Virus record (IMG/VR): IMGVR_UViG_2634166512_000003
Source of the DNA: a virus
Taxonomy: Duplodnaviria > Heunggongvirae > Uroviricota > Caudoviricetes
Reading direction: 5' to 3' (one strand)
DNA: 47,118 bases
In this document: one piece after another, positions 1 through 47,118 of the stretch
Position numbering within the stretch: the first letter of the stretch is position 1
Layout: each line of letters starts with the position of its first letter
The notes under the pieces: model-generated
Told to the model about the DNA's origin: nothing
The model's input: the letters and a program-made list of their open reading frames with translations, nothing else
Databases searched by the model: none
Made by a program: the position numbers and the translations under genes

Positions 1-798
1 TTAATGAACATTCGTCGCCGAAAACGAGTCTGTATCATTAGTGCGATGCAGTCTCTGCAAAGGATCTTGTTGATAAAATTGGCAGAAACGTTGCCACAAT
101 GAAGGGAAACGAGGAGCAAAAAGTTCTGGGGCGCTAAAGAAATATTCAGAAAGTACGGCAAAACATTCAGCAGGATCACTGGCAGCATAAGCATCAATGC
201 TCGCCGCATTCTCGCCAACCAATTCGATTTCTTCCTGAATGTTGTTCATTGCAGCATGAAGATCGTGTTCCCAGCCAGCAACCTCACGCAACGGAATAAA
301 GGGAACTCCGCTGGCGCGATCGCCGTTACGGGTGTCCAGCTTATGAGCGACTTCATGAATAATCAGGTTAAAACCAGAAGCATCAAAAGAATCTTGTATA
401 TCCAACCAGTTCAAAACGATAGGCCCTTGCTGCCAGCTCTGACCTGACTGAACAATACGTTGGTTATGCACCAGACCGATATCGTCTTCCCATTCATCAT
501 CGACCACAAATGGCGCAGGATAAATTAAGACTTCATGAAAACCATCCAGCCATTCCAGTCCTAACTCCAGAACGGGTAGGCAAAATAGAAGTGCTATCCG
601 GCAGCTTCTTAATGAATCCAGTTCAAAGCCCTGTAAAGGAACAAGCCGCTTTTGCTGTAAAAAACGTTCGGCAAGAGTGACTAATTTGCTTTGTTCCTGT
701 TCCGTCAGACACGTTAAAAGGGGGATCGATAGTGCTTCCTGCCAGGGAAGGGCAGTTTGATGTGCTGATTCTTGTACTTTCCAGGGCCACTTAATCAT
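1..798 (-). CDS. mtfA: Mlc titration factor MtfA (zinc-dependent peptidase family); start placed at internal ATG giving MIKWPWKV N-terminus
   Basis: Translation begins [14 protein letters not shown] and contains HEVAHKLD zinc-binding motif, recalled as the E. coli MtfA/YeeI N-terminus; stop codon at 1..3; the ORF-track start at 837 adds 13 residues upstream. Confidence 0.8.
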
Positions 799-891
799 CG
801 TTTTGCTCGCAAACTCGTCACTTGAACAAAATTGCACGGACAGGGACTGTTAAAATGCCAAATTTCCTGGCATCATGGCAACCATCTGAAC

Positions 892-981
892 GGAGAGATG
901 CCGGAGCGGCTGAACGGACCGGTCTCGAAAACCGGAGTAGGGGCAACTCTACCGGGGGTTCAAATCCCCCTCTCTCCGCCA
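892..981 (+). tRNA. serU: tRNA-Ser, anticodon CGA, long variable arm, encoded CCA
   Basis: GGAGAGA acceptor 5' strand pairs with TCTCTCC at the 3' end; anticodon loop CTCGAAA (anticodon CGA); T-arm GGGGGTTCAAATCCCCC; ends GCCA; 90 nt. Confidence 0.85.
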
Positions 982-1066
982 CTTTATCAATGACTTACGT
1001 CACTCACTTTTCACCGTCGATCCCCCTGTTAGAACGGACTTAGAATATTCACTTAGAATTAGACCG

Positions 1067-2095
1067 TCACGGGTTTCTGCTCAGAACTGTGACATCCAGC
1101 ACCGGAATATCCAGAGTCGGAGAAACTGCAGGTTTGCGATCATACGTCAGCACCTGCGCCTCAGTTTTGTGACCAGAGAACAACTGCTTTTCTTTACTGC
1201 TTCCGTCGTAGTCTGAGATCCCCTTCGCTTTTAAATCGTGAAACGTTCCCGTAATCGGGTAGCCCAGCTTTTCACTTGCCGCCGCCCTGGCTTTACGCCA
1301 GATATCGTTAAATCCGGTATAACTGTATTGCCCGCCATATTTGTTACAGACCACGAAATGTTGTCCTCCCAACGATTTCGCCTGCTCAAGTGCGAACGTC
1401 AGTCGCTCTGAATACTGTTTGATCTGCTTTTTGCCAGTCTTACCCTGTTGGATAAACAAACCCTTACTCATAACCTGATCCCACGTCAGCTTTCGTATAT
1501 CGCCGATCCGCGTGGCGCACAGATAGGCGATCTCCATCGCGCACTGTAAAACGGGAGATGCCTCCTGATAAATTGCGATATATTCCTCGTCCGTGAAATA
1601 GTAGTCGCGGGGCTTGAGGGAAAATTTACTGACGCCCTGGCATGGATTCCCTTTTACGTATCCGCGTTCGTATCCCCAGCGGAATACTCGCGACATACTG
1701 GCTTTTTCATGGTTCGCCTGTGTTTTGCTTTTCAGCCCCCGCTTGTCCATATACAGCCGCACGTGAGCAGGTTTTATGTTGTCGGCTTTCATTTTCCCGA
1801 ACGCGGCGAGTAATTTCTTCTGGTGCTGCAGATAATCCTTTTGTGTACGCTGACCGAGTTCCAGATAGTAGGTGCTGTTGAGAAATTTGTTCCAGAGTTT
1901 ACTGAACGTCATGACATCAATAGCATCATTCAGGATCTCTTCGTATTTCACCCATACCTGAGCAATTGACAGATCATTAATTTTACCCAGCGTAATACAC
2001 TCTCGGGGCGTTGGTTTGAAATAATAGCTGTATTTGTTTTTATAAACGCGGGGTGGCAGCTTATTATCTTCCGCGCTTTTTCGTGTTCTGCTCAT
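1067..2095 (-). CDS. int: phage integrase (tyrosine site-specific recombinase)
   Basis: 342-aa ORF immediately downstream of the tRNA 3' end, convergent with it, a classic prophage-integration arrangement; C-terminal region reads like an integrase catalytic domain (assigned from memory of family features). Confidence 0.8.
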   Translation of the reverse strand: MSRTRKSAEDNKLPPRVYKNKYSYYFKPTPRECITLGKINDLSIAQVWVKYEEILNDAIDVMTFSKLWNKFLNSTYYLELGQRTQKDYLQHQKKLLAAFGKMKADNIKPAHVRLYMDKRGLKSKTQANHEKASMSRVFRWGYERGYVKGNPCQGVSKFSLKPRDYYFTDEEYIAIYQEASPVLQCAMEIAYLCATRIGDIRKLTWDQVMSKGLFIQQGKTGKKQIKQYSERLTFALEQAKSLGGQHFVVCNKYGGQYSYTGFNDIWRKARAAASEKLGYPITGTFHDLKAKGISDYDGSSKEKQLFSGHKTEAQVLTYDRKPAVSPTLDIPVLDVTVLSRNP

Positions 2096-2310
2096 CAGAT
2101 TGCATCAAAATTTGGTTGTTCTTCTTCGGCAATCTGCACGGACCTTGCTCCGGACAGCGCAGCGTTTACATGCGTCCATGTGACGCGAGGTCGCCCATCG
2201 CGGCGTTTTACATAAGGGATCCCGGCACGGGTCAGGGCGCCGCATTGTTTTGACGGGAACTGGTAGCCGGTCAGTTCAACCAGTTCCTCGTCGTTTAACA
2301 GATCGTTCAT
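2095..2310 (-). CDS. xis: excisionase-like small DNA-binding protein
   Basis: 71-aa ORF whose stop overlaps the int start (ATGA overlap); position and size typical of Xis; preceded by GAGGAAAGACC ribosome-binding motif. Confidence 0.5.
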   Translation of the reverse strand: MNDLLNDEELVELTGYQFPSKQCGALTRAGIPYVKRRDGRPRVTWTHVNAALSGARSVQIAEEEQPNFDAI

Positions 2311-2470
2311 GGTCTTTCCTCATTATGTAGCTTATTGCGTCATCTGCCACATGGCAGGCACGGGCAATATCAGACTCGGTCAAGGCCTGTTTCCTGACGC
2401 TGGCCGACAGTCGGCCAATTTTGATATCAAATGCGGAGAGCAGAGTTGCTCCCGGTTGCCATCGCAGCAT
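2276..2470 (-). CDS. hypothetical small phage protein (64 aa)
   Basis: ATG at 2470 preceded by AGGAGGA Shine-Dalgarno with about 6-nt spacing; 3' end overlaps xis start; the longer ORF-track version (start 2500) lacks this RBS. Confidence 0.35.
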   Translation of the reverse strand: MLRWQPGATLLSAFDIKIGRLSASVRKQALTESDIARACHVADDAISYIMRKDHERSVKRRGTG

Positions 2471-2519
2471 TGTGATCCTCCTGTTACTGGTGAATCGCAA
2501 TGCTAGCGATGGTGAGTTT

Positions 2520-2702
2520 TTATTTCTGATTAGGCGTAATCAGTTCTGGTGGGGGGAATGCCGATTTCTCCCGCGTGACCTTAATGTTTTCTGGCAGGTG
2601 TAGCCCAAGTTCGCAGCGACTCCGTGCTTCAATAATGCCATTGGTACCATCGGCAAGTACCAGGTGAACCGCGTCACCACGCTTTAATGTGAGTTTAAGC
2701 AT
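2520..2702 (-). CDS. hypothetical small phage protein (60 aa)
   Basis: Start codon overlaps the stop of the upstream gene (TAATG), suggesting translational coupling. Confidence 0.35.
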   Translation of the reverse strand: MLKLTLKRGDAVHLVLADGTNGIIEARSRCELGLHLPENIKVTREKSAFPPPELITPNQK

Positions 2703-3271
2703 TAGCGTACCCTCAGCGAACGTTCGCCGCGTTCCAGATGTGCGCCTGGTACCGGGTTTAATAACTCGGCTGGTGGTGTTTCTCCACGCGCCAGTATTTC
2801 GGCGGCAACCGCCTCCGCAGATTCAATCACTTCTTTAATGGCTCGCTTGTTTGGTGTAATAACCGTTTCTACATCAACAAGTGACACGCCTTCATACTCA
2901 TCCGGGATCTTATCTTTGCTATCGATAATTACCCGGATAGCCCCCTGTGCATCAGTAAATGTGTTTTTTGCGGTTTTTAGTTTATCCAGGCCAGCAGCTT
3001 GCAGGCAGGCGAGCATATGCTTCCGAATTGCTTTTTCCTTGCCTTCAAAGGACGTCTTACGGGTAGCCAGGCGAGACATTTCTTCAGCGCAGGTACTGGC
3101 ATTGCCCTGTAAATTGCGGCAGATGACCATCATGGCGTCCAGTTTGTCTCCCAGTTCTCCTTCCATACCTTCAAGTGTGTCGGCGATCATCTCTGGCGTC
3201 AGTTCGTCGGAGGTTTCCAGCAGGTCAATCAGGCTGGCGTATTCTTTTGCAATAGCGATAGCGGTGCTCAT
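2702..3271 (-). CDS. Gp157-family-like phage protein (recombination/early module)
   Basis: 189-aa acidic protein directly downstream of and overlapping the large annealing-domain protein; family assignment from memory and synteny only. Confidence 0.4.
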   Translation of the reverse strand: MSTAIAIAKEYASLIDLLETSDELTPEMIADTLEGMEGELGDKLDAMMVICRNLQGNASTCAEEMSRLATRKTSFEGKEKAIRKHMLACLQAAGLDKLKTAKNTFTDAQGAIRVIIDSKDKIPDEYEGVSLVDVETVITPNKRAIKEVIESAEAVAAEILARGETPPAELLNPVPGAHLERGERSLRVR

Positions 3272-5490
3272 GCTGTTTGCTCCTGTGCGGCGGCGAGAGC
3301 GGCGAGGCGTTCGGTTTTGATTTCATTCAAACGGCGCAGGCGCGAACCAAGATAAGTTGAATACTCCTTATCACCTTTGGATTCTGCGGCTTTGCGGTGA
3401 ACTTCTACTTCCCGCGCAATAAGGCCATAGACTTTATTAACTTCATTGGGGGTTACGGCTGCAGCCAGTGTTTTGGCAACACCTGAGAGTCGTTCATCCA
3501 GTTCTTCACGCAGTCGGGTAGCATCCTCTGCTTTCTCGCTTGCCTTCTTAATACCGTATTCTGTATTCAGCTCGGCGGTGTAGGCACTATCGTTATGCAT
3601 ATCCATATAAACATCTGCCGCAAATCCCAGATGAGATAGTGCTTTGACGGTGGCATCAGTAAGAGACTTTTTGGAGGCCTCTTTTTCCATTACCAGTGCC
3701 CCTTTGTTATTTTTTGATATGTAATCCGTGTGGCCATATGACGGAATAAATCCTTTCACTCCGTTCCAGACGTACCAGAGATCTATCCGGATGGTGTGTA
3801 CTGACAGGCAGAACAGGGAGCCGTCAGCATCCCTGACAGGTTTTTGTCCAATAATTTTCCCTGTCTGATCCTGTATAGGTTCAAGTAATGGCACACCGCG
3901 ATCCACTCGCTCCTCCTTGATTTCAACTCCCCAACCAATGCCTTCCATTCCCAGCACTTCAGTCGCACGCATCAAAATATATTGTGCGCGTATGGAGTGC
4001 AGTCCTGCACCGTAATCATTATGTGTGACATACGCAGGATCGGTCCGCTGAACGCGATTCCAGATAGCCAAATTTGCTTTGCTCTGGTCATCATTCATTG
4101 CTGACAGATAATGCTCCATGCGAATTGATGCAGTTTTTTCCTCGGTATGGATCCGCTCAACCAGAGCGTCAACGTTCTGCACCAGGTCTTTTACCTGCTC
4201 GCTAAGTTTTTCTTGTGGAGGAGTCTCTTCTTCCAGGATAACAGTTACAGATTCCCGCTGTGATACGGCGTTATTTTCTGGTACGCCATACACATGGCGG
4301 GGCGTGACAAACTGCTCACGCAACTGCTGCAAACTACGCTCTCCAGCATTTGCTGCTTCGCTTTTTTCGCCCTGATTTGAGGGGGGTTCTGACATCATCC
4401 CATCGATTGAGAATCGCCCGCCGCCGTGGTTGGTGACTTTTACATCACCCTTTGGTGCTGCGTCCTTTGGCTTCTCTTCAACAGCATTTGCATCACGCTG
4501 CCCGTTAGCTTGCAGCCAGTTGTCGATGTGACTGCGCAGGGATTGCGGGAAATGGTACGTGTCTTTTGCGGGGGCACTCTGAACGACACCGAATACGGAT
4601 GCCCGGTCATAGGAAAGGATCTGATCCGTTGTGCGCAAGGCCATTGACCAGCGTTTAAAATCCTCCCGATCCTGGCTGATTATTTCGTCTGCCGCTTTCA
4701 GGACGCTGGGGGTGATTTTTTCCGGGCCAACGGGTAACAGAGCGCAGGCAATTTCACGATCCAGTGTAGCGTGAGTCTGTTTGTAAGGACGTGCGGATGC
4801 TGTTTCTGGTTTTACCTCCGGCAGCATTTCATCGCGTTTACCGGGATTCTCTACCCATTTTTTTATAAATTTGGAGATAGTCCAACTGGTCGGGTTTTGT
4901 TCCTGGGTATCGCAACTTGCCAAAATTGCATGTACCAGATTATTCAATCCAGCAATATGCATGTACTCGATGGGCTTACACGCCACCATGGCATCAAGAA
5001 CGATGCGGTTAAACGCGTCAACCTCATCCTCACTGTCAGTATCACTGTTGTCGAGCATCTCCAGGTATTCACGCGTCTGCGCAAGCAATTCACTGTTGAC
5101 TTCGTTGGCGTCGTGGCTGAACAGCAGAACGGCGGCGAATCGTTCACGAGCCGGCAGTTTCATCAGGTCGTTAACCTGTGCGATATCTGCTGAACCGCTA
5201 TCTACAACGGGGGTGTTAACTACCCATTTTTCGCCATCAAAACTGTGTTCTGTGGCGAACGTCTCATCAAACTCACCAACGCCTGGGCGCGGTTGGCCCG
5301 GGGCATCTTCCCAGATTTTAGGTTTGAAATAGTTGTCGCCGTGGTCAGGGTAGGCTTCCCACAATTTGCCGATGATGATGTTCTCGGCAACTTTTTTGTT
5401 AGGGGCGTCGATGGCGATGGCCAGCGCCGGGATCGCGCCGTTTTTGAGCGCGCCTTTTTTCGCTTCTAACAAGCCGTTAAAAATGGTCAT
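3268..5490 (-). CDS. large phage recombination protein: C-terminal Rad52/Sak/ERF-like single-strand annealing domain with about 400-aa N-terminal extension of unknown function
   Basis: 740-aa ORF with GAGGAAAGACC RBS; C-terminal half contains KKSLTDATVKALSHLGFAADVY, resembling the K-x-x-TDA-x-K-x-A-...-G-x-G-...-Y signature of Rad52-like annealing proteins; N-terminal half not recognised. Confidence 0.5.
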   Translation of the reverse strand: MTIFNGLLEAKKGALKNGAIPALAIAIDAPNKKVAENIIIGKLWEAYPDHGDNYFKPKIWEDAPGQPRPGVGEFDETFATEHSFDGEKWVVNTPVVDSGSADIAQVNDLMKLPARERFAAVLLFSHDANEVNSELLAQTREYLEMLDNSDTDSEDEVDAFNRIVLDAMVACKPIEYMHIAGLNNLVHAILASCDTQEQNPTSWTISKFIKKWVENPGKRDEMLPEVKPETASARPYKQTHATLDREIACALLPVGPEKITPSVLKAADEIISQDREDFKRWSMALRTTDQILSYDRASVFGVVQSAPAKDTYHFPQSLRSHIDNWLQANGQRDANAVEEKPKDAAPKGDVKVTNHGGGRFSIDGMMSEPPSNQGEKSEAANAGERSLQQLREQFVTPRHVYGVPENNAVSQRESVTVILEEETPPQEKLSEQVKDLVQNVDALVERIHTEEKTASIRMEHYLSAMNDDQSKANLAIWNRVQRTDPAYVTHNDYGAGLHSIRAQYILMRATEVLGMEGIGWGVEIKEERVDRGVPLLEPIQDQTGKIIGQKPVRDADGSLFCLSVHTIRIDLWYVWNGVKGFIPSYGHTDYISKNNKGALVMEKEASKKSLTDATVKALSHLGFAADVYMDMHNDSAYTAELNTEYGIKKASEKAEDATRLREELDERLSGVAKTLAAAVTPNEVNKVYGLIAREVEVHRKAAESKGDKEYSTYLGSRLRRLNEIKTERLAALAAAQEQTA

Positions 5491-5520
5491 TGGTCTTTCC
5501 TCATTACAGGTCAGTGGTTT

Positions 5521-5841
5521 TTAGTAGGGGAGCTCATCGGTATCTGGCGTGTATTCGATGCAAAGTAACTGCTGGATTTTGTCATCGATAGCAGCAATAC
5601 GCTGTTGAGCGTCGGCGGCTGTATTCTGTTTTTGCTCACGCAGCTGCTCGACCTGCAAACCGATGATGTCGATTGGCTGGGGCTGGTTGACGGTAATTTC
5701 AATTTCGCGGCTTTCCAGAAGGATGTACCTGTCTGGAAAATTTTTTGACATATCAACCGTCGCAATAAACAGCTTTTCATGGCTGAAAGTTGAAGTTGCA
5801 TAATGAATAAAGAGTGTTACTGGGATGGTGCGCGCTTCCAT
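5521..5841 (-). CDS. hypothetical phage protein (106 aa)
   Basis: ORF with AAGGAG RBS upstream of ATG at 5841. Confidence 0.45.
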   Translation of the reverse strand: MEARTIPVTLFIHYATSTFSHEKLFIATVDMSKNFPDRYILLESREIEITVNQPQPIDIIGLQVEQLREQKQNTAADAQQRIAAIDDKIQQLLCIEYTPDTDELPY

Positions 5842-6689
5842 AGCGACTCCTTGGTGATGTATACTCGGGACCGATCAGCGAATATTGATCAGCTTCCATA
5901 GCGTCAGTGTCGTTGGTCTTTCCTCATCACAAGTTTGGTCACTTGTGATAAATCCGAATGGTTTGGTCGCCGTTCGGGGTAACTGGCCCGCCTTGTGCGG
6001 GTCTTTTGCTATCTAAAGGGTGCCGGTTACGTTTCCGGCGTCGTTATGTTTCCATCACGACCGTACGGGGCTGGTCTTTCCTGTTTTGAGCTGGTCAGGC
6101 TCATGGTCAACGCTGGTCAGGCGTGGTACTTCCTCCGGTCTTTCCCTGGTGTCACGCTGCGGGTTTGGCCTCTCCTGTTGGGGACTCAGGCACAGCGATA
6201 AAACCTGGCTGTGTGAAAAAATGGCCCATCGTGCGGACTGGGCAAAGACTAAACACAGCAAATTGATGATGGGCGCCCGGAATCGAACCGGGTAACGGGC
6301 AGGGAGTTCCCGTTAAACACCTGTTCACCACAACCGGGAGCGCACTCCGCCATTTCAAAATTTAACGACAAAGCTCAAAGTTGAGTCGATGAAGTGCGCT
6401 CTCGTGTTGTAGCCAGGACTCTTCCCTGGTGGTCACACCGTATCGCCTTGATGGTGAATCAATCGCTCATACCTGGCTGTGGCTTGCACATTCCGGCTAC
6501 CTGCTATGGAGACAACGCGTTAAGGCTCCGCTTCCATCCAGACCGCTTCGACACATGTGCCATATGCCGGCGAAGTCTTTCCCTCTGTCATCGTGTTGGC
6601 GCCGACGCGCAAAATTTGATGCCGTCTTTCCGGCTGTCAGAACGTGTTTCTGAACAACTGCCGCTGGGTAAGCGTTGTTGATGAAAGTG

Positions 6690-6750
6690 ACTTTACAATT
6701 TGTATTTGTAATGGTCAACGTATTTTTAAAAAATAATTTGTAGTTAGGGG
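6690..6750. promoter_or_regulatory. putative leftward operator/promoter region (OL/PL-like) downstream of repressor gene, with ATTTGTA-type repeats
   Basis: acaatttgtatttgtaatgg and aataatttgtagtt share the ATTTGTA(A/T)T motif also found in the repressor/cro intergenic region. Confidence 0.3.
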
Positions 6751-6837
6751 CAAAAAAATATTCACTGTGTAAAGGTGTTTTTGTGTTAGGGGGAAAGTTG
6801 CATGCCAGCAGCGGCTGGCCTGAAAATTTGAACTGAA

Positions 6838-7251
6838 CTATTTTGTCTGGTTTTTGGCTTCAAGTAGTTCTTTTAGCAGTAGATCGAAGTGCTCTCTTTT
6901 TTCTTTTAGCTCATTGATTAATTTATTTTTTTCGCTCTCAGGCAGTCCTCTGAATAGTTGCAGTAGAGCCTGTTCTTGCGGGGTTAGTTCTTGATTGTAA
7001 TTACCCGGGTGTAGCGTGGATTCATCCAAATATTCCCCTTCATTCATGAAGAAAAAATGAACAGGGTATCCGGTCACTTTTGCTAGCTTGTCTAATTTAT
7101 CTTTTCTTGGAGTTACCCCATTACACCATGCCTGAACTGATTGAGCCGTAACCCCAATATGGCGAGCTAACTCAGATTGAGACCAGCCTAAGTCTTTTAG
7201 AATCCGTTGTAGTCGGCTAGCAAAAGCCATGTTTTTCGTTTTTGTGTTCAT
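6838..7251 (-). CDS. prophage repressor, DicA-like (XRE-family HTH N-terminus, no autopeptidase domain)
   Basis: HTH region LKDLGWSQSELARHIGVTAQSVQAWCNG; C-terminal LLQLFRGLPESEKNKL resembles DicA as recalled; divergent from a Cro-like gene; ORF-track start at 7266 is TTG, first ATG at 7251 preferred. Confidence 0.75.
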   Translation of the reverse strand: MNTKTKNMAFASRLQRILKDLGWSQSELARHIGVTAQSVQAWCNGVTPRKDKLDKLAKVTGYPVHFFFMNEGEYLDESTLHPGNYNQELTPQEQALLQLFRGLPESEKNKLINELKEKREHFDLLLKELLEAKNQTK

Positions 7252-7266
7252 ACCGTAAGGATACAA

Positions 7267-7349
7267 GGTTTAATTGTAGGGAGCATTGCAAATATAATTT
7301 GTAATTACAGTTATGATTTGTAATGATGGCGCGGACACAAGGAGTCCAT
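7267..7349. promoter_or_regulatory. divergent operator/promoter region between repressor and cro-like genes
   Basis: Contains perfect 10-bp palindrome TGTAATTACA, two ATTTGTAAT direct repeats, a TATAAT hexamer and TTGCAA; AAGGAG RBS before cro-like ATG at 7350. Confidence 0.45.
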
Positions 7350-7580
7350 ATGGATAAACAACTGCAAGACAAAATTCTTTCCGTAATGAGTCAATCCGAG
7401 TTAGGGCGGCGATTAGGGAAAAAACCACAAACGGTAAGCCTCTGGTTCAAAGGAAGGGTTCCCGGTGAAGAGGTTTTGCGCACATCTGAAGCTCTTGAAT
7501 GGCGCGTGACCCCCCATGATCTTAGACCGGATCTTTACCCAAACCCAGATGACAGCTTGCCTAAAACGAAAGCAGCTTAA
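7350..7580 (+). CDS. Cro-like / YdaS-family HTH regulator
   Basis: Small protein with HTH (LGKKPQTVSLWFKG) divergent from repressor; start at ATG 7350 with AAGGAG RBS rather than ORF-track 7323. Confidence 0.65.
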   Translation: MDKQLQDKILSVMSQSELGRRLGKKPQTVSLWFKGRVPGEEVLRTSEALEWRVTPHDLRPDLYPNPDDSLPKTKAA

Positions 7581-7638
7581 CTGTTGGTGAGCCCCAAATC
7601 TGATTAAGCGTAATCAATTTTTAGCGACAGGAGACGCT

Positions 7639-8115
7639 ATGGAAAACCAAGAGGAATTACAAAAAGAGATTTTGACCTGGGCGGCAAGGGCAGGGCAGGA
7701 ACTCGTCACGATTGAAATCTGCCGGGCCTGGTTCAGTCAGGGACGCAATGATGAGTTGAGACTACATGAATTTGAGGACGCGGACGGCAATGTGGACTGG
7801 AGAGCCATCAACAACAATCGGCAGAAAATCTTTCGCTGGTTACGTGGCGAGACAACGGCGGCGCGCCGAAAAACTCAGGTGCTGGCCAGTGTGATGAAAG
7901 CCGTGCTACCCGCAGAACGGCGGGCACGTCTGGAGTCGCTGGGCGATCCCGTTTTGCTGGCAACGCTGGCGGCAAAAGAAGGGGTGGAAGCGATTAACGC
8001 TGTACATCTCCACTTCGCGCCAGAGTTAACTATCCAGGAAATTGACGAAGCAATAGCGGCGCTGGTAGCGACGCGAGGAGCAGTGATACGCACTGCGCAA
8101 GACCACCATGCATGA
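7639..8115 (+). CDS. YdaT-like early regulatory protein (CII-position gene)
   Basis: 158-aa ORF immediately after cro-like gene, as in ydaS-ydaT pairs of Rac-type prophages; assignment by synteny and recalled similarity. Confidence 0.45.
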   Translation: MENQEELQKEILTWAARAGQELVTIEICRAWFSQGRNDELRLHEFEDADGNVDWRAINNNRQKIFRWLRGETTAARRKTQVLASVMKAVLPAERRARLESLGDPVLLATLAAKEGVEAINAVHLHFAPELTIQEIDEAIAALVATRGAVIRTAQDHHA

Positions 8116-8154
8116 GCGCCTGACCAGCGTTTAACTTATACCGAGGAAAGACCG

Positions 8155-8379
8155 ATGTTAAGACATATTGACCGCATTACCTGGCGTAACGGCTGGCACC
8201 TGAATGGGCGCCCGGCACATGTTGCAGAGATCCAACCTATTTTTGATGGGCGTATGGCTGCCGCGCTTTCGGTGTGGGAGCAGTATGAATCCAGGAAGGT
8301 CGAGTTGCGCGACAAAGGGCTGAGCAATGCGGACTATGAAGCCGGTTGTCGTCAGATAGCCGAAGCTCTGGAGATCTGA
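8155..8379 (+). CDS. hypothetical phage protein (74 aa)
   Basis: ATG preceded by GAGGAAAGACC motif; stop 2 nt before next start. Confidence 0.45.
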   Translation: MLRHIDRITWRNGWHLNGRPAHVAEIQPIFDGRMAAALSVWEQYESRKVELRDKGLSNADYEAGCRQIAEALEI

Positions 8380-8381
8380 GT

Positions 8382-9446
8382 ATGAGTCGTTTGCTGATTA
8401 ACGAAAACCCCCTTCAGGTCCTGCCCACGTTGGCATGCACTATAGGGTTGAATGAAGCCATCGTTCTACAGCAAATCCACTACTGGCTGAATTCATCTCA
8501 AAATTTCTTCGAAAATCGCCACTGGGTGTACAACAGTGTGACCGATTGGCAAGAACAATTCCCGTTCTGGAGCGAGTCGACAATAAAACGCGTGCTGGCC
8601 AATCTGGAAAAATTGAATGTGGTATTTACTGGGAACTTTAACAGTGATGCCTGGGATAAAACCAAGTGGTATTCAATCAATTATGCCCAGTTATGTAAGA
8701 TTGAAGAGACAACATTCCCTGTGGCCAATCGATTAGGTCAAGTTGACCCAATCGAAGAGGTCAATGTGACCCAAGCATCAGGTCAAGTTGACCCATGCGC
8801 TAAGGTCAAAATGACCCAATCTCTTACAGAGAATACAACAGAGAGTACTACAGAGATAAAAGATCCCCCTTACCCCCAAAAGGGGGAGGGCGAGGAAATC
8901 ATTCTCGCTGACGCTCAAAAAGCTCTGAACTACTACAACGAGAAAGTCGGTACACGCTGCCGCGATGTTAAACCGTTTGTCATGCTGCTGACTGCCACCA
9001 CCACCCGCGCTGGTTACAGCGTGGCTGAGATTCAGTTAGTAATTCGTTGGGTTATTGCGACATGGCGCCGTCGTAGCGGAAGCGTGCCGAAACCTGCGAA
9101 CATTTGCCGCGTAAACCGGTTTGACGGATATCTGGCTGACGCTGAGGCGTGGGCCACTGCTGAGGCTGCCGTTGACCCTGCTGAAGTTGTGAAGAGCTAC
9201 AACGAGATTCTGGGCGACCTGCTACCTATAGCTGAAATTGATACTGACCGCCGTCGGGCAATCCTGCGCCTGCTGGCACATATGCGCACGCAAACTCTTG
9301 GCGCATTTATCGGCTACTTCGAAAAATTCCGCGATAACGCCCCAGACTTCTATTTCGGCGGCGAATATCGCACCGGCTGGCGGGCAGGGTTTGATTACCT
9401 GATGAAGCCAGAAACACTGCGTAAAACCAGGGAAGGGGCATTATGA
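8382..9446 (+). CDS. phage replication initiation protein (O-like / replisome organiser)
   Basis: ATG at 8382 with GGAG RBS (ORF-track start 8346 is TTG); position between early regulators and helicase; acidic linker and conserved C-terminal region typical of phage replication initiators. Confidence 0.6.
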   Translation: MSRLLINENPLQVLPTLACTIGLNEAIVLQQIHYWLNSSQNFFENRHWVYNSVTDWQEQFPFWSESTIKRVLANLEKLNVVFTGNFNSDAWDKTKWYSINYAQLCKIEETTFPVANRLGQVDPIEEVNVTQASGQVDPCAKVKMTQSLTENTTESTTEIKDPPYPQKGEGEEIILADAQKALNYYNEKVGTRCRDVKPFVMLLTATTTRAGYSVAEIQLVIRWVIATWRRRSGSVPKPANICRVNRFDGYLADAEAWATAEAAVDPAEVVKSYNEILGDLLPIAEIDTDRRRAILRLLAHMRTQTLGAFIGYFEKFRDNAPDFYFGGEYRTGWRAGFDYLMKPETLRKTREGAL

Positions 9447-9645
9447 ATCCAGAAGAACTGGAAGCGATCGTTCTCGCTGGTCTGATTAACGGTGGCGCGA
9501 CGCCTGACGCGTTTGATGTGATTGCCACTACTCCGGAGGAAGCCTTCAGCATCGTGTTTCGTAAGCGTAAACTGACCGCCGTATGTAGCCATCAGACGAG
9601 AATTGGTAACTTAGACGCCCATCTGATATAGACGGACATCTAAGT

Positions 9646-10071
9646 ATGGAATTACAGGACTGGCGAAAAGAACCTCGTAAAAACTATTCGAATGAATTCA
9701 AACTTCGTATGGTGGAACTGGCATCACAACCTGGAGCTTGTGTTGCACAGATTGCACGTGAAAATGGCGTCAATGATAATGTTATTTTCAAATGGCTCAG
9801 GCTCTGGCAGAACGAAGGGCGTGTTTCGCGGCGTCTTCCGGTAACGACCTCTTCTGACACTGGCGTTGAATTATTACCTGTAGAAATAACGCCGGATGAG
9901 CAGAAAGAACCTGTGGCGGCCATTGCGCCGTCTTTATCCACTTCCACTCAGACCAGAGTCAGTGCCAGTTCCTGCAAGGTGGAATTCCGTCACGGTAACA
10001 TGACGCTGGAAAATCCATCGCCAGAGCTGCTCACAGTGTTGATCCGTGAACTGACCGGGAGGGGAAGATGA
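9646..10071 (+). CDS. IS66 family accessory protein Orf1 (TnpA-like)
   Basis: 141-aa HTH-containing protein, first of the IS66 three-gene set. Confidence 0.8.
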   Translation: MELQDWRKEPRKNYSNEFKLRMVELASQPGACVAQIARENGVNDNVIFKWLRLWQNEGRVSRRLPVTTSSDTGVELLPVEITPDEQKEPVAAIAPSLSTSTQTRVSASSCKVEFRHGNMTLENPSPELLTVLIRELTGRGR

Positions 10072-10418
10072 TCTCACTCCCATCAGGTACCCGTATCTGG
10101 CTCGTTGCCGGCGTTACCGATATGCGTAAATCCTTCAACGGACTGGGAGAACAGGTACAACATGTGCTGAATGATAATCCCTTCTCCGGTCACCTGTTTA
10201 TCTTCCGTGGCCGACGGGGTGACACCGTCAAAATTCTTTGGGCTGATGCTGATGGTCTGTGCCTGTTCACCAAACGCCTGGAGGAAGGCCAGTTTATCTG
10301 GCCTGCGGTACGTGACGGCAAGGTATCCATTACCCGCTCGCAACTGGCAATGCTCCTCGATAAGCTGGACTGGCGTCAGCCAAAAACATCCAGCCGTAAC
10401 TCACTGACAATGTTGTAA
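10068..10418 (+). CDS. IS66 family accessory protein Orf2 (TnpB-like)
   Basis: 116-aa protein overlapping Orf1 stop (ATGA), characteristic IS66 arrangement. Confidence 0.8.
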   Translation: MISLPSGTRIWLVAGVTDMRKSFNGLGEQVQHVLNDNPFSGHLFIFRGRRGDTVKILWADADGLCLFTKRLEEGQFIWPAVRDGKVSITRSQLAMLLDKLDWRQPKTSSRNSLTML

Positions 10419-10448
10419 AAAACTCCTGACCGCATTATAAAAACGGTC

Positions 10449-12062
10449 ATGAGTCAGAAATACCTCATTCGCATCGCAGAGCTGGAAAGGTTGCTCTCTG
10501 AGCAGGCTGAAGCCCTCCGTCAGAAAGACCAGCAACTGAGTCTGGTTGAAGAGACGGAAGCCTTCCTGCGCTCTGCACTGACACGTGCCGAAGAAAAGAT
10601 CGAAGAAGATGAACGGGAAATAGAACATCTGCGGGCTCAGATAGAAAAACTGCGCCGGATGCTGTTCGGTACCCGTTCTGAAAAACTGCGTCGTGAAGTT
10701 GAACTGGCTGAGGCTCTGCTGAAACAACGTGAACAGGACAGCGATCGTTACAGTGGGCGGGAAGACGATCCTCAGGTTCCCCGCCAGTTGCGACAGTCGC
10801 GCCATCGTCGTCCGTTACCGGCACACCTTCCCCGTGAAATACACCGCCTGGAGCCAGAAGAAAGCTGTTGCCCGGAGTGTGGCGGTGAGCTGGATTATCT
10901 GGGGGAAGTCAGCGCTGAACAGCTGGAACTGGTGAGCAGTGCCCTGAAAGTGATCCGCACAGAACGGGTAAAAAAAGCCTGTACAAAATGTGACTGTATT
11001 GTTGAAGCACCGGCGCCGTCCCGCCCGATAGAGCGTGGTATCGCGGGCCCCGGATTACTTGCCCGCGTGTTAACGGGAAAATACTGCGAACATCTGCCAC
11101 TGTATCGTCAGAGTGAAATCTTTGCCCGCCAGGGTGTCGAACTGACCTGGGCCTTACTCTCCAACTGGGTTGACGCGTGCTGCCAGTTAATGACACCGGT
11201 GAATGATGCCCTGTACCGTTATGTAATGAACACCCGCAAGGTTCACACTGATGACACACCGGTAAAGGTACTGGCACCGGGTCAGAAAAAGGCGAAAACA
11301 GGGCGTATCTGGACGTATGTCCGGGATGATCGCAATGTGGGTTCGTCATCTCCTCCAGCGGTCTGGTTCGCGTACTCGCCGAACCGGCAGGGGAAACACC
11401 CGGAGCAACACCTCCGCCCCTTCCGGGGTATCCTGCAGGCGGATGCGTTCACAGGTTACGACAGGTTGTTCAGTGCAGAACGTGAAGGTGGTACACTGAC
11501 AGAAGTTGCGTGCTGGGCCCATGCCCGGCGAAAAATCCACGATGTATACATCAGCAGCAAAAGTGCGACGGCAGAAGAAGCCCTGAAGCGAATCAGTGAA
11601 CTGTACGCCATCGAGGATGAAATACGGGGATTACCGGAGTCAGAGCGTCTTGCCGTCAGGCAGCAGCGAAGCAAAGTGTTACTGACGTCGCTGCATGAAT
11701 GGATGGTGGAGAAGAATGGTACGCTGTCGAAAAAATCCAGACTGGGCGAAGCGTTCAGCTATGTACTGAATCAGTGGGATGCCCTCTGTTATTACAGTGA
11801 TGACGGTCTGGCGGAGGCGGATAATAATGCTGCGGAAAGAGCGCTTCGTGCAGTCTGTCTCGGAAAGAAAAACTTTATGTTCTTTGGCAGCGATCACGGC
11901 GGCGAGCGTGGAGCACTGTTGTACGGGCTGATCGGCACCTGCCGTCTGAACGGTATCGATCCGGAAGCGTATCTGCGCCATATCCTGAGCGTACTGCCGG
12001 AATGGCCTTCCAACCGAGTTGACGAACTCCTGCCATGGAACGTAGTACTCACCAATAAATAA
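10449..12062 (+). CDS. IS66 family transposase
   Basis: 537-aa protein with N-terminal coiled-coil/leucine zipper, CxxC zinc motif and DDE-type core as recalled for IS66 transposases. Confidence 0.85.
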   Translation: MSQKYLIRIAELERLLSEQAEALRQKDQQLSLVEETEAFLRSALTRAEEKIEEDEREIEHLRAQIEKLRRMLFGTRSEKLRREVELAEALLKQREQDSDRYSGREDDPQVPRQLRQSRHRRPLPAHLPREIHRLEPEESCCPECGGELDYLGEVSAEQLELVSSALKVIRTERVKKACTKCDCIVEAPAPSRPIERGIAGPGLLARVLTGKYCEHLPLYRQSEIFARQGVELTWALLSNWVDACCQLMTPVNDALYRYVMNTRKVHTDDTPVKVLAPGQKKAKTGRIWTYVRDDRNVGSSSPPAVWFAYSPNRQGKHPEQHLRPFRGILQADAFTGYDRLFSAEREGGTLTEVACWAHARRKIHDVYISSKSATAEEALKRISELYAIEDEIRGLPESERLAVRQQRSKVLLTSLHEWMVEKNGTLSKKSRLGEAFSYVLNQWDALCYYSDDGLAEADNNAAERALRAVCLGKKNFMFFGSDHGGERGALLYGLIGTCRLNGIDPEAYLRHILSVLPEWPSNRVDELLPWNVVLTNK

Positions 12063-13412
12063 GCGTCAATACGGTGCTCCGTTGACGCTTACCGTGTTTC
12101 ACCGTCGCGCTTTCAGCGAAATCAAAAAGCAGGCACTGGCGAACGGCATGATCGACATGTTGTTTATCAGCGAAGCGCTGGGCGGTTCCAGCCTTGCGGA
12201 TCTGTCTCAAATATCCCGGATCCCGGCAACGGCACCGAATCTGAAAGGCTATGCCGGGAAAATGGTGCGGGCATGGCGGAGCCGCAAAATGGCGGCATTG
12301 TTGCAATCTGGCGCGGATGGTATCCGTAACGCTGTAAACCAGAGTCAGCGTGATGAGGTTATTGAATCTCATGTTGCTCAGGTGCTGGATATGAGCGCCG
12401 CTACCGGCACAGTCCAGCCGGTACACATCAAAGAGCTGTTACCGCTCTACATTGACACCGTTGATAAACGGATGTCTGGTGACGCGCAGGAAATGATGCT
12501 GAAAACCGGAGTCGAGGATCTGGATGTCGCCCTGGGCGGTATCAACATGACCGATCTTGTTGTGGTTGCCGGTCGTCCAGGCATGGGGAAAACGGAATTT
12601 ACCCTGAAGATTATCGATGGCGTTACCGCAGATGGCGGCGGCGCACTGTTTTTCAGCATGGAAATGGGCGCTCAGCAGATTGTTGAACGTACCGTTGCCG
12701 GGGCTGGGAATATGTCAACGTCGCGTCTGCGTAATCCAAAAGAAATGGACGATGAGGATTTGACCAGATTAACCGCCGCGCTTGCAATCATGCAGGATCG
12801 CGATATCTGGATTGTTGATGCCACTGATTTGACGATTGAGCAGATCCGCGCCATTGCAGAGACTCATAAACGCCGTTATCCGCACCTGAAGTTGATTGGT
12901 GTTGATTACATGGGCCTGATCAAAAAACCGAAGGCCGAGCGCCACGATCTCGCTGTCGGGCATATCTCCCGCAACATGAAGACTATGGCCATGCGTCTGC
13001 ATACCCCTGTTTTTGCTCTTAGCCAGCTTTCCCGCCAGGTGGATTCTCGACCTGCTGGCCAGCGTCGCCCGGTGATGTCGGACCTGCGCGATTCCGGCAG
13101 TGTTGAGCAGGACGCTGACAGCATTTTGTTTTTGTACCGCGATGAAGTTTACACACCTGATTCACCTGCAAAGGGTATCGCCGAGGTGATTATCGGTAAA
13201 AACCGTTCTGGCGGGGCAGGTGAAATTATTTATCAGGAATTCCGGAATGGGCATTTCCTGCCAATTGATCAACACGTAGCACGCGAAAAAATACGCATCC
13301 AGAAGGAGGCAGAGCAACCGAGAAAACGTGAAAAACGGTATTCAAACAAAAACTTTAATACGGACCCATTTTAACCACGCATGACCAGCGTGAAATAACC
13401 GAGGAAAGACCA

Positions 13413-13814
13413 ATGACCCAATTAATTAACCACACGAGTGCACACTATAGTGACGACGGTAAAAACTACCTGGATTCAATTCTGTGGCACATGAACGCAG
13501 CCGCGCGAGCACGTACCCGCTCGACATATTGCCCGCCACCTAAAAACACTGACGTTGTGGTAATTGCAAAACCTGAGCACGTAGCAGTTATTCGCCCGGC
13601 AGAAATAACCTCAGGGACCGCCAAAACACATACCGGCGTTGTTATTAAAAATACTGGCGAGCGCACAGTAAAACTCCGCGAAACAGCGACTGCGTGGTCT
13701 GCGGGTGTAAGGGAGAACTACGATAAAAAAACAGGTTACCGCTTAGGCGCATCAGGCAGCACCCGGTTGTTACTCGACACCGTGAAGCCCATCAGGAAGA
13801 AGGGCAAAAAATAA
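13413..13814 (+). CDS. hypothetical phage protein (nin-like region)
   Basis: ATG preceded by GAGGAAAGACC motif. Confidence 0.45.
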   Translation: MTQLINHTSAHYSDDGKNYLDSILWHMNAAARARTRSTYCPPPKNTDVVVIAKPEHVAVIRPAEITSGTAKTHTGVVIKNTGERTVKLRETATAWSAGVRENYDKKTGYRLGASGSTRLLLDTVKPIRKKGKK

Positions 13815-14047
13815 TGACTGGCGCAGATTATCTCCCGGCTGGGTTGCCACACAACAGGGCAGCATGGCCGCAGGAGTATCAAATACTGGAACATTACGAT
13901 TTGCGCGCCGCCGGGCTGATTCGCCAGTTATACGAAAAACGAATACCACGCGGCACGGTTACAGAGGCGTTGAAAAATACTCCTGATAATTACCGGGAGT
14001 TTTTCAGGGACCGACTGAATTACTGGAGAGGGGAACGAGAAAAATGA
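13814..14047 (+). CDS. hypothetical phage protein
   Basis: Overlapping start/stop with neighbours, consistent with an operon. Confidence 0.4.
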   Translation: MTGADYLPAGLPHNRAAWPQEYQILEHYDLRAAGLIRQLYEKRIPRGTVTEALKNTPDNYREFFRDRLNYWRGEREK

Positions 14048-14268
14048 ACGAAATTTTACTCGCATTTATTCCACGATTTATTAACGACAAAGTGGCGTTG
14101 AGTGCCGTTAATGATCAATACGAAATTGTATGCAGCATGATCGACATTATCCCCGGTGAGCAGTATGACGCGATGTGTGACCTGAAAATATTCACGTGGT
14201 TGGGGTGGGCCATTCCGTGTGGAGAGCCAACAAATATTCGCCCGTTTGAGGGCAGGGAGGCTGTATGA
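14044..14268 (+). CDS. hypothetical phage protein
   Basis: Overlapping start/stop with neighbours. Confidence 0.4.
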   Translation: MNEILLAFIPRFINDKVALSAVNDQYEIVCSMIDIIPGEQYDAMCDLKIFTWLGWAIPCGEPTNIRPFEGREAV

Positions 14269-14455
14269 GTGAGTTGAAAATACGTCGCAAGACAATAGCA
14301 CGCGTTAAAAATCCATTACCGGCCCCCGCCGAATGCCATTTTTGTGGTGGGAATGTACGGATTGGTACGTATGTATGGTGATTGCGAAGTGACGTAAAAC
14401 AAATCGTTGTGGGTGTAATATCGTCAATATCATTGGTTTCCTGGAGGGAAAGGAT

Positions 14456-14677
14456 ATGTTTGGCGATAACCTGGAGTTACCACGGAACGGGCGGATAGTG
14501 CTCTATATTTCAGATTACAAAGTAACCCGGGCTGAGGTGTTGGAACCGGAAAAACATTTGGTCACGTTACCGGACATTATTGAGTTGTATAAGCGGGTCG
14601 GATATGTGGACTTGCATCGCGATGATGTTCCCGTTGAGTGTATGGAATGTGAACACCGGAGGTTTGAAGTTGATTGA
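14456..14677 (+). CDS. hypothetical phage protein
   Basis: ORF with GGAGGG RBS. Confidence 0.4.
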   Translation: MFGDNLELPRNGRIVLYISDYKVTRAEVLEPEKHLVTLPDIIELYKRVGYVDLHRDDVPVECMECEHRRFEVD

Positions 14678-14769
14678 ATTGACTTAGAAAAAGCCCGGGG
14701 CTATAGTTTCCGCGCAGCCGCAAAATCGGTTGCCGGGATTTGCACCCCGGATATCTAAAAGGCGACAAC

Positions 14770-14790
14770 GACGCGCCAGCGTCTTTTTTA
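14770..14790 (+). terminator. rho-independent terminator-like hairpin (possibly bidirectional)
   Basis: GACGC-GCCA-GCGTC stem-loop followed by TTTTTT; A-rich tract upstream; embedded in longer inverted repeat CGACAA...TTGTCG. Confidence 0.5.
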
Positions 14791-14949
14791 TTGTCGTGCG
14801 CACAGCCACATCCGCGATTTATGGTGGGGCGTGTAGGGGAGTCGAAAGGCTCGCCGGGTCCTTTTAGCCGGTAGTGCAAACCCTGCATGTCTCACCACCC
14901 AAAGATTTGCACCTGAGGGGGGTGATTATCCGACTAAAAGGAAATCGCT

Positions 14950-15744
14950 ATGACAACTCAAGTATCCGCAGCAGCCATCTCCCCGATTATCCACAACCAA
15001 CTTCCCGTCCTCACCACCGAATTACTCGCGAATCTCTATGGCACAGAGCCGGATTACATTCGTAAAAACCATAACCGGAACTCAGAGCGATTCGTGGTCG
15101 GGAAGCATTACTTTTTGCTCGAAGGTGAGGAGTTGCGCGAATTTAAGCACAGCATGTCTTTAAGACCTCCTGTGAAAATCGCCAGAAATGTCCGCTCTCT
15201 CATCCTCTGGACAGAACGCGGCGCAGCTCGCCATGCCAAAATGCTGGAAACAGAACAGGCCTGGGAAGTTTTCGAAAAGCTGGAAGATTGTTATTTTAGC
15301 CAGCGTCCAGAGAGGCGGAGTACAACCACCGATGACCGCACTCCCTTACGTGATGCCGTTAATATGCTGGTCGGTAAGAAAGGCATGATGTATCCCGATG
15401 CCTACACCATGATTCACCAACGTTTCGCCGTCTCTCACATAGAACAACTGTCACAGACGCAAATGTTAGAGGCGATTGAATACATCCACTGCCTGCTACT
15501 CGATGAAAATCAGCCAACCATTCCAGATTTTTCTTTTATCACCACTATCAAAAATGGAAAAGTGACCAGGATGCGCCATGTTGCCAAAGGCGAACATCTG
15601 ATGACGTTTGACGCTTTCAAAGAGATCGCTGAGCGGGCAGGGTATCTGGTGATCCACAGCGACAACCTGCGAAGTATGACGCTGGATAAATTGATGGTAA
15701 TGGGGAAAAAGTCGGTTGTATCCGTTGCTGATTCAGCATTTTGA
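14950..15744 (+). CDS. antirepressor / Roi-like protein with N-terminal KilA-N/ORF6N-type domain
   Basis: N-terminal region (LPVLTTELLANLYGTEPDYIRKNHNRNSERFVVGKHYFL) resembles ORF6N/KilA-N antirepressor domains as recalled. Confidence 0.55.
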   Translation: MTTQVSAAAISPIIHNQLPVLTTELLANLYGTEPDYIRKNHNRNSERFVVGKHYFLLEGEELREFKHSMSLRPPVKIARNVRSLILWTERGAARHAKMLETEQAWEVFEKLEDCYFSQRPERRSTTTDDRTPLRDAVNMLVGKKGMMYPDAYTMIHQRFAVSHIEQLSQTQMLEAIEYIHCLLLDENQPTIPDFSFITTIKNGKVTRMRHVAKGEHLMTFDAFKEIAERAGYLVIHSDNLRSMTLDKLMVMGKKSVVSVADSAF

Positions 15745-15782
15745 CAGGTTGAATGTTTGGCGCGGTTATACTCTATTTGCGC

Positions 15783-15852
15783 TTAAAAAGGTATTTAGTC
15801 ACAACCAGCACGAGGCCGAATACTCTGTCAAAGTACCGCCCATGTAAAACTG
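15783..15852. repeat. copy A of about 70-bp imperfect direct repeat (non-coding relic of a gene 3' end)
   Basis: Near-identical to 19384..19454 with a few mismatches and one indel. Confidence 0.8.
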
Positions 15853-15921
15853 TTACGTATGTACTTGATGACTAAGCTGGCACCAGGTTAACACCAGGCG
15901 CCAGCTTGAAGGAAACTTCAG

Positions 15922-16845
15922 TTATTGGTTTCTGAGGAAAGCGATTCTTGAAAGGGTCATTTGCGTCTGGCAGTCGACCATTTTCTTGACTTCAGCATCT
16001 GTTCCCTGCATTGAAACTTTACCGCACATAGCATCCTTAGTTTTGATCCACTGACGCTGAGAAGGCAGCAACTCTTTTTTCTTCGCCGGCGTTAACCTGC
16101 CCCAGACTGTATTCAAATCAGAGTCAGCATTCGCAAATGCCATTCGGGACTGATCAAGGCTTTCAGCTTTTTGCGGCTGAAGTTGTGCCTGCCTCTCTAT
16201 TTGCTTCTCCGCCTCATACCTGGCCTGTTCCTGTGCCCTGAGTTGCACCTGTTGTTCCGCTTCAATTTGACTCTGTTGGGCATCCTTAGCCTGCTGGATT
16301 TTCTGCTGCTCAACGATCGGGTTGATAATGGAAAGCGATGTCAGTAAAGCGGCGCCCACTGATATCGGATTATCAGAAGAGGTTTTTACAAAAACGTTTT
16401 TCTGATCGTCGGTCGCCTGCACGGTGTAGGTGATACGTTTTGAAAAGGCGTTTGCGTTGTTCTCCAAAAACAGATTTTCCATTTGCTTATCGAGATTACG
16501 ATTAAAATTCTTTCGGTAAGCATCAGAAAGCTGGATGTACTCGTTCGCAGGTAGAGTCATCGTCACGGTCCCTTCACAAGTTTTCATTGTGCTGCCCGTG
16601 TCACTTGATGTTGTGGAGATTTCAGAGACGGCTAGTTTGATCTTGTCCAGTGTGCTTCGTTTGGTCTGATTAGTGACATCAGGGTATTTATCGACCTGTT
16701 CAGAGAGTCCTTCATAAGCAGATTTTTTTAATAAATCCATGAGAGCTGATTGGGTCATTTCCGAAGAACAACCGATCTCATCTTTTTTGTTATCACAGCC
16801 TGTAAGGGCAATGGCGAGTAAGAGTACTGAGTATTTTAATCTCAT
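15922..16845 (-). CDS. lipoprotein with Gln-rich coiled-coil region and C-terminal DUF1311/LprI-like domain
   Basis: Signal peptide with lipobox LTGC; C-terminal QRQWIKTKDAMC...CQTQM motif resembling DUF1311 as recalled; minus-strand orientation opposite to flanking phage genes. Confidence 0.55.
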   Translation of the reverse strand: MRLKYSVLLLAIALTGCDNKKDEIGCSSEMTQSALMDLLKKSAYEGLSEQVDKYPDVTNQTKRSTLDKIKLAVSEISTTSSDTGSTMKTCEGTVTMTLPANEYIQLSDAYRKNFNRNLDKQMENLFLENNANAFSKRITYTVQATDDQKNVFVKTSSDNPISVGAALLTSLSIINPIVEQQKIQQAKDAQQSQIEAEQQVQLRAQEQARYEAEKQIERQAQLQPQKAESLDQSRMAFANADSDLNTVWGRLTPAKKKELLPSQRQWIKTKDAMCGKVSMQGTDAEVKKMVDCQTQMTLSRIAFLRNQ

Positions 16846-17471
16846 GAATTCCCTTTAGAGTAAGGATTGGTTTTTAAGACGCGGTCTGTAATCAGTTCCG
16901 AGAGCTACAGTAAACAACGCTGAGCACTGAACGCATCACAGGCAAGGTAAAAGGTGATATCGGCAAAGGCTGTGAAACCTTTAATTCAACAGATGGGAAC
17001 GGTATGCACAGGATCCTGTAACGACGCTCCCAAAACCGGAAACCTGTAAGGCATGTTTTCGCTGCTGAACTTAATATACGAACCTGCACTATCATGAACA
17101 TATTTTATATCGTTATACCCCGAGTGATTGTGCCCGGCAATGGATAGTGTCCTGGAGGAACTATTTCTACTGTAAAAGGTAGACATTTAATTTCAGTGTG
17201 GAATTATTCCCTGCTGTTAATAACCATGGCTCTATATGGCACCGAGCGGACTAGTTAACTTGCCTGAAAGCCGCTATGAGTGAGGAGCGAATATTGGCAC
17301 GATAGGATACCTGAACCATTTTTTGGACATGCGCTAAAAGCGAATGATTAGTTTTATCGGAATATTTACAGTATACTTACAAGGCAAGCTTGGCGTACCG
17401 TCTTGGGCGAGATTGCTTAAATTATTTTGTGGATATATCATTCAAACAAAAGATAATAAAATGAGGTTGTT

Positions 17472-17669
17472 ATGTCATATATTCGCGTAGAGAAAGATGG
17501 CCTTCAGTATGAAGCAGAATACTTCCGTGAAGAGGATATGGTCACAGTCTTTGGGGTTAGAGGAGGGCATTCCAGCGTGGTTCTAAATGGAATGACAGAA
17601 GTCGCGGCTGCTCGTACTGCGTTACGAAATCTTATTAGAGAAAATCAGGTTGATCCTCTAACTGATTAA
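17472..17669 (+). CDS. hypothetical small protein (65 aa)
   Basis: ORF in AT-rich island upstream of the T5orf172-like gene. Confidence 0.35.
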   Translation: MSYIRVEKDGLQYEAEYFREEDMVTVFGVRGGHSSVVLNGMTEVAAARTALRNLIRENQVDPLTD

Positions 17670-17873
17670 AAATAAGCCATCTTAACTGAGAGCATATTTT
17701 GATATAATTTAGATTAAATCTATTTTGAAGGTTAGTTTGGGATGAGAAGATTACATCAAAACCGTTATTACTAGCAATAAGTTGTGTAAATCAAATAATA
17801 CATAATCAGGTGGTAATATATACTAAGCGTAGTAAAGTTTTTATATATTCCTGTAACTTTGTGAGAAACTTCC

Positions 17874-18539
17874 ATGAAAGCCGACAACTTAAGAATTATA
17901 GAGAATGGCAAATATGTTTTCGATATGTTCTTGGATACTGGTGAATTTTACTATACAAGTCATGCCTTTGACACGAGAGAAGATGCAAAAAGCTGGATGG
18001 AAGAATGGCAGATTTGGGCAAATAATGTATCGAGTGGGAAAGTAAGTAGTATTTATTATATTTTACAAGTGCCTGATACTTGGGCCGGTTCTTCAGATAA
18101 AAATAACCCTTACTCGGGACTTTATGTGAAAATAGGGCGTTCCAATAATGTGCTAAAAAGGTTGTCTAACCTGCAGACAGGTGCATTTGGTCAATTAATA
18201 TTACACGCTTTGGAACCAGGTGGTTCAGAAAAAGAAAACTATCTTCATGAAAAATTTAGCAACGAAAGACGTCAAGGTGAATGGTTTGTTTGTACTAAGG
18301 AACTTACCAAGCATATATTTACAACATGGTTTAAAAACAAAATGCTCCCACCAGAACATCAAATAAAAATAATGCAGCTCGCAGAAAGAACAGGTATTTA
18401 TTCGCATGTTCATACACTAATGGGGGGGAAGCCAGACTTAGTAAACCCATCTATTAGTGAACCTTGGGAATGCGAAAAATATGTTTTGGTTGATATGATT
18501 TATAGCTCTTTAGCAAAGCAAGTTAATCATAAAAAATAA
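17874..18539 (+). CDS. T5orf172/MUG113-type (GIY-YIG superfamily) domain protein with uncharacterised N-terminal domain
   Basis: Motif GLYVKIGRSNNVLKRLSNLQTG...LHEKFSNERRQGEWF matches the recalled T5orf172 consensus (YVKIG...R...L..TG...LH..F...R..GEWF); AT-rich codon usage. Confidence 0.7.
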   Translation: MKADNLRIIENGKYVFDMFLDTGEFYYTSHAFDTREDAKSWMEEWQIWANNVSSGKVSSIYYILQVPDTWAGSSDKNNPYSGLYVKIGRSNNVLKRLSNLQTGAFGQLILHALEPGGSEKENYLHEKFSNERRQGEWFVCTKELTKHIFTTWFKNKMLPPEHQIKIMQLAERTGIYSHVHTLMGGKPDLVNPSISEPWECEKYVLVDMIYSSLAKQVNHKK

Positions 18540-18664
18540 AGTGTTACATTTTAACTATACAATTATTGATTCACTAATGAAGAGGTGATTTAGACGTATG
18601 AAGTTTTAATAAGCTCCAAGAATATTTTGTCATACATGGGTTAAAGAGTTATATAATAATATCT

Positions 18665-18722
18665 GCTTCTGGAACACAGCAGACAAGCACCTGCAGATAA
18701 AGGTCTGCTGAGAGCGAGAAGC
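18665..18722 (+). other. nested inverted-repeat element (possible structured RNA) in intergenic gap
   Basis: GCTTCT...AGAAGC outer stem enclosing CAGCAGAC...GTCTGCTG inner 8-bp stem with 18-nt loop. Confidence 0.3.
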
Positions 18723-18859
18723 GGATCATACGTTGGAAGTTGTTTAGGCAAATACGTTATAAACGTATTTGATTAAATTTACTTGGATCATAGTCTTCAA
18801 TAACGCTTTATTATATTGTTTTTCATGCAGCAAACAGGTTCACAGGTAGGTAATAAGCT

Positions 18860-19264
18860 ATGAGTGGATGGAAAGAGCCTTTTACATTAGCAGAACAGAT
18901 ACAATTAGCATTAAATTTAGGTTATGAGGCTGTACCAGATGAAGAGGCATATACTGGGGCATACTTCATTAAAGGTGGTAAGAAGTGGATCTTTAACATC
19001 ATCGGTCTCAAAAAGACATTGAATATATCTTCAGATGATGAACTAAGAGGGCAGGATTATGATGTTGATATGTATTTCGAAATTCGCCAAAATTGGGCAC
19101 AATACCAAGATATGATCTTTGGAAGCGAAGATATCACTCCTTCACCTAAAAATGAACTTACTTCAATTTACCATGACCTGCAGGTAACGGATGAACCCAG
19201 GGAAATGGTGTATCTTTCTGATGGGATGTGGCTGGCTCCCAACGGACGAATTGTACAACGATAG
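18860..19264 (+). CDS. hypothetical protein (134 aa), possible partner of T5orf172-like protein
   Basis: Co-oriented ORF downstream in the same AT-rich island. Confidence 0.45.
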   Translation: MSGWKEPFTLAEQIQLALNLGYEAVPDEEAYTGAYFIKGGKKWIFNIIGLKKTLNISSDDELRGQDYDVDMYFEIRQNWAQYQDMIFGSEDITPSPKNELTSIYHDLQVTDEPREMVYLSDGMWLAPNGRIVQR

Positions 19265-19373
19265 CACTCGAACACACTCAGTAATCGTCTATAAGGCCAG
19301 CACTTGTTACTTGGTCATTTGGGGTTGCTGGTCTTCTCCATTAAATCGACTAAAGTCTGTTCCATAGAGAGAG

Positions 19374-19979
19374 TTACTTGCGTTTAAAAAGGTATTTTGT
19401 CACGACCAGCACGAGGCCGAATACCTCTGTCAAAGTACCGCCCATGTACAACTGTAGTGTTAAATCCTCAAATTCCAGCTTACCTGCGCCGTCGGCAATA
19501 AATACACCATTCATTATCAGAAGTTGGCAAGCAAGGATAATCAGGAACCATTTCCCGTATCGTTTTTTTAGAGCGATTTCTGCTTCAAAATCTTTGTTGT
19601 TGAGTTGTTTGCGCTCATGCTCGGTATCAAGTGAATTCACCTGTTTCACAGATGTGAACTCGGTCAAGATTTTACTCTCAGTACGGGTGACTTGTTGAGA
19701 GGGTGTAACAGTTGGAATTCTTTTGCTAGACGCAGCTACAGCCATTTTGCGAGCTTCGGCAGCTCTTTTTCTGGCTATTCCGCGAATACGGACAGCCGTT
19801 TTTTTGGGGGCGTGCGAAACCTTTGGCTGAGGTGAAGTTTCGTCAGGAGACTGAACCGGGGTTTCATCGTCCCCCGGCTCAACCTCTTCTGCTAACTGAC
19901 GGTGTAGGTTGAGGGAATCCTTCAGTCGGCGTGCAACTTCCTGTTTGAAACGGCTGTTAAAATCGTCATCCGATGGCAT
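19374..19979 (-). CDS. Lys/Arg-rich protein with two C-terminal transmembrane helices
   Basis: Hydrophobic segments WFLIILACQLLIMNGVFIA and LTEVFGLVLVVTKYLF near the C-terminus; start 10 nt after ImmA-like stop; 3' end coincides with repeat copy B. Confidence 0.55.
   Translation of the reverse strand: MPSDDDFNSRFKQEVARRLKDSLNLHRQLAEEVEPGDDETPVQSPDETSPQPKVSHAPKKTAVRIRGIARKRAAEARKMAVAASSKRIPTVTPSQQVTRTESKILTEFTSVKQVNSLDTEHERKQLNNKDFEAEIALKKRYGKWFLIILACQLLIMNGVFIADGAGKLEFEDLTLQLYMGGTLTEVFGLVLVVTKYLFKRK
19384..19454. repeat. copy B of about 70-bp direct repeat (coding 3' end of the 19374..19979 gene)
   Basis: Near-identical to 15783..15852. Confidence 0.8.
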
Positions 19980-19988
19980 TCTAAAGCG

Positions 19989-20477
19989 TTACCCCAACCT
20001 CAAGTTCTTTAAACGATAAGTCATCGCATCGTCAGATACGCCAAAATAATGCGCCATTATATAACTTGGTTGGCCGTCAGCGTGCAGTTTTCTGACCTCA
20101 TCAACCGGCATCAGAAGTTCTGCTGCGAACTTGTTCGCAAAAATTTCATCAGGATGCGTTCCGGCGCTTGCGGTTTCGCCACGTAAATCAACGTACTCAT
20201 ATTCATCACTATGCGATGCTTGCCGGGCGATGTAATGCCCCAACTCATGCCCACATGAAAAACGTTGACGAACTTTGTTGTCATCACTGTTTAGAAAGAT
20301 CGCTGGATCTTGATCTTTTTGTTTAATCAGTGCGCCAGAAACTTTCCCAGGAAGATCGGTAATAAAAACATCTAATCCCATGTCGTGAGCAATTTTCGCT
20401 GGATCAACAGGGAAACCACGCCCGCACCAGAACGTGTCCAGCACTCGCCGGGCGTGCTCTCTTGGGTTGGTAGCCAT
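19989..20477 (-). CDS. ImmA/IrrE-family metallopeptidase
   Basis: HELGHY zinc-binding HEXXH motif in a 162-aa protein; GGAG RBS upstream. Confidence 0.7.
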   Translation of the reverse strand: MATNPREHARRVLDTFWCGRGFPVDPAKIAHDMGLDVFITDLPGKVSGALIKQKDQDPAIFLNSDDNKVRQRFSCGHELGHYIARQASHSDEYEYVDLRGETASAGTHPDEIFANKFAAELLMPVDEVRKLHADGQPSYIMAHYFGVSDDAMTYRLKNLRLG

Positions 20478-21044
20478 AGCTCCTCCAGTTACTGCATTAC
20501 GATTGTTGGTCGAAATATAGACAACATGTTCCGTACCACTTTCCTGTGAAAGTGCAAATTCTGCACTTCTGGTACGATATTAACTGTTAGTAGTAAAGTC
20601 TTCCAGATAAATCACTTTAAAATCTTGTGAATTGCTTGCTTTTTACGCTGCATTGTGGATGGCTCAATGTTTCCAGTAAAAACATACATGATAATCATGA
20701 CATTAGTGGTTTTTTAAGCGTCCATATGTTTCTTAAAAAAATGGATGCCACAAGAGGCCAGATGAGAACGGAAAGGGAAGGCTATTACATGTGTGATTTA
20801 TTACATCTGTAAAAAAATACAGATCTAACTTGATCTTTTCATTGAAGTTTTTCTTGGTCCTGGATAGGATCTGGAGGTTGCGAAGTTTTTAGAGTCGCAT
20901 CAAAGGGAAAGCCCTGACAGCGCCAACTGTCAGGGCCATACAAAAACATCGGTTAATGCTTTCGTTGAGATCTCGGTTTGGGAGATTACCTCAACCGGGA
21001 TCCCGTGTAAAGCATTCATTACCGAAAATGATATAGGTCAATGA

Positions 21045-21323
21045 ATGAAACACATCTGTAAAAAGTCACATCGTCACGACAGTATGTTTGATGTTCTTTC
21101 TGCAAATCAGGGTAACGTTGGGCGGCACAAGTGTTGTGGATGTGCCTATGATAAAGGTATGTGGCATGCATTAATCGGCGTTCCGCGTGCGGTTGATGAC
21201 TCTGTTTTAGGTGATTTACCCGAAAGCCAGGCTGGGCATGTCCGTCATAAAGATGCTTTTGAAGCATATAATATGGGCTATGACCATGGGATGCATAAAA
21301 AAGCCTACGGTATGGCCTCATAA
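21045..21323 (+). CDS. hypothetical Cys/His-rich small protein
   Basis: ORF followed by a strong intrinsic terminator; true start may be internal. Confidence 0.35.
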   Translation: MKHICKKSHRHDSMFDVLSANQGNVGRHKCCGCAYDKGMWHALIGVPRAVDDSVLGDLPESQAGHVRHKDAFEAYNMGYDHGMHKKAYGMAS

Positions 21324-21345
21324 TCTGGTGCAAATGAATAACTAA

Positions 21346-21370
21346 CCCGCTTCGGCGGGTTTTCTTTTTT
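21346..21370 (+). terminator. rho-independent terminator
   Basis: CCCGC-TTCG-GCGGG hairpin followed by TTTTCTTTTTT. Confidence 0.6.
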
Positions 21371-21441
21371 ATAGAACCCTGCGATGTGAAAACGAATAAT
21401 AAATTTTGCAAATAATGCAGTTTTTATTATTCGAGGTAATT

Positions 21442-22083
21442 ATGAAAACCTTCTATGAGGACTGGCCTGAAACTTTCGTTAGCCGATTAGATATGTTACG
21501 AGCTCTGGATGATCGCGGCTCGACCCGGAGGCTCTATCTTGAGCGGACCGGGGCAATATTTGACGCTCTGGCAGAAGAGATACGTACAGCCGTTGCCGGG
21601 CATCCTGAAATCGACGTGAGTGAACTTGATATCGGGCCGCTGTATCGCTATTACAAACGTGGAGAAAAGGGGAATCCGCTGGCTGACTTACTTATTGAGT
21701 TGGCTCCACCAACTTGTGAACGGGTTCGTATATCTCCTGAAGTGTACACAATCCCGTATCTGTTTTTTGCACTGTTGATAGCGCAAGGCGCTGACAACGA
21801 TGCCCGCGATTTTTTCAATATGATGATGCGACCGTTGATCATCGCCTACCGTTTCAAACAACTGGCGCGCTACCTTGGCACGAAGGGCGGAGGACGACCA
21901 CAGCACAGATTAAAAAGCGAAGCCATTGAACTGGCTGATCGTTTTTTTACTGAAAACCCGACAGCGCCATTATCGCGTGGTGTGCAATACATATCCGGTA
22001 TTTTTGTGGCGAAATACTCTGACCCACCTGCAGCGTCGACGATTAGAAAATGGTTAATTTCAATTTACAGGAGTGATAAATAA
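21442..22083 (+). CDS. hypothetical phage protein
   Basis: ATG at 21442 with GAGG RBS preferred over ORF-track start at 21406, which lies inside an upstream inverted repeat. Confidence 0.45.
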   Translation: MKTFYEDWPETFVSRLDMLRALDDRGSTRRLYLERTGAIFDALAEEIRTAVAGHPEIDVSELDIGPLYRYYKRGEKGNPLADLLIELAPPTCERVRISPEVYTIPYLFFALLIAQGADNDARDFFNMMMRPLIIAYRFKQLARYLGTKGGGRPQHRLKSEAIELADRFFTENPTAPLSRGVQYISGIFVAKYSDPPAASTIRKWLISIYRSDK

Positions 22084-22196
22084 TGACCATAAACGGTTTA
22101 ATCCCCTATAAAACCGTTTAATAAAATTCACGACGTGAATATAATTGTTCATTATTCCCTCATTGTATTTGGCGTTATGACAAATGCCATAAAATA

Positions 22197-22212
22197 CTGT
22201 ATAAATGTACAG
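22197..22212. promoter_or_regulatory. LexA box (SOS operator) overlapping a promoter -10 element
   Basis: CTGTATAAATGTACAG fits CTGT-N8-ACAG with AT-rich centre; TATAAA inside the box and ATGACA 17 bp upstream resemble -10/-35. Confidence 0.6.
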
Positions 22213-22234
22213 GTAATGGCGTTAGGGGGAAGAC

Positions 22235-22414
22235 ATGAATATTCAAGAATCTATAGGCGAACTACCGGAAACATGCCGGGCTGTTATCAAGCGTAAGGAC
22301 GGACACATCGTTGGTGTGCGTGTTCTGACCGATGATGAACGGATTGCCAGCCTGATGGCGTTTCTCGAGTTGGCAGAAATAGCTGGATATACTATTACAC
22401 CCCCTGATGCGTAA
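22235..22414 (+). CDS. small SOS-regulated protein (59 aa), candidate antirepressor
   Basis: ATG 22 nt downstream of the LexA box with AGGGGGA RBS; below the 60-aa ORF-track threshold; function inferred from context only. Confidence 0.45.
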   Translation: MNIQESIGELPETCRAVIKRKDGHIVGVRVLTDDERIASLMAFLELAEIAGYTITPPDA

Positions 22415-22490
22415 AACACGGTATAATGTCGGTGCTGGATTGAACACCCAGCACCACTTCTGAACACTGCCGCGCCACCTGGAGTTAACC

Positions 22491-23087
22491 ATGGCGCAGC
22501 ATTCATTTATCAGGGTATCCGGCGGTTCGCTAATACCCGCGACACCAGACACGCAACGCTGGTTGACTGAACGAGTCAAACCAGGTGCTGTTGTGTATGC
22601 AGATTTCAAACAGGCGCGTAATCCCGCGTTTCATCGTAAATTTTTCTCACTTCTCAACCTGGGCTTTGATTACTGGCATCCCTCCGGAGGGGCTATTTCT
22701 CCTGCGGAGCGCGAACTGGTTCACGGATACGTTAAGTTACTGGCGTATTACGGTGGGCATGGTGATGTCATGGCTGAGCTGGCTGATCAGTATCTTCTCG
22801 ATGAGTCGGAAAAGCGCGCGGGGAATATCAGTGCGGTGAAGTCGTTCGAGGCGTTTCGCGCCTGGGCGACTATGGAATCTGGATTTTATGACGTTCATCA
22901 GATGCCAGATGGTAGTTTGATGCGTGTACCTCGTTCAATCTCGTTTGCTGCGATGGACGATCTTGAGTTCGGTCAACTGTATTCAGCCGTTTTAGATGTG
23001 CTGTGGAATTATATTTTGTTCCGCACGTTTGCCTCTCAGGAGGCCGCTGAAAATGCTGCCGCGCAGCTGTTGGATTACACATCATGA
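22491..23087 (+). CDS. nin-region phage protein (DUF1367-like)
   Basis: 198-aa ORF directly upstream of YbcO-like gene with ATGA overlap; family assignment tentative. Confidence 0.45.
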   Translation: MAQHSFIRVSGGSLIPATPDTQRWLTERVKPGAVVYADFKQARNPAFHRKFFSLLNLGFDYWHPSGGAISPAERELVHGYVKLLAYYGGHGDVMAELADQYLLDESEKRAGNISAVKSFEAFRAWATMESGFYDVHQMPDGSLMRVPRSISFAAMDDLEFGQLYSAVLDVLWNYILFRTFASQEAAENAAAQLLDYTS

Positions 23088-23377
23088 AAAAAATCGACCT
23101 GAGAAAAGCTGCACGTGGTCGCGCTTGTACTGTGCGTATCCCCGGTGTGTGCAATCACAATCCTGAAACCAGCGTACTGGCTCATTATCGTCTCGCCGGA
23201 ACGTGCGGCACAGCCATCAAACCTCACGATATGCAGGGCGCTATCGCCTGCAGTGCGTGTCACGATGCCATCGACGGACGTACAAAAACGGATTACGAGC
23301 ACGACTCATTGTTGTTGATGCACGCTGAGGGAGTTTTCAGAACACTGGCTATCTGGCGCGATGAGGAGTTTATCTGA
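23084..23377 (+). CDS. ybcO: YbcO-like DUF1364 protein (putative nuclease)
   Basis: LRKAARGRACTVRIPGVCNHNPETSVLAHYRLAG...AIACSACHD closely resembles recalled E. coli YbcO. Confidence 0.7.
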   Translation: MKKIDLRKAARGRACTVRIPGVCNHNPETSVLAHYRLAGTCGTAIKPHDMQGAIACSACHDAIDGRTKTDYEHDSLLLMHAEGVFRTLAIWRDEEFI

Positions 23378-24048
23378 TGAGTAACGAGTATTTATTGGAA
23401 TATACCCGCATAAAACTGCGCGCTGCATTACGGGATTTGTCTGGTGGTTCTAAGGGGCAACTGGAAGCATTGTGTGAGCACCCGCCAGCAGATAAAAACG
23501 CATACCCACGCAAACATATTCATCGTGTGCAACTGGAGGACCGGACCGTTGATGCTCTGGTTACGCCAGTTTATGCCCTGGAAAGTTTCAGCAGACGTCG
23601 TCCCGCGCCGCCGATGAATGATTATGAATTCGCTGATTCATCGTGGCGCCGCGCCGTGAATTCGCTCGACGTTAGCCAGCAGGCGTGGTTGCGCTATTGC
23701 TACGGTGGTCACCTGGCGTTCAAACACCAAACAGCTATTTGTGAGGCTGTCTGGAGTCGCTATAAAGGACACATCCCCGCGTCAACTCAGAGAAAAGTAG
23801 CTAAGCGTCTGCTTTCGTTGGTGTGGTTGTCCGTGCAGGCGGTTGCAGCAGCAAATAAACGCGAGGATTTTAAGGAGATGGCTGGATCTGCGCTAGCTGG
23901 AATGTTGTCTGTTTCTCGTTCCACCTGGTGCGAAACATACTCCCCGCACTGGGTAGGAATGAAAGAGGCGGTGAGAGCACTTGATGAAATGGCACTTCTT
24001 GCAACTTTGCATCATTATCAAAACCATTTAGACGACGTTTGCGTATAA
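23377..24048 (+). CDS. late-gene antiterminator Q-like protein
   Basis: 223-aa Cys-containing protein located between nin-type genes and the lysis cassette, followed by a terminator-like hairpin; assignment mainly by synteny. Confidence 0.5.
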   Translation: MSNEYLLEYTRIKLRAALRDLSGGSKGQLEALCEHPPADKNAYPRKHIHRVQLEDRTVDALVTPVYALESFSRRRPAPPMNDYEFADSSWRRAVNSLDVSQQAWLRYCYGGHLAFKHQTAICEAVWSRYKGHIPASTQRKVAKRLLSLVWLSVQAVAAANKREDFKEMAGSALAGMLSVSRSTWCETYSPHWVGMKEAVRALDEMALLATLHHYQNHLDDVCV

Positions 24049-24116
24049 TGCTTGCAAAACCGAACAAAACAGGCCATATTAAACGCTAATTTGGTATGTT
24101 GCCAAATTTCTAAGAA

Positions 24117-24143
24117 CCTCGCCACGGCGGGGTTTTGTCGTTT
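24117..24143 (+). terminator. tR'-like terminator between Q-like gene and lysis genes
   Basis: CCTCGC-CACG-GCGGGG hairpin (one G-U pair) followed by TTTTGTCGTTT. Confidence 0.4.
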
Positions 24144-24160
24144 CTGAATCAGGAAAAATC

Positions 24161-24544
24161 ATGTCTGAACCTCTAACCGCTGGCGTTGCTGCTGGCTCGG
24201 CGGGGGTGACGTTTGCTGCGTTATTTCCTGAGGCAACACCTGCAGTGATGATCTGTGCGCTGGCTGGCGCAGCTCTCTATGTGTTGTCGTCCGGGCAGCA
24301 TCGATTCTGGAAGCAGGTTATTTTCGCACTCATTTCGTTTGTTGGCGGTGTGTATTGCGCTGAGACAGCGTCAGCCATCATTACCGGTATTCTGAACGCG
24401 GTGCTGAGTCACCTGAACCCTCCCGTAACAGTAAAAGTCTCTCCCGCCATTGGTGCACTGGTTGCATCAGTAATCAGCGTTACATCACTGTTGCGGATCA
24501 TGTCACAAGCTCGTTTATGGAAATCAGATAAGGGGATGAAATAA
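24161..24544 (+). CDS. holin (multi-pass membrane protein)
   Basis: 127-aa protein with several hydrophobic helices, first gene after the late terminator. Confidence 0.55.
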   Translation: MSEPLTAGVAAGSAGVTFAALFPEATPAVMICALAGAALYVLSSGQHRFWKQVIFALISFVGGVYCAETASAIITGILNAVLSHLNPPVTVKVSPAIGALVASVISVTSLLRIMSQARLWKSDKGMK

Positions 24545-24828
24545 TGACCCTGCACTCTGTCCTCATTAATGCCAATGCAATTATCTGTCTGATGCTGGCA
24601 CTGCGGTTGATGTTTTTTCAAAAAACAGGCCGCTATCGTTTTTTCATCTCACTAACTGCTTACCTGGCGATTCTGTCTGCTGCGTGGATAGCCCTACGAA
24701 TTTTTTACGGGAAATACACGCAGGTTGATCCCGCAGAGTTCTTTCTCAATCTCACCATCTGTATTGCTGTCTGGCGGGCACGAGGGAATATTTCAAAAAT
24801 AACAGGAGACAGGTATGACCGATCCTAA
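24544..24828 (+). CDS. holin/antiholin-like small membrane protein
   Basis: 94-aa hydrophobic protein overlapping neighbours within the lysis cassette. Confidence 0.4.
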   Translation: MTLHSVLINANAIICLMLALRLMFFQKTGRYRFFISLTAYLAILSAAWIALRIFYGKYTQVDPAEFFLNLTICIAVWRARGNISKITGDRYDRS

Positions 24829-25294
24829 ATGGCTAATTGAGGCACGAAAAAATCTCGGCATTCGGGAAATGAAAGGGAAGCAACATGCTGCAGAAATTGT
24901 GCAGTACTGGAAAGATATCAAACGCGGCGGCATTAAGGATGATGAAACCCCGTGGTGCGCTGCCTTCACCGGAGCAATGCTGGAACGTGTAGGTATTCGC
25001 TCAACGCGTTTTGAGTCTGCGAATTCTTATCTCGATTGGGGTAATGAACTGAAGGAACCCGCCTATGGATGCATTGCTATTCTGTCTCGGTCTGGCGGTG
25101 GTCACGTTGGCTTTGTTGTCGGGAAAAATGCCGCCGGGGATTTAATGATTTTGGGTGGTAACCAGGCAGATGAAGTAAATATCAAAGCTTTTCCTCGTTC
25201 CCGCGTAACAGGCTACCGCTGGCCAGCAGGCCAAACTGATGTTCCACAATCACTTCCATTCGTGAATGCTGAGAAATCTATCTCAGAAGCGTAG
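24815..25294 (+). CDS. endolysin, Cys-His peptidase type (TIGR02594-like)
   Basis: PWCAAF cysteine and GGHVGFVVG histidine regions typical of NlpC/P60- or CHAP-like lysins as recalled; position in lysis cassette. Confidence 0.6.
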   Translation: MTDPKWLIEARKNLGIREMKGKQHAAEIVQYWKDIKRGGIKDDETPWCAAFTGAMLERVGIRSTRFESANSYLDWGNELKEPAYGCIAILSRSGGGHVGFVVGKNAAGDLMILGGNQADEVNIKAFPRSRVTGYRWPAGQTDVPQSLPFVNAEKSISEA

Positions 25295-25301
25295 GTAAAA
25301 C

Positions 25302-25496
25302 GTGAAAAAACTTCTCTTAGCTGTCGCGTTCTTCACGCTGGCAGGCTGCACACATTCGACATACACCGAAGCGACTCGCGCTGACGACAGCAGTATTAAA
25401 CACGTGACGATCGCGCCGGGTACGAAGATTACAACAGCGAACGGTGGTTGTATTGATTCAACCGGGGCAGTGGCTTCATGCCCCGTTGGAAAATAG
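25302..25496 (+). CDS. small lipoprotein (possible outer-membrane spanin component)
   Basis: Signal peptide with lipobox LAGC; 64 aa; follows endolysin. Confidence 0.45.
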   Translation: MKKLLLAVAFFTLAGCTHSTYTEATRADDSSIKHVTIAPGTKITTANGGCIDSTGAVASCPVGK

Positions 25497-25634
25497 GGTA
25501 ATTTATCTTAATGAATTGACGATTGGTCATTTGGCCCAGGCAACCTGACCACACAAAGGTGCTAAAGACAGAATCATAAATATGACATATTTTTAAATGC
25601 CGATTTAACTGGGTATTTTTTAATAGGAAATTAT

Positions 25635-25913
25635 ATGTCACAGTTTTTGTTCGTTGGTGGGCCTTTTCACGGTCGTGTTGAAGACATTTATTCTAATTCC
25701 GCTATTGAACCCGTAGGTAGCACGGAGTTAAGGGTTTCTGTGGGGGATGAGGTAGTAATTTATGAACGCTCCGATTTTAGTCGATGGAATGGACCGCATT
25801 ATCGCGTTGCAGTTGCAAATGGCGCGAGTGAGTTAATTCCTCAGACTATCGACGAGATGAATTATCACACATCTAAAATTTCTCCTATTTCGAAAGTTAC
25901 TAGCACTGACTAA
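25635..25913 (+). CDS. hypothetical protein
   Basis: ORF only. Confidence 0.35.
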   Translation: MSQFLFVGGPFHGRVEDIYSNSAIEPVGSTELRVSVGDEVVIYERSDFSRWNGPHYRVAVANGASELIPQTIDEMNYHTSKISPISKVTSTD

Positions 25914-26251
25914 TAGCCCGGATAGTGACCTTCAAAGATGTGCACGGGATGTTTTGTACGTGCATATTCAGCAAGGATTTTGTTTGTTAAAGGTGTCTTG
26001 AGTGTTGTTGGCTCTTTTAATAGATCGATGGCATCAAGACGCCTTAGTGCATCGCCCTTCAGATAATTTATCGTAATGGTTGTGATTAAAAAATCACCGC
26101 AAAAACCACTGCAATGAATTTTCCAGCACGTATCGTGATTTGTCCATGTGGCATCAGAGCCGCATACAGGGCAATTTTTTGATTCCTGCATACCAATAAC
26201 CATAGAGCATTTCTCTTCATTGAATGTTCGAGTTAAAAGCATAGACGACAT
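25910..26251 (-). CDS. hypothetical Cys-rich protein (possible zinc ribbon)
   Basis: CPVCGS...CWKIHCSGFCGD cysteine cluster; minus-strand gene in AT-rich segment. Confidence 0.35.
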   Translation of the reverse strand: MSSMLLTRTFNEEKCSMVIGMQESKNCPVCGSDATWTNHDTCWKIHCSGFCGDFLITTITINYLKGDALRRLDAIDLLKEPTTLKTPLTNKILAEYARTKHPVHIFEGHYPGY

Positions 26252-26281
26252 CTGGGCACCATGAGAATACAGTAGGATTTA

Positions 26282-26452
26282 ATTACATGAGCTAACCGGG
26301 ACTGGGCTTGAGCTTCAGAAGCGATTCCTGTCCGAGTACGTCAAATCATGTGTATCACCGAAAGAATGGTGTGACGCGCAGGGACTGAGCTTCGCAACAG
26401 CTCGCCGACGTATAAAAAACAACTGCGCAATGTGCCAAAGAGCTGGTGGCTG
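26282..26452 (+). pseudogene. remnant of a terminase small-subunit-like N-terminus (no start codon)
   Basis: Open frame ELQKRFLSEYVKS...EWCDAQGLSFATARRRIKN resembles recalled HTH N-termini of terminase small subunits; frame opens directly after a stop with no ATG/GTG/TTG. Confidence 0.3.
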
Positions 26453-26519
26453 ATGAAAGAGACGCTTTACTTAAACGAGAGGCCGCCTTTTTGTTTTAAG
26501 GCGGCACACATTCAACAGG

Positions 26520-26765
26520 TTAAGGTAACCGATTTGACCATTTAGTTGCACGCCAGTTGTTCTGAATCATAATCTCCTCAAGTATCTCATCTGAAGGCTC
26601 TGCTTCGCCGCTTAACCATTCTCTTAAAGTTGGACAATGTAGGTAAGAGGAGTTCGCACGATAAAAAGATACGATGGCGTCCTCTGATAACTTCTCAGGA
26701 AATTTTTTGGGGTCAGCTTCTTTTAATATTACGCTCATTAAGGCTTCGATTTTTTCTTTGTTCAT
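26520..26765 (-). CDS. hypothetical small protein (81 aa) in AT-rich segment
   Basis: Internal ATG of the 187-aa ORF-track entry; the upstream extension overlaps the cos-like/terminase upstream region and is unlikely to be coding. Confidence 0.3.
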   Translation of the reverse strand: MNKEKIEALMSVILKEADPKKFPEKLSEDAIVSFYRANSSYLHCPTLREWLSGEAEPSDEILEEIMIQNNWRATKWSNRLP

Positions 26766-27137
26766 TTTTTTTGTGTGCTCATGGTTGTTGCTTTTCTGTA
26801 AGAATATCAATAATTTCAAGATATATACACATAGGGAAAACTTTGTTCGGTAGTCTATCGATACAGCGCAAAAGGATGGCTCGCTGCCAAAGTGAAAGCT
26901 TACGCTGATAATGAGATACACAAAGCTGATGTATGCAAACAAGTACGCCGCGAGGCTACAGTCGAGTTTGATGAACCTGATGCGAGCCCCCGATTCCTGT
27001 CCTGAAAGGGATATAGCCCCCCTGGTCGCGGGTCCTTTCCGAAATTCAAAACACCGAGGGTCGGTAGACGCGCAAAAACTCACTCATTTTTAGTATTTTT
27101 TCATTTTATGTATTTCCGGTTCCGGTGAGGATTTTTA

Positions 27138-27704
27138 ATGGCAAGTCAGGCTGAGGTCGCAGCACATTTACTGCTATCAGATCGTCGTCTGCGCGATCTC
27201 GCAAAACTTCCGGGAGCACCAGTCCCACAAGGACGTGGTGATTGGGAGCTAGACGCCTGGCGCCATTTCTATATTCATTATCTCCGGAGTAATAGACGCG
27301 ACACAGTTGGTACTGACGAACCGGAAGTGGGGGACAATTCTCCCGAAAAAAATCGCGAGCAGTGGCTGAAAAATGAGGAACGACAGGAGCGAATCCTGAT
27401 GGCTCGCGTGAAACGCCGCATTCTTGCTAAACGCTACGCGCCAATTGAATTAATCAGCGTCGCTGTATCTCGCGTCGCAGTTGAATTACGTACCCGTGTC
27501 GAATCGTGGCCACCACGGTTGAAAAAGGTGTGGCCTGAAATGCCGCAGGAGGCGAGCAGTGTTTTACGAGAGGAGCTGGCGATAGCCCTGAATGAACTGG
27601 CAGACATACGAGTCGACTTCAGCGATTACGATGTCAGCGATATCGAACGCGATCTCGACAGGGTTGAATCCCTTGCGCGTGACGATACCGATGACGGGGG
27701 TTGA
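27138..27704 (+). CDS. terminase small subunit (Nu1-position)
   Basis: 188-aa gene directly upstream of and overlapping the large terminase gene; assignment by synteny. Confidence 0.55.
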   Translation: MASQAEVAAHLLLSDRRLRDLAKLPGAPVPQGRGDWELDAWRHFYIHYLRSNRRDTVGTDEPEVGDNSPEKNREQWLKNEERQERILMARVKRRILAKRYAPIELISVAVSRVAVELRTRVESWPPRLKKVWPEMPQEASSVLREELAIALNELADIRVDFSDYDVSDIERDLDRVESLARDDTDDGG

Positions 27705-29556
27705 GTGGGCTGATAAATATTTTTATCTCCCTGAGGGCTCCAGCCACATCGCTGGCCACTGGACGACTCAGCCGGTCCAGGTAGTGATGCTCAATATGAT
27801 GACTAACGACGCGATAAAAATCGTGTCTGTTCGCAAATCAGCTCGTCTCGGTTATACAAAAATACTCGTCGCGGCGCTGCTCTATTTCGCTGAGCACAAA
27901 AAACGTAGTGCCGTGGTCTATCAGCCTATCGATGACGAATCGGATGGATTTGTTGCCGACGAGGTTGACCCCGCTATCGCCGAAATGCCGGTGATTCAGA
28001 AAATTTTCCCCGACTGGGATAAAAGCAACGAGCGTAACAATCTCCAGCGTAAAGAAATGAGCGGCGCGATTATTGATTTTCGCGGCGCGAGTGCACCAGG
28101 AAATTTCCGGCGACTAACGAAACAGGTTGTCGAGGGTGACGAAGTTGACGGCTGGCCGCTGGAAGTTGCCAAAAAAGGCAAAGGCGAGGGCTCGCCCATC
28201 GAACTGGCGCTCGTTCGAATTAAAGGGGCAGCGTACCCGAAGGCGATTTTCGGCTCGACGCCAACCGTCACCGGAAAAAGTCATATTGAAATGCTGGAGG
28301 ATGCCGCTGACCTGACGTTTCGTTTTTACCTGAAATGTCCGCATTGTGGCGAGGAGCAGGTCCTGGTATTTGGTTTCGACGGCATCGAATATGGCCTCAA
28401 ATGGGATAATAGCCTGCAGACAAATGAGGCGAAATCGTCGTCCGCGTATTACCAGTGCTGCCACTGTCCTGAGCATTTTTACTATCGCGATCTCGAAAAA
28501 ATGGAGCTCGCGGGGCGCTGGATAGCAGAGGACTGCACCTGGACGCGGGACGGTATTCGTTTTTTTGATCACGACGGTGGTGTCGTTCGCGCGCCGAAAC
28601 ACGCGGCGATCGTGATAAACGCCATGTATTCGCTGAATCTCGACGGCTGGGGCGAGATTGTCAGCGAGTGGCTGAAAGCGAAGGGCGATCCGCTCAAAGA
28701 AAAGACGTTTCATAACACGACGCTCGGCGAACTCTGGAGTGACGTAGCCAGCGAGCAGCTGGAGCACGATATTCTGGTTAATCGCCGGGAAAAATACGCC
28801 AGCCAGGTTCCTGACGGTGTTGTTTATCTGACCGGCGGCATCGACTCTCAGACGTCCGGTCGCTACGAGTGTTACGTGTGGGGCTGGGGAGTGGAGGAGG
28901 AGTGCTGGCTGATTGATAAAACAATCGTCCTCGGTCGCTACGACGAGGAGGACACGCTGCAGCGCGTCGACGGAGTGATTCGCAAACAATACCGGCGCAG
29001 CGACGGGACCACAATCGGCGTCAGTCGCTGGGCGTGGGATACCGGTGGTATAGATGCGCAGGTCGTTTATAACCGCTCGCTGAAACTCGGTCCGCTGTGG
29101 GTCATTCCAATTAAAGGTGCGAGTTCATACGGTCAGCCAGTCGTAAATATGCCGCGTACACGTAACGCGAATAAAGTCTATTTGTCGTTAATCGGTACTG
29201 ATACGGCAAAAGATTTGCTCGCAATGCGCCTGCCGCTGGAACCCGATTCTAAATCGGCGACACCAAGTGCGATTCATTTTCCCAACGACGACGAAATATT
29301 CGGCACGACAGAGGCAAAACAGCTCGTCTCTGAAGTTCTGATCCCGAAACTGATTAACGGTCGCGTCGTTTATCGCTGGGACAACCAGGGCCGGCGAAAT
29401 GAGGCGCTCGACTGCTGGGTATACGCGCTGGCAGCGCTACGTATCAGTAAAATTCGTTTCCAGCTCAATCTCGAGACGCTCGCTGAGCAACGGAAAAAAT
29501 CACAAAACAAACTGTCTCTCGAGGAGATGGCCAGAATGCTCGGAGGGAGCTCATGA
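27631..29556 (+). CDS. terminase large subunit, lambda gpA-like
   Basis: VEWADKYFYLPEG, VSVRKSARLGYTK, CPHCGEEQ, WGWG and NEALDCWVYALAALR blocks match recalled lambda gpA; start ambiguous (27592, 27631 or 27691). Confidence 0.85.
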   Translation: MSAISNAISTGLNPLRVTIPMTGVEWADKYFYLPEGSSHIAGHWTTQPVQVVMLNMMTNDAIKIVSVRKSARLGYTKILVAALLYFAEHKKRSAVVYQPIDDESDGFVADEVDPAIAEMPVIQKIFPDWDKSNERNNLQRKEMSGAIIDFRGASAPGNFRRLTKQVVEGDEVDGWPLEVAKKGKGEGSPIELALVRIKGAAYPKAIFGSTPTVTGKSHIEMLEDAADLTFRFYLKCPHCGEEQVLVFGFDGIEYGLKWDNSLQTNEAKSSSAYYQCCHCPEHFYYRDLEKMELAGRWIAEDCTWTRDGIRFFDHDGGVVRAPKHAAIVINAMYSLNLDGWGEIVSEWLKAKGDPLKEKTFHNTTLGELWSDVASEQLEHDILVNRREKYASQVPDGVVYLTGGIDSQTSGRYECYVWGWGVEEECWLIDKTIVLGRYDEEDTLQRVDGVIRKQYRRSDGTTIGVSRWAWDTGGIDAQVVYNRSLKLGPLWVIPIKGASSYGQPVVNMPRTRNANKVYLSLIGTDTAKDLLAMRLPLEPDSKSATPSAIHFPNDDEIFGTTEAKQLVSEVLIPKLINGRVVYRWDNQGRRNEALDCWVYALAALRISKIRFQLNLETLAEQRKKSQNKLSLEEMARMLGGSS

Positions 29557-29786
29557 TGTCGCGCGAGGTTTTAACAGAACGGCTGCTGGAAGCTGAAATT
29601 GCCCTGCACAAATTATTAACGGGTAGATCGACTGTATCGCTGTCTCACGGCGATTCAGCGGGAAATAACCGGAGCTATCAATACTCACAGGCGAGTATTG
29701 AACAGCTCCGAACGTACATTATCGAGCTGAAATCACAGCTCGGTCTGAGTACGGGACGCCGCCGTCCCGTGGGAGTTCGATTATGA
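29553..29786 (+). CDS. head-tail joining protein W-like
   Basis: 77 aa; ALHKLLTG and IIELKSQLG resemble recalled lambda gpW; position after terminase. Confidence 0.7.
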   Translation: MMSREVLTERLLEAEIALHKLLTGRSTVSLSHGDSAGNNRSYQYSQASIEQLRTYIIELKSQLGLSTGRRRPVGVRL

Positions 29787-31354
29787 CTGCTCAGCAGTTG
29801 CTCGGGCCTGACGGTAAAACGCCACTACGCCGTTACGCGGGGTATAACGGCGGCGGTCCCGGCTTCGGTGGCCAGCTGATTGACTGGAATGCACCACAGC
29901 AAAGCGCCGATGCGGCACTGCTGCCTAATTTTTATCGCGGTAACGCGCGAGCAGACGATCTCGTTCGTAATAACGGCGTCGCGTCGAACGCCGTGCAGCT
30001 GCATCAGGATCATATCGTCGGCAATCTGTTTAAGTTGAGTTATCGCCCTAACTGGCGTTACATCGGGATATCTCGCGAGGACGCCAGGGCGCTGGCGCGT
30101 GACGTTGAGGTCGCGTGGACTGAATACGCCGAGGACCCTCACTGCACGATTGATATCGAGCGGAAACGGACGTTCACAATGATGATTCGCGAAGGCGTGG
30201 CCACTCACGCGTTCAACGGTGAAACCTGCGTACAACCGGTGTGGGAGAGCTGCGCCGGCAGCGTTTTTCGGACGCGATTCAAAATGGTCTCACCGAAACG
30301 AATTCGAAATCCTGGCTACGCAGCTGACACTCAATTTCGCCGCGCCGGTGTTGATATCGATAAAAACGGGGCCGCGGTTGGGTACTGGATAGCCGAGGAT
30401 ACCTATCCCCTCGGCGGAGTTGGTAAATGCCGGCGCATACCAGCAAAACTCAGCAGCGGCAGACACGCATTCATTCACATATTCGAGCCGCTCGAGGACG
30501 GACAAACCCGCGGAGATAACATTTTTTACAGCGTAATGGAGCGGCTGAAAATGCTCGATACGCTGCAGCAAACACAGCTGCAGAGCGCCATCGTGAAGGC
30601 GATGTACGCCGCCACAATCGAATCAGAGCTCGACAGCCAGCAGGCGTTTGAATATATCGCCGGCGCGGGTACTGATATCGACTCGAACCCGCTGAGTTCG
30701 TTTATTCAGAGTTACGTGACGTACTACAACGGCGCAAATATCAAGCTCGGTGGTGTGAAAGTTCCCCACCTGCATCCCGGCGACAAACTCAGTTTACAGA
30801 CCGCTCAGAATGCTGATGCTGGTTTCAGTTCGCTGGAAAAATCACTCCTGCGTTACGTTGCCGCTGGCGTCGGCGCGTCATATGAGGAACTGAGTCGGGA
30901 CTACAGCCAGGTCAGTTACTCCAGCGCGCGGGCCAGCGCAAACGTGAGCTGGCGTTTTTTCATGGGCCGTCGACGTTTTATCGCCGCACGACAGGCGTCA
31001 CTGATGTTCTGCTGCTGGTTTGAGGAAGCTCTGGCGCGCGGAGTTATCACCCTGCCACGCTCAGCGGTCCGGTCGTTTTATGAAGCGCGGAACTCCTGGA
31101 CGAACGCGCTCTGGATCGGCGCTGGTCGCATGGCGATTGATGGGCTGAAAGAGGTTCAGGAGAGCGCCATGCGCATCACGACTGGCCTCAGCACGTATCA
31201 GAACGAACTCGCGCTGCAGGGGCAGGACTACGAGGAGGTCATGGAACAACAGGAATACGAAATTCAGCGCCGGCGCGAAATGGGGCTGAGCGAACCATCC
31301 TGGTCAGTATCTCACCCCTCAAATACCAACGATAACGGCTGGGGAGGTAACTGA
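29783..31354 (+). CDS. portal protein (lambda gpB-like)
   Basis: 523-aa protein between W and the protease gene; synteny with lambda head module. Confidence 0.8.
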   Translation: MTAQQLLGPDGKTPLRRYAGYNGGGPGFGGQLIDWNAPQQSADAALLPNFYRGNARADDLVRNNGVASNAVQLHQDHIVGNLFKLSYRPNWRYIGISREDARALARDVEVAWTEYAEDPHCTIDIERKRTFTMMIREGVATHAFNGETCVQPVWESCAGSVFRTRFKMVSPKRIRNPGYAADTQFRRAGVDIDKNGAAVGYWIAEDTYPLGGVGKCRRIPAKLSSGRHAFIHIFEPLEDGQTRGDNIFYSVMERLKMLDTLQQTQLQSAIVKAMYAATIESELDSQQAFEYIAGAGTDIDSNPLSSFIQSYVTYYNGANIKLGGVKVPHLHPGDKLSLQTAQNADAGFSSLEKSLLRYVAAGVGASYEELSRDYSQVSYSSARASANVSWRFFMGRRRFIAARQASLMFCCWFEEALARGVITLPRSAVRSFYEARNSWTNALWIGAGRMAIDGLKEVQESAMRITTGLSTYQNELALQGQDYEEVMEQQEYEIQRRREMGLSEPSWSVSHPSNTNDNGWGGN

Positions 31355-32664
31355 TGCCGTGGAACAATTTTCCGCACCTCGCCGCTAGGGCGTTCAATCA
31401 ACCGCTTTTGCTGGAGCCCGCCTACGCGCGGGTATTTTTTTCTGCGCTGAGCGACCGGTTCGGTACCGGGCGACTGATTGATACAGCGTCAGGAGAGGTA
31501 ATGAACAGCGACGAAATGAACGCGCTCGCGATGGGGTGGGACAGCAGCGAGCGAACACGCCAGAAATCGTATCGCGTGGAGCGTGGTATAGCCGTTCTGC
31601 CGGTTACCGGGACGCTGGTTCATAAATTGGGTTATATCAATCCGGTCAGCGGGATGAGTGGTTACGACGGAATCGCAAAACGCCTGCAGCAGGCGATTTC
31701 TGATCCCGATGTTAAGGGGATCCTGCTGGATATTGATTCCCCTGGCGGTGAGGTCGCCGGCGCGTTTGATACCGCTGATTTAATCGCCCGGGCGCGAGAG
31801 CAAAAACCGGTGTGGGCGCTGGCCAGCGATACGGCCTGCAGCGCCGCATATTTGCTGGCGTCAGCGTGTTCGCGCCGGCTGATAACGCAGACCGGCACGG
31901 TTGGTTCAATCGGTGTCCTGATGGCTCACCGCTGCGTCGAAAAGGCGCTGGAGATTGCCGGCGTTGACGTGACGCTGATTTACGCCGGCGCGCACAAAGT
32001 CGACGGGAACCCGTATTCCCAGCTGCCCGACGACGTTCGCGACGAATTCCAGCTGAGTATTAACAGCACACGCGAGCAGTTCGCGCAAAAAGTCTCGGAT
32101 TATACCGGGCTGAAAAAATCCAGGGTGCTGGCCACAGAGGCCGCAGTATTTATCGGCGCGGACGCGATTAAATCTGGTCTCGCTGATCAACTCGTTAATT
32201 ACGCGGACGCTATCGCAGTGATGGCCGACGCACTGAAACCAAAAACGGAGCGATTTATGCCAGGTACAACAGAAACCACGGCGGAGACCACGACCACAGA
32301 ACAAACCGCGGCTACGACTACGGTCGCGCCGGTTGAGTCCAACGCGGAGCAGATTCGCGCGGACGCCGCATCGAGCGAACTGGCACGCGTGATGGCCATC
32401 ATCAACTGTCCCGAAGCTGTTGGGCGCGAGGCGCAGGCAAAAGCGCTCGCTGCCGTCCCCGGGATGACGGTCGGGCAGGCGCAGGCTGTCCTCGCGGCAG
32501 CACCGCAAACAGCGCAGGCGCGGACAGAAACGGCGCTCGATACACTCATGAGCACTGAATCACCGGAAACTATTCAGGATGCCGGCAGCACCACGGCAAC
32601 AGGAACAACCGCAAACGTCTCGATGCTGGTCGCGGCAGGGCGTTCAATTTTAGGGGATGAATAA
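31354..32664 (+). CDS. prohead protease / scaffold (lambda gpC-like, ClpP/S49-type)
   Basis: GILLDIDSPGGEVAG and SAAYLLASAC motifs typical of S49-family head proteases; Thr/Ala-rich C-terminal scaffold-like region. Confidence 0.8.
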   Translation: MPWNNFPHLAARAFNQPLLLEPAYARVFFSALSDRFGTGRLIDTASGEVMNSDEMNALAMGWDSSERTRQKSYRVERGIAVLPVTGTLVHKLGYINPVSGMSGYDGIAKRLQQAISDPDVKGILLDIDSPGGEVAGAFDTADLIARAREQKPVWALASDTACSAAYLLASACSRRLITQTGTVGSIGVLMAHRCVEKALEIAGVDVTLIYAGAHKVDGNPYSQLPDDVRDEFQLSINSTREQFAQKVSDYTGLKKSRVLATEAAVFIGADAIKSGLADQLVNYADAIAVMADALKPKTERFMPGTTETTAETTTTEQTAATTTVAPVESNAEQIRADAASSELARVMAIINCPEAVGREAQAKALAAVPGMTVGQAQAVLAAAPQTAQARTETALDTLMSTESPETIQDAGSTTATGTTANVSMLVAAGRSILGDE

Positions 32665-32993
32665 TGACCACAGAAACGTATAGCCCGGATGATTTTATTC
32701 TGGGACCCGATCTTGTTGTGACGACCGTCGGTCATTTTCAGGGCGGGATCAACGTACCCCGGCTGACACCGATTATGCTCGACGCTACTGCCGGGACGTT
32801 TAAAGTCTGGGACGGCTCAATTGGTAAGGCGGTTGGTCTCACAGCCACAGCAGTTAATACAGGCTCCAGTTCTGCAGACTGCTCGTACTACAAATCAGGA
32901 TCGTTTCGTTATACGGCGATTAACTGGGGTACGGTTACTGACGTCGCTAAACGCAAATCAGCGTTTGCTGGTACGCCAGTCAGCGTTGGCTGA
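32664..32993 (+). CDS. head decoration protein D-like
   Basis: TPIMLDATAG, KVWDG, YKSGSFRY and AFAGT match recalled lambda gpD. Confidence 0.8.
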   Translation: MTTETYSPDDFILGPDLVVTTVGHFQGGINVPRLTPIMLDATAGTFKVWDGSIGKAVGLTATAVNTGSSSADCSYYKSGSFRYTAINWGTVTDVAKRKSAFAGTPVSVG

Positions 32994-33017
32994 TAGCAAA
33001 AAAAAAAACTCAAAACA

Positions 33018-33042
33018 AGCCGCCTCCGGGCGGTTTTTTTAT
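33018..33042 (+). terminator. terminator-like hairpin between decoration and major capsid genes
   Basis: GCCGCCTCCGGGCGG GC-rich hairpin followed by TTTTTTT, preceded by an A11 tract. Confidence 0.4.
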
Positions 33043-33055
33043 ACAGGATATATAA

Positions 33056-34090
33056 ATGAGCGATTCGTTTACTACGTCAGAACTGATTACCGCAACGCAG
33101 CAGGTATTTAAGTTCAATCCGTTGTTTTTAAGATTGTTTTTCCGTGAGACCTACACGTTTACGAGCGAAGAGGTTTTTCTGGATAAAATCCCGGGCAAAG
33201 TCAATATGGCGGTATATTGCGCGCCGATGATCACCGGCAAAGTTGACCGCACTCGCGGCTATTCAACGAACCATTTCAAACCGGGTTACACGAAGCCGAA
33301 ACACACGATCAATCCGAATATGAGCATTAAGCGCGCCGCCGGTGAGCAAATTGGTCAGCCGGAAACGCCGGTCGAACGTCGTGCAAAAATCATCATGCAG
33401 AACCTGCTCGACGAGGAACTCAGCATCAGTCAGCTCGAAGAGTTCCAGGCAGTGCAGGCGGTTCTGTACGGTAAATACACAGTCTCCGGCAGCAATATCG
33501 AGACCTATGAGATCGATATGAGCCGCAGCGCGACGAATAACGTCACTCAGTCCGGTTCGACAGCCTGGTCTACTCAGGACGCGGAAACGTATGACCCGAG
33601 CGACGATATCGAATCCTATGCAGACCTCGCCTCCGGTGCTGTTAACGTGATCATCATGGACGGTAAAGCCTGGAAGCAGTTGAAGCGCTTTAAAAAATTC
33701 TGGACGGCACTGGATACGCGCCGTGGCTCAAACAGCCAGCTCGAAGTCGCGCTGAAAAACCTGGGCGATGTCGTTAGCTTTAAGGGCTATTACGGCGACA
33801 CGGCGCTGTTCGTTTACAAGGGGCAATATATTGACCCTGTAACAGGCATTGAAACGCGTTATATGCCGGATAACACGATGATCCTGGGCAACACAAAAAA
33901 TCGCGGACTCCGCACGTATGGCGCGATTCAGGACGAAGACGCGCTGAAAGAGGGGATCTGCGAGGCCACGCGCTATCCAAAAGTCTGGACGACGACCGGT
34001 GATCCGGCAGTGACGCAGACAATGACTCAATCCGCGCCAGCAATGGTGCTCACGGACGCTGATGCATTCGTCGTCGTAAAAATCGCGTAA
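33056..34090 (+). CDS. major capsid protein E-like
   Basis: FKFNPLFLRLFFRETY, KPKH, TRRGSNS and LPDNTMILGNT blocks match recalled lambda gpE. Confidence 0.9.
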   Translation: MSDSFTTSELITATQQVFKFNPLFLRLFFRETYTFTSEEVFLDKIPGKVNMAVYCAPMITGKVDRTRGYSTNHFKPGYTKPKHTINPNMSIKRAAGEQIGQPETPVERRAKIIMQNLLDEELSISQLEEFQAVQAVLYGKYTVSGSNIETYEIDMSRSATNNVTQSGSTAWSTQDAETYDPSDDIESYADLASGAVNVIIMDGKAWKQLKRFKKFWTALDTRRGSNSQLEVALKNLGDVVSFKGYYGDTALFVYKGQYIDPVTGIETRYMPDNTMILGNTKNRGLRTYGAIQDEDALKEGICEATRYPKVWTTTGDPAVTQTMTQSAPAMVLTDADAFVVVKIA

Positions 34091-34120
34091 GAGCCGAAAG
34101 GCTCTTTTTAAGGAATCAAC

Positions 34121-34528
34121 ATGAGCACAAAAACAGAATTGCTGGCGCGCATCGATGATCTGAGCGCCCAGCTTGGTCGCGAATTACCGCGTAGCGGGAC
34201 TATTGCGGAACTGGAATCAATCGTCGCCGGCGCTGAGTCAGAGCTCGATATTCTGAACGAGCAATCCGGCGACGAGAGTGATGCCGACACTAATGCAAGC
34301 GCATCAGATGATGGTGACGGTGCCGAACAACCGTCAATCGCGAGCACGACGTCACAACCAGAACTGTCCCCCGCCACGCGCCGCGTCAGACTGCGTAACA
34401 CGCTGGACGTTTATCACTACGTGAACGGGCGTCGCGTTCGCGAGATTGTTGCTGCTGGCCGGGAAATTGTTGTTGATTCACCGGAGGTTGCAGACCTCAT
34501 CGCAGCTGATCACGTTTACGCGCTATGA
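34121..34528 (+). CDS. DNA packaging protein FI-like
   Basis: N-terminus TKTELLARIDDLSAQL resembles recalled lambda FI; acidic central region; position after capsid gene. Confidence 0.5.
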   Translation: MSTKTELLARIDDLSAQLGRELPRSGTIAELESIVAGAESELDILNEQSGDESDADTNASASDDGDGAEQPSIASTTSQPELSPATRRVRLRNTLDVYHYVNGRRVREIVAAGREIVVDSPEVADLIAADHVYAL

Positions 34529-34905
34529 GCTACTACGATGACCTCCGGGCTGGCGACGAGGAGATGATCCGTGAGTGGGGATGGCCCGTTAAATTACGCG
34601 GTAAAACCGACCCTATTATCGCTATTTTCAACGAGCCTTACGCGCGCGTTGACGTTCCTCACGCTGGTTTTATTACCGGTACAGTAACGAGCCTGACAGC
34701 GCTTTCAGACGACGTCGCTGGCGTTGTTGCGCGTGACGTTGTCCAGGTCCCAAAGCAGCGCAGTATCGCTGCTGACGGCTCTGTTACCTGGTCTGACTGG
34801 ACCGATTACGTGGTTAAAGAGCCTCAACCGGATGGCATCGGTCTCACGAATATTTTTTTAGAGCCTCACACGTCCAGCGAAAACAGCGAGTATTCAAAAT
34901 ACTAA
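34525..34905 (+). CDS. putative head completion / head-tail connector protein
   Basis: Position after FI-like gene; no confident family match. Confidence 0.35.
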   Translation: MSYYDDLRAGDEEMIREWGWPVKLRGKTDPIIAIFNEPYARVDVPHAGFITGTVTSLTALSDDVAGVVARDVVQVPKQRSIAADGSVTWSDWTDYVVKEPQPDGIGLTNIFLEPHTSSENSEYSKY

Positions 34906-34936
34906 GTGGGACCGCGGTCCCACTTAAGGGGGAACC

Positions 34937-35617
34937 GTGGCCGATTTACGTAGTAACGCGCAGATGTTCGATATCGATGTTTCGGCGCTGGAGCAGCTCA
35001 GAGTCGAAATCAGCGCGACGCAACATCAGATGCTGATGGCATACAACAGAGCGCTGAACCGAACTGCAAAGCATATGCACCGAATTTCAGCAGGAATGAT
35101 TTTGACTGCACTGGCAGCTAAAAATCATAAGGCCGTAAATAAACGAATCAAACCGTTCATTAAGCGCCGCAATTTTACAAAAGAAGGGGCAGGAGATCTG
35201 AGTAGCGTAAAACTCTGGTACGGCCTGAACGATTTCCGTGTATCTGAGCTAAAGGGGCAATTACAAAATCCCAGGAAGCAGAAGCAGCCTCGCAATCCAG
35301 AGACCGGTCAATTTTTGAAAACAAAAAAAGGCGCTCGAGGGGCAACTTTTACGCCCAAAAGTGCAGGGCTGGCGATGATTAGTTGGCCAGATTCATTCGT
35401 AGCGAAACGCTACGGTGCGAAAAGCGTCTGGATTCGACTGGCTCGCGGAGGAATCGAAGAGGCTCGCGTACCTGTGCACGACGCGCTTGAGGATGCTATC
35501 GATGATTATATTTTTGAAAACATTGGCCCTGTTTTCATGGGCTTTTTTGAGAAAGATTTGCGCGGTCGAGTGAAAGGACGCGTTCACGTAGACCCTAAAA
35601 CAGGTAAACGATTATGA
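34937..35617 (+). CDS. putative virion morphogenesis / tail completion protein
   Basis: 226-aa ORF between head and baseplate genes. Confidence 0.35.
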   Translation: MADLRSNAQMFDIDVSALEQLRVEISATQHQMLMAYNRALNRTAKHMHRISAGMILTALAAKNHKAVNKRIKPFIKRRNFTKEGAGDLSSVKLWYGLNDFRVSELKGQLQNPRKQKQPRNPETGQFLKTKKGARGATFTPKSAGLAMISWPDSFVAKRYGAKSVWIRLARGGIEEARVPVHDALEDAIDDYIFENIGPVFMGFFEKDLRGRVKGRVHVDPKTGKRL

Positions 35618-36150
35618 GCGGACTGGATGCATTTGACGAATATCTTGATCGCGTTAAAGGCGCGGTTTTACAAATACCGTTCATCAAAACATTCGGAATT
35701 TATCCAGAAATTCCGGCAGGATTTGAAACGCCAGCTCTGTTCCTGGAAATCAGCAACTGGTCACAGAGTGACGAATCGGTTCCAGGCTCAATTCAGTCAG
35801 TCGAGCTGTCGTGTAATTTGTATTTGCTGCGTGAGTTTGCTGCGGATCGGTACGGACTGAAATCGCAGAATGCAGCGCTCTATATGACGAGCTGGATTGA
35901 TGGGCGAATGTTCGGTCCCGGAACTAAACCGGCAAAATTCAGCGACGCGGAACCGTGTGACTGGATTAAAAACGGGCAGTCAGTCGGTTCGCATTCAGTT
36001 CAGTGCGTGTCGTTCACGCAGGTTGTCGGCGTTGGTCCCGATATTTTCGATTACCCATCACAGGGAACCCTGAAAAATTTATATGTCGGAATAGCGCCAG
36101 ATATCGGCGCAGAACATGAGGGCGACTACTATGGCCCAATCGGACGATGA
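35614..36150 (+). CDS. putative tail completion protein
   Basis: 178-aa ORF overlapping neighbours. Confidence 0.35.
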   Translation: MSGLDAFDEYLDRVKGAVLQIPFIKTFGIYPEIPAGFETPALFLEISNWSQSDESVPGSIQSVELSCNLYLLREFAADRYGLKSQNAALYMTSWIDGRMFGPGTKPAKFSDAEPCDWIKNGQSVGSHSVQCVSFTQVVGVGPDIFDYPSQGTLKNLYVGIAPDIGAEHEGDYYGPIGR

Positions 36151-37033
36151 ATATGCTGCAGCGGAGAACGCGCGCCGGCTGCGTGACGCAGTTAAACGCG
36201 GCACGATAGCTGCAGTTAAAATGAATCCTCCTCGCTGCCGCGTCTCATTTGGCGGCGAGCACCAGTCAGGCTGGCTGCAGTGGTTCACGCACGCGACATC
36301 GGAACGAGTGGATTGGAGCGCTCCATCAGTGGGTGATCCCGTTACCGTTGTTTCTGAGGGCGGGGACACGCGGAACGGCGTAGTTATGCTCGGGCTGCAC
36401 ATTGACAACAAAGCTCCGCCCAGTAATGACCCCCATGATCATGTCACTGCATACTGTGACGGGGCTACGATGACGTATAACACAAAAAATCACACTCTGA
36501 CATGGCAGGGCGTACCGGACGGCGTAGTAAAAATACTCGGTGAGTCTGAAATAGAAATATTCGGACGTGCAGACGTTACTATTAATAGCGAAAACGTTGT
36601 CAATATTCACGGTGGAAAATTAATTAACGCAGACGCTGACATTATTAATGTGACAGCAACTGACACAATTAACGCACATGCTGATTTAGTGAACGTTATA
36701 GCAACGAGTTCTGTTAGTGTTACTGCTGCGAACAGAATATCGCTGACAGCTCAAACAATCAGTGCGTGGGCTCCGGGTGGGATAACACTAGCTGGTCCAA
36801 CGCATATCACCGAGACATTAATTGTAGATAAATTAGCGACATTCCGTAACGATATTTCTGTCACTGGAGATAACGGTGGAACAGGTAATATCACAACTCG
36901 CGGTAGTGTGTTAGCAGGACAAGAGGTGCAGGATCGACAAGGCACAATAACTGAAGTCCGCACAACGTATAACGGACACACTCATACATGCCCGGACGGG
37001 GAAACACAACAACCGAACCAACCAATGGCGTAA
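36131..37033 (+). CDS. baseplate assembly protein V (P2 gpV-like spike)
   Basis: PRCRVSFGGEHQSGWLQWFTH...WSAPSVGDPVTV resembles recalled P2 gpV N-terminus. Confidence 0.75.
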   Translation: MAQSDDEYAAAENARRLRDAVKRGTIAAVKMNPPRCRVSFGGEHQSGWLQWFTHATSERVDWSAPSVGDPVTVVSEGGDTRNGVVMLGLHIDNKAPPSNDPHDHVTAYCDGATMTYNTKNHTLTWQGVPDGVVKILGESEIEIFGRADVTINSENVVNIHGGKLINADADIINVTATDTINAHADLVNVIATSSVSVTAANRISLTAQTISAWAPGGITLAGPTHITETLIVDKLATFRNDISVTGDNGGTGNITTRGSVLAGQEVQDRQGTITEVRTTYNGHTHTCPDGETQQPNQPMA

Positions 37034-37035
37034 AT

Positions 37036-37377
37036 ATGCTTGGAATGGACCGTAACACTGGTAAACCTTTATCCGGGGTTGACCACATTTGTCAGTCTAT
37101 CGTTGATATTTTAACGACCCCGCTGGGAACCCGTGTAATGCTGCCGGAATATGGGAGCAAATTATTTGACCTCGTTGATAATCCCACAGATCCATCACTG
37201 GCTATACGGATAATCATGGAAAGTGCTGGCGCAATAGTACGCTGGGAACCACGCGTCAGAATTGACAGAATAAATGTGTTAGCAGTGGATATCGGGAAAA
37301 TAACAATATTAATTATCGCAACAGATATCGAAACACAACAGCGATTAGAGTTTAATAATATGGAGCTGATATTTTGA
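37036..37377 (+). CDS. baseplate protein W (P2 gpW-like, GPW/gp25 family)
   Basis: MLGMDRNTGKPLSGVDHICQSIVDILTTPLGTRVM matches recalled P2 gpW. Confidence 0.8.
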   Translation: MLGMDRNTGKPLSGVDHICQSIVDILTTPLGTRVMLPEYGSKLFDLVDNPTDPSLAIRIIMESAGAIVRWEPRVRIDRINVLAVDIGKITILIIATDIETQQRLEFNNMELIF

Positions 37378-38294
37378 TAACATCAACAGTTCAGAACTCG
37401 ATAGTGAAAACTATTGATATGAGTCTGCTGCCGCCGCCAGCATTCGTTAAAACCCCGTTATTTTCAGATGTTAAATCTAATCTACTGTCAGAGCTGCAGA
37501 TATTATATCCACAATTTAACGCACTCCTGGAGTCAGACCCGGCAGTTAAACTGCTGGAAATAGTTGCATACAGAGAAATCATTATTACAGCTCGGGTAAA
37601 TCAGGGGATGCTCGCTGTATTGCTCGCGTTTGCAAAAGGGACTGACCTCGACCAGATTGGCGCTAATTTTGACTGCCTGCGGCTGTTGATAACGCCAGCT
37701 AATCCCGACTCAGTCCCCCCGACTGAAGCGGTTTACGAGAGTGACGACGAGTATCGTCATCGCATACAACTATCATGGTACGCGCGTAATACTGCCGGCA
37801 GTACAAACGCGTATAACTATTTCGCGCTATCGAGTGATCCCGATGTTCTGTCAGCGCAGGCATACGGCCCGCCTGTGACTCAGCCAGGGTACGTCGATAT
37901 GTACGTTTTGTCCCGGACAGGCGACGGTGTACCCCCGCAATCACTACTGAATACAGTGAATGCGGCCCTGTCTCCTGACGACACTCGGCCACTAACTGAT
38001 TTCGTGACCGTAAAACCTGCGTCGAACCTGAATTACCGGGTTGAGGCCGTTATCGTAGCGGGGCTCGGTCCCGACCAGAACGTATTACTCAACGGCGCGC
38101 AGAGCGACCTGGCGGTCTACGTGACCACGCAACATAAAATCGGGGCAACAGCAGCCCTGTCGGGAATTTACGACGCAATACATCGTGACGGCACCGAACG
38201 TGTGATTCTGATATCGCCGACAGAGGACGTCATTGCAGGTGTCGGACAGGCACCATATTGCACCGAAATTAAACTCAGCGTACAGATGGGGTGA
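37374..38294 (+). CDS. baseplate protein J-like
   Basis: 306-aa ORF in V-W-J-I order; assignment by synteny and size. Confidence 0.7.
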   Translation: MITSTVQNSIVKTIDMSLLPPPAFVKTPLFSDVKSNLLSELQILYPQFNALLESDPAVKLLEIVAYREIIITARVNQGMLAVLLAFAKGTDLDQIGANFDCLRLLITPANPDSVPPTEAVYESDDEYRHRIQLSWYARNTAGSTNAYNYFALSSDPDVLSAQAYGPPVTQPGYVDMYVLSRTGDGVPPQSLLNTVNAALSPDDTRPLTDFVTVKPASNLNYRVEAVIVAGLGPDQNVLLNGAQSDLAVYVTTQHKIGATAALSGIYDAIHRDGTERVILISPTEDVIAGVGQAPYCTEIKLSVQMG

Positions 38295-38923
38295 CAATGA
38301 CGAGCCAGAGTGTACTGCCTCCTAACGCAGTAACACCAGAAAGAGCGCTGGAAGCCGTTTTATCTCACGTCGGCGATCTGCCTGGCGATATTCGAATTAT
38401 TAAGAATCCCGATTTGTGTCCTGCAAATCTGTTGCCGTGGCTTGCGTGGGAATACGCCGTCACCTACTGGAACCCCGACTGGAGCGAGCAGCAAAAACGC
38501 GAAATTATTAAAGCAGCTGCGTGGCAGAACAAGCACCGCGGAACGCGTGGAGCTGTTGAACGAGCGTTATTAACAGTTGGATTTGAGAGCAAAATGAGAG
38601 AGTGGTTCGAAGCCGCGCCCAGGGACGACCCGTATACATTCGCAATTAAAATATATCTGCTAAAAAATATGGGGTTAGATTTAGAGCTATTGAATACATT
38701 TATTGCACAAATATTTGATGCAAAAAATTGTCGCTCTTTATTAAAAGAAATAAATTTCGAAACAGGTGTGGAAGGGGAATTTTTTATAGCTGGAACTCCT
38801 TACACAAAAATAGGCGTAAATATACCGGCAGATGGTGATGGTGGCGTGAAATTAAATGGCGGATTATATATATCAGGCTCGCCAATCGTGAGTCTGTTAG
38901 TGGAGATTGGACCCAATGGCTAA
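38291..38923 (+). CDS. tail protein I-like (baseplate)
   Basis: CPANLLPWLAWEYAV block matches recalled P2 gpI. Confidence 0.75.
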   Translation: MTMTSQSVLPPNAVTPERALEAVLSHVGDLPGDIRIIKNPDLCPANLLPWLAWEYAVTYWNPDWSEQQKREIIKAAAWQNKHRGTRGAVERALLTVGFESKMREWFEAAPRDDPYTFAIKIYLLKNMGLDLELLNTFIAQIFDAKNCRSLLKEINFETGVEGEFFIAGTPYTKIGVNIPADGDGGVKLNGGLYISGSPIVSLLVEIGPNG

Positions 38924-39869
38924 ATTAAAATCAAATCTGAAAGCTAACGCGAGCCAAGTTTATGCGGTGCTGACAGACCGTGGCGCGCAATTAGAAGCTG
39001 CGGCGCTGGCGTCAGGCGTGCCGGTAGTGCTAAATAAATTCGTTATTGGTGACGCGAACGGAAATGACGACGTAACACCAGACCCGGCCAGAACGGCATT
39101 AATTCACGAGACGTATCGCGGAGATATTAAATCGTCAGAAAATAGCGGTAATCAGGTCATTTTTACACTGTACGTACCGCCGGAAACCGGCGGTTATACC
39201 ATCCGCGAGGTGGGGATATTAACAGATAAAGGGGAACTGTACTCAGTTGCACGTTCACCGGATATTTTAAAACCTACGGACAGCAACGGCGCGCTGATTT
39301 CAATCACGTATAAATACACTCTCGCGGTGTCCAGCACGTCTACTGTTAACGTTGTTATTGATAACAGTAGCGGAATGAGCCAGGCAGATGCCGATAAACG
39401 ATATTTGCAGATAGGTAAAAATTTATCTGAAATTAAAGATAAAGGCACGGTGGCGCAAAAAACGGCGCGAGAAAATATCGGCGTAAATCTTGATAATTAT
39501 TACACCAAAGAAGACGTTGATGATTTAATTGATGCTAACGATGACCCTGCACCGGCGGTGCCTGCGTTTGCAGCTGTCGGCTCAGTTGTTTATGCTGGAT
39601 TTACATTCGATAACTCTACTGTAATGCACTATAAACCTGGTGATCAGTTACAAGGTTCGATAATTTCCCCTGCATGCATTCAATGGAAATATACCGGAGG
39701 TGTCGGCTCTATGAGCGAAGCCACGCTTACGCTAACTTTTGGAAGTGAGCCATTGCCTGGTATTTGGCAATTGTGCGGACTGATCCCCCAGAGCTATGAG
39801 CCATCTTCCGGGGCTGGTGAAGATATCTATACTGGCAAATTTGCAACTAATTTCACGAGGATAGCGTAA
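38907..39869 (+). CDS. tail fibre protein (P2 gpH-like N-terminal domain)
   Basis: TALIHETYRG...VPPETGGYTIREVGILTD resembles recalled P2 gpH N-terminus. Confidence 0.7.
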   Translation: MDPMAKLKSNLKANASQVYAVLTDRGAQLEAAALASGVPVVLNKFVIGDANGNDDVTPDPARTALIHETYRGDIKSSENSGNQVIFTLYVPPETGGYTIREVGILTDKGELYSVARSPDILKPTDSNGALISITYKYTLAVSSTSTVNVVIDNSSGMSQADADKRYLQIGKNLSEIKDKGTVAQKTARENIGVNLDNYYTKEDVDDLIDANDDPAPAVPAFAAVGSVVYAGFTFDNSTVMHYKPGDQLQGSIISPACIQWKYTGGVGSMSEATLTLTFGSEPLPGIWQLCGLIPQSYEPSSGAGEDIYTGKFATNFTRIA

Positions 39870-39874
39870 AACAA

Positions 39875-40108
39875 ATGATAACAATTGATAACTTTTCAAA
39901 TATAAAAACACAGCGCTATTCCAGCGCATCGAATAACAGTATTGATATTGTCTGTGACATACAAGGGATCGGTAATGCTATTTTATTTACTGCATCTAAG
40001 ACAGACTCCACATTATATGGCCGAGAGTTATACGAGCGCGCCGCTTGCGGTGAATTTGGTGATGTTGCTGAATATGTGGCTCCAATTATAATCGAATCAG
40101 GAGAGTAA
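39875..40108 (+). CDS. small protein at tail-fibre-assembly position (possibly truncated chaperone)
   Basis: 77-aa ORF directly after the fibre gene. Confidence 0.3.
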   Translation: MITIDNFSNIKTQRYSSASNNSIDIVCDIQGIGNAILFTASKTDSTLYGRELYERAACGEFGDVAEYVAPIIIESGE

Positions 40109-40113
40109 AATTA

Positions 40114-41607
40114 ATGAGCACTAATTTTTTGCACGGCCCCCGCACGCTTGAATACGACGACGGCACAAAAGAGATCAGCGCGGTAGATATTTCGGTTATC
40201 GGGATTGTTGGTACTGCACCGGATGTTGGGCTGGGAGGAAGAGCTTCATTAACATGGGGGTCACCCTTGTCAGATAACGTGGTGACATTTCTCCCGGTTT
40301 ATTCAGGGAGTTACGGAAATAAATTTGCAGTTGAAATTATTAAGAAGGGCATTTCTGGAATTAAATACGGATATAGCACGTTACCGGACGGGACAATAAA
40401 ATTAACGCTCGGAACAGATAGTACAACAACGCCAGAGGTGCTGTCACAAGACGTTCTGACTCACAATGAGGGACGGAACGCGGAGGATTATATTTTTGTA
40501 GCGTTGGATGAGGCCAGTAAAAATGATGGAATTGTTTATCAGATGCCCGTCACGAGCCTGACGGGCGGTTCTGACGCTCCATTTCCAGTCAACATACCCA
40601 CACTAATTGCAGGTAGTCAGAAAAAAGCGGCGCTCCTGGGTGCAGCAGGCACTCTCCCCGCAGCCATCACTGATATTTTAAATCAGACAGATGCGCTAAT
40701 TGTTGTTGTTCGCGTAGACGAAAACACAGACGCGACAAAAGAGCGTGAGAACGTAATCAACGGCATTAACGCTATGTTAACATCGGGACAGATAAACCAG
40801 GTGACTCCACGAATTTTGATTGCACCTGATTACAGTGCTAATGACGACGTCGCTGCCGCGCTGGAGGTAGTCACAAATAAATTACGTGGAGTCGGCTATA
40901 TTGATTCTCCACGCACGGCATCGCCCGCAGACGTCGTTAACCGCCGCCATAAATATAGCGCGCGCATGGAAATACTACGCCCGCGTGTGTTTTCAGCTGG
41001 CGATCTCAGTGATCTGTCGCGTCCATATTCAGCTATCGCCGCTGGTTTACGAGCCAGAATTGATAATGAAAAAGGGTTTTGGTGGAGTAAGTCGAATCAA
41101 AATATTTATGGAATAACAGGGCTTGAACAAGTCGACGATTTTATTATTGGTGAGACAAACTGCACAGCGAACCTACTGAACGCCAGCCAGGTCAGCACCA
41201 TTATTCGCTACGATGGATTCCGGCACTGGGGTAACTATCTGTGCAGTCTGGATCCACAATGGTCGTTTGAATGCGTTCGTCGGACAGCTGACGTAATTGA
41301 AGATTCTATAGCCCGGGCAATGATGACAGATTTTATTGATCGCCCGATAGACCTGCATCTCGGAACAGACGTTGTCGAGTCGATAAACGCATATCTGCAC
41401 AAATTAGAGGAGCAGGGTGCGATTAACGGAGGGCGTGCGTGGTTAGACGGTGAGCTGAATACAAAAGAAAGTCTGGCCGCTGGCAATCTTTATATTAATG
41501 TTGATTTTGGTCCGAAATCTCCGGCACAAACAATTACGTTAATGTACTGTATTAATAATGACTATACAGTTGAGGCACTGGCCTCCCTTTTTAAAGAAAC
41601 AGCCTGA
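40114..41607 (+). CDS. contractile tail sheath protein (P2 FI-like)
   Basis: 497 aa; C-terminal region GFWWSKSNQ...IIRYDGFRHWGN resembles recalled P2 sheath. Confidence 0.85.
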   Translation: MSTNFLHGPRTLEYDDGTKEISAVDISVIGIVGTAPDVGLGGRASLTWGSPLSDNVVTFLPVYSGSYGNKFAVEIIKKGISGIKYGYSTLPDGTIKLTLGTDSTTTPEVLSQDVLTHNEGRNAEDYIFVALDEASKNDGIVYQMPVTSLTGGSDAPFPVNIPTLIAGSQKKAALLGAAGTLPAAITDILNQTDALIVVVRVDENTDATKERENVINGINAMLTSGQINQVTPRILIAPDYSANDDVAAALEVVTNKLRGVGYIDSPRTASPADVVNRRHKYSARMEILRPRVFSAGDLSDLSRPYSAIAAGLRARIDNEKGFWWSKSNQNIYGITGLEQVDDFIIGETNCTANLLNASQVSTIIRYDGFRHWGNYLCSLDPQWSFECVRRTADVIEDSIARAMMTDFIDRPIDLHLGTDVVESINAYLHKLEEQGAINGGRAWLDGELNTKESLAAGNLYINVDFGPKSPAQTITLMYCINNDYTVEALASLFKETA

Positions 41608-41624
41608 TAATTTGGAGATTAAAT

Positions 41625-42137
41625 ATGTCAGACAGCAACGCTTACCGCGCGTTTGCGCTATTCGTGCAGGGCGAACGGGTTTTAAATTGTACTGAATATA
41701 CTCCAGTAGATATGAAAATAATCGAAGACGAGTTTAAAACAGGCGCGATGGATACAGCTATCACTCTGGATGGGGGGATGGAGAAAATGTCAGCCAGTTT
41801 TAAAGTTTCAGGTTCTGATTCTGCTGTTATGAGCTATTTCGGGTTAATACCGGGAGTGAAGACGCGGTTTGAAATTCGTAGTGCGTACACAGACTCTTAC
41901 GGAATAAACTTTGAGCGCATTGATACCTATGAGGGGCTTATTACAGCAATCACTGATGATGCCCAGGGGACTGATTCTAAATCGTCAGTGGGGCAATCAG
42001 TAACGATTGCGCCGAGCTATTATAAACGAGTTCAAAATGGACGAATTATTTACGAAATTCATCCTGCAAAAATGAAACGCGTTATCAATGGTGTTGATGT
42101 TCTTGCGGGCGTCGCTCGAATCCTTCATGTATATTAA
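41625..42137 (+). CDS. tail tube protein (P2 FII-like)
   Basis: 170-aa protein immediately after sheath gene. Confidence 0.75.
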   Translation: MSDSNAYRAFALFVQGERVLNCTEYTPVDMKIIEDEFKTGAMDTAITLDGGMEKMSASFKVSGSDSAVMSYFGLIPGVKTRFEIRSAYTDSYGINFERIDTYEGLITAITDDAQGTDSKSSVGQSVTIAPSYYKRVQNGRIIYEIHPAKMKRVINGVDVLAGVARILHVY

Positions 42138-42149
42138 AAGGTAAGTAAG

Positions 42150-42431
42150 ATGGAATCATTATTAGACAGTATGACTATTACGCTCTCTCGACCATTTATT
42201 ATTAAGGGCGAGAGCTGCGATACAATTACTATTCGCGAACCAAAATTACGCGACCGCATTATGTTCAGTAACGATAAAAGCGGTCTTGAAGAGCGGACAG
42301 CGACAATGCTGGCGCGCCTGGCAAATCTGGAGAGAGAGGATTTATATGCGCTCCCCGCGTGCGATTACGATCAACTGGAGGCCGCGTTTAACGAACTGGT
42401 AAAGCACCCGAAAGACCGACATCAGATATAG
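42150..42431 (+). CDS. tail assembly chaperone (P2 gpE-like)
   Basis: 93-aa ORF before tape measure gene; overlapping -1-frame ORF extends to the tape measure start. Confidence 0.5.
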   Translation: MESLLDSMTITLSRPFIIKGESCDTITIREPKLRDRIMFSNDKSGLEERTATMLARLANLEREDLYALPACDYDQLEAAFNELVKHPKDRHQI

Positions 42432-42539
42432 TAATTCTGATTCCGTTTATTGCGAAAAAACTTGCCATCCCGCCCGATACGCAAATGGACCTGCCGTATC
42501 GGGTTTTTAATTTCTATGTAAACGAGGTCATGAAAACCG

Positions 42540-44180
42540 ATGGCTATTTCTCAAAACTTTAAAACGCAGGTTGTATTTGGGGGAAGAATAGACCCGTCGT
42601 TTCGGCGCGGTACAACAGAACTCAACGATGCAATTCGGCAGACGTCGTCTACTGTCGGAAAATTAACGAAAAGCCAGGATAAATTAAAAGACAAAATCGC
42701 AGCAATGAAACTGGCGGGTAAAGACGTTTCTGATTTATCTGCTCAGTATCAAAAGCTGGACCGTCGGATAAAAGCGACAACACAGGACCAGGAAGCTCTG
42801 AATACTCAGCTCGCCAAAAAACAGCGGCTGGAGAAGTGGACGGGGCGCGCAAAAGGTGCTGCAAAATGGGGAGGGCGAGCCGCCGCAGGTGCGGTGAGGG
42901 CCACGGGACGGGGTATCAAATGGGGGACGCTGGGGGCCGTGGGTCTGCTCGGCGGCGCGGCTGCTGGCGCGTTGGCAATGAATGCAGAGACGTCAGAAAA
43001 ACTCGGTCTGGCGAAGTCCTACGGTGTTGGCATCGAAAAATACGCTGCGTGGGAAAATATTGGTAAAGCTGCAGGGCTGAATGGCGAAAACGTAGGAGAT
43101 CTGTCGGAGGAGTTGACTAATAAAATCGGGGAGGTTGGAAACGAAAAAAACCTGAACCCCATGTTGTTTCAAATTGGCCTGACAAAAAAACGGATGGCTA
43201 AATGGGATCGAGAAAAACAGTTCAATGAAGTTATGCGGCGTATCTCTGAAATGAAGGATGATCAACAGGCGGCGAGTCTGGCTGATCAGCTCATGGGGGG
43301 GGAAGCTAATAAAATAATGACTTATATGCGGGCGACTGGTAAAAGCTGGGAGCAGACTCTGTCGGACGCTCAAAAATCAAACCTGCTAACGAAAGAAGGG
43401 GCTGAGGGTGCAGCGCGCGCGCACGTATCCGTCACGAATCTGTGGGGGGCAATCACATCGGGGCTGGCAGATACTCTCGGGAAAATCGGAGGGGAACTCG
43501 CGCCGACGTTTGACGCTATGCGAGACGGGCTGGCATCCTGGTTTAAAGAGAATCAAGGGGGGGTTGTTGATAGTATTAAAGAATGGGTTAAGCCAGAAAA
43601 TATGAAAAAAATGTGGGAGGGGATAGTCAGTTTTGGCGAGGCGTGCGTTAAATTCGGAAAAATAATTTGGGCAGTCGTAAAAAAACTGGAGTGGTTAATA
43701 CCGGACGAGAAAACAGACGAGGAGCAGCGCGTATATAACGAAGAATATAATAAGGCGTATCAGGAATTCATGGATGGCGGAGGAAAATATTCACCAAACC
43801 CAGGAATGGCGGCGGATAATGTTGCAAAAGCAAAAGCCGCCGAAGCCGTGGATAATATGCGACACCCTGAACGTCTTGCTCGTGCAAAATCACAGGCTGA
43901 ATCACTGCTCTCGTTTGCTAACCCGTTTACTGGATTAATAAATAAAGGCTCAACGCCTGAATCACAAAACTCAGCAACGTTGAATATTGACGCGCTGAGA
44001 CAAGCAGTCGCAACTCCAGCGCCAGAGCAAAACAATAAAATTGAAATCAATATTATCGGAGCGGCAGATCCACAATCAACACAGCAGGCTGCTGCATCGG
44101 GTGTGCTCGACGGGCTGAGACAAGTTGCGAGTTCGTACAACCGTGGTGCGATGTTTGATAAACCAGCGGCGGCGGGGTGA
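42540..44180 (+). CDS. tail tape measure protein
   Basis: 546-aa protein with coiled-coil N-terminus and Gly/Ala-rich hydrophobic segment, after the chaperone gene. Confidence 0.75.
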   Translation: MAISQNFKTQVVFGGRIDPSFRRGTTELNDAIRQTSSTVGKLTKSQDKLKDKIAAMKLAGKDVSDLSAQYQKLDRRIKATTQDQEALNTQLAKKQRLEKWTGRAKGAAKWGGRAAAGAVRATGRGIKWGTLGAVGLLGGAAAGALAMNAETSEKLGLAKSYGVGIEKYAAWENIGKAAGLNGENVGDLSEELTNKIGEVGNEKNLNPMLFQIGLTKKRMAKWDREKQFNEVMRRISEMKDDQQAASLADQLMGGEANKIMTYMRATGKSWEQTLSDAQKSNLLTKEGAEGAARAHVSVTNLWGAITSGLADTLGKIGGELAPTFDAMRDGLASWFKENQGGVVDSIKEWVKPENMKKMWEGIVSFGEACVKFGKIIWAVVKKLEWLIPDEKTDEEQRVYNEEYNKAYQEFMDGGGKYSPNPGMAADNVAKAKAAEAVDNMRHPERLARAKSQAESLLSFANPFTGLINKGSTPESQNSATLNIDALRQAVATPAPEQNNKIEINIIGAADPQSTQQAAASGVLDGLRQVASSYNRGAMFDKPAAAG

Positions 44181-44605
44181 CAATGAGTGATGCGATAAAC
44201 GGTGCTGAGGATATCATGCTAGGCGTGGGTGATTTCATTTTTGCTATATCAACAGTAGCGTACAACAAACTGCAACGTAGTGACGCCTGGCGCTGGGCTC
44301 AGCAAACACGGTTCGGAAAAAACGACGCATTGCAGATAACCGGACGACCGAACCCCACAATCACGATCGATGGGAAAATAAATGCCTTATTCCTTGATGG
44401 GTGCGGCATTGGCTTGTTAACAGATTTGCGGGCGCTGGGGAACTCGGGAGAACCCCAGCAACTGGTGCTGGGGACCGGGGAGGTGAAGGGGTACTGGGTT
44501 ATCAGGGAGTTAACAGAAACGCAAAACAGTTTTCTGAAAGGAGGGACCCCAAAATCGCAGGACTTTTCACTCACGCTCGAATATTACGGAGCTTCGCTGG
44601 ATTGA
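44177..44605 (+). CDS. tail protein U-like
   Basis: Position after tape measure (ATGA overlap), size 142 aa. Confidence 0.65.
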   Translation: MTMSDAINGAEDIMLGVGDFIFAISTVAYNKLQRSDAWRWAQQTRFGKNDALQITGRPNPTITIDGKINALFLDGCGIGLLTDLRALGNSGEPQQLVLGTGEVKGYWVIRELTETQNSFLKGGTPKSQDFSLTLEYYGASLD

Positions 44606-44844
44606 ACTTCTTTCGGTTTTTTATCACCGAGAGCGGACCACAGCAACAGAATGATCCACATCAAAAATATCCATCCGAATAATATATTCAGAATAACGAC
44701 CATTGCGCAGCTTTTATGTCCCCTTATTAGAGCAATTACTAACGGTATTACGTATAAAATGATGGATATTAACGGGTTCGCCATTAACCATATATACAGA
44801 GCGATAACCCACGCAAATAATTCCATTTGAGGCCTCATAATCAT
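44584..44844 (-). CDS. small membrane protein resembling superinfection-immunity (Imm-type) proteins
   Basis: Two hydrophobic helices and motif ALIRGHKSCAMVVILNILFGWIFLMWIILLLWSAL matching recalled R-x-HK...N...GW...W signature; antisense to the tail operon. Confidence 0.5.
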   Translation of the reverse strand: MIMRPQMELFAWVIALYIWLMANPLISIILYVIPLVIALIRGHKSCAMVVILNILFGWIFLMWIILLLWSALGDKKPKEVQSSEAP

Positions 44845-45055
44845 GATTACATATACGACGCGGGACGGTGACCGTCTCGATCAAATCTGCTTTGCGGTCT
44901 ACGGGAGAGCGTCAAAAACGACAGAGACTGTTTTATATCAGGTTTCGAATTACGGCGTAACTGATATGTGTGCCGTGTTTCGTGCTGGAGAAAAAATTGT
45001 TTTACCCGATATCGAACCAGAACCGGTTAAAAAAGAAACGCAATTATGGGATTGA
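44843..45055 (+). CDS. tail protein X-like
   Basis: 70-aa ORF before gpD-like gene. Confidence 0.55.
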   Translation: MITYTTRDGDRLDQICFAVYGRASKTTETVLYQVSNYGVTDMCAVFRAGEKIVLPDIEPEPVKKETQLWD

Positions 45056-45058
45056 TGA

Positions 45059-46102
45059 ATGAGTGATTACGTAAATACTGGCGTGGAGGCGTGGAAACCT
45101 AATTTTTATATATCTGCTGATAATAAAAACATCACGGATAAAATAAGAAAAGGTTTGATCAATATCACGCTGACAGATTACGGCGGTTCCAGTAAACAGA
45201 CAGACGAACTCCGCGTAGCAATAGTTTCTGAAACTCTGAAAATTCCGGCCCGTGGAGTGAAAATTAGCATTGGGCTCGGTTTCGGTAATCAGATAATTGA
45301 TAAAGGCATATACATCGTTGACGGTGCTAGCAGTGGCGGTGAACCCCGGGTAGTTGATTTCACAGCAAAAGCGGCTCCGATGAACGCGGCAAAGGGCTCT
45401 CCAACAGTTCAGAGCAAAAAGACGCGCTCATGGAGCGACGTCACCGTCAGCGATATCGTTGCGACAATAGCGAGCGATAACGGGCTAAAACCTCGCGTAT
45501 CAAAGCGGTTTGCAGACAACATTATCACGCAGCTCGATCAAGTCGGTGAGTCAGATATGCACCTGATGTCGAGACTAGCAACACGATTCGATGCGGTGAG
45601 CAAACCCGCAGGAGGGTACTGGATATTCCTGCCGCGTGGCGCGGGCGAATCTGTTAACGGAGCACCGCTTCTGCACTACACGCTCACGCGTCGTGATAAC
45701 TCCAGCTGGGGTTATTCGAGAAATGGACAAAACGGCGATAGTGGCGGAGGTGGCGAAAATTCGGAGCCGACATATCTGATCAAATACCACGATACGGCAA
45801 CAGGGCAGATCAAGGAGCTGCGCACAGGCAGTGGTGGTGATCCTGTCATTGAATGGCCGGCAGTTGAGCCGTCGCTCGACGCAGCGAAAGAGGCCGCGCC
45901 GGGGCTAAAAGGAGGTGCGGCTAAAAAAGAGTTTTCCATGACGTACACAACGCCAGCAACGCTCGATTTAGTATCGCTGACTGCAGAATGCAAAGTCACA
46001 ACACAAGGGTTCGGGACAGAGGAGGACCGAGACTGGACAATCAATACGTTGACGCTGACGCTGGCTGAAAACGGATTCTCTGCGCGACTGTCGCTGGAGT
46101 AA
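45059..46102 (+). CDS. late control / tail protein D-like
   Basis: 347-aa ORF at the end of the P2-like tail gene order. Confidence 0.75.
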   Translation: MSDYVNTGVEAWKPNFYISADNKNITDKIRKGLINITLTDYGGSSKQTDELRVAIVSETLKIPARGVKISIGLGFGNQIIDKGIYIVDGASSGGEPRVVDFTAKAAPMNAAKGSPTVQSKKTRSWSDVTVSDIVATIASDNGLKPRVSKRFADNIITQLDQVGESDMHLMSRLATRFDAVSKPAGGYWIFLPRGAGESVNGAPLLHYTLTRRDNSSWGYSRNGQNGDSGGGGENSEPTYLIKYHDTATGQIKELRTGSGGDPVIEWPAVEPSLDAAKEAAPGLKGGAAKKEFSMTYTTPATLDLVSLTAECKVTTQGFGTEEDRDWTINTLTLTLAENGFSARLSLE

Positions 46103-46107
46103 ATGAA

Positions 46108-47118
46108 ATGGCAATAATATCGGGTGTATACGCAAATGGGGTCGGCGAGCCCGTTGTCGGCGTTCAGTTAGTATTAACAGCACGGGTCACGAGTTCACGC
46201 GTAGTAATGACCACTGTTGTAGAGCAAGAAACAGGCGCGGCGGGTGAGTACAAATTTGATATGAATCCCGGAGTTTACGTTGTCACTGCTAGTGCGGCAT
46301 ATCTCGGCGTGATTAACGTTAACCCGGACAGTGTTGACGGCACGTTAAACGACTATTTGACTAATTTTAGCGCAGACGAACTGACGCCAGCTGCGTTGGC
46401 GGAGATTCAAGAGCTAGTATCGGCTGCGAAAAATGCTGCAGCAGCAGCAGACGCCAGCGCCAGTGCGGCGCACACATCTGAAACTAACAGCGCGAACAGC
46501 GCAGCAGCAGCAGCAGCGGCAGCCGCCAGTCTTGACTCGTCAAAATTCGCAAAACTCGATAAGGAAAATGAATTTCTGGAAAAAAACAAATTCAAAAAAT
46601 TGGCGACATTTTTGTTGGGTGCCACGTTTGACTCACCGGCGACATTTAATAACAATATCCAGATAGGGAAAAATTCAGCAGGCAACACAAATACAGCATC
46701 ATGCTATACTGACTTTGATTTATACTTCGGTCGTTCTGTCCGAATTTATTCCACTACAGTTGACGGGGTCAAAAAAAACGGTCAATTAGCATTTTGGAGT
46801 CCCGGAGGAATATTTCCTGACGCATATATAGAACGCAAGGAAAATTCTTATTTGCAGATTTACGATCACAACGCCTCTAGCCTAAAAATTGACTTTCCCT
46901 ACGGTGCTGCAAATGGTCTGCAATACGTTGGGGCTGATAGGATTGCCCGATCAATATTTCATGATGGGCATCTCCCGCCCGCAGCAGCTGTAGTGAGTAA
47001 ACTACCCACAGGAGCAGAACCTAAGACCGCGTTTTACTTCATCAGCGGAGACGAAAAACTTTATTTTGCATACGGAAATAAAAAATATTATATACCCGTG
47101 ATCATTGATGATGATTGA
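46108..47118 (+). CDS. tail fibre protein (prophage tail-fibre N-terminal domain, Ala-rich linker, divergent C-terminal domain)
   Basis: N-terminus MAIISGVYANGVGEPVVGVQLVL typical of side tail fibres as recalled; poly-Ala tract encoded by GCA/GCG repeats; AT-rich C-terminal part. Confidence 0.6.
   Translation: MAIISGVYANGVGEPVVGVQLVLTARVTSSRVVMTTVVEQETGAAGEYKFDMNPGVYVVTASAAYLGVINVNPDSVDGTLNDYLTNFSADELTPAALAEIQELVSAAKNAAAAADASASAAHTSETNSANSAAAAAAAAASLDSSKFAKLDKENEFLEKNKFKKLATFLLGATFDSPATFNNNIQIGKNSAGNTNTASCYTDFDLYFGRSVRIYSTTVDGVKKNGQLAFWSPGGIFPDAYIERKENSYLQIYDHNASSLKIDFPYGAANGLQYVGADRIARSIFHDGHLPPAAAVVSKLPTGAEPKTAFYFISGDEKLYFAYGNKKYYIPVIIDDD

Follow-up and report, generated by a model that had tools for sequence, protein, structure and literature searches.

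A prophage gene annotated as an exonuclease probably encodes a Rad52/Sak-type annealing protein joined to a RecE-like N-terminal scaffold

The 740-aa protein encoded in the early-left operon of an E. coli prophage is very probably a Rad52/Sak-type phage annealing protein (SSAP) without a detectable nuclease domain, in which the annealase is joined to a RecE-N-like scaffold. From the N-terminus, it comprises the scaffold, a linker, a Rad52-fold annealing domain and a helical C-terminal domain. As the scaffold is collinear with RecE-N and the C-terminal part has a predicted Rad52 fold, the protein is a RecE in which the C-terminal nuclease has been exchanged for an annealase.

Gene organization of the locus

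The window, namely the whole 47,118-nt stretch of DNA that was analyzed, contains an E. coli prophage locus adjoining mtfA/tRNA-Ser. Several complete E. coli genomes contain annotated genes with 100% identity to positions 2702-5490. A near-identity DNA search of the phage collection gave no match. The features of the locus are as follows.

892-978, strand not given, tRNA-Ser (Rfam)
921-997, strand not given, 77-bp att repeat (attL)
1067-2095, minus strand, tyrosine integrase at the early-left operon end, beside tRNA-Ser/attL
2095-2310, minus strand, excisionase (DUF4224), also at the operon end beside tRNA-Ser/attL
2520..2702, minus strand, conserved 60-aa gene 3' of the Gp157-family gene (PHROG 2482, labelled unknown function)
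2702..3271, minus strand, Gp157-family gene of 189 aa (Pfam PF05565 match), its start overlapping the stop of the 740-aa gene
3268..5490, minus strand, 740-aa gene (ORF list; stop codon at 3268-3270; GAGGA-type ribosome-binding site and start codon)
5521..5841, minus strand, conserved gene of 106 aa, lying 5' of the 740-aa gene (PHROG 2479, labelled unknown function)

Positions 2702-5490, which a previous sequence-only reading had delimited as a recombination module, are filled exactly by two minus-strand ORFs (740 aa and 189 aa). These two genes overlap by 4 nt (ATGA) and the Gp157-family and 60-aa genes by 1 nt (TAATG), and no terminator-like site was found on the minus strand from 5490 to 2520. 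The 4-nt overlap supports the co-transcription that had been proposed, and the two genes are probably both co-transcribed and translationally coupled. Further, in 79 of the 80 related viral loci, the annealing gene has a Gp157 gene immediately 3' of it.

A homologue of the 106-aa gene was found upstream in most related viral loci, and a homologue of the 60-aa gene in many of them. The 106-aa protein had no PDB or PADLOC match. The PDB sequence search with the 60-aa protein gave nothing meaningful, and a weak sub-threshold match to CsrA (E 0.1) was observed for this protein. An Rfam scan of positions 1-9000 detected tRNA only. A defence-system reading of the locus was tried and dropped, since the PADLOC defence-system search returned no matches.

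The RefSeq CDS WP_028985345.1 is identical to the 740-aa protein and is named 'exonuclease family protein' by NCBI. A homologue search identified 1182 homologues; the full-length ones (650-880 aa) occur in Salmonella, Klebsiella, Escherichia, Pectobacterium phage ZF40 and a Stenotrophomonas phage. The 740-aa protein had no match above threshold in the Pfam set searched, which lacks the recent entries PF27430 and PF27432, and sequence searches of the PDB with the full protein, the C-terminal profiles and the N-terminal profile gave nothing meaningful. Assignment of the protein to a family thus depends on its predicted fold and on transitive homology.

The C-terminal part is predicted to adopt a Rad52 fold

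The C-terminal part of the protein was divided into two features.

3589..4080, minus strand, Rad52-fold single-strand annealing core, aa 471-634 (predicted fold and profiles)
3271..3588, minus strand, C-terminal domain of three long helices in the model, aa 635-740 (present in most free-standing homologues)

Fold and profile evidence agreed with the earlier proposal that a Rad52/Sak-like annealing domain is confined to the C-terminal part, and placed it at aa ~471-634. The AlphaFold model of the annealing domain had a pLDDT of 94.6, and in a Foldseek search with this model, all PDB matches below 1e-3 were to the human RAD52 N-terminal domain. The predicted fold contains the elements that define the Rad52 N-terminal domain, namely a beta-beta-beta-alpha core, a long hairpin and a DNA-binding helix. 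In the predicted core, a helix (502-513) is followed by the strands of the long beta-hairpin (520-593) and by a helix (605-619) bearing KKSLTDA..KAL..LG; an extra beta-hairpin insertion (aa ~536-560) is predicted to extend the sheet. The C-terminal helices occupy model residues 180-222, 226-249 and 253-284, with pLDDT of at least 95. Note that a first model, built with nine close homologues, was unusable (pLDDT 61.7) and that a rerun with 60 diverse sequences gave the usable one. Because the shallow first model was poor, the quality of the second hinges on the alignment of free-standing homologues.

The profile of aa 456-740 matched 3780 cluster representatives, most of which were free-standing proteins of 235-300 aa with matches starting at residue ~2. 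Many of these matched up to profile position ~240-280, that is, with the helical domain included. Such free-standing relatives of ~250 aa are common in phages, and the core and the C-terminal helices together form a unit of ~270 aa. When the C-terminal part of the 740-aa protein and 59 mostly free-standing relatives were compared with Rad52_Rad22 (PF04098), 18 of the 60 sequences matched (best E 1.9e-5), and some free-standing relatives have a precomputed PF04098 assignment. The 740-aa protein itself gave no match to PF04098 above the gathering score, and the full-length homologues were sub-threshold (E 0.04-0.1). Judged from these sequence matches, the link of the protein to PF04098 is a transitive one, via the free-standing relatives.

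In an hhalign comparison with RAD52 aa 46-176, the alignment had an E of 1.1e-4. KK..TDA.KKAL..LG was aligned to RAD52 RK..TDG.KRAL..FG, and V615/K616 to RAD52 K152/R153; the helix motif ..KK.LTDA.KKAL..LG aligns to RAD52 RKEAVTDGLKRALRSFG. The family consensus at the two positions is KK, so that the equivalent of K152 is Val615 here and Lys in the consensus. Residues G517, W520, K607, K608, T611, D612, K616 and G622 were invariant across the homologues.

The N-terminal region corresponds to the non-catalytic part of RecE

The region preceding the annealing core was divided into three modules and a linker.

5203..5490, minus strand, module A, aa 1-96, the best-conserved N-terminal segment, remotely equivalent to the beginning of Pfam Exonuc_VIII (RecE N-terminus)
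4810..5202, minus strand, module B, aa 97-227, acidic, duplicated in some homologues
4486..4809, minus strand, module C, aa 228-335, the module most widely common to RecE-type and DnaQ-type prophage exonucleases
4081..4485, minus strand, linker, aa 336-470, least conserved, acidic and variable in length

Profile and BLASTP comparisons showed that residues 1-335 match the N-terminal, non-catalytic part of RecE (exonuclease VIII) collinearly and are a diverged copy of it. Residues 7-222 were aligned to RecE 6-223 (Pfam Exonuc_VIII; hhalign probability 92.6%, E 4.5e-7, 198 columns), residues 230-335 to positions 260-370 of NCBIfam PRK09709 (exodeoxyribonuclease VIII; E 5e-13), and the N-terminal region matched PHROG 2489 over its full length. 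The likeness to the RecE N-terminal region is remote, being seen in profile-profile comparison, and the 740-aa protein had no direct match to PF06630 (Exonuc_VIII). Further, all homologues of the protein carry the recent Pfam entry PF27430, which we deduce to lie outside the annealing domain and which apparently lies outside module C as well. With PHROG 2489, the NCBIfam RecE model, Exonuc_VIII and PF27430 all matching, the earlier statement that the N-terminus lacks a recognizable family is not supported.

The nuclease of RecE is carried by residues 564-866, whereas no function has been assigned to its N-terminal domain; linear-linear recombination is gained with full-length RecE, being boosted by the N-terminal region (PMC11611040). 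In our searches, the nuclease of RecE K-12 was detected as Pfam DUF3799 (PF12684) at aa 615-850, and the SPN3UB protein matched it too. The 740-aa protein had no match to PF12684, and no nuclease family, including PD-(D/E)XK and DEDD, was detected in the whole protein using Pfam and NCBIfam. The suggestion that an exonuclease partner is fused to the annealase was thus not borne out, because the N-terminus corresponds to RecE outside its nuclease. The alternative suggestion of an unrelated domain came closest; the region is a common domain but not a characterized one.

Module A had a mean identity of 0.77 across 21 homologues. Module B has a net charge of -12, and an extra copy of it is present in homologues of 804-844 aa (P0004, P0008, P0029 and P0031). 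Module C contains the motifs TLD.EIA, REDFKRWS and YDR..IFG, matches PHROG 607 and 2082, and gave BLASTP matches to RecE K-12 (aa 263-332), SPN3UB, 640R1 and PPompW_699. When module C of the exonuclease families was used as the query, all sequences retrieved were fragments of <230 aa, which showed no architectures and lacked PF27430. The BLASTP alignment with the SPN3UB RecE-type exonuclease began at aa 141, in module B (E 6e-16). The linker (~135 aa here) is rich in indels across the homologue alignment and had a mean identity of 0.40 across the 21 homologues, a net charge of -10 and 59% disorder-promoting residues; it is probably flexible, its disorder being suggested by composition. The scaffold is more conserved than the linker and in places more than the annealing core. 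The N-terminal profile gave no family, fold or motif match pointing to a specific activity, and a cryptic catalytic site within the N-terminal 340 residues is unlikely.

The scaffold occurs with three types of C-terminus

Comparison of prophage proteins showed that the scaffold occurs with three alternative C-termini, namely a RecE-type PD-(D/E)XK nuclease, a DnaQ-like 3'-5' exonuclease and a Rad52-like annealase. RecE of the Rac prophage and the RecE-type proteins of Gifsy/SPN3UB have ~335 collinear, homologous N-terminal residues followed by a long variable linker, and their genes occupy the same early-left operon place near xis/int. However, they end in a PD-(D/E)XK 5'-3' exonuclease (Pfam DUF3799) and RecT is encoded next, whereas the 740-aa protein ends in a Rad52 fold; a RecT partner as in Rac and SPN3UB is absent beside its gene, the adjoining downstream gene being Gp157. 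The 'exonuclease' of the EHEC PPompW/Stx prophage and that of vB_EcoS-640R1 have the same N-terminal scaffold (for the EHEC protein, BLASTP over aa 14-330, E 4e-21) but end in a DEDD 3'-5' exonuclease (Pfam Rv2179c-like) and have no adjoining Gp157 gene. Over aa 50-591, 640R1 shares 58.6% identity with RecE K-12. Further, two proteins, L050 (814 aa) and L020 (881 aa), have an N-terminal Pfam Exonuc_VIII match (E 4.7e-77 and 2.7e-17, respectively) together with the same annealing domain.

We tentatively suggest that the RecE N-terminal region may be an autonomous, exchangeable module that delivers varied DNA-end enzymes (5'-3' nuclease, 3'-5' nuclease or Rad52-type annealase) to a common partner or substrate. 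Many copies of it would then be displayed on a Rad52-like ring and, together with Gp157, make up a system for recombination that lacks a nuclease of its own. If this is true, the role of the RecE N-terminus becomes directly testable through a natural domain swap.

Comparison with known annealing proteins

Rad52/Sak-type proteins (Pfam Rad52_Rad22), such as Sak of lactococcal phage ul36, the human RAD52 N-terminal domain and yeast Mgm101, have the same predicted core fold. The free-standing relatives are likewise encoded by phages and ~250 aa long, PF04098 includes some of them, and the place in the phage recombination/early region is also alike. In contrast to these proteins, the 740-aa protein is below every Pfam threshold, adds the three-helix C-terminal domain and the beta-hairpin insertion, and has an N-terminal extension of ~455 aa (scaffold and linker) that is not described for either Sak or Rad52. 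Lambda Red-beta and RecT have a similar general layout, in which an annealing core precedes a small helical C-terminal domain, but belong to another sequence family, have a dedicated exonuclease gene as partner and lack a RecE-like N-terminal extension.

In ZF40, the homologue is gp07 (721 aa), which is annotated 'exonuclease' and matches over the full length with 35% identity (E 7e-119); its gene has the same Gp157-small ORF-xis-int synteny. A survey of lambdoid Rec modules (Zheng, Casjens, Davidson, Amundsen, Smith, Genome Res 2025, PMC12315714) describes RecE-related ('RecE-2') proteins that have no nuclease domain and no assigned role, and its Table 1 gives anti-RecBCD as the sole entry for ZF40, with neither an annealing protein nor a nuclease. 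Since ZF40 is scored there without an annealing protein, the Rad52-like domain of gp07 apparently went unrecognized in that table. Our literature search found no paper describing a fusion of a RecE-N scaffold to a Rad52 annealase.

The Gp157 neighbour

The 189-aa protein matched Pfam PF05565 Sipho_Gp157 (E 2.5e-28, 99.5 bits; cut-off 28.6). Gp157 also lies immediately downstream of the annealing gene in phages ZF40 and BUCT708, and it follows a free-standing annealing gene in Pseudomonas phage PseuP_222. The protein belongs to PHROG 253, which is labelled 'Mu Gam-like end protection', a name also used in some records. This label was not reproduced: when 16 Gp157 sequences were aligned to Mu Gam with hhalign, the probability was 0.9%, Mu Gam falls in PHROG 491 and Gp157 in PHROG 253 with no cross-match, and the 189-aa protein had no match to Pfam PF07352. 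The Gp157 profile gave nothing meaningful against PDB sequences.

A model for the function of the protein

In the model that we propose, the C-terminal domain would assemble into a Rad52-like ring whose basic groove, including the invariant K616, may bind ssDNA and anneal complementary strands. Through annealing, the protein would contribute to the repair of phage DNA, to the formation of concatemers and to mosaic recombination. Every subunit would bear the RecE-N scaffold on a flexible tether, and the scaffold would probably provide a non-catalytic function that RecE also needs, such as recruitment of host or phage partners, recruitment to DNA ends or higher-order assembly. The probably translationally coupled Gp157 would be the conserved partner of the annealase, possibly as an end-protection or nuclease-modulating factor. 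The C-terminal helices may bind a partner, by analogy with the Red-beta C-terminal domain, which binds lambda Exo and host SSB (PMC6393309). Among those genes of the prophage that were checked or annotated, none was found to have a nuclease domain of the lambda-Exo or RecE type, and ssDNA would therefore be supplied by host nucleases or replication.

Alternative explanations

The strongest alternative, which we consider possible although somewhat less than evenly probable, is that the scaffold has a DNA-end or host-directed activity of its own (end binding, RecBCD/SSB engagement or end synapsis), the fusion being a self-sufficient recombinase with two functions and no need of a partner exonuclease. 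The conservation of the scaffold relative to the linker and, in places, the core, its retention with three different DNA-end-processing C-termini, the gain of linear-linear recombination by full-length RecE (PMC11611040) and the lack of a nuclease domain among the prophage genes checked or annotated are all consistent with this explanation. The N-terminal searches, however, returned nothing that would specify such an activity. This alternative extends the annealase reading and does not contradict it.

It is improbable that the annealing domain is a degenerate relic, a decoy or a regulator, for example one that senses recombinases in defence or counter-defence. The text of Pfam links the Gp157 family to phage resistance, and one RAD52 groove lysine is not kept here. 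Defence systems and satellites for which phage SSAPs are a target or a sensed signal have been reported (PMC13581612 and PMC11846896). However, the core motifs are under strong purifying conservation across hundreds of homologues, the gene is in the early-left operon, where recombination modules sit, and PADLOC detected no defence system.

Even less probable is that the public annotation is correct and that the protein is a RecE relative degrading DNA ends as an exonuclease. In addition to the NCBI name, PHROG 2489 and 7838 are labelled 'exonuclease', and there is partial likeness to the NCBIfam RecE model. However, this likeness is confined to RecE aa ~6-370, outside the nuclease domain (PMC11611040), no nuclease family matched, and a Rad52 fold is predicted where RecE has its nuclease. 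Further, the free-standing 250-aa proteins of PHROG 7838, which carry the same 'exonuclease' label, are also Rad52-like. As no nuclease domain was detected and Rad52-like relatives have the same label, the name would most likely reflect annotation transfer.

That the ORF is an artefact, in which a recent frameshift, or an error in sequencing or assembly, joined two adjacent genes, is effectively ruled out by conservation, even though free-standing annealing proteins of ~250 aa exist and a few related loci (L013, L058 and L062) have split or shorter ORFs: most of the 80 related viral loci share the continuous 650-880-aa architecture, as do >100 of the protein clusters listed, which come from several genera and have 35-77% identity, the sequence is identical in independent complete genomes, and the recurrence of full-length homologues across genera marks the gene as real and conserved.

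Implications

No known principle is overturned by the annealase reading, because both Rad52-like recombinases of phages and the mosaic shuffling of domains are already well known. A widespread enterobacterial prophage family and its free-standing phage relatives, which are named 'exonuclease', look like annealases, and relabelling them would change recombination-module counts, for example that of ZF40. Further, the RecE N-terminus (~350-600 aa), which is used in direct cloning, appears as a portable module common to nucleases and an annealase, which points to a role in targeting or assembly. As a pair, the annealase and Gp157 are a candidate recombineering tool for Enterobacterales, Pseudomonas and Vibrio, whether or not the scaffold is included.

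Genomic setting and conservation of the 740-aa gene

The window is a piece of an E. coli chromosome that runs from mtfA at its start through a tRNA gene (892-978) into a prophage, and it is 100% identical across 2702-5490 to E. coli TUM11353 and other complete genomes. The early-left operon of the prophage lies on the minus strand.

Genes of the early-left operon, in transcription order
5521-5841, minus: first, conserved 106-aa gene
3268-5490, minus: second, 740-aa gene
2702-3271, minus: third, 189-aa gene; product a clear Sipho_Gp157 member (Pfam, E 2.5e-28), hereafter Gp157
2520-2702, minus: fourth, conserved 60-aa gene, directly after the Gp157 gene
2095-2310, minus: fifth, excisionase (xis)
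1067-2095, minus: last, integrase (int)

The 740-aa gene has a good ribosome-binding site at its start and is joined to the 189-aa gene by an ATGA overlap; a one-base overlap links the 189-aa gene to the 60-aa gene, and no minus-strand terminator-like site was found between 5490 and 2520. The operon layout, the overlaps and the Sipho_Gp157 match agree with the sequence-only reading of 2702-5490, whose genes and coordinates are therefore correct to the base.

A homologue search with the 740-aa protein yielded 1182 proteins. Almost all of the best 120 were 710-844 aa long, and they came from Escherichia, Salmonella, Klebsiella and Raoultella. Isolated phages also encoded full-length homologues, namely Stenotrophomonas phage BUCT708 (45% identity) and Pectobacterium phage ZF40 (gp07; 35% identity, E 7e-119). 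When synteny was compared across 80 related IMG/VR loci, the ORF with the C-terminal domain was 650-880 aa in nearly all of them and was directly followed by a Gp157 homologue in 79, the remaining locus having no downstream sequence. The usual order after Gp157 was the 60-aa gene, xis and int, and a homologue of the 106-aa gene usually preceded the annealase ORF. These homologues and conserved loci exclude a frameshift or gene-fusion artefact for the 740-aa ORF. The product of the 60-aa gene, which is syntenic across many related loci, gave a weak, sub-threshold CsrA-family match (E 0.1, profile positions 1-45 of 53) and no match to PDB sequences.

The family is mosaic: the N-terminus of one homologue (P0002) is nearly identical to that of the window protein, with a C-terminal domain just 52% identical. 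The annealing core has two clearly different allelic types (P0002 and P0003 versus the window protein). Homologues of 804-844 aa (P0004, P0008, P0029 and P0031) carry an extra copy of module B, an acidic N-terminal module of ~100 aa. PF27430 is precomputed on every full-length homologue and is absent from free-standing annealases; PF27432 is precomputed on some EHEC exonuclease fragments.

A predicted Rad52-type annealing domain at the C-terminus

The window protein had no Pfam match and no PDB sequence match, and two full-length homologues gave sub-threshold Rad52_Rad22 matches spanning most of the profile. Searching 1.84 billion representatives with a profile of aa 456-740 recovered 3780 relatives; among the best 150, ~25 were fusions and the others were mostly free-standing proteins of 235-300 aa, starting at residue ~2. 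When the C-terminal part was aligned with 59 relatives found by this profile, 18 of the 60 members matched Rad52_Rad22 (Pfam; best E 1.9e-5). The relatives of one free-standing member were mostly without Pfam assignment, with PF04098 on a few.

An AlphaFold2 model of the C-terminal part from a deeper alignment had a pLDDT of 94.6 and a pTM of 0.81; this confident model rests on including free-standing homologues in the alignment, and a nine-sequence alignment gave no usable model. Foldseek against PDB returned exactly two matches below 1e-3, both to the human RAD52 N-terminal domain and aligned end to end, and the fold-search matches among predicted viral structures were named Rad52/59/22, RAD52-like recombinase, SAK3 and Erf. 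Further, hhalign of the family against RAD52 covered RAD52 aa 46-176 (E 1.1e-4) and paired ..KK.LTDA.KKAL..LG of the family with RKEAVTDGLKRALRSFG of RAD52. The Rad52-like annealing signature that had been read in the C-terminal part was thus upheld by the fold searches, the Pfam matches within the alignment and hhalign, and this part is, by its predicted fold, a Rad52-type annealing domain. The annealing core spans ~aa 471-634 and is followed by three long helices (aa 635-740) common to most free-standing relatives.

The N-terminal region resembles the part of RecE outside its nuclease domain

In PHROGs, the whole 740-aa protein matched a family labelled "exonuclease" and aa 231-335 matched RecE-like families; aa 230-335 also matched positions 260-370 of the NCBIfam exodeoxyribonuclease VIII model (E 5e-13). 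In BLASTP, aa 141-323 of the 740-aa protein matched the RecE-type protein of Salmonella phage SPN3UB (E 6e-16), which combines an N-terminal Exonuc_VIII with a C-terminal PD-(D/E)XK domain and is followed by RecT. An EHEC-prophage "putative exonuclease" matched aa 14-330 through its N-terminus (E 4e-21). When the profile of aa 1-225 of the family was compared with that of RecE-type N-termini, 198 columns were collinear (probability 92.6%, E 4.5e-7). Because of these matches, residues 1-335 in full are, as judged by sequence similarity, a diverged RecE N-terminal region. The least conserved segment is the linker (aa 336-470), which is acidic and variable in length.

The sequence-only reading had considered that the N-terminal part could be a fused exonuclease partner. 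RecE carries its nuclease in a domain at the C-terminus (aa 564-866; PMC11611040); the RecE similarity of the 740-aa protein falls outside this domain, and no nuclease family was detected over the full length, which speaks against this proposal.

The RecE-N scaffold is a swappable module, found with three kinds of C-terminal domain.

Proteins carrying the N-terminal scaffold and their C-terminal domains
RecE K-12 and SPN3UB protein: PD-(D/E)XK nuclease
Phage 640R1 protein (58.6% identity to RecE K-12, aa 50-591): DnaQ-like DEDD exonuclease, Pfam Rv2179c-like
EHEC PPompW protein: DnaQ-like DEDD exonuclease
740-aa protein family: Rad52-like annealase
Related locus L050, 814 aa (direct Pfam Exonuc_VIII match, E 4.7e-77): annealing domain as in the 740-aa family
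Related locus L020, 881 aa (direct Pfam Exonuc_VIII match, E 2.7e-17): annealing domain as in the 740-aa family

The 640R1 and PPompW_699 proteins (L006:2182-4623 and L003:3866-6333; up to 58.6% identity to RecE K-12 over aa 50-591), of EHEC-type prophages, are labelled 'exodeoxyribonuclease VIII' or 'exonuclease' and have a DEDD 3'-5' exonuclease end where RecE has its own nuclease. The Pfam name 'Exonuc_VIII' thus marks a non-catalytic N-terminal domain.

Gp157 and a proposed mode of action

The Gp157 gene follows fused and free-standing annealases alike, the latter in Pseudomonas phage PseuP_222; the conserved unit is therefore the annealase-Gp157 pair. PHROGs and several records label Gp157 "Mu Gam-like end protection". 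That link was not recovered here: Mu Gam sits in another PHROG with no cross-match, and hhalign of Gp157 against Mu Gam gave a probability of 0.9%. The prophage genes that were checked or carry an annotation yielded no lambda-Exo-type or RecE-type nuclease domain; the only nuclease-like genes encode a GIY-YIG/T5orf172 protein, in an AT-rich accessory region, and, in the nin region, a YbcO-like protein.

The domain identities, RecE collinearity, swapped architectures and conserved gene pair are established by these comparisons, and all functional statements on the 740-aa protein are computational. The C-terminal unit would oligomerise like Rad52, bind ssDNA and anneal complementary strands, with the ssDNA presumably supplied by host nucleases or replication. 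Its C-terminal helices may serve in partner binding, by analogy with the Red-beta C-terminal domain, described as partner-binding (PMC6393309). The tethered scaffold would provide a function that RecE-type proteins share and that is not catalytic, such as recruitment to a partner or to DNA ends, or assembly. Gp157 would assist, perhaps by modulating host nucleases.

Relation to known systems

That phages encode Rad52-like recombinases is already well documented (PMC2896510). In a 2025 survey covering 325 lambdoid phages, annealing proteins, nucleases (DnaQ-like included) and anti-RecBCD proteins are catalogued, and "RecE-2" proteins are described as having no nuclease domain and unknown roles (PMC12315714). 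Table 1 of that survey scores ZF40 with an anti-RecBCD gene only and no annealing protein, yet gp07 is a full-length member of the 740-aa family. A fusion of RecE-N with a Rad52-like annealase was not found described in the literature searched. The fusion brings a clear correction to annotation and is chiefly valuable as a way to approach what the RecE N-terminus does.

Free-standing Rad52-like proteins of ~250 aa in Vibrio, Pseudomonas and Sulfitobacter phages are labelled 'exonuclease' via PHROG 7838 (e.g. L007:2989-3735), which suggests annotation transfer from the fused family (PHROG 2489). The PseuP_222 record names its own copy 'RAD52-like annealing protein'.

Other features of the prophage

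An IS66-family element (9561-12092) is inserted relative to the otherwise identical TUM11353 prophage, with an 8-bp duplication on both sides (9553-9560 and 12093-12100).

ORFs of the IS66 element
9646-10071: HTH transposase
10068-10418: TnpB_IS66
10449-12062: DDE_Tnp_IS66

The element lands ~118 nt inside the DnaB-like replicative helicase gene, so this prophage copy is probably replication-defective. An AT-rich accessory block at ~16000-20500 (GC 0.40-0.41 versus ~0.50 elsewhere) looks like a moron or defence-type insertion; it encodes the T5orf172/GIY-YIG-like protein (17874-18539), and in TUM11353, which is identical here, an LprI-family protein and an ImmA/IrrE peptidase are annotated as well.

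The ~1 kb separating the recombination operon from the cI-like repressor (5842-6837) holds no ORF above 95 aa, RefSeq annotation or Rfam match, and contains two strong plus-strand terminator-like hairpins (5985-6003 and 6019-6042). A 77-bp stretch (921-997), which overlaps the tRNA in its 3' portion, has an exact copy at the other end of the TUM11353 prophage (L090 39697-39773) and is likely the attL/attR core; attR would lie ~350-420 bp past the window end. Like phage ZF40, the prophage combines a lambda-like head module with a P2-like contractile tail.

Follow-up and report, generated by a model that had tools for sequence, protein, structure and literature searches.

The put RNA suppresses terminators in cis and depends on the zinc-binding domain of the RNA polymerase beta-prime subunit. 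The put RNAs lie just downstream of PL and PR, require no phage protein and are also active when untethered (PMC9378689), and put-like RNAs have been presumed in lambdoid phages without N (PMC12315714). Prophages are the typical location of ROOL and GOLLD, structured non-coding RNAs whose function is unexplained and which are often neighbours of tRNA genes (PMC5737381, PMC12286853). RprA is processed to a 47-nt 3' form that is active alone (PMC9262595).

We examined positions 5842-6837 of the window (the whole 47,118-nt stretch of DNA that was analysed), which comes from a prophage of E. coli. The earlier note had described these 996 bp as poor in open reading frames, and this holds: 5900-6837 contains no credible gene. 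The flanking genes are both on the minus strand, namely the repressor gene (7266..6838) and a 106-aa gene (5841..5521). The longest ORFs in between (95 and 91 aa) lie on the plus strand, antisense to conserved RNA, and the sole plausible coding piece is a 40-aa ORF (5899..5777). RefSeq/PGAP places no feature on these 996 bp in E. coli Z0117EC0040, where they are identical. Sequence matches to the stretch were found in 665 out of 5,426 complete E. coli genomes (about 12%), and 447 of those 665 contained at least 80% of it. The alignment with relatives that had been proposed as a way to recover missing genes returned none, as relatives of 72% identity are likewise gene-free in the interval. What the stretch does contain is about 780 nt of non-coding, conserved, structured RNA downstream of a promoter. 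Read along the minus strand, the order is promoter and operators, a short leader, M1, M2, a tRNA-like unit, M5, small hairpins and the 40-codon ORF, followed by the early-left genes (the 106-aa protein, a 740-aa exonuclease and others). We consider it very likely that a non-coding structured RNA family is present here, and likely that 5842-6837 is the untranslated 5' part of a repressor-controlled early-left (PL-type) transcript. Single-sequence folding was mildly better than that of shuffled sequences (z about -2.2), which is not decisive. ARAGORN called a single tRNA/tmRNA, the serU tRNA at 892-981. A CsrA sponge of the CsrB type was rejected, with 18 GGA against 14.6 +/- 2.9 expected in 785 nt.

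The promoter scan predicted a sigma-70 promoter, TTGACC-17 nt-TAAAGT, at 6690..6718 on the minus strand, with a transcript start near 6683. The scan gave no second promoter-like site in 5400-7400, and none ahead of the early-left genes. Two operator-like sites (6693-6713 and 6729-6746) flank or overlap it; they are 81% identical to 7305-7325 and 89% identical to 7290-7307, respectively, both in the repressor/cro intergenic region, and operator-like sequences were found elsewhere only between the repressor and cro-like genes. The 9-mer ATTTGTAAT has just three copies in 47 kb (at 6704, 7297 and 7316), and in the heteroimmune relative BUCT708 the four corresponding positions hold copies of another 16-mer. 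Because the operator-like sequences match the intergenic sites, we take the promoter as the equivalent of PL and the two sites as the equivalent of OL. Class-A relatives retain the -35 and -10 positions and differ in the spacer; sequence conservation across relatives sets in at about 6700, at the -10 region. With a promoter and two operator-like sites followed by about 780 nt of structured RNA, the reading of the stretch as a long non-coding leader, one of two offered by the earlier note, is well supported. Its comparison with the position of N in lambda was also apt, and an N-like gene is absent.

The 5' leader segment (6571..6684, minus strand) contains small hairpins and is common to 7 close relatives. 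One of them, GCCG-GAAAGA-CGGC at 6634-6621, has an extra compensating pair in relatives (GCCCG-GAAAGA-CGGGC). Next comes M1 (6407..6570, minus strand), a pseudoknotted RNA of 164 nt according to the covariance model and the structure test. The M1 model found a single copy in the window (140.9 bits, E 3e-38), and zero copies in the rightward operon. The architecture comprises five nested helices, an H-type pseudoknot and one further hairpin. Among 32 sequences less than 93% identical, 97.7% of the cells were paired, versus 24-44% with slid partners, and a separately ascertained genome set gave the same figures. Ten M1 pairs showed double-sided compensatory changes, and the pseudoknot swaps CACC/GGUG for AACC/GGUU among homologues. 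The unpaired junction nucleotides AGCGGUC, GGUAGCC, GGCGAU and GUGUGAC are invariant, and M1 includes a near-invariant 19-mer, GGUAGCCGGAAUGUGCAAG, at 6502-6484. The first homologue collection was selected on the exact 19-mer, so that its invariance there is circular; when we rechecked it with a pattern taken from a different block, the 19-mer was exact in 25 out of 26 genome loci. A protein-coding M1 was rejected, as the spacings between conserved blocks fell in all three mod-3 classes (57/11/15 and 17/18/48) and the sequence lengths mod 3 were 9/15/8.

The earlier note had proposed covariance-model scans for structured RNAs, and for M1 the known models gave nothing: Rfam 15 left it unmatched at gathering and permissive thresholds in this stretch, in 18 related loci and in the P1 locus. 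A cmscan of the same sequences at the gathering score returned only tRNA, isrK, C4 and int-alpA. The core sequences of M1, M3, M4 and M5 were absent from the literature searched (the P1 genome paper lies outside it), and M1 was undescribed in the same literature on ROOL/GOLLD, P1 trnI/ban, prophage sRNAs, RprA homologues and put/antitermination. Thus, by Rfam 15 and the literature searched, M1 is a new structured-RNA family. In several GenBank records a spurious "hypothetical protein" has been placed over it (e.g. mEp390_036).

M1 was carried by at least 120 viral contigs and by 26 Enterobacterales species genomes, and the named phages with M1 include P1, P7, D6, mEp390 and SPN1S. Judged by where its sequence was found, the family is confined to temperate phages of Enterobacterales. 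In diverse arrays it is the first or second element past the promoter: its start lies about 113 nt past the predicted transcript start here, and 10-40 nt past it in SopranoGao and SPN1S. In about 66 of the 127 loci (e.g. mEp390) M1 is closely preceded by the end of a CI-type repressor ORF in the same orientation. A sense-strand terminator was found 100-500 nt upstream of M1 in 52 of about 105 loci, which argues that M1 opens a new transcription unit, and a stringent scan placed one downstream in only 42 of 114 loci. All tRNA genes within 1.5-2 kb were on the M1 strand. In about 30 loci a tRNA-Arg(UCU) begins 165-230 nt past the start of the 19-mer. In P1-type loci M1 follows about 14 nt after the end of tRNA-Ile2(CAU), and in P1 itself it sits mid-operon, between trnI and ban. 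In epsilon15-type phages M1 is part of a self-contained array whose end is marked by terminators directed towards the terminase gene, and beyond it there is little or nothing to express. P1-type, epsilon15-type and lambdoid phages are otherwise unrelated and share the 19-mer, and this near-invariance points to a conserved host partner. A conserved neighbouring protein partner was not found among the ORF clusters of the 127 loci, which were repressors, structural genes and spurious ORFs over the RNA.

Downstream of M1 lies M2 (6329..6410, minus strand), a long hairpin recognised by helix conservation and MFE folding. An internal loop separates its basal helix (ACAAC/GUUGU) from the distal one (GAGAGCGCACU/AGUGCGCUC). 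Ten positions of the helix are paired in at least 36 of 39 distinct versions and one more position in 29, and swaps between G-C and A-U occur. The motif of the 3' strand was present on the sense strand in 93 out of 127 loci (104 sense hits versus 13 antisense), mostly 100-200 nt past the start of the 19-mer. M2 is probably a processing signal. Its commonest 3' strand is GUGCUCUCAGCGUUGUG, and GCUCUUUCC occurs in just 12 out of 104; an rrn-type boxA in this strand was rejected, since the resemblance is merely loose.

The next unit (6263..6328, minus strand), identified by its fold and a partial match to tRNA-Sec, is a degenerate tRNA-like unit that has a stem resembling an acceptor (GUGGUG/CAUCAU), an arm of 6 bp and a T arm of canonical form (CCCGG-UUCGAUU-CCGGG). 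A true tRNA at 6328-6263 was rejected: ARAGORN called none, only the T arm is canonical, and the best Rfam match was tRNA-Sec with 19.3 bits versus a gathering score of 47. At this position, after M2, about 30 other loci have the real tRNA-Arg(UCU). M5 (6208..6262, minus strand), detected with the Rfam RprA model and a terminator scan, reproduces the 3' half of RprA, including an intrinsic terminator. RF00034 (RprA) matched 6324-6214 with 37.4 bits (E 0.022), a score that does not reach the cut-off of 70, and M5 is near-identical to positions 60-108 of the model. The terminator consists of a stem (6243-6224) and a U run (6221-6216); the stem is weak, with 5 bp and a wobble pair, and is stronger in relatives. 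GCUGUGU and ACACAGC bracket M5, as the predicted fold supports, and could pair upon transcription read-through. The module was found in 28 loci, exclusively on the sense strand.

The remaining part is a hairpin-repeat segment of about 280 nt (5926..6207, minus strand), defined by motif enrichment and stem covariation and limited to 4-7 close relatives; its small hairpins have GACCA and GAAAGA loops. All three motifs that the earlier note had reported are where they had been placed on the minus strand and are commoner than chance. We found exact copies of CCTGACCAGC at 6121-6112 and 6099-6090; elsewhere there is one on the plus strand at 8119 and a one-mismatch copy at 13380. AGGAAAGACC is exact at 5924-5915 and 6082-6073 and has one mismatch at 6146-6137 (all minus strand); it is also exact at the real gene starts 2320, 5501, 8144 and 13402. 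The duplicated start-site segment CGCTATGGAAGC lies at 5903-5892 and 5845-5834 on the minus strand (2 copies versus 0.18 expected). Over 47 kb the excess of the 10-mers CCTGACCAGC and AGGAAAGACC is modest (4 versus 1.8 and 7 versus 2.5 by chance, respectively). In the leader RNA, the cores GGAAAGAC and GACCA occur 5 and 8 times versus 0.0 and 1.9 expected, with zero core copies on the antisense strand, and all nine copies of GGAAAGAC in 47 kb are oriented with transcription. The placement of these units at gene junctions was also correct at 8111-8157 and 13378-13416, where a stop codon is followed by a small CUGACCA-loop hairpin and then by GAGGAAAGACC and ATG. Within the repeat segment, CUGACCA-loop hairpins lie at 6123-6110 and 6101-6088, GGAAAGAC units at 6145 and 6081, a two-way terminator-like hairpin at 6003-5985 and a GACCAAA-loop hairpin at 5949-5926. 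The stems differ between this stretch and its relatives as ACGC/GCGU versus GAGC/GCUC, AUCACAAGU/CUUGUGAU versus CCGUAGGG/CCCUACGG, and CCCGC/GCGGG versus CCCAC/GUGGG. The motif copies are mostly loops of small covarying hairpins and not decayed ribosome-binding sites.

One former gene start was recognised by comparison with relatives: a ribosome-binding site GAGGAAAGACC with a former start codon that is now ACG (5913-5911), together at 5911..5925 on the minus strand. Relatives have GAGGAAAGACCAATGCC here and a 37-aa ORF, annotated as WCS67726 in BUCT708. The 40-aa ORF (MEADQYSLIGPEYTSPRSRYGSA..., 5777..5899, minus strand) extends over the start of the 106-aa gene in a different reading frame. 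It has the stretch (S/T)LIG(P/S)EYTS(P/T)RSRYGSA in common with the small ORF of the relatives, and matched no Pfam or PHROG family. The upstream CGCTATGGAAGC copy is within a local insertion missing from six relatives; this insertion duplicates the start segment of the next gene and gives the small ORF a new ATG.

Taken as a whole, the explanation that we consider best, which combines a PL-type leader, the M1 family and action in cis, seems to us evenly poised between right and wrong. Antitermination as the function of M1 is proposed tentatively, by analogy. M1 would fold on the nascent early transcript and act in cis on the host transcription machinery, so that RNA polymerase could get beyond the M5 terminator and through the long untranslated part to the early-left genes. 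It would stand in for N/nut of lambda or the put RNA of HK022 in an N-less phage, and it would be released by M2 as an RNase III signal and by the tRNA or tRNA-like unit as an RNase P signal. We favour antitermination because the phage is without N, a terminator separates M1 from the early-left genes (here and in relatives), and the 19-mer suggests a host partner; the interval between promoter and terminator is free of ORFs, and the annotation of the left operon lists no N-like product. Counting against it, M1 is unlike the put RNAs of HK022 and HK639, is single copy and occurs in epsilon15-type arrays with little downstream. Moreover, the M5 terminator stem is weak, so plain read-through might suffice. 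It is rather doubtful, and again argued by analogy, that M1 represents a third class of RNA, with no structural relation to the others, which alone can reprogram the host elongation complex, as put does. If it did, M1 would supply the early antitermination device that has been missing for the many lambdoid prophages of Enterobacterales without N, and P1 and epsilon15-type phages would have co-opted it to drive untranslated tRNA/sRNA arrays and the ban operon.

Also counting against antitermination, M1 abuts tRNA genes or M2 hairpins in many loci, as would be expected of an excised stable cargo RNA. M1, with or without M2, may thus be a stable trans-acting RNA made early on induction, a somewhat speculative reading that we regard as almost as likely as antitermination. 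M1 would be freed through cleavage by RNase P next to it, at the tRNA or its degenerate counterpart, and by RNase III at hairpins of the M2 type, and would then bind a conserved host component (e.g. a tRNA-related or defence factor); the leader would be only a convenient site of early expression. M1 would then be comparable to ROOL/GOLLD or to the stable RNAs encoded in the tRNA cluster of T4. This agrees with the constant strand of the tRNAs near M1 and the closeness of tRNA-Arg(UCU) and tRNA-Ile2(CAU), with M2-type hairpins on both sides of M1 in several arrays, with the terminators that bound many arrays at both ends, and with the presence of the same RNA in phages whose early regulation is unrelated; the near-invariant 19-mer is compatible with a conserved host target. 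However, M1 leads protein-coding early-left operons in about half of the loci and is nearly always promoter-proximal, a position that a cargo RNA does not need, and put RNA functions untethered too, so excision is compatible with a role at the polymerase (PMC9378689). A position in the 5' leader with a terminator downstream, together with a compact pseudoknotted fold and many invariant unpaired junction nucleotides, would also suit a riboswitch-like cis-regulator that tunes terminator read-through to host physiology. We consider this unlikely: alternative pairing of M1 with the terminator or with M2 was not seen, many loci have tRNA genes or nothing needing regulation after M1, and in P1 it is mid-operon.

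The earlier note had alternatively read the stretch as a graveyard of early genes that were deleted; if some had decayed there, the motifs would be remnants of gene junctions. There is gene decay in one spot, as the loss of the start codon (ATG to ACG) and the compensating duplication at 5925-5892 demonstrate; at four genes in 47 kb GAGGAAAGACC with ATG serves as a genuine cassette for ribosome binding and start, and the copy number of the units varies between relatives. For the bulk of the region decay is unsupported and, we believe, very improbable, since 6570-6329 is under strong purifying and compensatory selection as RNA, seen across more than 100 unrelated phage contexts and well beyond this phage lineage. 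In addition, the gene-free relatives of 72% identity conserve only the small ORF at the end of the interval, the stems of the motif hairpins covary, and the motif copies are all on the transcribed strand. Even less credible is that the conserved block acts as a DNA element (attachment, replication or packaging) or is a small protein gene. The "hypothetical protein" entries over M1 and the 95-aa ORF antisense to it in this stretch would agree with a gene, but the reading frame is not maintained between conserved blocks, compensatory changes retain pairing, and the orientation to tRNA genes and promoters is strictly constant. A single DNA function does not fit sites as varied as an early-left leader, the ban operon and the neighbourhood of terminase.

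A folded RNA with a near-invariant core of 19 nt has thus been left unannotated in the well-studied phages P1, P7, D6, mEp390 and SPN1S. If M1 controls elongation, it would explain early-left expression in a large group of N-less lambdoid prophages and offer a new RNA-only handle on RNA polymerase. If it acts in trans, it would be the enterobacterial counterpart of the tRNA-linked ornate phage RNAs, in systems open to genetics (P1, E. coli K-12 lysogens). The copy of the RprA 3' half on the same transcripts suggests that phages may tap regulation linked to Rcs/RpoS.

Compared with known systems, M1 resembles the put elements of HK022 and HK639 in being a non-coding element just past PL in an N-less phage with a terminator downstream, in having no phage protein to act with and in being limited to enterobacterial hosts. 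In contrast, put is about 70 nt long with two stem-loops, whereas M1, at about 165 nt, is more than twice that, is single copy with none rightward, and also occurs in P1-type, epsilon15-type and tRNA-adjacent settings. The identification of M1 as an HK022/HK639 put RNA was rejected, as its architecture is different and the M1 model had no match at E<=1 in the immunity region of HK022 (24-32 kb) or at E<=10 in the whole of HK639. The HK639 record annotates a putL-like RNA after the putative pL, and CAUGCGUCG, which this RNA has in common with the sequence studied here, is too short to count. As with N/nutL in lambda, the element is the first to be transcribed from a repressor-controlled leftward promoter, ahead of a terminator and the recombination genes. 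The purine-rich hairpin loops GAAAGA and GAAGAG recall boxB of lambda, with 6-7 nt versus the boxB pentaloop. Unlike lambda, there is no N gene (a protein with an arginine-rich motif after nutL) and no clear boxA: the consensus is absent here, with a loose similarity in the 3' strand of M2, and what is conserved is a large RNA fold.

ROOL and GOLLD are, like M1, structured prophage-borne RNAs with tRNA neighbours, and their Rfam models had no match to M1. M1 differs from them in length (165 nt versus roughly 580-800), in its promoter-proximal position in early operons and in its occurrence in Enterobacterales, while ROOL and GOLLD are found in Firmicutes or in rumen and lake samples. M5 resembles the 3' form of the host RprA, which is regulated by Rcs, in that 6262-6216 is UUGCUGUGUUUAGUCUUUGCCCAGUCCGCACGAUGGGCCAUUUUUU, terminator hairpin included; other phages retain GCUGUGUGUAGUCUU with an altered hairpin. 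Unlike RprA, M5 is missing the 5' 60 nt and is embedded in a longer phage transcript, whose flanks (GCUGUGU/ACACAGC) could sequester the RprA-like part on read-through. Finally, as in rRNA operons and in the tRNA cluster of T4, structured RNAs and tRNAs form one untranslated array, with long processing-type stems in between; here, however, rRNA and a convincing boxA are lacking, and the cargo is phage-specific RNA.

The flagged stretch at 5842-6837, read on the minus strand, lies in an integrated E. coli prophage adjoining tRNA-Ser(CGA) at 892-981. E. coli Z0117EC0040 and TUM11353 carry the same 996 bp without a single difference, with no RefSeq features over the stretch in either genome, and sequence from it was matched in 665 of 5,426 complete E. 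coli genomes, 447 of which have at least 80% of the stretch. It is preceded by an HTH repressor gene (7266..6838, minus strand; Pfam HTH_3, PHROG transcriptional repressor), from which a cro-like gene (YdaS family) diverges at 7323, and followed on the minus strand by genes for a 106-aa protein of unknown function and a 740-aa protein with a PHROG exonuclease family match, then by a gene of the Gp157 family and the integrase gene. An earlier note had called the stretch ORF-poor, and the longest ORF across it is indeed 95 aa, the longest ones being on the plus strand, antisense to a conserved RNA. We conclude that the stretch is a modular early-leader RNA with M1, a 164-nt pseudoknotted RNA, as its core, and not dead DNA. 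Elsewhere in the window, side-by-side matches to isrK (76 bits) and C4 antisense RNA (74 bits) at 14714-14902 (+), in the rightward late-control region, are a Gifsy-type anti-Q regulatory pair, also present in the M1-bearing locus L015.

A promoter scan of 5400-7400 detected one sigma-70-like promoter, TTGACC-17-TAAAGT at 6718-6690 (-), and no other promoter-like site. Around it, 6693-6713 is 81% identical to 7305-7325 and 6729-6746 is 89% identical to 7290-7307, both in the repressor/cro intergenic region, and the 9-mer ATTTGTAAT has three copies in 47 kb, exactly within these operator-like places. The relative BUCT708, with a different immunity region, repeats its own 16-mer TTAGGTAAATCTAACA at the corresponding four positions. 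On sequence grounds these repeats form the classical OL/OR layout, which makes the promoter the putative equivalent of PL. In close relatives conservation starts at the -10 region; the spacer varies, and the -35 and -10 positions are retained.

The structure of M1 was derived with RNAalifold and manual inspection. The predicted fold has five nested helices, among them an invariant GCACAU/AUGUGC helix, plus a variable hairpin, a GAAGAG-loop hairpin and an H-type pseudoknot, in which CACC, within a YUCACCA loop closed by a 4-bp stem, pairs with GGUG downstream. Among 32 sequences with less than 93% identity, 97.7% of cells pair (24–44% in slid controls) and ten pairs are changed on both sides; the pseudoknot also covaries, from CACC/GGUG to AACC/GGUU. 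The genome-set alignment, which was fitted to the model, gave the same pairing figures. The spacing of conserved blocks falls into all three mod 3 classes, so no reading frame is kept in M1 on either strand. "Hypothetical protein" CDSs are annotated over M1 at L130 2571-2813 (mEp390_036, in phage mEp390) and in BUCT709, BUCT554, JL22 and ST11-OXA245phi3.2; because the frame varies among homologues, these calls are probably spurious.

Blastn searches of phage genomes showed that what unrelated phages share with the stretch is limited to about 170 nt (6398-6569), every time in unannotated DNA; these phages include Salmonella SPN1S and PAT1, Enterobacter Tyrion, Klebsiella SopranoGao and the P1-like SJ46. 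Exact search for the conserved 19-mer GGTAGCCGGAATGTGCAAG recovered at least 120 viral contigs, and the matches listed hold 105 distinct M1 cores, whose pairwise identities have a median of 62%. Since this first collection demanded the 19-mer, we controlled for circularity with a pattern from a different block, taking one genome per species. It gave 56 hits. The 19-mer was present in 26, with an exact match in 25; the other 30 lacked it and are about as many as chance predicts by a rough estimate. The 26 genome loci bearing the 19-mer were from Enterobacterales, except for one short contig binned as Bacillota. Locus L183 (JAIIAN010000430.1), a 1.7-kb contig of a "Bacillota bacterium" MAG on which M1 is complete (159 bits), is probably a piece of an enterobacterial phage that was mis-binned. 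The covariance model found a single M1 copy in the window (6570-6407, 140.9 bits) and scored 125-161 bits across all genome loci, P1 and mEp390. M1 matched no Rfam 15 family at any threshold, and its core sequence was absent from the papers in the text-searchable literature library; it apparently represents a structured-RNA family not described before, found widely among temperate phages of Enterobacterales. BUCT708 (OM816834, "Stenotrophomonas phage") and BUCT709 resemble the E. coli prophage in gene order and have a leader 72% identical to its own; M1 is otherwise limited to Enterobacterales, and the host stated for these two looks doubtful.

At about 66 of 127 loci a CI-type repressor ORF with the orientation of M1 ends just 5' of it, and likewise in mEp390. 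A sense-strand terminator lies 100-500 nt 5' of M1 in 52 of about 105 loci, which indicates that M1 opens a new transcription unit. In epsilon15-type phages the arrays begin at a promoter and run toward the terminase gene; the promoter overlaps a palindrome, within a stretch that carries an annotated repressor-binding site in the epsilon15 record. Epsilon15 itself (AY150271; L128 1500-1632) has only the first ~36 nt of M1 left (18.7 bits), followed by a terminator and abutted by the "RNaseIII" feature of its record; full M1 is present in its SPN1S-type relatives. P1 (NC_005856; L129 1922-2102) has a full M1 at 71,023-71,203 (136.6 bits), where the interval separating trnI from ban has no annotation, and P7, D6 and SJ46 carry M1 too. 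In SJ46 (L006 ~2400-2460, just 5' of ban) M1 is directly followed by a 14-codon ORF, MPIISDIQHAWVEC, whose final TAATG overlaps the ban start codon and which could be a leader peptide or translational-coupling device.

After M1 comes M2 (6410-6329, minus strand), a long hairpin in which an internal loop separates the basal helix (ACAAC/GUUGU) from a distal helix of 11 bp. The helix covaries (e.g. one position is G-C in 17 and A-U in 18). Of 127 loci, 93 have the 3'-strand motif of M2 in sense orientation, and in some arrays M2-type hairpins bracket M1 on both sides. M2 is followed in the window by a degenerate tRNA-like unit whose T arm is canonical (6328-6263, minus strand), and in about 30 loci by a genuine tRNA-Arg(UCU); P1-type loci have tRNA-Ile2(CAU) instead, ending ~14 nt before M1. 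All tRNAs detected within ~1.5-2 kb of M1 share its strand. M5 (6262-6208, minus strand) reproduces almost exactly the final ~47 nt of RprA, a host sRNA, along with its terminator hairpin. Modules of this type (GCUGUGUGUAGUCUU, a G+C-rich hairpin and a U run) were found in 28 loci, always in sense orientation (e.g. L001, the BUCT708 locus, and phage loci L011, L013 and L022). The corresponding processed 3' form of RprA is known to be active (PMC9262595), and the resemblance suggests that phage M5 may mimic the host sRNA. CUGUGU/ACACAG flanking M5 could sequester the RprA-like sequence on transcriptional read-through. The segment at 6207-5926 (minus strand), common only to close relatives, is made up of small hairpins with stems that covary between window and relatives; their loops hold the motifs CUGACCA, GAAAGA and GACCAA of the earlier note, and the CUGACCA loop is similar to the YUCACCA loop of M1. 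As for other RNAs, Tyrion (L004 947-1011, minus strand) has an int-alpA RNA (Rfam RF02996, 44 bits) downstream of its M1 array on the same strand, and the HK639 record lists an "M3-like RNA" following cII (L188 37910-37969), besides a putL-like RNA; the former is unrelated to the modules named here.

All three repeated motifs were recovered where they had been described. CCTGACCAGC and AGGAAAGACC do occur at true gene junctions, at 8111-8157 and 13378-13416 (+), where a conserved cassette of ~35 nt (stop codon, CGC-(C/A)UGACCA-GCG hairpin, 10-13 nt, GAGGAAAGACC, ATG) precedes two rightward genes; GAGGAAAGACC is also 5' of the ATG at 2320 and 5501. Both cassette motifs are multiplied in the PL leader, with 5 copies of GGAAAGAC (0.0 expected) and 8 of GACCA (1.9 expected), each with 0 on the antisense strand, and an RNA-binding regulator common to cassettes and leader is conceivable. 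The "duplicated start site" is accounted for by a local insertion that repeats CGCTATGGAAGC, the next gene's start segment, and creates a new ATG at 5899. In relatives GAGGAAAGACCAATG opens a 37-aa ORF (annotated in BUCT708) overlapping the start of the next gene; the corresponding ATG is ACG in the window (5913-5911), and the resulting window ORF has 40 aa and retains downstream residues of the relatives' ORF. Judged from the alignment, this altered start codon is the sole real decay in the stretch. Of the two interpretations offered earlier, the long non-coding leader stands, enlarged by early-left promoter/operators and a folded RNA, and the gene graveyard is not supported for most of the stretch; as a general account it is highly improbable. 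The finding holds, with more interest than had been proposed.

A conserved folded non-coding RNA lies at or near the 5' end of the predicted early transcripts, and a terminator stands between M1 and the early-left genes in the window phage and its relatives. No N-like gene was found in the ORF list, the left-operon annotation or Pfam/PHROG profile searches. We tentatively propose antitermination as the function of M1: during elongation it would act in cis on RNA polymerase. A host partner that is itself conserved would also account for the retention of one 19-mer among unrelated phages. A stable RNA product acting in trans is nearly as probable; many M1 arrays are self-contained and tRNA-linked, which speaks against antitermination and suits a trans-acting product just as well. 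A riboswitch-like sensor seems improbable, and a DNA element or a protein, set beside the paired changes and shifting frames of M1, hardly credible.

As regards antitermination, the known parallel is put RNA, which lies just after PL and PR, needs no phage protein and is active even untethered (PMC9378689); a recent survey presumes a put-type mechanism for a lambdoid phage without N (PMC12315714). M1 is unrelated to the put RNAs of HK022 and HK639, which counts against antitermination; the likeness to HK022 put RNA would lie in the proposed cis action on polymerase from the leader of the early-left transcript, in a phage without N.

Follow-up and report, generated by a model that had tools for sequence, protein, structure and literature searches.

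Phages P1 and P7 encode the C4 and phage P4 the CI antisense RNAs, immunity RNAs that RNase P cuts from leader transcripts via tRNA-like features. In these RNAs acceptor/T-arm-like features and a CCA-like 3' motif make up the RNase P signal, and the RNAs lie in the leader of a repressor-controlled operon. The locus analyzed here, in a 47,118-nt stretch of DNA (hereafter the window), appears similar insofar as a small phage RNA would be located in the untranslated leader of a repressor-controlled operon, and a role for RNase P may be suggested by analogy. However, 6270-6329 resembles these RNAs neither in sequence nor by covariance model, and the C4 model (RF01695, CL00128) gave no match there. 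Moreover, the T-loop of the window element is of the canonical kind, and its downstream regulatory part is RprA-like rather than composed of C4-type antisense loops.

The second described system is RprA itself. Nucleotides 30-70 of RprA have been reported to pair with narP and are also the rpoS-pairing region. The reported effects of RprA are activation of RpoS and RicI synthesis and repression of csgD, ydaM and narP, and a 47-nt processed RprA exists in vivo that is reported to be active alone, repressing narP (PMC9262595). The module in the window shares with RprA (RF00034) the sequence UUGCUGUGUxUAGUCUUUGCCC, the terminator stem and the U-tail, but it lies in a prophage and not in the rprA locus upstream of ydiL, and it has no consensus promoter of its own. 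Prophage-encoded sRNA families with a conserved 3' module have been described before: the anti-sRNAs AgvB and AsxR of EHEC prophages are Hfq sRNAs with a conserved ~42-nt 3' module and variable parts, and they disturb core sRNA networks (PMC4104026). In contrast to the RNA considered here, AgvB and AsxR are located at the PR' moron site, have another sequence and their own promoters, and contain no tRNA-like modules. In our literature search we found no description of a phage RprA-like sRNA, of a P1 trnI-ban leader RNA or of an epsilon15 ncRNA.

Two groups of tRNAs and tRNA-shaped RNAs are also relevant. The tRNA-Arg(UCU) of epsilon15-like phages and the tRNA-Ile2(CAU) of P1 occupy the same position relative to a stalk (…UGCUCUC..GUUGUGG) and share the GGUUCGAxUCC T-arm, whereas the window element lacks a D-arm and an encoded, in-register 3' CCA, its acceptor has 4 bp, and an 8-9-nt loop replaces the anticodon loop. 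MALAT1 mascRNA, mitochondrial tRNA punctuation and the D-armless mitochondrial tRNAs have in common with it an embedded tRNA shape and a D-armless three-way junction; these are, however, eukaryotic or organellar and without homology, and the likeness would be mechanistic only.

The window is a Rac-like E. coli prophage integrated at tRNA-Ser(CGA), beside mtfA, and this tRNA-Ser (892-981) is the sole tRNA that ARAGORN reports in the window. A 1.9-kb query (5450-7350) was 100% identical to NZ_CP134380, and the region is carried by 479 of 5,426 complete E. coli genomes. The original prediction placed a tRNA-like T-arm fragment in ORF-poor surroundings, which agrees with the annotation of the identical RefSeq record (Table 1). 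The promoter-like site listed there is the only sigma-70-like site within 5400-7500; it overlaps an operator-like ATTACAAAT half-site, and two more copies of ATTACAAAT are found in the repressor-cro intergenic region (7290-7325). Since this promoter is in the lambda-PL position and shares the ATTACAAAT motif, the ORF-free stretch is best read as the probable untranslated leader of an early-left, PL-type operon, with the promoter presumably under repressor control. A repressor-controlled, processed non-coding transcript would fit with the epsilon15 record, whose depositors marked a repressor site at the cassette promoter and, within the leader, an RNase III site.

Table 1. Positions of the features of the locus in the window, ordered from the integrase to the divergent early genes
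Feature	Position	Strand	Basis
Integrase	1067-2095	minus	adjoins tRNA-Ser; Rac-like gene order
RecE-like exonuclease	3268-5490	minus	annotation, Rac-like gene order
106-aa ORF (~320 nt), first early-left ORF	5521-5841	minus	annotation
ORF-free stretch, ~1 kb	5842-6837		no annotated CDS in identical RefSeq record
Rest of putative untranslated leader; GAAAGAC hairpins at 6145-6138, 6081-6074, 5923-5916	5900-6211	minus	sequence read; no CDS annotated
Processed-RprA-like module: UUGCUGUGUUUAGUCUUUGCCC, terminator stem GCCCA 6243-6239/UGGGC 6228-6224, U-run 6221-6216	6212-6261	minus	blast, Rfam
A/U-rich single-stranded linker UCAUCAAU, T-arm module to sRNA-like module, 8 nt	6262-6269	minus	sequence read
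tRNA-like three-way junction containing T-arm	6270-6329	minus	15 pairs in 3 lineages; covariance model R2
Acceptor-like helix, 4 bp: GGUG 6329-6326 with CGCC 6275-6272; CA at 6271-6270	6270-6329	minus	
Hairpin one base 5' of T-arm: AACGGG 6314-6309, loop AACTCCCTG, CCCGTT 6299-6294	6294-6314	minus	
T-arm: CCCGG 6292-6288, loop TTCGATT 6287-6281, CCGGG 6280-6276	6276-6292	minus	
CGCCCA directly 3' of T-arm	6270-6275	minus	
Stalk: ACAAC 6410-6406, helix CGAGAGCGCACU 6404-6393 with AGUGCGCUCCCG 6346-6335, GUUGU 6334-6330	6330-6410	minus	inverted repeat
Module A, ~160-nt structured RNA, four covarying helices, two candidate pseudoknots, core GGUAGCCGGAAUGUGCAAG	6407-6570	minus	covariance model R1
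5' leader with short hairpins incl. GCCG-GAAAGA-CGGC (GGAAAGAC at 6631-6624, 6582-6575)	6571-6684	minus	sequence read
Promoter-like site TTGACC-17 nt-TAAAGT, PL position, downstream of repressor gene	6690-6718	minus	promoter scan
HTH repressor gene	6838-7230	minus	annotation
cro-like and YdaT genes, divergent from HTH repressor			annotation

The motif GGAAAGAC occurs nine times in the window against 1.47 expected. A reading of the GAAAGA loops as boxB sites for an N-like antiterminator was not supported, as the ORF at 5841-5521 contains no arginine-rich motif and no N-like gene is annotated. In other phage contigs a 5' leader of the 6571-6684 type is fused directly to the RprA-like module.

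Read on the minus strand, 6314-6270 is AACGGG-AACTCCCTG-CCCGTT-A-CCCGG-TTCGATT-CCGGG-CGCCCA. The T-arm followed by CGCCCA and the 6-bp hairpin preceding it are thus present exactly as first described. The statement that no complete cloverleaf can be drawn was also borne out: ARAGORN, in standard and mitochondrial modes, reported no tRNA or tmRNA at the element in any of the three lineages described below, and Rfam gave no match there at gathering thresholds. Under relaxed settings the only Rfam matches at the element were tRNA-Sec, the best tRNA score (19.3 bits, E=1.6; gathering score 47), and RprA. A tRNA T-arm of canonical form (5-bp stem, GTTCRANYC loop) is found at 6292-6276, and the element lacks the canonical cloverleaf (7-bp acceptor, D-arm, 5-bp anticodon stem and 7-nt loop). 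A tRNA gene was rejected on the basis of ARAGORN and Rfam, and neither program finds a tmRNA in the window. Among Rfam matches with E<=10 in 5000-7500 there was no Y RNA or YrlA (the presence of the YrlA model in the library is unconfirmed), and no rsr-like (Ro60) gene is present among the annotated neighbors.

In the three-way-junction model the acceptor-like helix is stacked directly on the T-stem, an 11-nt junction takes the place of the D-arm, and the preceding hairpin resembles an anticodon arm, with 6 bp and an 8-9-nt loop carrying a conserved UCCCU. Of the seven pairs of an extended acceptor (GUGGUGA/CGCCCAU), four can form in the window and two in lineage 2, and the 4-bp GGUG/CRCC helix was preferred. 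A CAGGGG sequence complementary to the UCCCU loop is present in all three lineages; the H-type pseudoknot that they would form is sterically doubtful, with no loop nucleotides between the strands. Folding of the single sequence did not recover the T-arm and was barely better than for shuffles (z = -1.8).

Three lines of evidence rule out a chance hairpin. First, the T-loop motif is enriched: with 0.22 copies of GGTTCRANTCC expected in the 47-kb window, two are present, none of 100 shuffles reached two, and the other copy belongs to the tRNA-Ser. Secondly, the T-arm 23-mer is unique, no second copy being found in the window with up to three mismatches allowed. Thirdly, the helices show compensatory changes. 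Three pattern scans (IMG/VR, metagenomes and genomes) and a search with covariance model R2 over ~2 Mb of related loci yielded three lineages. Lineage 1, the window type, is represented by numerous identical copies plus a few variants with SNPs; lineage 2 comprises L008, L110, L252 and L357; and lineage 3 is L294, which comes from an Enterobacterales metagenome-assembled genome. The three lineages (4 sequences) form every one of the 15 pairs, that is 60 of 60 cells are paired, compared to 35-53% in slid controls. Three pairs are changed on both sides (A-U/G-C/U-G, G-C/U-A and C-G/U-A/G-C) and another three by wobble; the first pair of the T-stem is among the covarying ones (C-G, U-A, G-C). However, the covariation sample is small since only three lineages are available. 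R2 scored the window element at 100 bits, and over the ~2 Mb of related phage loci it found no further lineages and matched none of the real tRNAs there.

Directly 3' of this element, separated by the linker, the similarity to rprA begins. In a 28-Gb search (E=7e-5), the segment 6261-6212 matched with 84% identity the 3' 50 nt of rprA, which is present in ~5,000 (almost all) E. coli genomes; 22 of the 23 bases of UUGCUGUGUGUAGUCUUUGCCCA match rprA, and the terminator stem and U-tail match as well. The conserved RprA 3' region (UUGCUGUGUGUAGUCUUUGCCC, terminator and U-tail) is accordingly present in the window, while the equivalent of the RprA central region (nt 30-70) is replaced by the tRNA-like module. 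A terminator-like site is predicted at the RprA-like module, and no promoter-like site was found between the PL-type promoter and the module in the scan of 5400-7500.

The RprA-like module is widespread. The sequence GCTGTGTNTAGTCTTTGCC is present in at least 120 IMG/VR viral contigs, with 86 distinct flanking contexts among the matches listed; it follows coding regions (in some cases with CCCCUGA, as in RprA), GAAAGA hairpins or tRNA-like modules. The T-arm is not generally needed for the RprA-like module, because among the matches listed the latter is found in more than 80 other sequence contexts without a T-arm.

For the T-arm itself we favor, with about even confidence, the reading that it is part of a tRNA-shaped non-tRNA module for processing and stability that helps to release the RprA-like sRNA from the early-left leader. 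With its T-arm stacked on an acceptor-like helix and the CCCA that follows, the element keeps features recognized by tRNA-processing enzymes, and it is located exactly at the 5' border of the RprA-like module. Because the PL-type site is the only consensus promoter in 5400-7500, the RprA-like module would need to be released by processing. According to our model the leader would be a polycistronic non-coding precursor transcribed from the PL-type promoter, in which the tRNA mimic, as “tRNA punctuation”, would signal processing and confer stability. A cut by RNase P between GUUGU and GGUG would separate module A and the stalk, both upstream, from the rest; a second cut, between CCCA and UCAUCAAUU, could be made by RNase E or by RNase BN/Z treating the element like a CCA-less tRNA. 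The products would be a ~114-nt and/or a ~47-nt RprA-like sRNA, acting with Hfq after prophage induction. The linker is a candidate endonuclease site, and we suggest cleavage there since the RprA homology begins at this point and a processed RprA of 47 nt has been reported. However, the element would probably be a weak RNase P substrate, since its acceptor-like helix is just 4 bp long and the 7-bp pairing is not conserved in lineage 2. In this model we infer the transcription from the PL-type promoter, the processing enzymes and their sites, the Hfq dependence and the targets.

Upstream of the element the leader contains module A and the stalk, and these bear on a different interpretation. Module A was scored by R1 at 139.9 bits in the window. 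In 20 diverse aligned sequences its core GGUAGCCGGAAUGUGCAAG is invariant, 98.1% of cells are paired versus 26-49% with slid partners (0 of 500 shuffles reached the observed value), and 10 pairs are changed on both sides. One of the candidate pseudoknots has a covarying pair (CACC/GGUG to AACC/GGUU) and the other is invariant; for the first helix RNAalifold favors a long-range alternative. Blastn of the ORF-free stretch recovered module A in 107 GenBank phage records, and it is present in more than 120 IMG/VR contigs, in unannotated DNA. The hosts include epsilon15-like phages, mEp390, mEp460, Stx2/Stx2c phages (partial copies) and Klebsiella and Enterobacter phages, and in P1, P7, D6 and SJ46 it is flanked by tRNA-Ile2(CAU) (trnI) on one side and the helicase gene ban on the other. 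We rejected module A as a copy of HK022 put: in HK022 24000-32000, which includes the PL-nun leader and putL, there was no R1 match (E<=1) and no core motif with up to three mismatches. Its function could still be analogous to that of put. The 12-nt inverted repeat of the stalk is 92% complementary and is kept by single-sequence folding, and in related loci the ACAAC-helix-GUUGY unit exists in 57 distinct helix versions, many of them compensatory. A boxA/boxC signal for Nus-dependent antitermination at UGCUCUUU..GUUGUGG was rejected as the primary feature because the strand is one side of a covarying helix, whose versions include the unrelated GGCG/CGCC and AAGGGCAU/GUGCCCUU.

A leader this densely structured, with covarying helices, could suggest that the T-loop hairpin is a tertiary building block of one large folded RNA comprising module A, the stalk and the GAAAGA hairpins, as in RNase P RNA, rRNA and T-box, and not a processing mimic. 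T-loop-like hairpins do recur apically in related cassettes (two in SPN1S, and others in L216, L221 and L133). We nevertheless consider this explanation unlikely, since no partner for the T-loop was identified and the modules assort independently: module A is absent from the sequence examined in lineages 2 and 3, and P1 carries module A without a T-arm module.

What occupies the position of the element in related phages also speaks for the favored reading. The stalk 3' strand (AGUGCUCUC..GUUGUGG) of phiV10, SPN1S and a Klebsiella phage runs straight into a tRNA-Arg(UCU), which ARAGORN detects in 26 of 124 distinct module-A extracts. Other phages carry in the same slot a “module B” with an acceptor-like GUGGUG/CACCAC helix, a D-like hairpin, a 30-144-nt insert and a T-like hairpin; the D-like and T-like loops of module B pair and covary (GGCUGAU/AUCAGC to GGCUAAU/AUUAGC). 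BUCT708-type phages have an empty slot. In the window the slot is filled by the T-arm element, which is thus the positional equivalent of a genuine tRNA-Arg(UCU) in related cassettes. Descent of the element from a tRNA cannot be demonstrated by sequence, because the similarity to tRNA-Arg is low outside the T-loop. The original prediction had noticed neither the real tRNA at this position in related phages nor the neighboring RprA-like module.

Given this position, the element could be a decaying and functionless tRNA pseudogene in the tRNA slot of the cassette, with the T-arm as its most recently degraded part. Such a history would agree with the rarity of the module (three lineages), with the missing D-arm, the reduced acceptor and the lack of a proper CCA end, and with the BUCT708 case, in which the slot is empty yet the RprA-like module is kept. 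The pattern of substitution, however, makes this rather unlikely. Every difference in the stems is compensatory or wobble, so that all cells remain paired, and the T-loop, the UCCCU loop and CCCA are invariant across lineages that are ~75% identical. Moreover, between the window and the commonest variant prophage in E. coli there are 0 differences in 503 nt (6068-6570), compared to 12 in the adjacent 320-nt ORF.

It could also be argued that the hairpins are stem-loops 1 and 2 of a full-length RprA paralogue, that 6324-6214 is one sRNA gene, and that the T-loop is coincidental. The Rfam RprA model (RF00034) aligns end to end with both copies, scoring 37.4 bits for 6324-6214 of the window and 56.2 bits for lineage 2, and it places the T-arm at the second hairpin; the length and the three-hairpin layout also resemble RprA. 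Both scores are, however, below the gathering score of 70, only the last 50 nt are similar to rprA, and no promoter-like site lies directly upstream. In addition, the T-arm module is joined to unrelated downstream RNA elsewhere: in L351 the similarity is lost directly behind the T-stem (...CCGGGCGC), and the place of the RprA-like module in L294 is taken by ~480 nt of another RNA, and therefore the 3' edge of the T-arm module is a module boundary, which also speaks for the favored reading. We regard a full-length paralogue as quite improbable.

Finally, the original prediction offered two interpretations, a relic attachment-site core from another integration module or a part of a phage-encoded small RNA, and these fared differently. 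The second stands in substance, as the T-arm belongs to a structured leader module that abuts an RprA-like sRNA and its terminator. The first was examined by scanning GGTTCGATTCCGGNNNCCCA against one genome from each of 185,579 species (596 Gb). Of the 96 matches, 11 were in tRNA-His, tRNA-Asn and tRNA-Cys genes with different acceptor sequences and 85 were outside tRNAs, mostly in GC-rich lineages; the latter are at chance level, since ~70 are calculated for 17 specified bases in 596 Gb. In the same species genomes no tRNA contained GGGCGCCCA, no tRNA 3' end carried GGTTCGATTCCGGGCGCCCA, and the fragment as a whole was likewise not found on any tRNA 3' end. No second copy of the T-arm sequence, as a direct repeat at an element boundary, is present in the window, although the far end of the prophage may lie beyond it, and there is no integrase near the T-arm, the integrase beside the tRNA-Ser being ~4 kb away. 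Although the region is mosaic and a T-arm with a partial acceptor strand is what tRNA-targeting integrases duplicate, the lack of a matching tRNA 3' end, the missing repeat copy and the distance from the integrase remove the attachment-site reading, which we consider extremely unlikely also because a relic would not show compensatory changes.

The favored reading, a tRNA-shaped module that helps to release an RprA-like sRNA, can be extended beyond this prophage, albeit tentatively and with some doubt on our part. The leader may represent an undescribed modular ncRNA system in repressor-controlled leaders that would be common to temperate enterobacterial phages, i.e. Rac-like and HK97-like lambdoids, epsilon15-like podoviruses, P1/P7, Stx phages and Klebsiella phages. 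Its parts would be module A, the ACAAC…GUUGU stalks, tRNAs or tRNA-shaped mimics, and Hfq-type sRNA modules, many of them copies of the active RprA 3' half. In such a system the tRNA mimics would serve as RNase P/Z punctuation releasing sRNAs, and the RprA mimic would enter the host Rcs/RpoS-linked network on induction. If the model is true, it would be a bacterial and phage case of tRNA-mimic punctuation that frees a regulatory sRNA from a long non-coding leader.

In our opinion the T-arm itself is less interesting than its context, that is the RprA-like phage modules and the undescribed module A family. Phage genomes contain copies of the active portion of RprA, a core stress sRNA, and these copies suggest direct phage interference with the host control of stress, biofilm and conjugation. 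Module A, an RNA family with strong covariation, lacks annotation even in P1 (trnI-ban) and has no matching family in Rfam 15. Elsewhere in the window, Rfam identifies a genuine C4 RNA at 14817-14902, beside isrK; the pair spans 14714-14902.

Module A, the structured leader RNA 5′ of the tRNA-like T-arm module, combines strong covariation with about 40 invariant bases, and occurs in 107 phage records, none of which annotates it; these include P1, P7, epsilon15-like, Stx2/Stx2c and Klebsiella phages. No family in Rfam 15 matches it. In epsilon15 (L360, NC_004775) the cassette at 2720-2947 contains a truncated module A (36 bits); in the depositors' annotation this cassette also has sites for repressor binding, IHF and RNase III. 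In phiV10 and SPN1S the last terminator of the cassette stands immediately before the next gene's ribosome-binding site, and this abutment suggests that the gene is controlled by read-through.

The leader position held by the T-arm module is occupied in related loci (e.g. L138, L127, L129, L178 and L204) by module B, a tRNA-shaped RNA of which 13 distinct versions were found. It consists of an acceptor-like helix (GUGGUG/CACCAC), D-like and T-like hairpins and a variable insert of 30-144 nt, and its D-like and T-like loops pair with each other, GGCUGAU/AUCAGC covarying to GGCUAAU/AUUAGC. Additional T-loop-like hairpins, such as GCUGG-UUCAAUU-CCAGA and GUCAG-UUCGAUU-CGGAC, are found in the apical parts of the stalk, the hairpin unit preceding this position, in the cassettes L125 (SPN1S, 2690-2775), L216, L221 and L133, where they belong to no called tRNA.

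The T-arm module itself is followed by different RNA in two relatives. In the metagenome sequence OAZV01000002.1 (L351) the sequence diverges directly 3′ of CCGGGCGC, and in the Enterobacterales MAG JAATGH010000055.1 (L294) about 480 nt intervene before a CACCACAAU strand able to close with GUUGUGGUG. These differences indicate that recombination has taken place at the module borders.

The RprA-like module, 3′ of the T-arm module, corresponds to the active, processed part of the host's RprA sRNA, its last ∼50 nt, and recurs in more than 120 viral contigs. Among the matches listed it has 86 different upstream contexts, one of them being the genuine rprA locus, picked up by a prophage call, and some contexts contain the CCCCUGA stretch of RprA. 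Its seed, AGUCUUU, shares 6-7 nt of complementarity with the motif GGAAAGAC, of which the window holds nine copies versus 1.5 expected. Four of the nine share an identical ribosome-binding context, GAGGAAAGACC(N0-2)ATG, preceding four phage genes; the untranslated leader holds the other five, several of which form the loop of a short hairpin. Self-targeting, sponging or Hfq (ARN) binding could be involved.

Features located in the window and in phage P1
Feature	Position	Strand	Remarks
RprA-like module	6212-6261	-	copies also in L003-L122
Module A	6407-6570	-	~160-nt pseudoknotted RNA
Module A, P1 copy	NC_005856 71023-71203 = L361 1922-2102		between trnI and ban
GGAAAGAC	2312-2319, 5493-5500, 5916-5923, 6074-6081, 6138-6145, 6575-6582, 6624-6631	-	
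GGAAAGAC	8145-8152, 13403-13410	+	
cro-like regulator, then YdaT-family toxin gene	7323-8115	+	
isrK and C4 antisense RNA genes	14714-14902	+	adjoining; isrK 76.2 bits, C4 73.6 bits

Between the window and a second prophage lineage (L363) no substitution was found in 503 nt of non-coding leader (6068-6570), and the neighbouring 320-nt ORF has 12 differing sites between the same two lineages; position 6067 is the site of a 15-nt indel (GGGCTGGTCAGGCCC). Elsewhere in the prophage, the juxtaposition of isrK and C4 indicates a P1-type immI/antirepressor control module, and the cro-like regulator and toxin gene are arranged as in ydaS-ydaT of Rac. The 'Stenotrophomonas phage' records BUCT708/709 (OM816834/OM816835, L124) match 85% of the leader of this E. 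coli prophage, with 72% identity, and share its repressor-cro-helicase layout; their host label looks odd beside so enterobacterial a region.

Follow-up and report, generated by a model that had tools for sequence, protein, structure and literature searches.

Our analysis indicates that a prophage in Escherichia coli has very likely lost its own replication helicase to an insertion sequence. The window, by which we mean the whole 47,118-nucleotide stretch of DNA that was analysed, holds an ISEc23 element in codon 39/40 of a gp12-type helicase gene, leaving no full-length helicase; amplification of the prophage DNA is probably lost as a result. By homology, the interrupted gene is a DnaB-like replicative helicase of the P22 gp12 type. 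The element is ISEc23 by sequence identity, a name that rests on PGAP labelling. The coordinates of all features are collected in Table 1.

Table 1. Features of the interrupted replication module and of the inserted element (window coordinates)
Feature	Position	Strand	Basis
Replication initiator, lambda O / P22 gp18 type, 354 aa, intact	8382..9446	+	C-terminal similarity to P22 gp18
Four origin-like iterons AGGTCAAnnTGACCCA, 22-23 bp apart	8735..8818		Repeat search
Helicase 5' fragment, codons 1-39 and first base of codon 40	9443..9560	+	RM10042 comparison, junction sequence
62-aa fusion ORF, 39 helicase residues and 23 from the IS left end	9443..9631	+	ORF list
Target-site duplication, left copy CGTGTTTC	9553..9560		Single copy in RM10042
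Complete ISEc23 (IS66 family), 2,532 bp	9561..12092	+, same orientation as helicase gene	99.9% identity to annotated copies
Left terminal inverted repeat GTAAGCGTAAACTGACCGCCGTAT	9561..9584		20/24 bases vs reverse complement of right end
tnpA, IS66 accessory protein, 141 aa	9646..10071	+	Pfam HTH_Tnp_1; NCBIfam IS66 TnpA; identical to WP_000422741.1
tnpB, IS66 Orf2-like accessory protein, 116 aa	10068..10418	+	Pfam TnpB_IS66 1e-36; NCBIfam IS66_TnpB
tnpC, IS66 DDE transposase, 537 aa	10449..12062	+	Pfam LZ_Tnp_IS66, zf-IS66, DDE_Tnp_IS66, DDE_Tnp_IS66_C
Right terminal inverted repeat, holds the TTG at 12082	12069..12092		Match to left end
430-aa ORF from TTG in the IS right end	12082..13374	+	ORF list
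Target-site duplication, right copy CGTGTTTC	12093..12100		Sequence match to left copy; RM10042 comparison
Helicase 3' fragment, codons 40-463 and stop	12100..13374	+	Pfam DnaB_C 1.7e-69

Boundaries of the insertion and the empty site

The element is directly abutted on both sides by CGTGTTTC, a perfect 8-bp target-site duplication; two given 8-mers are identical by chance with a probability of 4^-8, about 1.5e-5. An initial sequence-only reading had described an IS66-family element with an intact 8-bp duplication inside the prophage helicase gene, and all of its coordinates hold. It had also claimed that removal of 9561..12092 together with one copy of CGTGTTTC restores a continuous DnaB-like frame. 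Joining 9443..9560 to 12101..13374 does give a single 1,392-nt ORF, which encodes 463 residues without an internal stop.

An uninterrupted version of the same prophage is carried by E. coli O43 RM10042. Positions 1..9560 of the window align without gaps to 11041..20600 of RM10042 L001, and positions 12093..32700 align, again ungapped, to 20593..41200. The two blocks overlap by exactly 8 bp (20593-20600), which are present once in RM10042. This empty site and the perfect duplication bear out the precise delimitation of the insertion. The contiguous site is annotated as 'replicative DNA helicase' in 35 complete E. coli genomes.

The ISEc23 element

The element is identical at 2,529-2,530 of its 2,532 nucleotides to copies labelled 'IS66-like element ISEc23 family' (RefSeq/PGAP), so that comparison with named copies puts a name to what had been assigned to the IS66 family from sequence alone. 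Pfam and NCBIfam models match all three ORFs, which are full length. The tnpA and tnpB genes overlap by ATGA, and both lie upstream of tnpC. The tnpB product scores 120.9 bits with NCBIfam IS66_TnpB (cutoff 50). For tnpC, Pfam DDE_Tnp_IS66 is matched at 4e-96 over model positions 1-283 of 284, and NCBIfam transpos_IS66 at 1.6e-133 (445 bits, cutoff 180). The terminal inverted repeats are imperfect, matching at 20 of the first 24 bases, and both ends begin with GTAAGCGT, i.e. GTAAGCG, a start that is reportedly typical of IS66-family ends. The first 10 terminal bases are identical in the 7 other ISEc23 copies sampled, and each of these 7 is flanked by a perfect 8-bp duplication, the duplicated sequences being unrelated. 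PMC6778807 cites Machida et al. (1984) for a duplication of this length in IS66.

TnpC differs from the common ISEc23 allele by S233T, R234W and A349T. S233T is shared with a minor allele of the WP_264723505.1 type. R234W has no match in the ISEc23 copies of the complete E. coli genomes searched, and A349T was not found in such copies among the matches listed, a list that lacks one record at most. An ISEc23 query matches a median of 3 places per E. coli genome, a number that includes related IS66-family elements. A target preference for TTTC was considered, as TTTC ends both the duplication described here and that of the first copy compared; it was dropped because no shared pattern emerged from five further copies of the seven. 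In the literature that we found, ISEc23 appears in mere listings of the element.

The interrupted helicase gene

The repaired 463-aa protein differs from the RM10042 'replicative DNA helicase' at 1 residue. It is matched by Pfam DnaB (PF00772) at residues 4-91 (30.6 bits, cutoff 23) and by Pfam DnaB_C at 2e-69; the DnaB N-terminal domain is seen only after repair, not in the split gene. Alignment with P22 gp12 extends over residues 4-454 with 46% identity (E 2e-137) and has no gap at 39/40, and the E. coli and Vibrio DnaB structures are matched with E about 1e-58. NCBIfam TIGR00665 and phage_DnaB both give full-length matches that fall below their strict equivalog cutoffs. The target had been read as the replicative helicase of the prophage, and these comparisons agree with that reading: the reconstructed protein aligns with intact homologues continuously, and nearly over its full length, across the junction.

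The split falls at residue 39/40, within the DnaB N-terminal domain. The remainder of this domain is encoded by the 3' fragment, as are the linker and the complete RecA-like ATPase domain (Walker A GRPGMGKT). The 62-aa fusion ORF has been called as a gene in the draft assembly GCA_002173365.1.

Initiator, origin and prophage context

The initiator gene immediately upstream has a stop codon that overlaps the helicase start (ATGA). The C-terminal 92 residues of its product are 38% identical to the P22 gp18 C-terminus, and relatives in RefSeq are annotated as 'replication protein RepO' or 'hypothetical protein'. The four iterons follow the pattern of lambdoid origins, in which an O/gp18-type gene contains an array of roughly four such repeats that have internal dyad symmetry. 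Their layout matches that of the origin that lambda and P22 have within O and gene 18 (rep_origin annotation of P22), and the array, lying within the initiator gene upstream of the insertion, is undamaged. No P-like loader is annotated in the replication module.

The prophage is lambdoid and is located at tRNA-Ser(CGA) beside mtfA. Its head is lambda-like and its contractile tail P2-like. Its moron-like genes include one for a CapP-like ImmA/IrrE peptidase. A PADLOC search for defence systems returned this peptidase and a weak ORF6N match, with no complete known system, and accessory defence content was set aside on this result as a reason for retention of the prophage.

Age and distribution of the insertion

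The flanks are 99.97-99.98% identical to RM10042 on each side, with 7 substitutions in about 30 kb. All 38 RM10042 coding sequences mapped via L001 (mtfA and 37 prophage genes) are free of internal stops in the window, the sizes of the morphogenesis ORFs match, and the only indels are one of 1 nt between genes and one of 6 nt that keeps the frame. Since the other annotated prophage genes and the iterons are intact, the comparison with RM10042 yields no disruptive difference other than the IS, which is consistent with a young event.

A query spanning the junction retrieved no record with at least 80% coverage among 5,426 complete E. coli genomes, the matches being to the IS half only. The 39-mer at the left junction had no exact match among one genome per GTDB species, as expected because E. 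coli is represented there by a single genome. Several public draft assemblies, GCA_002173365.1 and GCA_005043055.1 among them, independently have the two junctions at 100% identity, on contigs that end within the IS. Because the same junctions recur in these assemblies and two of the tnpC substitutions are unmatched, the insertion is, as far as these comparisons reach, a marker of a lineage and not a one-off of a single culture.

The insertion had been called probably recent, and the perfect duplication, the near-identical flanks, the lack of any other broken prophage gene and the absence of the junction from all 5,426 complete genomes support this view. We consider it unlikely that the lesion is instead an old one that became fixed in a domesticated prophage whose accessory genes account for its retention. 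The occurrence of the junctions in more than one public assembly would fit an old lesion, as would the moron-like genes such as that for the CapP-like peptidase and TnpC R234W and A349T, which have no counterpart, among the matches listed, in the ISEc23 copies of complete E. coli genomes. However, an old lesion is hard to reconcile with a duplication that is still perfect, with so few substitutions relative to the intact prophage, with the integrity of every other prophage gene and with a junction that is missing from the complete genomes. The insertion is thus probably recent.

Probable consequences for prophage replication

In P22-type modules the initiator is paired with a gp12-type helicase of its own and is not known to use a lambda-P-type loader for host DnaB. 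In the mechanism we propose, ISEc23 would have transposed into helicase codon 39/40, making the 8-bp duplication usual for this element, and the insertion would leave a fusion peptide of 62 aa and a 3' fragment that has no promoter. The initiator would load its cognate helicase at the iteron origin. This helicase would not be made full length, because the insertion splits its N-terminal domain between the fusion peptide and the promoterless fragment. The arrangement points strongly to a loss of prophage replication. After induction, excision and gene expression would probably still be possible and DNA amplification would not, so the phage yield should collapse. Rescue could occur if, in rare cases, the element were excised precisely between the 8-bp repeats, or through trans-complementation.

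Asadulghani et al. (2009, PMC2669165) showed that many O157 Sakai prophages remain capable of induction, replication and packaging despite IS insertions and other defects, several of these prophages being helped by co-resident ones. The Sakai prophages count against a loss of replication.

Even with its helicase broken, the prophage might replicate through host DnaB or through the helicase of a co-resident prophage. In favour of this, the initiator and the origin are intact, and in O157 Sakai co-residents complement defective prophages in several functions (PMC2669165). However, an initiator of the P22 type uses its own helicase, and the module has no annotated P-like loader. A matching helper prophage is itself unlikely, because close relatives of the helicase are found in only 38 of the 5,426 complete E. 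coli genomes. Taken together, we regard replication by a borrowed helicase as quite unlikely. It is very unlikely that the insertion reflects adaptive domestication, in which the IS-locked prophage would be kept because it no longer replicates and kills efficiently yet still provides immunity and accessory or defence genes, or the helicase fragment would be expressed and poison the replication of related incoming phages.

A further question is whether the surviving part of the helicase could serve. The sequence-only reading had proposed an in-frame start at 12082 from which an N-terminally truncated helicase could be expressed. The in-frame ORF is real, and draft assemblies annotate 12082..13374 as a gene; its product begins with MTLT, encoded by the IS, and VF, encoded by the duplication, and continues with helicase residues 40-463. 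The start, on the other hand, is a mechanical one only: the codon is TTG, a poor one, the Shine-Dalgarno pairing is weak (-3.0 kcal/mol, vs -7.8 for the native helicase ATG), and the product is without the first 39 residues, Pfam no longer seeing the N-terminal domain in the fragment. Some truncated helicase protein may be made from the surviving ORF, and a product from TTG 12082 would have a broken N-terminal domain. In DnaB-family helicases, stable hexamers, contact with primase and helicase activity all depend on the N-terminal collar.

Expression of such a fragment from 12082 or a later in-frame start could draw on pR or on read-through from tnpC. Reinitiation is conceivable because the in-frame ORF begins 20 nt past the tnpC stop. 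The IS is co-oriented with the operon, and within it the search for intrinsic terminators gave none that is convincing (a single weak site, with 2.7 expected by chance); a promoter and terminator scan of 9200-12400 gave no more sites than shuffled sequence and so carries no weight either way as to an outward promoter or polarity. The truncated protein would also keep the whole ATPase domain. Weighed against the poor start and the damaged N-terminal domain, it is highly improbable that the insertion is not inactivating and that this protein supports replication. There is virtually no chance that an assembly error placed a multi-copy IS in the helicase gene: ISEc23 is indeed multi-copy in many E. 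coli genomes and short-read assemblies break in it, but a misassembly would not give a perfect duplication of an 8-bp sequence that the empty site has only once, and independent draft contigs run across the left and across the right junction with 100% identity.

Discussion

The element resembles ISEc23 in its length of 2,532 bp, its sampled termini, its tnpA-tnpB-tnpC layout, its 8-bp duplication and its TnpA and TnpB, which are identical. It differs in the three tnpC substitutions from the common allele and in an insertion site that is absent from complete E. coli genomes. The replication module is built like that of P22 genes 18 and 12, with an initiator that contains internal iterons followed by an overlapping gene for a DnaB-type helicase. 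In contrast to P22, the N-terminal part of the initiator is unrelated in sequence to that of gp18, the virion genes combine a lambda head with a P2-type contractile tail, and the helicase gene is interrupted. The lambdoid prophages of O157 Sakai (PMC2669165) likewise have an IS in a lytic-cycle gene; most of them carry multiple lesions, whereas a single lesion was detected here relative to the intact relative.

An IS insertion that splits a prophage helicase gene is an ordinary, well-understood and already known kind of event, and our analysis adds nothing new on IS66 elements, DnaB helicases or prophage decay. Its value is practical. The prophage can be annotated as having one precisely defined, potentially reversible lesion in its replication helicase, and the junction, found in none of the 5,426 complete E. 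coli genomes and in a few draft assemblies, is a convenient lineage marker. Predictions of inducibility and phage release for the strain should be lowered.

Results

The 8-mer CGTGTTTC occurs at 9553-9560 and again at 12093-12100, directly bordering a 2,532-bp segment (9561..12092) on both sides. In the E. coli O43 strain RM10042 (NZ_CP028122.1), which carries the same prophage uninterrupted, window 1..9560 corresponds to 11041..20600 and window 12093..32700 to 20593..41200 of one stretch (L001). Both alignments are ungapped, with identities of 99.97% and 99.98%. The two blocks share exactly 8 bp, CGTGTTTC, present there in one copy. This overlap directly proves a simple insertion with target duplication, and the sequence-only reading of a precisely delimited insertion with an intact 8-bp duplication was correct. 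Of the 5,426 complete E. coli genomes, 35 hold a 1,200-bp query with 9561..12100 deleted as a single unbroken alignment, with identities of up to 99.9%. The genes under these matches are annotated as 'replicative DNA helicase' and 'replication protein RepO' or 'hypothetical protein'.

The left junction is absent from the 5,426 complete E. coli genomes searched and from the GTDB species representatives. A 62-aa fusion ORF, composed of 39 helicase residues and 23 residues translated from the IS, is recorded for 2 contigs, and the 430-aa ORF (12082-13374) for 4. Contig NEKR01000013.1 (GCA_002173365.1) equals window 5443..10976 at 100% and stops inside tnpC; contig RRJU01000018.1 (GCA_005043055.1) equals window 12014..16374 at 100% and begins 79 nt inside the IS. 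Since both junctions are found in public draft contigs, they are real and mark a small lineage; their recurrence at 100% identity rules out a one-off misassembly.

The segment carries all the defining features of the IS66 family that can be read from sequence. Its terminal inverted repeats are imperfect (20 of the 24 first bases match) and both ends begin with GTAAGCGT. As proposed earlier, it is an IS66-family element, its three ORFs being IS66 TnpA, TnpB and DDE transposase by Pfam and NCBIfam. The tnpC product matches LZ_Tnp_IS66, zf-IS66, DDE_Tnp_IS66 (4e-96) and DDE_Tnp_IS66_C in Pfam, and scores 445 bits against NCBIfam transpos_IS66 (cutoff 180).

Near-identity to annotated copies names the element as ISEc23. 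In complete E. coli genomes, 3,331 records align to at least 80% of the segment; the top hits, at 99.9% identity, carry the RefSeq label 'IS66-like element ISEc23 family transposase' alongside tnpA and tnpB. In a sample of seven full-length copies, compared at their first and last 10 bases, all seven have the termini GTAAGCGTAA...TGACGCTTAC, and each lies between perfect 8-bp duplications whose sequences are unrelated (GCTCTTTC, GCTGATAT, AAGCATCT, AGTTTTTG, CATTAAGC, TTAACAAG and CAGATTCC). Both the borders of the segment and its 8-bp duplication are thus exactly what ISEc23 normally gives. For IS66 itself the reported duplication is likewise 8 bp (Machida et al. 1984, as cited in PMC6778807).

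Three substitutions, each non-synonymous and each in tnpC, set this copy apart from the common ISEc23 allele. Among 4,970 matching places in complete E. coli genomes, the 61-nt stretch around 11146-11148 has no exact match, the best having one mismatch. The stretch around 11493 has at most one record at an identity of at least 99% (5,642 places), absent among the matches listed.

Joining 9443..9560 to 12101..13374 yields a 463-aa protein without internal stop, which differs from WP_028985348.1 of RM10042 in one residue (A84V). It contains Pfam DnaB_C (2e-69), and solved DnaB helicases from Vibrio, E. coli and others match it at E ~1e-58. The DnaB N-terminal domain (residues 4-91; 30.6 bits, cutoff 23) is found in the repaired protein only and is undetected in the 430-aa fragment. 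Phage P22 gp12 aligns with residues 4-454 at 46% identity (E 2e-137), ungapped at the junction (EAFSIVFHRRAF versus EAFSIPLYRKAF), so the predicted restoration of a continuous DnaB-like frame holds. Judged by these alignments, the target is a P22-gp12-type helicase, interrupted at residue 39/40, inside its N-terminal domain. Within the phage collection, the nearest helicase shows 75.6% amino acid identity over its full length (OM816834.1, Stenotrophomonas phage vB_SmeS_BUCT708). Stenotrophomonas is an unexpected host for a near relative of an E. coli prophage helicase gene.

The C-terminal 92 residues of the initiator, encoded just upstream, are 38% identical to the P22 gp18 C-terminus. Four iterons AGGTCAAnnTGACCCA with 22-23-bp spacing lie inside the initiator gene at 8735-8818, which is likely the prophage replication origin, untouched by the insertion. 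An A-rich repeat block (8826-8860) comes after the iterons. P22 annotation also places the origin inside the initiator gene, the same lambdoid arrangement. The likeness to gp12 and gp18 and this origin position assign the module to the P22 gene 18 / gene 12 type.

Features of the window
Feature	Position	Strand	Description
mtfA	window start (inside the gene)		
tRNA-Ser(CGA)	892-981		prophage integration site, beside mtfA
Initiator gene	8382-9446		overlaps helicase start
tnpA	9646-10071	+	IS66 TnpA, 141 aa; Pfam HTH_Tnp_1; NCBIfam IS66 TnpA
tnpB	10068-10418	+	IS66 TnpB, 116 aa; PF05717, 1e-36; ATGA overlap with tnpA
tnpC	10449-12062	+	IS66 DDE transposase, 537 aa; Pfam and NCBIfam
tnpC substitution	11146		G>C, S233T; also in minor allele (ISEc23 copies L004, L005)
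tnpC substitution	11148		C>T, R234W; transition
tnpC substitution	11493		G>A, A349T; transition
ORF6N-domain protein	14950-15744		weak PADLOC PDC-S05 match
307-aa protein	15922-16845	opposite	C-terminal LprI domain
GIY-YIG/T5orf172 nuclease-like protein	17874-18539		accessory block 14950-18539
ImmA/IrrE M78 peptidase	19989-20477	-	PADLOC CapP model, 2.4e-25
Virion module	27399-47118		mosaic: lambda-type head, P2-type contractile tail

After tRNA-Ser(CGA), the gene order is integrase, early genes, replication module, accessory block, Q, lysis, lambda-type head (terminase, gpW, portal, S49 protease, decoration protein, major capsid, FI) and P2-type contractile tail (sheath, tube, baseplate V/W/J/I, X, D). 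In RM10042 a second copy of the 77-bp att core (921-997) lies past the tail genes, ~350 bp beyond the window end; the window therefore spans the prophage from attL to within ~350 bp of attR. Its last base, 47118, closes the stop codon of the tail-fibre N-terminal-domain gene (46108-47118).

Compared with RM10042, 7 substitutions are found over ~30 kb (L001) and 5 more over 14.5 kb (a second stretch, L002). The indels in the prophage flanks are one of 1 nt, intergenic, and one in-frame 6-nt tail-fibre insertion. The latter (AGCAGC, 46512-46517) looks like short-repeat length variation. Through L001, 38 CDSs annotated in RM10042 (mtfA and 37 prophage genes) were mapped; in all of them the start and stop codons are intact and the reading frame is free of internal stops, and the morphogenesis ORFs have the same size as in RM10042. 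No disruptive difference from RM10042 besides the IS was found. On the prophage side, the insertion looks young and without secondary decay, in agreement with the earlier suggestion that it is probably recent.

A 201-aa ORF after the peptidase gene (19374-19979, minus strand) has no Pfam or PADLOC match; with the peptidase it possibly forms a regulator/effector pair (19374-20477), located in the accessory part that separates the replication genes from Q. A 740-aa ORF of the early left operon (3268-5490, minus strand) has no match in Pfam-A and PADLOC scans; the precomputed annotation of an identical gene in a draft assembly gives PF27430 (YdfE_N). The ~1 kb at 5841-6838, between the 106-aa first leftward ORF and the repressor-like HTH gene, is gene-free in the RM10042 annotation.

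Discussion

Both the observation and the interpretation in the sequence-only reading are supported, the weak point being only the truncated-helicase idea. The in-frame ORF from 12082 exists. Its start is a TTG in the right inverted repeat, 20 nt past the tnpC stop, with a predicted anti-SD pairing of -3.0 kcal/mol versus -7.8 at the native ATG (9443), and its product would lack the first 39 residues of the ~90-residue N-terminal head domain. A DnaB-type protein without that part of the domain would probably not function as a helicase. The IS has the orientation of the operon, and consensus scans found no excess of promoter- or terminator-like sites over shuffled sequence.

P22-type modules rely on their own DnaB-like helicase. 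With no full-length helicase makeable here, induction would proceed without amplification of the prophage DNA; steps that could still take place are excision, early transcription and, possibly, expression of late genes. Given the interrupted helicase, the prophage should be replication-defective. Two points temper this prediction. The gene would be restored if the element were excised precisely between the 8-bp repeats, and prophages of O157 Sakai with IS insertions and other defects were shown to be capable of induction, amplification and packaging when co-resident prophages help (PMC2669165).

The finding is correct, ordinary and already known in kind. Inactivation of prophages by IS insertion into genes of the lytic cycle is textbook knowledge. 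The use of the finding lies in annotation and in the prediction that this prophage is replication-defective.

What the first reader, a model, noticed from the sequence alone, without database searches (positions are those of the whole stretch)
15783..19454. Accessory island bracketed by about 70-bp imperfect direct repeats, one coding and one a relic
The sequence at 15783..15852 is a near copy of 19384..19454. The second copy is the in-frame 3' end of the membrane-protein gene 19374..19979, while the first is out of frame and non-coding. This is the footprint of a roughly 3.5-kb segment (lipoprotein, small ORF, T5orf172-like gene, 134-aa ORF) inserted or exchanged by recombination at the end of that gene.
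Basis: seen in the sequence. Interest (0 to 1): 0.7.

Follow-up and report, generated by a model that had tools for sequence, protein, structure and literature searches.

The report
Gene-end relic flanking prophage cargo hotspot
An 80-base leftover of a membrane-protein gene's end sits 3.6 kb from the intact gene in an E. coli lambda-like prophage; the two copies bracket a stack of swappable accessory (probably anti-phage) genes and have served as recombination handles for losing or adding cargo, which is an ordinary kind of phage mosaicism, unusually well documented here.

Summary
Window 15774-15853 (R1) and 19375-19455 (R2) are direct repeats of 80 and 81 nt, with 5 mismatches and 1 indel. 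R2 is the last 26 codons plus the stop of the 201-aa membrane-protein gene X (19374-19979, minus strand), which lies downstream of an ImmA/IrrE peptidase gene. R1 is a frameshifted relic next to the convergent ORF6N anti-repressor gene.

The window is an E. coli lambdoid prophage integrated at tRNA-Ser (serU). The 3.5 kb between the repeats is not one insert. It is a stack of separately mobile cassettes: an LprI lipoprotein, a 65-aa ORF plus T5orf172 GIY-YIG protein, and a 134-aa ORF.

Sister prophages carry other cargo at the same place, including the known defence system PD-T4-3 and the candidate PDC-M25. The R1-LprI junction is present in 439 of 5,426 complete E. coli genomes.

One genome (GPEC172) has the predicted empty site. 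Its single repeat is an R1/R2 chimera and its flanks are at least 99.85% identical to an occupied prophage, so it is a secondary deletion. An E. whittamii prophage shows the reverse: a second cargo stacked through a crossover inside the repeat.

Verdict: a mosaic junction with a gene remnant, in a prophage accessory-gene hotspot, shuffled by homologous recombination. This is a known kind of feature. Interest is modest.

The parts
15774..15853 (-). R1: non-coding relic of the last 26 codons plus stop of an X-family gene. It is frameshifted by a 1-nt deletion in this window and is in frame in the ST131-type prophage.
   Evidence: The junction with the LprI cassette is intact in 439 of 5,426 E. 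coli genomes.
19375..19455 (-). R2: the functional copy, forming the 3' end of gene X. It encodes the second hydrophobic helix and is the most conserved block of the protein family.
   Evidence: R2 is identical in all eight intact X copies tabulated (the window and seven related loci).
19374..19979 (-). Gene X: a 201-aa protein with two C-terminal hydrophobic segments. It matches phrog_5346 and has no Pfam or PADLOC match.
19989..20477 (-). ImmA/IrrE (Peptidase_M78) gene immediately upstream of X on the same strand. Its best PADLOC hit is CapP. It forms the conserved right anchor of the hotspot.
   Evidence: The M78+X pair is conserved in Klebsiella, Salmonella and other E. coli prophages.
14950..15744 (+). 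ORF6N-domain anti-repressor-type gene, convergent with X. It forms the conserved left anchor of the hotspot.
   Evidence: It is preceded by isrK and C4 antisense RNA matches.
15873..17074 (-). LprI-lipoprotein cassette. The CDS is 15922-16845 and starts MRLKYSVLLLAIALTGC (lipobox). A strong hairpin lies at about 15876-15908.
   Evidence: The same 1.2-kb cassette, at 82-86% nt identity, occurs in other viral contigs with no ORF6N, X or M78 within 6 kb.
17247..19351 (+). Low-GC (33-36%) variable segment that differs between this window and the ST131-type prophage. It is present in only 18 of 5,426 E. coli genomes.
17376..18725 (+). Cassette of a 65-aa ORF (17472-17669) plus a T5orf172/MUG113 GIY-YIG protein (17874-18539).
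   Evidence: It is 84% identical in nucleotides to a Morganella morganii locus lying between icd and an integrase/excisionase pair, which I read as the end of a prophage.
18860..19264 (+). 134-aa ORF with no family match, forming the last cargo gene before X.
   Evidence: It is absent from the Morganella copy of the neighbouring cassette.

Best explanation
The interval between the convergent ORF6N anti-repressor gene and the ImmA/IrrE-X operon is an accessory-gene hotspot, largely for anti-phage defence, in a family of serU-integrated lambdoid prophages of Escherichia.

R1 is the stranded 3' end of an earlier X allele. It was left behind when DNA carrying cargo plus its own X gene was joined in. 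That event used one illegitimate joint about 80 nt from the end of the resident X and one homologous crossover further right.

Since then, the two 80-nt copies have served as substrates for ordinary homologous recombination. The segment encodes the most conserved part of X, so it stays similar between otherwise diverged phages. Recombination between R1 and R2 of one prophage deletes the cargo. Recombination between the X end of one phage and R1 of another stacks cargo in tandem.

The cargo itself is a stack of independently mobile cassettes: LprI lipoprotein; 65-aa ORF plus T5orf172 GIY-YIG; and a 134-aa ORF.

Shown: the repeat, the relic status, the alternative cargos, and the two chimeric recombinants. 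Inferred: the order of events that created R1, and the defence role of this window's own cargo.
For: Repeat and coding status.

The window is 100% identical to an E. coli RM9387 prophage. It lies between the replicative helicase and antiterminator Q and is integrated at tRNA-Ser(cga) next to mtfA.

Alternative cargo between the same flanks:
- ST131-type, a 232-aa protein.
- L006, PD-T4-3 at E = 1.7e-137, plus a leftover LprI 3' fragment.
- L010, SMEK-domain and methyltransferase proteins.
- GF131 and E. whittamii, PDC-M25A/B.
- L023, a different cargo, a 204-aa and a 352-aa protein I did not scan against any family library.

Deletion recombinant: the single repeat of GPEC172 equals the left part of S-type R1 plus the right part of R2. 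Its flanks differ from SK1144 by 2 of 3656 nt and 6 of 4126 nt.

Accretion recombinant: E. whittamii L004 joins [PDC-M25 | common right end | X end] to [R1 | LprI...]. Its repeat is R2-like for the first ~20 nt and then W-type R1-like, including the 1-nt deletion.

The crossovers lie in different intervals of the repeat, as expected for homologous recombination and not for site-specific recombination.

R1 differs from R2 mainly at synonymous positions. The C-terminal 27 residues are the most conserved block of the X family across Enterobacteriaceae.

R1 diverges faster than its flanks: 90.1% identity between the two R1 forms, against 96.6-98% for flanking sequence. This fits a relic under no selection.
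Against: No ancestral empty site was found, so the direction and mechanism of the founding event are inferred. A Campbell-type single crossover of a circular intermediate would give the same chimera pattern as a deletion.

The two R1 forms (W and S) differ from each other mostly at synonymous sites although they share one junction. That requires either later gene conversion from functional X alleles or chance, because the counts are small.

The second relic in L023 ends at the same position in X as R1. This is either inheritance of R1 by recombination or a hint of a preferred breakpoint.

The window's own cargo has no significant PADLOC hit, so its defence role is argued only from context.
Confidence: 0.8

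Rival explanations
1. Campbell-type insertion. A circular DNA carrying the cargo and an 80-nt piece of an X gene integrated by a single homologous crossover into the 3' end of the resident X, creating both repeats at once.
For: Direct repeats bracket the cargo. The GPEC172 chimera (left part of R1 plus right part of R2) is equally what an unoccupied target would look like. R1 and R2 differ as two alleles would.
Against: The only empty site is nested in the ST131-type backbone at 99.85-99.95% identity, while the occupied state spans backbones that differ by 3-14%. So the empty site looks derived. No circular donor or donor-type repeat was found. The other left junctions at the same hotspot are plain truncations of different genes: an LprI 3' fragment in L006 and a zinc-ribbon pseudogene in GF131. 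That pattern favours illegitimate joints.
Confidence: 0.1
2. Site-specific integration. The 3' end of X is an attachment site, and the island is an integrase-less element (CIME-like) flanked by attL and attR, analogous to e14 or phage 21 in icd.
For: The pattern of one repeat completing the gene and the other being a stranded copy is the classic look of integration into a gene's 3' end. In other prophages X ends 24-40 nt from an integrase gene.
Against: There is no recombinase in the island. In those other prophages a tRNA-Ser gene, the usual attachment site of such integrases, lies 200-460 nt upstream of the M78 gene. M78-X therefore appears to be cargo inside the prophage, not its target. 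The two observed recombinants cross over in different parts of the repeat. Left junctions differ between variants (15685, 15785, 15853).
Confidence: 0.04
3. Local tandem duplication of X, or of M78-X, followed by decay of one copy down to its last 80 nt and later insertion of cargo between the copies.
For: It would give direct repeats in the same orientation.
Against: The differences between R1 and R2 are mostly synonymous, including a different stop codon. That points to two alleles that diverged while functional, not to decay after duplication. The sharp end of homology at 15853/15854 is followed within 20 nt by a cassette found elsewhere.
Confidence: 0.04
4. R1 is retained for a function. 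Because it lies in the 3' untranslated part of the ORF6N transcript, it could act as a trans-antisense RNA against the 3' end of X mRNA. Alternatively it could encode a 23-aa mini-protein (MGGTLTEVFGLVLVVVKYLFKRK in the ST131 type).
For: R1 is kept in 439 genomes. Its plus-strand transcript would be complementary to X mRNA. It is in frame in the ST131 type.
Against: R1 evolves faster than its flanks, at 90% versus 97-98% identity. It is frameshifted in this window. It is lost or cut to 12 nt in L010 and GF131 without loss of X.
Confidence: 0.03

Closest known systems
Mosaic module junctions with gene remnants in lambdoid phages (illegitimate recombination plus homologous exchange at conserved sequences; the Hendrix / Juhala / Clark model, cited from my own knowledge)
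   Same: A truncated gene fragment sits at a module boundary. Alternative modules occupy the same position in related phages. Exchange occurs through flanking conserved sequence.
   Different: Here the remnant duplicates part of a gene that is still present 3.6 kb away. It therefore acts as an internal direct repeat, and both a deletion product and a stacking product are observed directly.
Prophage-encoded hotspots of anti-phage systems (P2/P4 hotspots, PMC9122126; E. coli pangenome selection, PMC9519451)
   Same: Conserved flanking phage genes surround highly variable, low-GC cargo. Sister loci carry a validated system (PD-T4-3) and a candidate system (PDC-M25).
   Different: This is a lambdoid, not a P2/P4, backbone. 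The site lies between an ORF6N anti-repressor gene and an ImmA/IrrE-membrane protein operon in the region between the replication genes and Q. Two full-text literature searches and one paper read in part gave no description of this particular site. The window's own cargo is uncharacterised.
Integration into the 3' end of a gene with a substitute gene end (e14 or phage 21 in icd; from my own knowledge)
   Same: There are direct repeats of a gene's 3' end, one functional and one stranded.
   Different: The element has no integrase and the crossover point is not fixed. In the other prophages that carry it, M78-X lies between a tRNA-Ser gene and the integrase, i.e. inside the prophage.

Membership tests
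Lambdoid mosaic junction with gene remnant | Truncated fragment of a phage gene at the boundary between two modules | tested here: met
   R1 matches only the last 80 nt of X. Homology stops sharply at 15853/15854.
Lambdoid mosaic junction with gene remnant | Related phages carry alternative, unrelated sequence at the same position between conserved flanks | tested here: met
   At least six arrangements were found between ORF6N and X.
Prophage defence hotspot | Variable cargo between conserved anchor genes, including known defence systems | tested here: met
   PD-T4-3 at E = 1.7e-137 in L006 and PDC-M25A/B at E = 8.5e-157 and 4e-96 in L004 and GF131.
Prophage defence hotspot | The cargo of this particular window is a defence system | tested here: inconclusive
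   There is no significant PADLOC hit for LprI, the 65-aa ORF, the T5orf172 protein or the 134-aa ORF. Homologues of the T5orf172 protein lie next to a DUF4435 + AAA_15/21 gene pair (PARIS-like, from my own knowledge of that system) and next to an icd-integrase junction in Morganella. Anti-phage activity cannot be tested here.
Site-specific integrative element (att repeats) | Recombinase encoded in or next to the element | tested here: not met
   No integrase or recombinase domain was found between 15854 and 19374.
Site-specific integrative element (att repeats) | Crossover at a fixed core sequence | tested here: not met
   GPEC172 crosses over between repeat positions ~42 and ~72. E. whittamii L004 crosses over within the first ~24 nt.
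Transposon with target-site duplication | Short identical duplication, terminal inverted repeats, and a transposase | tested here: not met
   The repeats are 80 nt long and 7% diverged. No inverted repeats lie at the island ends. No transposase lies within the island.
Free-standing GIY-YIG homing-endonuclease cassette | Presence of the insertion tracks presence of the endonuclease gene | tested here: not met
   R1 and the LprI junction occur in 439 genomes, but the T5orf172 gene occurs in only 18.

The most novel reading that the evidence does not exclude
The conserved 81-nt end of X, together with portable relic copies of it, may be more than a passive homology patch. It could be a preferred docking sequence with a recurrent breakpoint: R1 and the second relic in L023 end at the same X position. 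Such a sequence would let lambdoid prophages gain, lose and stack defence cassettes in an integron-like manner without an integrase. It might work together with the GTCCGCT-N10-AGCGGAC double-hairpin elements that separate cassettes in sister cargos.
Probability: 0.12. Interest if true: 0.6.

Novelty: new member of a known kind. Interest (0 to 1): 0.3.

Why it matters
This locus is a clean, sequence-level example of how temperate-phage accessory loci turn over. A short gene remnant, kept similar by the protein constraint on its functional twin, mediates both cargo loss and cargo stacking, and both products are captured in natural genomes.

In practical terms, it defines a lambdoid-prophage hotspot anchored by the ORF6N gene and the ImmA/IrrE-X operon. 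The hotspot is present in about 8% of complete E. coli genomes, including ST131 (JJ1886, SK1144). It already holds PD-T4-3 and PDC-M25 in some strains. Its other occupants are therefore reasonable candidates for untested anti-phage functions. These are the 65-aa ORF plus T5orf172 protein, the 134-aa ORF, the LprI lipoprotein and the ST131 232-aa protein.

It does not reveal a new mechanism.

Tried and rejected
1. Attachment-site hypothesis. In Klebsiella, Salmonella and other E. coli prophages, X ends next to an integrase gene. However, a tRNA-Ser gene lies upstream of the M78 gene in every case. M78-X therefore looks like cargo between attL and int, not a target.

2. Ancestral empty site. The composite empty-site query found only GPEC172 among 448 genomes. 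A degenerate empty-junction pattern found nothing in IMG/VR or JGI metagenome contigs. The pattern was validated on L003.

3. Phage database. The island has no match in the 50,697 phage records apart from the ImmA gene and the ORF6N N-terminus.

4. Species-representative genomes gave only one locus, in E. whittamii.

5. The GTCCGC...GCGGAC hairpin element seen at cassette borders in sister cargos is absent from the window and has no Rfam match.

6. Rfam found no RNA family inside the island. Promoter and terminator scans were no better than shuffled sequence.

7. Homing by the GIY-YIG gene was rejected because the repeat and junction occur without that gene.
Full report
**1. Observation**

Window 15774-15853 (R1) and 19375-19455 (R2) align over 80 and 81 nt with five mismatches and one single-base indel. 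No other direct repeat in 13000-22500 is comparable. blastn E-values for copies of this repeat in roughly 10-kb comparisons are about 1e-27.

R2 is the in-frame end of the ORF 19374-19979 on the minus strand, here called X. It encodes ...YMGGTLTEVFGLVLVVTKYLFKRK*. X has two C-terminal hydrophobic segments, and R2 encodes the second.

R1 has lost one base and has no ORF upstream. It lies 30 nt beyond the stop codon of the convergent ORF6N gene.

**2. Context**

The window is 100% identical to a prophage of E. coli RM9387. The prophage is integrated at tRNA-Ser(cga) next to mtfA.

The region lies between the replicative helicase gene and antiterminator Q. The gene order is:

- isrK and C4-type RNAs.
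- An ORF6N anti-repressor-type gene (plus strand).
- R1.
- A lipoprotein with an LprI domain (minus strand).
- A 65-aa ORF, a T5orf172/MUG113 GIY-YIG protein and a 134-aa ORF (all plus strand).
- X and then an ImmA/IrrE Peptidase_M78 gene (both minus strand).

GC content falls to 33-36% across 17400-19200.

**3. The interval is a cargo hotspot**

Compared with the ST131-type prophage (SK1144, locus L002), the window shares 14044-17246 and 19352 onwards. The segment 17247-19351 is replaced there by unrelated DNA.

Further arrangements between the same anchor genes are:

- L006: R1, a 190-nt leftover of the LprI 3' end, then four other genes including PD-T4-3 (E = 1.7e-137).
- L010: only 12 nt of R1, then SMEK-domain, methyltransferase and other genes.
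- GF131: a slightly different ORF6N end, a zinc-ribbon pseudogene fragment, then PDC-M25A/B and X, with no R1.
- L023: R1, LprI, a different cargo (204-aa and 352-aa proteins not scanned against any family library), then a second decayed relic, with no intact X or M78.

The ORF6N-R1-LprI junction is intact in 439 of 5,426 complete E. coli genomes. This window's variable segment occurs in only 18 of them.

The island is itself composite. The LprI cassette (15873-17074) occurs at 82-86% identity in about 25 viral contigs that have no ORF6N, X or M78 within 6 kb. The cassette holding the 65-aa ORF and T5orf172 (17376-18725) occurs at 84% identity in Morganella morganii, between icd and an integrase/excisionase pair, which I read as the end of a prophage.

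**4. What R1 is**

In the ST131 type, R1 is in frame and reads LFYMGGTLTEVFGLVLVVVKYLFKRK*. Across both R1 forms, I counted by hand about seven synonymous-type codon differences from R2. These are TAC/TAT, GGC/GGT, GTC/GTT, ACA/ACT, AAA/AAG, AAG/AAA and the stop TAA/TAG. There are about three non-synonymous differences.

That bias suggests R1 diverged from R2 while it was still part of a working gene. It would then be a piece of another X allele, not a target duplication and not a decayed local copy. The counts are small, so this is suggestive rather than proven.

The two R1 forms are only 90% identical to each other, whereas the flanking DNA is 96.6-98% identical. R1 therefore shows no sign of selection now.

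The C-terminal 27 residues are the most conserved block of the X family across Klebsiella, Enterobacter, Salmonella, Serratia and other genera. R2 is identical in all eight intact X copies compared. This explains why that stretch remains a usable patch of homology between diverged phages.

**5. The repeats are recombinationally active**

A synthetic empty-site query (ORF6N end + repeat + X) matched as one uninterrupted piece in only one of 448 genomes, GPEC172. The single repeat in GPEC172 carries the diagnostic bases of ST131-type R1 on the left (TTTGACC, GAGACC) and of R2 on the right (CATGTACAACTGTAGTG). Its flanks differ from SK1144 by 2 of 3656 nt and 6 of 4126 nt.

By contrast, occupied prophages differ from one another by 3-14%. 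The empty site is therefore most simply a recent 3,423-nt deletion between R1 and R2. The resulting chimeric X protein is seen on 23 contigs.

The converse product also exists. In Escherichia whittamii (L004), a GF131-like block [PDC-M25A/B | ~250-nt common right end | X end] is fused to [R1 | LprI ... X]. The fusion lies inside the repeat. The first ~20 nt are R2-type (TAA stop, GCGTTT), and the rest is window-type R1, including the 1-nt deletion. The result is two cargos in tandem.

The two crossovers fall in different parts of the repeat. That fits homologous recombination and not site-specific recombination.

**6. Rejected alternatives**

In other prophages the M78-X pair ends 24-40 nt from an integrase gene. 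This raised the idea that the X end is an attachment site. However, a tRNA-Ser gene lies 200-460 nt upstream of M78 in each case, so M78-X appears to be cargo inside those prophages.

There is no recombinase, transposase or terminal inverted repeat in the island. The T5orf172 gene cannot be the mobilising agent, because the repeat occurs in 439 genomes and that gene in 18.

A Campbell-type origin cannot be formally excluded. It predicts the same chimera as a deletion does. It is disfavoured because the one empty site is nested within the ST131-type backbone, and because other left junctions at this hotspot are plain truncations of other genes.

**7. Comparison with what is known, and verdict**

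This is a textbook-type lambdoid mosaic junction lying inside a prophage defence hotspot of the kind described for P2/P4 and the E. coli pangenome (PMC9122126, PMC9519451). The added value is twofold. The gene remnant can be seen directly acting as a recombination handle, and a specific hotspot is delimited whose uncharacterised occupants are candidates for anti-phage function.

Novelty: a new member of a known kind. Interest: 0.3.

Noticed in passing
window 16341-16372 (also ~16228-16260 and ~16810-16853): E. coli type I-E CRISPR arrays carry spacers that match the LprI gene. The spacer of strain 88COLEC is identical to 16341-16372, and the protospacer is preceded by an ATG PAM. One search lists matches of this kind in at least ten genomes and suggests over a hundred.
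   Followed up: partly
L006:6856-6879, 7735-7800, 8634-8701, 9860-9921; L002:6728-6751; L010:~11990-12040: Sister cargos contain a ~66-nt double-hairpin repeat (ATGTCCG..TCGCTCACAGCGGAC...GTCCGCTTTGTGCCAGGAGCGGAC) between every cassette gene and at cargo borders. It has no Rfam match and is absent from this window. It may be a cassette-boundary or recombination element.
   Followed up: partly
L011:5153-7661, L014:5195-7513, L018:4954-7035: The 162-aa Peptidase_M78 plus X-family membrane protein pair is a conserved two-gene module. In other Klebsiella, E. coli and Salmonella prophages it sits between the tRNA-Ser attachment site and the integrase. It may be an uncharacterised protease/membrane-effector system. 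The best PADLOC hit for M78 is CapP, and X has no hit.
   Followed up: partly
window 14714-14789 and 14817-14902: There are Rfam matches above the gathering score to isrK (76 bits) and C4 antisense RNA (74 bits) immediately upstream of the ORF6N gene. This is an anti-repressor operon of the P1/P7 c4-ant or Gifsy isrK type.
   Followed up: no
L023 (reverse-complemented) 9544-9664: One viral contig has a second, decayed relic of the X end, with an in-frame stop. It ends at the same X position as R1. The X body and M78 gene are replaced by unrelated genes, so M78-X is dispensable, and the same breakpoint appears twice.
   Followed up: partly
window 10449-12062 (and upstream ORFs 9646-10418): An IS66-family element (annotated ISEc23 in RM9387) is inserted just upstream of the replicative helicase gene of the prophage. 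This may inactivate the replication module.
   Followed up: no
L058-L061:3228-6923: In Enterobacter, a 76%-identical homologue of the T5orf172 protein lies in a small chromosomal islet next to a DUF4435 + AAA_15/21 pair (PARIS-like). In Vibrio vulnificus a homologue lies among toxin-antitoxin cassettes. Both contexts are typical of defence genes.
   Followed up: partly

Follow-up and report, generated by a model that had tools for sequence, protein, structure and literature searches.

A candidate single-gene nuclease with YegP-like and T5orf172 domains in a hairpin-delimited cassette of a lambdoid prophage cargo slot

CMoRE is a single-protein GIY-YIG type IV restriction enzyme (PMC12923530), and T5orf172 genes of phages frequently encode selfish homing endonucleases or domesticated regulators (PMC10448857). 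Nuclease activity of T5orf172 domains requires the conserved glutamate (PMC10448857, citing the Odn work). YegP/UPF0339 (DUF1508) domains form N-terminal modules of immune proteins, in Menshen NsnA and the Bub ubiquitin-like proteins (PMC12065111, bioRxiv 10.1101/2024.11.21.623966); a sensor role has been proposed for them in Menshen, and yegP genes occur downstream of the CapK/CapS immune regulators (PMC12065111, PMC13373217). A YegP-T5orf172 nuclease fusion was not found in the literature searched. Here we describe a prophage locus whose central gene is predicted to encode such a fusion. We read the locus as a cargo slot filled by two mobile cassettes, one of which carries a hairpin-delimited, single-gene anti-phage or anti-mobile-element nuclease, and give this reading as a whole slightly better than even chances.

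The window, that is the whole 47-kb stretch of DNA analysed, is 100% identical to Escherichia coli RM9387 (NZ_CP009104.1). As the initial annotation had proposed, the cluster lies in a lambdoid prophage at a tRNA-Ser locus; the tRNA-Ser(cga) was found at 892-981 of the window, and the cluster is placed between the replication genes and Q. It comprises three open reading frames, all on the + strand and at exactly the coordinates first assigned to them: orf65 (17472..17669; 65 aa, acidic, pI 4.8), the T5orf172 gene orf221 (17874..18539; 221 aa), which is a candidate stand-alone nuclease, and orf134 (18860..19264; 134 aa, acidic, pI 4.4). The cluster is also as AT-rich as had been noticed, with GC contents of 0.354, 0.364 and 0.338 in three 500-bp intervals from 17501 to 19000, the lowest of the whole window (mean 0.487). 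The intergenic gaps are long, at 204 bp between orf65 and orf221 and 320 bp between orf221 and orf134, and promoter and terminator scans gave counts not above shuffled expectation. The statement that orf65 and orf134 belong to no recognisable family held in Pfam, PHROG, PADLOC and NCBIfam, the last of which also returned no match for the 221-aa protein. Two observations hinted that orf65 and orf221 might be one split gene, since they share a reading frame and a phrog_8130 match covers only positions 99-333 of the 434-position profile. This was rejected because the 204-bp spacer contains many stop codons and because the homologues are full-length at about 215-240 aa.

The slot downstream of the LprI gene is a true defence hotspot. 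Backbone homology with ST131-type prophages (L002/L003) and with the prophage of strain CFSAN061769 (L004) stops at 17246 and restarts at 19352, leaving a variable cargo segment at 17247..19351 with a GC content of about 0.36-0.38. The left flank is an LprI-family (lysozyme-inhibitor-like) lipoprotein gene (15922..16845, - strand; Pfam LprI 5.4e-8, phrog_5094), a piece of conserved backbone common to L002-L005. The right flank (19374..20477, - strand), likewise conserved backbone, consists of two genes, a phrog_5346 gene (19374-19979, - strand) and an ImmA/IrrE (CapP-like) metalloprotease gene (19989-20477, - strand). Comparison with related prophages, suggested at the outset as a check, revealed that the cluster is indeed variable cargo: of the complete E. 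coli genomes, only 18 in 5,426 have it, and between the same flanks sibling prophages hold other cargo. The siblings show replacement cargo and no empty site, and in CFSAN061769 the occupant is a full-length PD-T4-3/CMoRE gene (10115-10921 of L004; PADLOC E 5.7e-138).

The 221-aa protein scored above the Pfam thresholds for both domains that had been suspected in it, MUG113 (PF13455; E 6.5e-10, 39.9 bits against a cut-off of 22.3) and T5orf172 (PF10544; E 4.4e-7, 30.8 bits against a cut-off of 20), each over residues 74-152, and both precomputed domains are present in 33 of 33 full-length homologues. The AF2 model is confident (pLDDT 89.9), and the protein has the GIY-YIG alpha/beta fold, a three-stranded sheet with flanking helices. 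We divide it into a YegP/UPF0339-like domain (residues 1-57), a T5orf172/MUG113 (GIY-YIG) core (58-141) and a basic helical C-terminal region (142-221). The N-terminal part had been described as an unrecognised domain of about 75 aa; it has no Pfam match, as stated, and the PF07411 (DUF1508) profile did not match the protein at E<=0.1, but its predicted fold is recognisable and resembles solved UPF0339 structures, so that the YegP-like assignment is made by fold alone. Across 21 homologues of 38-90% identity, 39 residues are invariant, among them Y61/Y62, K86-I87-G88, R96, E121, H125 and E136-W137-F138. Catalytic-type residues, namely a tyrosine in strand 1, an arginine in helix 1 and a metal-binding glutamate, are present, their putative roles being mapped by analogy. 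A residue-level alignment of the family to I-TevI was uninformative, and no relatives turned up when PDB sequences were searched by profile. The PADLOC PDC-S57 match to the protein was marginal (E 0.0033, 15 bits) and falls on residues 83-157, the generic nuclease core.

The family is tiny and conserved over its full length, with about 12 representatives at E<=1e-30 among 1.84 billion and core-only matches beyond; it is patchy across phyla and horizontally spread. Most homologues lie in bacterial chromosomes, integron cassettes and defence islands, not in phage genomes. Neighbourhoods were compared by tblastn and all-against-all neighbour clustering at 21 loci, and no conserved partner gene emerged across them: orf65 accompanied the gene only at L005-L007 and orf134 only at L005, and homologues at <=57% identity had no conserved neighbour. 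In Vibrio vulnificus and V. pacinii the homologue is the sole gene between attC-type repeats, as in an integron cassette. At L045, which has 14-16 repeats, the gene (6001-6702) lies between copies at 5909-6033 and 6701-6831, and at L025 repeat copies lie at 5913-5982 and 6710-6779; the V. penaeicida copy (L010) is also among attC-type repeats, on a contig partly masked by runs of N. Defence genes adjoin several copies. In Citrobacter, Shango SngABC (E down to 8e-279) flanks the cassette on one side and PDC-S31 with a Mokosh-like helicase on the other; the Enterobacter copy adjoins AbiV, and the E. cloacae homologue (76% identity) adjoins PARIS AriA/AriB. Further afield, the Trichormus homologue is beside an AAA_15/21 ATPase and the Flavobacterium homologue beside a D12 methyltransferase and a PLD nuclease. 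This association with defence has exceptions, because several distant homologues adjoin housekeeping genes (UvrB, PspA, HAD hydrolase).

This genomic context makes the 221-aa protein a good candidate for a defence protein, and the absence of a conserved neighbour at the 21 loci, together with the sole-gene integron cassettes, suggests that its gene works alone. We infer nuclease activity and a role for each domain as follows. The GIY-YIG core, in which all family-conserved residues are intact, would cut, and the basic C-terminal region would contact DNA. YegP domains form homodimers with a PC4/Whirly-like topology; the YegP-like domain would dimerise, recognise a nucleic-acid feature of the invader, or both.

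The cluster itself is made of two independently mobile cassettes separated by a hairpin element of about 85 nt. Cassette A, which consists of orf65, the T5orf172 gene and a 3' hairpin (about 17273..18725, + strand), moves as one unit among enterics: Enterobacter L007 (5350-6844) and Citrobacter L006 (5456-6708 plus 7921-8063) have copies at 84-85% DNA identity, the Citrobacter one interrupted by an IS3 element. The hairpin occurs twice at the locus, as a two-tier structure recognised by covariance model R1. Copy 1 (17216..17301, + strand) is diverged (64.6 bits, E 7.7e-18), and the backbone-cargo breakpoint, 17245/6, falls within it: the four prophages of alignment A6 stay near-identical through ...TATGGCACCGAG and thereafter split by cargo lineage. 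Copy 2 (18649..18735, + strand; 85.2 bits, E 2.4e-24) folds with a dG of -29.3 kcal/mol (z -5.3) and forms the 3' end of cassette A, and the Citrobacter and Enterobacter homology ends at its 3' base. Further copies of the element occur at junctions of accessory genes across Enterobacterales, both on plasmids and in prophages, defence islands and a P2-like phage, and it also lies between non-defence accessory genes, including metabolic genes on plasmids. One base pair, and only one, is clearly compensatory. It is a previously undescribed element; an Rfam search gave no match at E<=1, and a literature search for the motif returned nothing relevant. Identity with an ERIC/REP repeat or an Rfam family was rejected, as was identity with an attC site, the R''/R' core motifs being absent. 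Clark et al. (2001) and Juhala et al. (2000) are said to have described 'boundary/linker sequences' in lambdoid phage mosaicism.

The hairpin is probably a terminator and a recombination anchor for cargo swaps among prophages, islands and plasmids. A bolder proposal, which we put forward tentatively and consider unlikely, is that it is the recombination site of an undescribed integron-like cassette exchange in Enterobacterales, shuffling cassettes that include the YegP-T5orf172 candidate defence nuclease. Cassettes of one or two accessory or defence genes would then move among lambdoid slots, the P2 Z/fun hotspot, chromosomal defence islands and plasmids, perhaps through phage Rad52-type recombinases or some other enzyme, with no attC cores and no linked integrase. 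The arrangement seen here has in common with integron cassettes and these lambdoid linkers that units of one or two genes are parted by a conserved, co-oriented imperfect palindrome, that breakpoints fall in the element and that one cassette appears in unrelated backbones. It differs in that the hairpin has no RYYYAAC/GTTRRRY core sites, no integron integrase lies nearby, no recombinase was identified, the genes between hairpin copies can be on either strand, and the element also occurs between metabolic accessory genes on plasmids.

Of the rival explanations, the likeliest makes the 221-aa gene a selfish free-standing homing endonuclease or its relic, which would propagate by cleaving cognate sites where it is missing and bring neither host nor prophage a defence benefit. 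Among putative homing endonucleases of ICP1, T5-like and other phages, T5orf172 proteins dominate and sit at genetic-exchange boundaries (PMC10448857); the 221-aa gene likewise occupies a mosaic boundary, within an AT-rich insertion, and belongs to a patchy, horizontally spread family. However, the characterised phage enzymes pair T5orf172 with Zn-finger CapR, DUF723 or DUF4397 domains and lie near essential genes (PMC10448857), whereas the 221-aa protein occupies an accessory slot between LprI and phrog_5346, matched none of these three domains in Pfam at E<=0.1, and has no CxxC...CxC motif in its sequence. The family is also found mostly outside phages: tblastn with the 221-aa protein against 50,697 phage records gave core-level matches only, and megablast of the cluster against the same records gave none. 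Because the slot shows replacement and not clean presence or absence, attC sites or junction elements with flank recombination explain the mobility better than homing does, and we regard homing as unlikely.

Close behind, and to our judgement rather unlikely, comes a two-gene module in which orf65 would serve the nuclease as a regulator, inhibitor or antitoxin-like partner, or as a sensor adaptor for varied effectors (T5orf172, FRG/PDC-S15, Lamassu). The two genes did move jointly, as one 1.45-kb unit, into three unrelated contexts (the prophage, the Shango island and the AbiV islet), and orf65 is highly conserved, with a confidently predicted fold of four beta-strands and a C-terminal helix. 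It also turns up without the 221-aa gene beside Lamassu, PDC-S15 and PD-Lambda-3; in Providencia it precedes another candidate effector, FRG/PDC-S15, at a similar spacing, and at several loci it follows Lamassu LmuB by about 39 bp. Nevertheless, orf65 is paired with the 221-aa gene only in enterics, and homologues of the latter at <=76% identity, E. cloacae and below, lack it, some of them as single-gene integron cassettes. In CP4-44-like islands, orf65 has opposite-strand or unrelated neighbours. The idea that orf65 is a free copy of the nuclease N-terminal domain was rejected, the two being unrelated in profile comparison (hhalign probability 0.4%), and its CsrA sequence matches are weak (E 0.14-0.9), with no backing from a fold search. 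We conclude that orf65 is a promiscuous hitch-hiker with many defence cassettes and no dedicated partner of orf221.

A domesticated, non-cleaving DNA-binding regulator that would control phage or host gene expression in the service of the prophage life cycle, comparable to PLE CapR or domain-shuffled Bro/KilA-type proteins, is very improbable. T5orf172 domains have been domesticated as repressors, CapR being an example (PMC8096241), and in the early region an ORF6N anti-repressor lies next to the 221-aa gene; yet the catalytic-type residues are invariant across phyla in a family that lives mostly outside phages, and the gene is rare cargo in E. coli.

The third gene has a history of its own. 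Cassette B (18754..19347, + strand) extends from about 100 bp before orf134 to about 83 bp beyond it. Counterparts with 81-84% DNA identity in Proteus L051 (5907-6485) and in Citrobacter braakii L054 (5900-6486) form a 590-bp module at prophage ends. Outside the RM9387-type prophage lineage orf134 never occurs with the 221-aa gene, and it is a separate, independent prophage-end moron unrelated to orf65 and orf221. That the three ORFs together form a single three-component anti-phage or exclusion system, as the initial annotation proposed, has very little remaining plausibility, for although they are co-linear on one strand, all AT-rich and co-inherited at >=99.2% identity in the 18 E. coli genomes and in E. 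whittamii, the proposal is largely refuted by their separate distributions, with orf134 missing from cassette A as found in Citrobacter and Enterobacter and carried elsewhere without a T5orf172 gene, and with long gaps and a junction element dividing it from cassette A.

If the 221-aa protein protects from phages, it would be a nuclease defence of one gene, compact at 25 kDa, in which the sensor, a YegP-like domain, is unusual, and the enigmatic YegP/UPF0339 fold would gain a testable role in immunity. The slot offers a clean natural experiment, in which one backbone carries PD-T4-3, cassette A or other cargo with breakpoints inside a hairpin. Should the hairpin prove to anchor recombination, this would go some way to explaining the movement of small defence genes among hotspots that lack dedicated mobility genes, and the element could serve as a search handle for new cargo genes.

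Among described systems, the ICP1/PLE T5orf172 enzymes Odn and CapR (PMC10448857, PMC8263062, PMC8096241) share with the 221-aa protein the PF10544/PF13455 catalytic family, the modular pairing of a nuclease with a specificity domain, and a place in mobile-element conflicts. They differ in that the 221-aa protein lacks CapR, DUF723, DUF4397 and RepA-N domains, its N-terminus being YegP-like and its C-terminus unique; moreover, they lie by essential genes of lytic phages, whereas the 221-aa family is found in islands, integron cassettes and a temperate-prophage slot. Its Vibrio homologues are integron cassettes by their attC-type repeats, while the copy in the window has no attC-like core sites. 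In Menshen and Bub the YegP domains form a tandem pair, whereas the 221-aa protein has a single copy that the PF07411 HMM does not detect. PD-T4-3/CMoRE (PMC12923530) differs in three respects: the PADLOC profile PDLC04031, for which the L004 gene served as positive control, does not match the 221-aa protein at E<=0.1, the sensor-like domain is C-terminal in CMoRE and N-terminal here, with the nuclease core central (58-141), and CMoRE is of the 'GIYxY-YIG' type where the 221-aa core is of the T5orf172/MUG113 subfamily. Both are single-gene GIY-YIG-superfamily proteins carried as prophage cargo, each joining a nuclease domain, predicted in the case of the 221-aa protein, to a putative sensing domain, and a genuine PD-T4-3/CMoRE copy fills the very same slot in a sibling prophage.

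The cluster belongs to a lambdoid prophage integrated beside tRNA-Ser(cga), where it has the replication genes on one side and the Q antiterminator on the other, and E. coli RM9387 shows 100% identity to the window. Three ORFs, all on the + strand, are present exactly as the initial annotation described them: orf65 (17472-17669, 65 aa), the 221-aa gene (17874-18539, 221 aa) and orf134 (18860-19264, 134 aa). orf65 and the 221-aa ORF are in the same reading frame and are separated by a 204-bp spacer full of stop codons. The AT-richness described earlier was borne out by a GC content of 0.34-0.36 over 17501-19000 against 0.487 window-wide, making this the stretch richest in AT of the window. The 221-aa protein cleared the Pfam gathering thresholds for both T5orf172 and MUG113 over residues 74-152, in agreement with the motif set noticed previously, and the 65-aa and 134-aa ORFs, for which no family had been recognised, gave zero matches in Pfam, PHROGs, PADLOC and NCBIfam.

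A homologue search covering 5.8 billion proteins found 34 clusters related to the 221-aa protein, which measure 211-242 aa, a few truncated entries aside, and can be aligned over their whole length with 38-90% identity. The family is sharply bounded: a profile search of 1.84 billion representatives returned about 12 at E<=1e-30, beyond which scores collapse and only the generic nuclease core (profile positions ~84-150) is matched. With the family alignment as input, AlphaFold gave a confident model (pLDDT 89.9, pTM 0.85), with a YegP/UPF0339 (DUF1508)-like N-terminus recognised by its fold, the GIY-YIG core and a helical, basic C-terminus (residues 142-221, pI 9.1) for which no recognisable relative was found. 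The residues to be expected in an active GIY-YIG-type site, Y61/Y62, K86-I87-G88, R96, E121, H125 and E136, are invariant family-wide, and none of the solved structures is sequence-related to the protein. Separately, a T5orf172-family homologue in a Colwellia-like MAG (L049 1-7100) adjoins smpB and ends an integrated filamentous-phage-like element with Rep_trans, RstB, coat and Zot genes, another type of mobile-element carrier for the T5orf172 family.

We fetched 21 genomic loci with relatives of the 221-aa gene from Enterobacterales, Vibrio, Moritella, Pseudoalteromonas, Thiohalophilus, cyanobacteria, Dehalococcoidia, Acidobacteria and Flavobacterium, searched them for orf65 and orf134 and clustered all neighbouring ORFs. 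Among these loci orf134 was confined to the same prophage lineage (E. coli, E. whittamii), and outside that lineage orf65 occurred only beside the ~90%-identical Citrobacter and Enterobacter copies of the 221-aa gene; ORF clustering gave no conserved neighbour for the more distant homologues. The homologues of V. vulnificus and V. pacinii each stand by themselves between a pair of attC-type repeats within a chromosomal integron array, and the V. penaeicida homologue likewise lies among attC-type repeats on a partly masked contig. The single-gene Vibrio cassettes are direct evidence, at the level of gene arrangement, that the candidate nuclease gene would function alone, without partner genes. 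We infer that the 221-aa protein is a putative active nuclease acting alone against invading DNA. The main rival is that its gene is a selfish homing endonuclease, as T5orf172 genes are in ICP1 and in T5-like phages (PMC10448857); however, the 221-aa protein is without the Zn-finger DNA-binding domains of those proteins, its gene does not lie beside essential phage genes, and its family occurs for the most part in bacterial islands and in integron cassettes.

Each of orf65 and orf134 belongs to a separate small family. The orf65 family (window 17472-17669; loci L026, L027-29, L030-34 and L035-39) is restricted to Enterobacterales, at 63-98% identity, and is found beside five or more distinct defence systems (Lamassu, FRG/PDC-S15, PD-Lambda-3, Shango and AbiV contexts), which have in common a 300-bp mini-module with orf65 (window 17405-17706). 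T5orf172 genes are absent where orf65 directly follows Lamassu (LmuA 1.6e-133, LmuB 2.2e-167), where it precedes an FRG/PDC-S15 gene and Lamassu in Providencia, and where it adjoins PD-Lambda-3_A in CP4-44-like islands. The predicted fold of orf65 is confident (pLDDT 94), with no recognisable relative; a weak CsrA-like lead was unsupported when tested, as was the idea that orf65 copies the N-terminal domain of the nuclease. orf134 lies at prophage ends beside an ApeA-HEPN/PDC-S58 gene in Proteus, and in Citrobacter braakii a P2-like prophage carries it at the ogr end. orf65 and the 221-aa nuclease possibly form a two-gene module in enterics, a reading weakened by their independent distributions. 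The three-gene system raised by the initial annotation is rejected, since orf65, orf134 and the 221-aa gene have separate distributions.

What stands of the proposed anti-phage cluster, and is well supported, is variable defence-type cargo. Homology to sibling prophages stops at 17246 and restarts at 19352, so the cargo is 17247-19351. It consists of two cassettes: cassette A (~17273-18725), comprising orf65, orf221 and a 3' hairpin, with ~84-85% identity to Enterobacter and Citrobacter segments, the Citrobacter copy being split by an IS3 element; and cassette B (18754-19347), carrying orf134, with 81-84% identity to Proteus and C. braakii copies. The comparison with related prophages proposed in the initial annotation found different genes in the same slot, which lies between the LprI gene and a conserved backbone pair abutting the cargo. 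This pair comprises an ImmA/IrrE metalloprotease gene (19989-20477, - strand), strongly similar to CapP, an immune regulator (PADLOC capP, E 2.4e-25), and with no HTH partner seen adjacent to it, followed by the phrog_5346 gene (19374-19979, - strand; 201 aa). ST131-type prophages with the same flanks carry a different, 232-aa gene, and the CFSAN061769 prophage, which has the left (LprI) flank in common, holds full-length PD-T4-3 (PADLOC E 5.7e-138) in its slot (L004 8107-13611). PD-T4-3 is CMoRE, an experimentally characterised type IV restriction enzyme (PMC12923530). We class the slot as a defence hotspot. Elsewhere, cassette A has a complete Shango system on one side and PDC-S31 plus a Mokosh-like helicase on the other in Citrobacter, and adjoins AbiV in Enterobacter; a 76%-identical E. 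cloacae homologue of the 221-aa protein adjoins PARIS AriA/AriB. Distant homologue loci are mixed, with an AAA_15/21 ATPase in Trichormus, a D12 methyltransferase and PLD nuclease in Flavobacterium, and UvrB, PspA or HAD hydrolase in others.

Several further features of these prophages were recorded. The ST131 slot protein (L002 4339-5037, WP_000536231.1), from a widespread prophage, is another defence candidate; its sole match, a weak one, is to the PADLOC RTasTM (DRT-associated) model (E 1.8e-5). The CFSAN061769 slot also encodes a 411-aa HNH-motif protein and unannotated 186-, 459- and 220-aa proteins. The 3' end of the phrog_5346 gene is present twice, as an 81-bp direct repeat (window 15774-15853 and 19375-19455, 92.6% identical) that brackets the LprI gene and slot, which suggests insertion or exchange of the entire LprI-plus-cargo block at the repeat site. 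Two genes of this prophage are matched by spacers of CRISPR arrays annotated elsewhere in E. coli: the LprI gene at its 5' end (window ~16810-16853, 93% over 44 nt) and, with 100% over 35 nt, the ImmA/IrrE gene (window ~20237-20271). An IS66-family element (tnpA, tnpB and an ISEc23-like transposase; window ~9646-12062) lies between a replication-initiator-like gene and the DnaB helicase gene, whose product has 430 aa against 469 aa in the sibling L004, so the replication module may be disrupted.

The most novel thing met in this analysis is the element at the cassette borders. Homology of Citrobacter and Enterobacter to cassette A halts exactly at the 3' end of a strong imperfect hairpin (18661-18726; dG -29.3 kcal/mol, z -5.3), and an alignment of ten copies taken from different contexts shows a homologous ~85-nt two-tier hairpin. 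The consensus has 16 base pairs, only one of them clearly compensatory, so conservation is mainly at the sequence level. A covariance model, R1, seeded with these ten copies matched the window only at 17216-17301 and 18649-18735, bracketing cassette A. R1 also found non-seed copies at cargo junctions of other loci: on both sides of Citrobacter cassette A (L006 5308-5394 and 7987-8073), the left one straight after Shango SngC; at the identical left slot junction of ST131 prophages (L002 3522-3609); in CFSAN061769 between PD-T4-3 and the gene after it, the other two copies of that slot being seed (L004 11024-11104, 12732-12811 and 13924-14010); in MS 115-1 (two), where a seed copy after Lamassu lies upstream of them; in AR_0119 (two, with one seed copy), where copies ~750 bp apart separate single small genes; in Proteus after the gene following the orf134 homologue, the copy directly after the homologue being seed (L051 6543-6624 and 7979-8063); and after the FRG gene in Providencia. 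Further coordinates are L057 3701-3787, 4490-4578 and 5192-5277, L059 4497-4583, 6479-6565 and 8097-8183, and L027 7511-7596. Copies within one locus are always co-oriented. In L004 they also flank the 459-aa and 220-aa genes, one lying between the 459-aa gene and PD-T4-3.

Up to ...TATGGCACCGAG (window 17245, inside the junction element) the four sibling prophages are almost the same in sequence, and beyond it they split by cargo lineage; the cargo breakpoints of three siblings fall inside the element, whose 3' half differs between the RM9387 and ST131 versions. By BLAST, ~900 of 5,426 E. coli genomes carry one to four related copies each, in intergenic DNA, and copies also occur on 225 plasmids from Klebsiella, Pantoea, Enterobacter and further genera. 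P2-like phage 899 has the element between two hypothetical genes in the interval from the tail-fibre assembly gene to the sheath gene, the Z/fun defence hotspot. On plasmids and in AR_0119 its neighbours are ordinary accessory genes (oxidoreductase, GNAT, DinB, DJ-1), so it marks accessory-gene junctions generally and not defence genes specifically. The element is a marker of one- and two-gene accessory cassette borders across Enterobacterales, in prophage slots, defence islands, a P2-like phage hotspot and plasmids. It contains no attC core motifs, has no Rfam match, and returned no relevant match in a literature motif search. Our reading is that this portable hairpin resembles a terminator and also serves as a recombination anchor; a dedicated site-specific mechanism may be involved.

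For the putative nuclease acting on invading DNA, the literature makes a role of the N-terminal domain in dimerisation or sensing plausible. A DUF1508 domain present singly forms homodimers (PDB 6Q2Z, cited in bioRxiv 10.1101/2024.11.21.623966), paired ones resemble PC4/Whirly single-stranded nucleic-acid binders and occupy the sensor position in Menshen NsnA (PMC12065111), and CapK/CapS immune regulators are followed by yegP-like genes (PMC13373217). A dimer formed through the N-terminal domain would join two GIY-YIG sites, one active centre each, and the domain may couple cutting to recognition of a nucleic-acid feature. Compared with known single-protein nuclease defences, the 221-aa candidate nuclease is an undescribed architectural variant.
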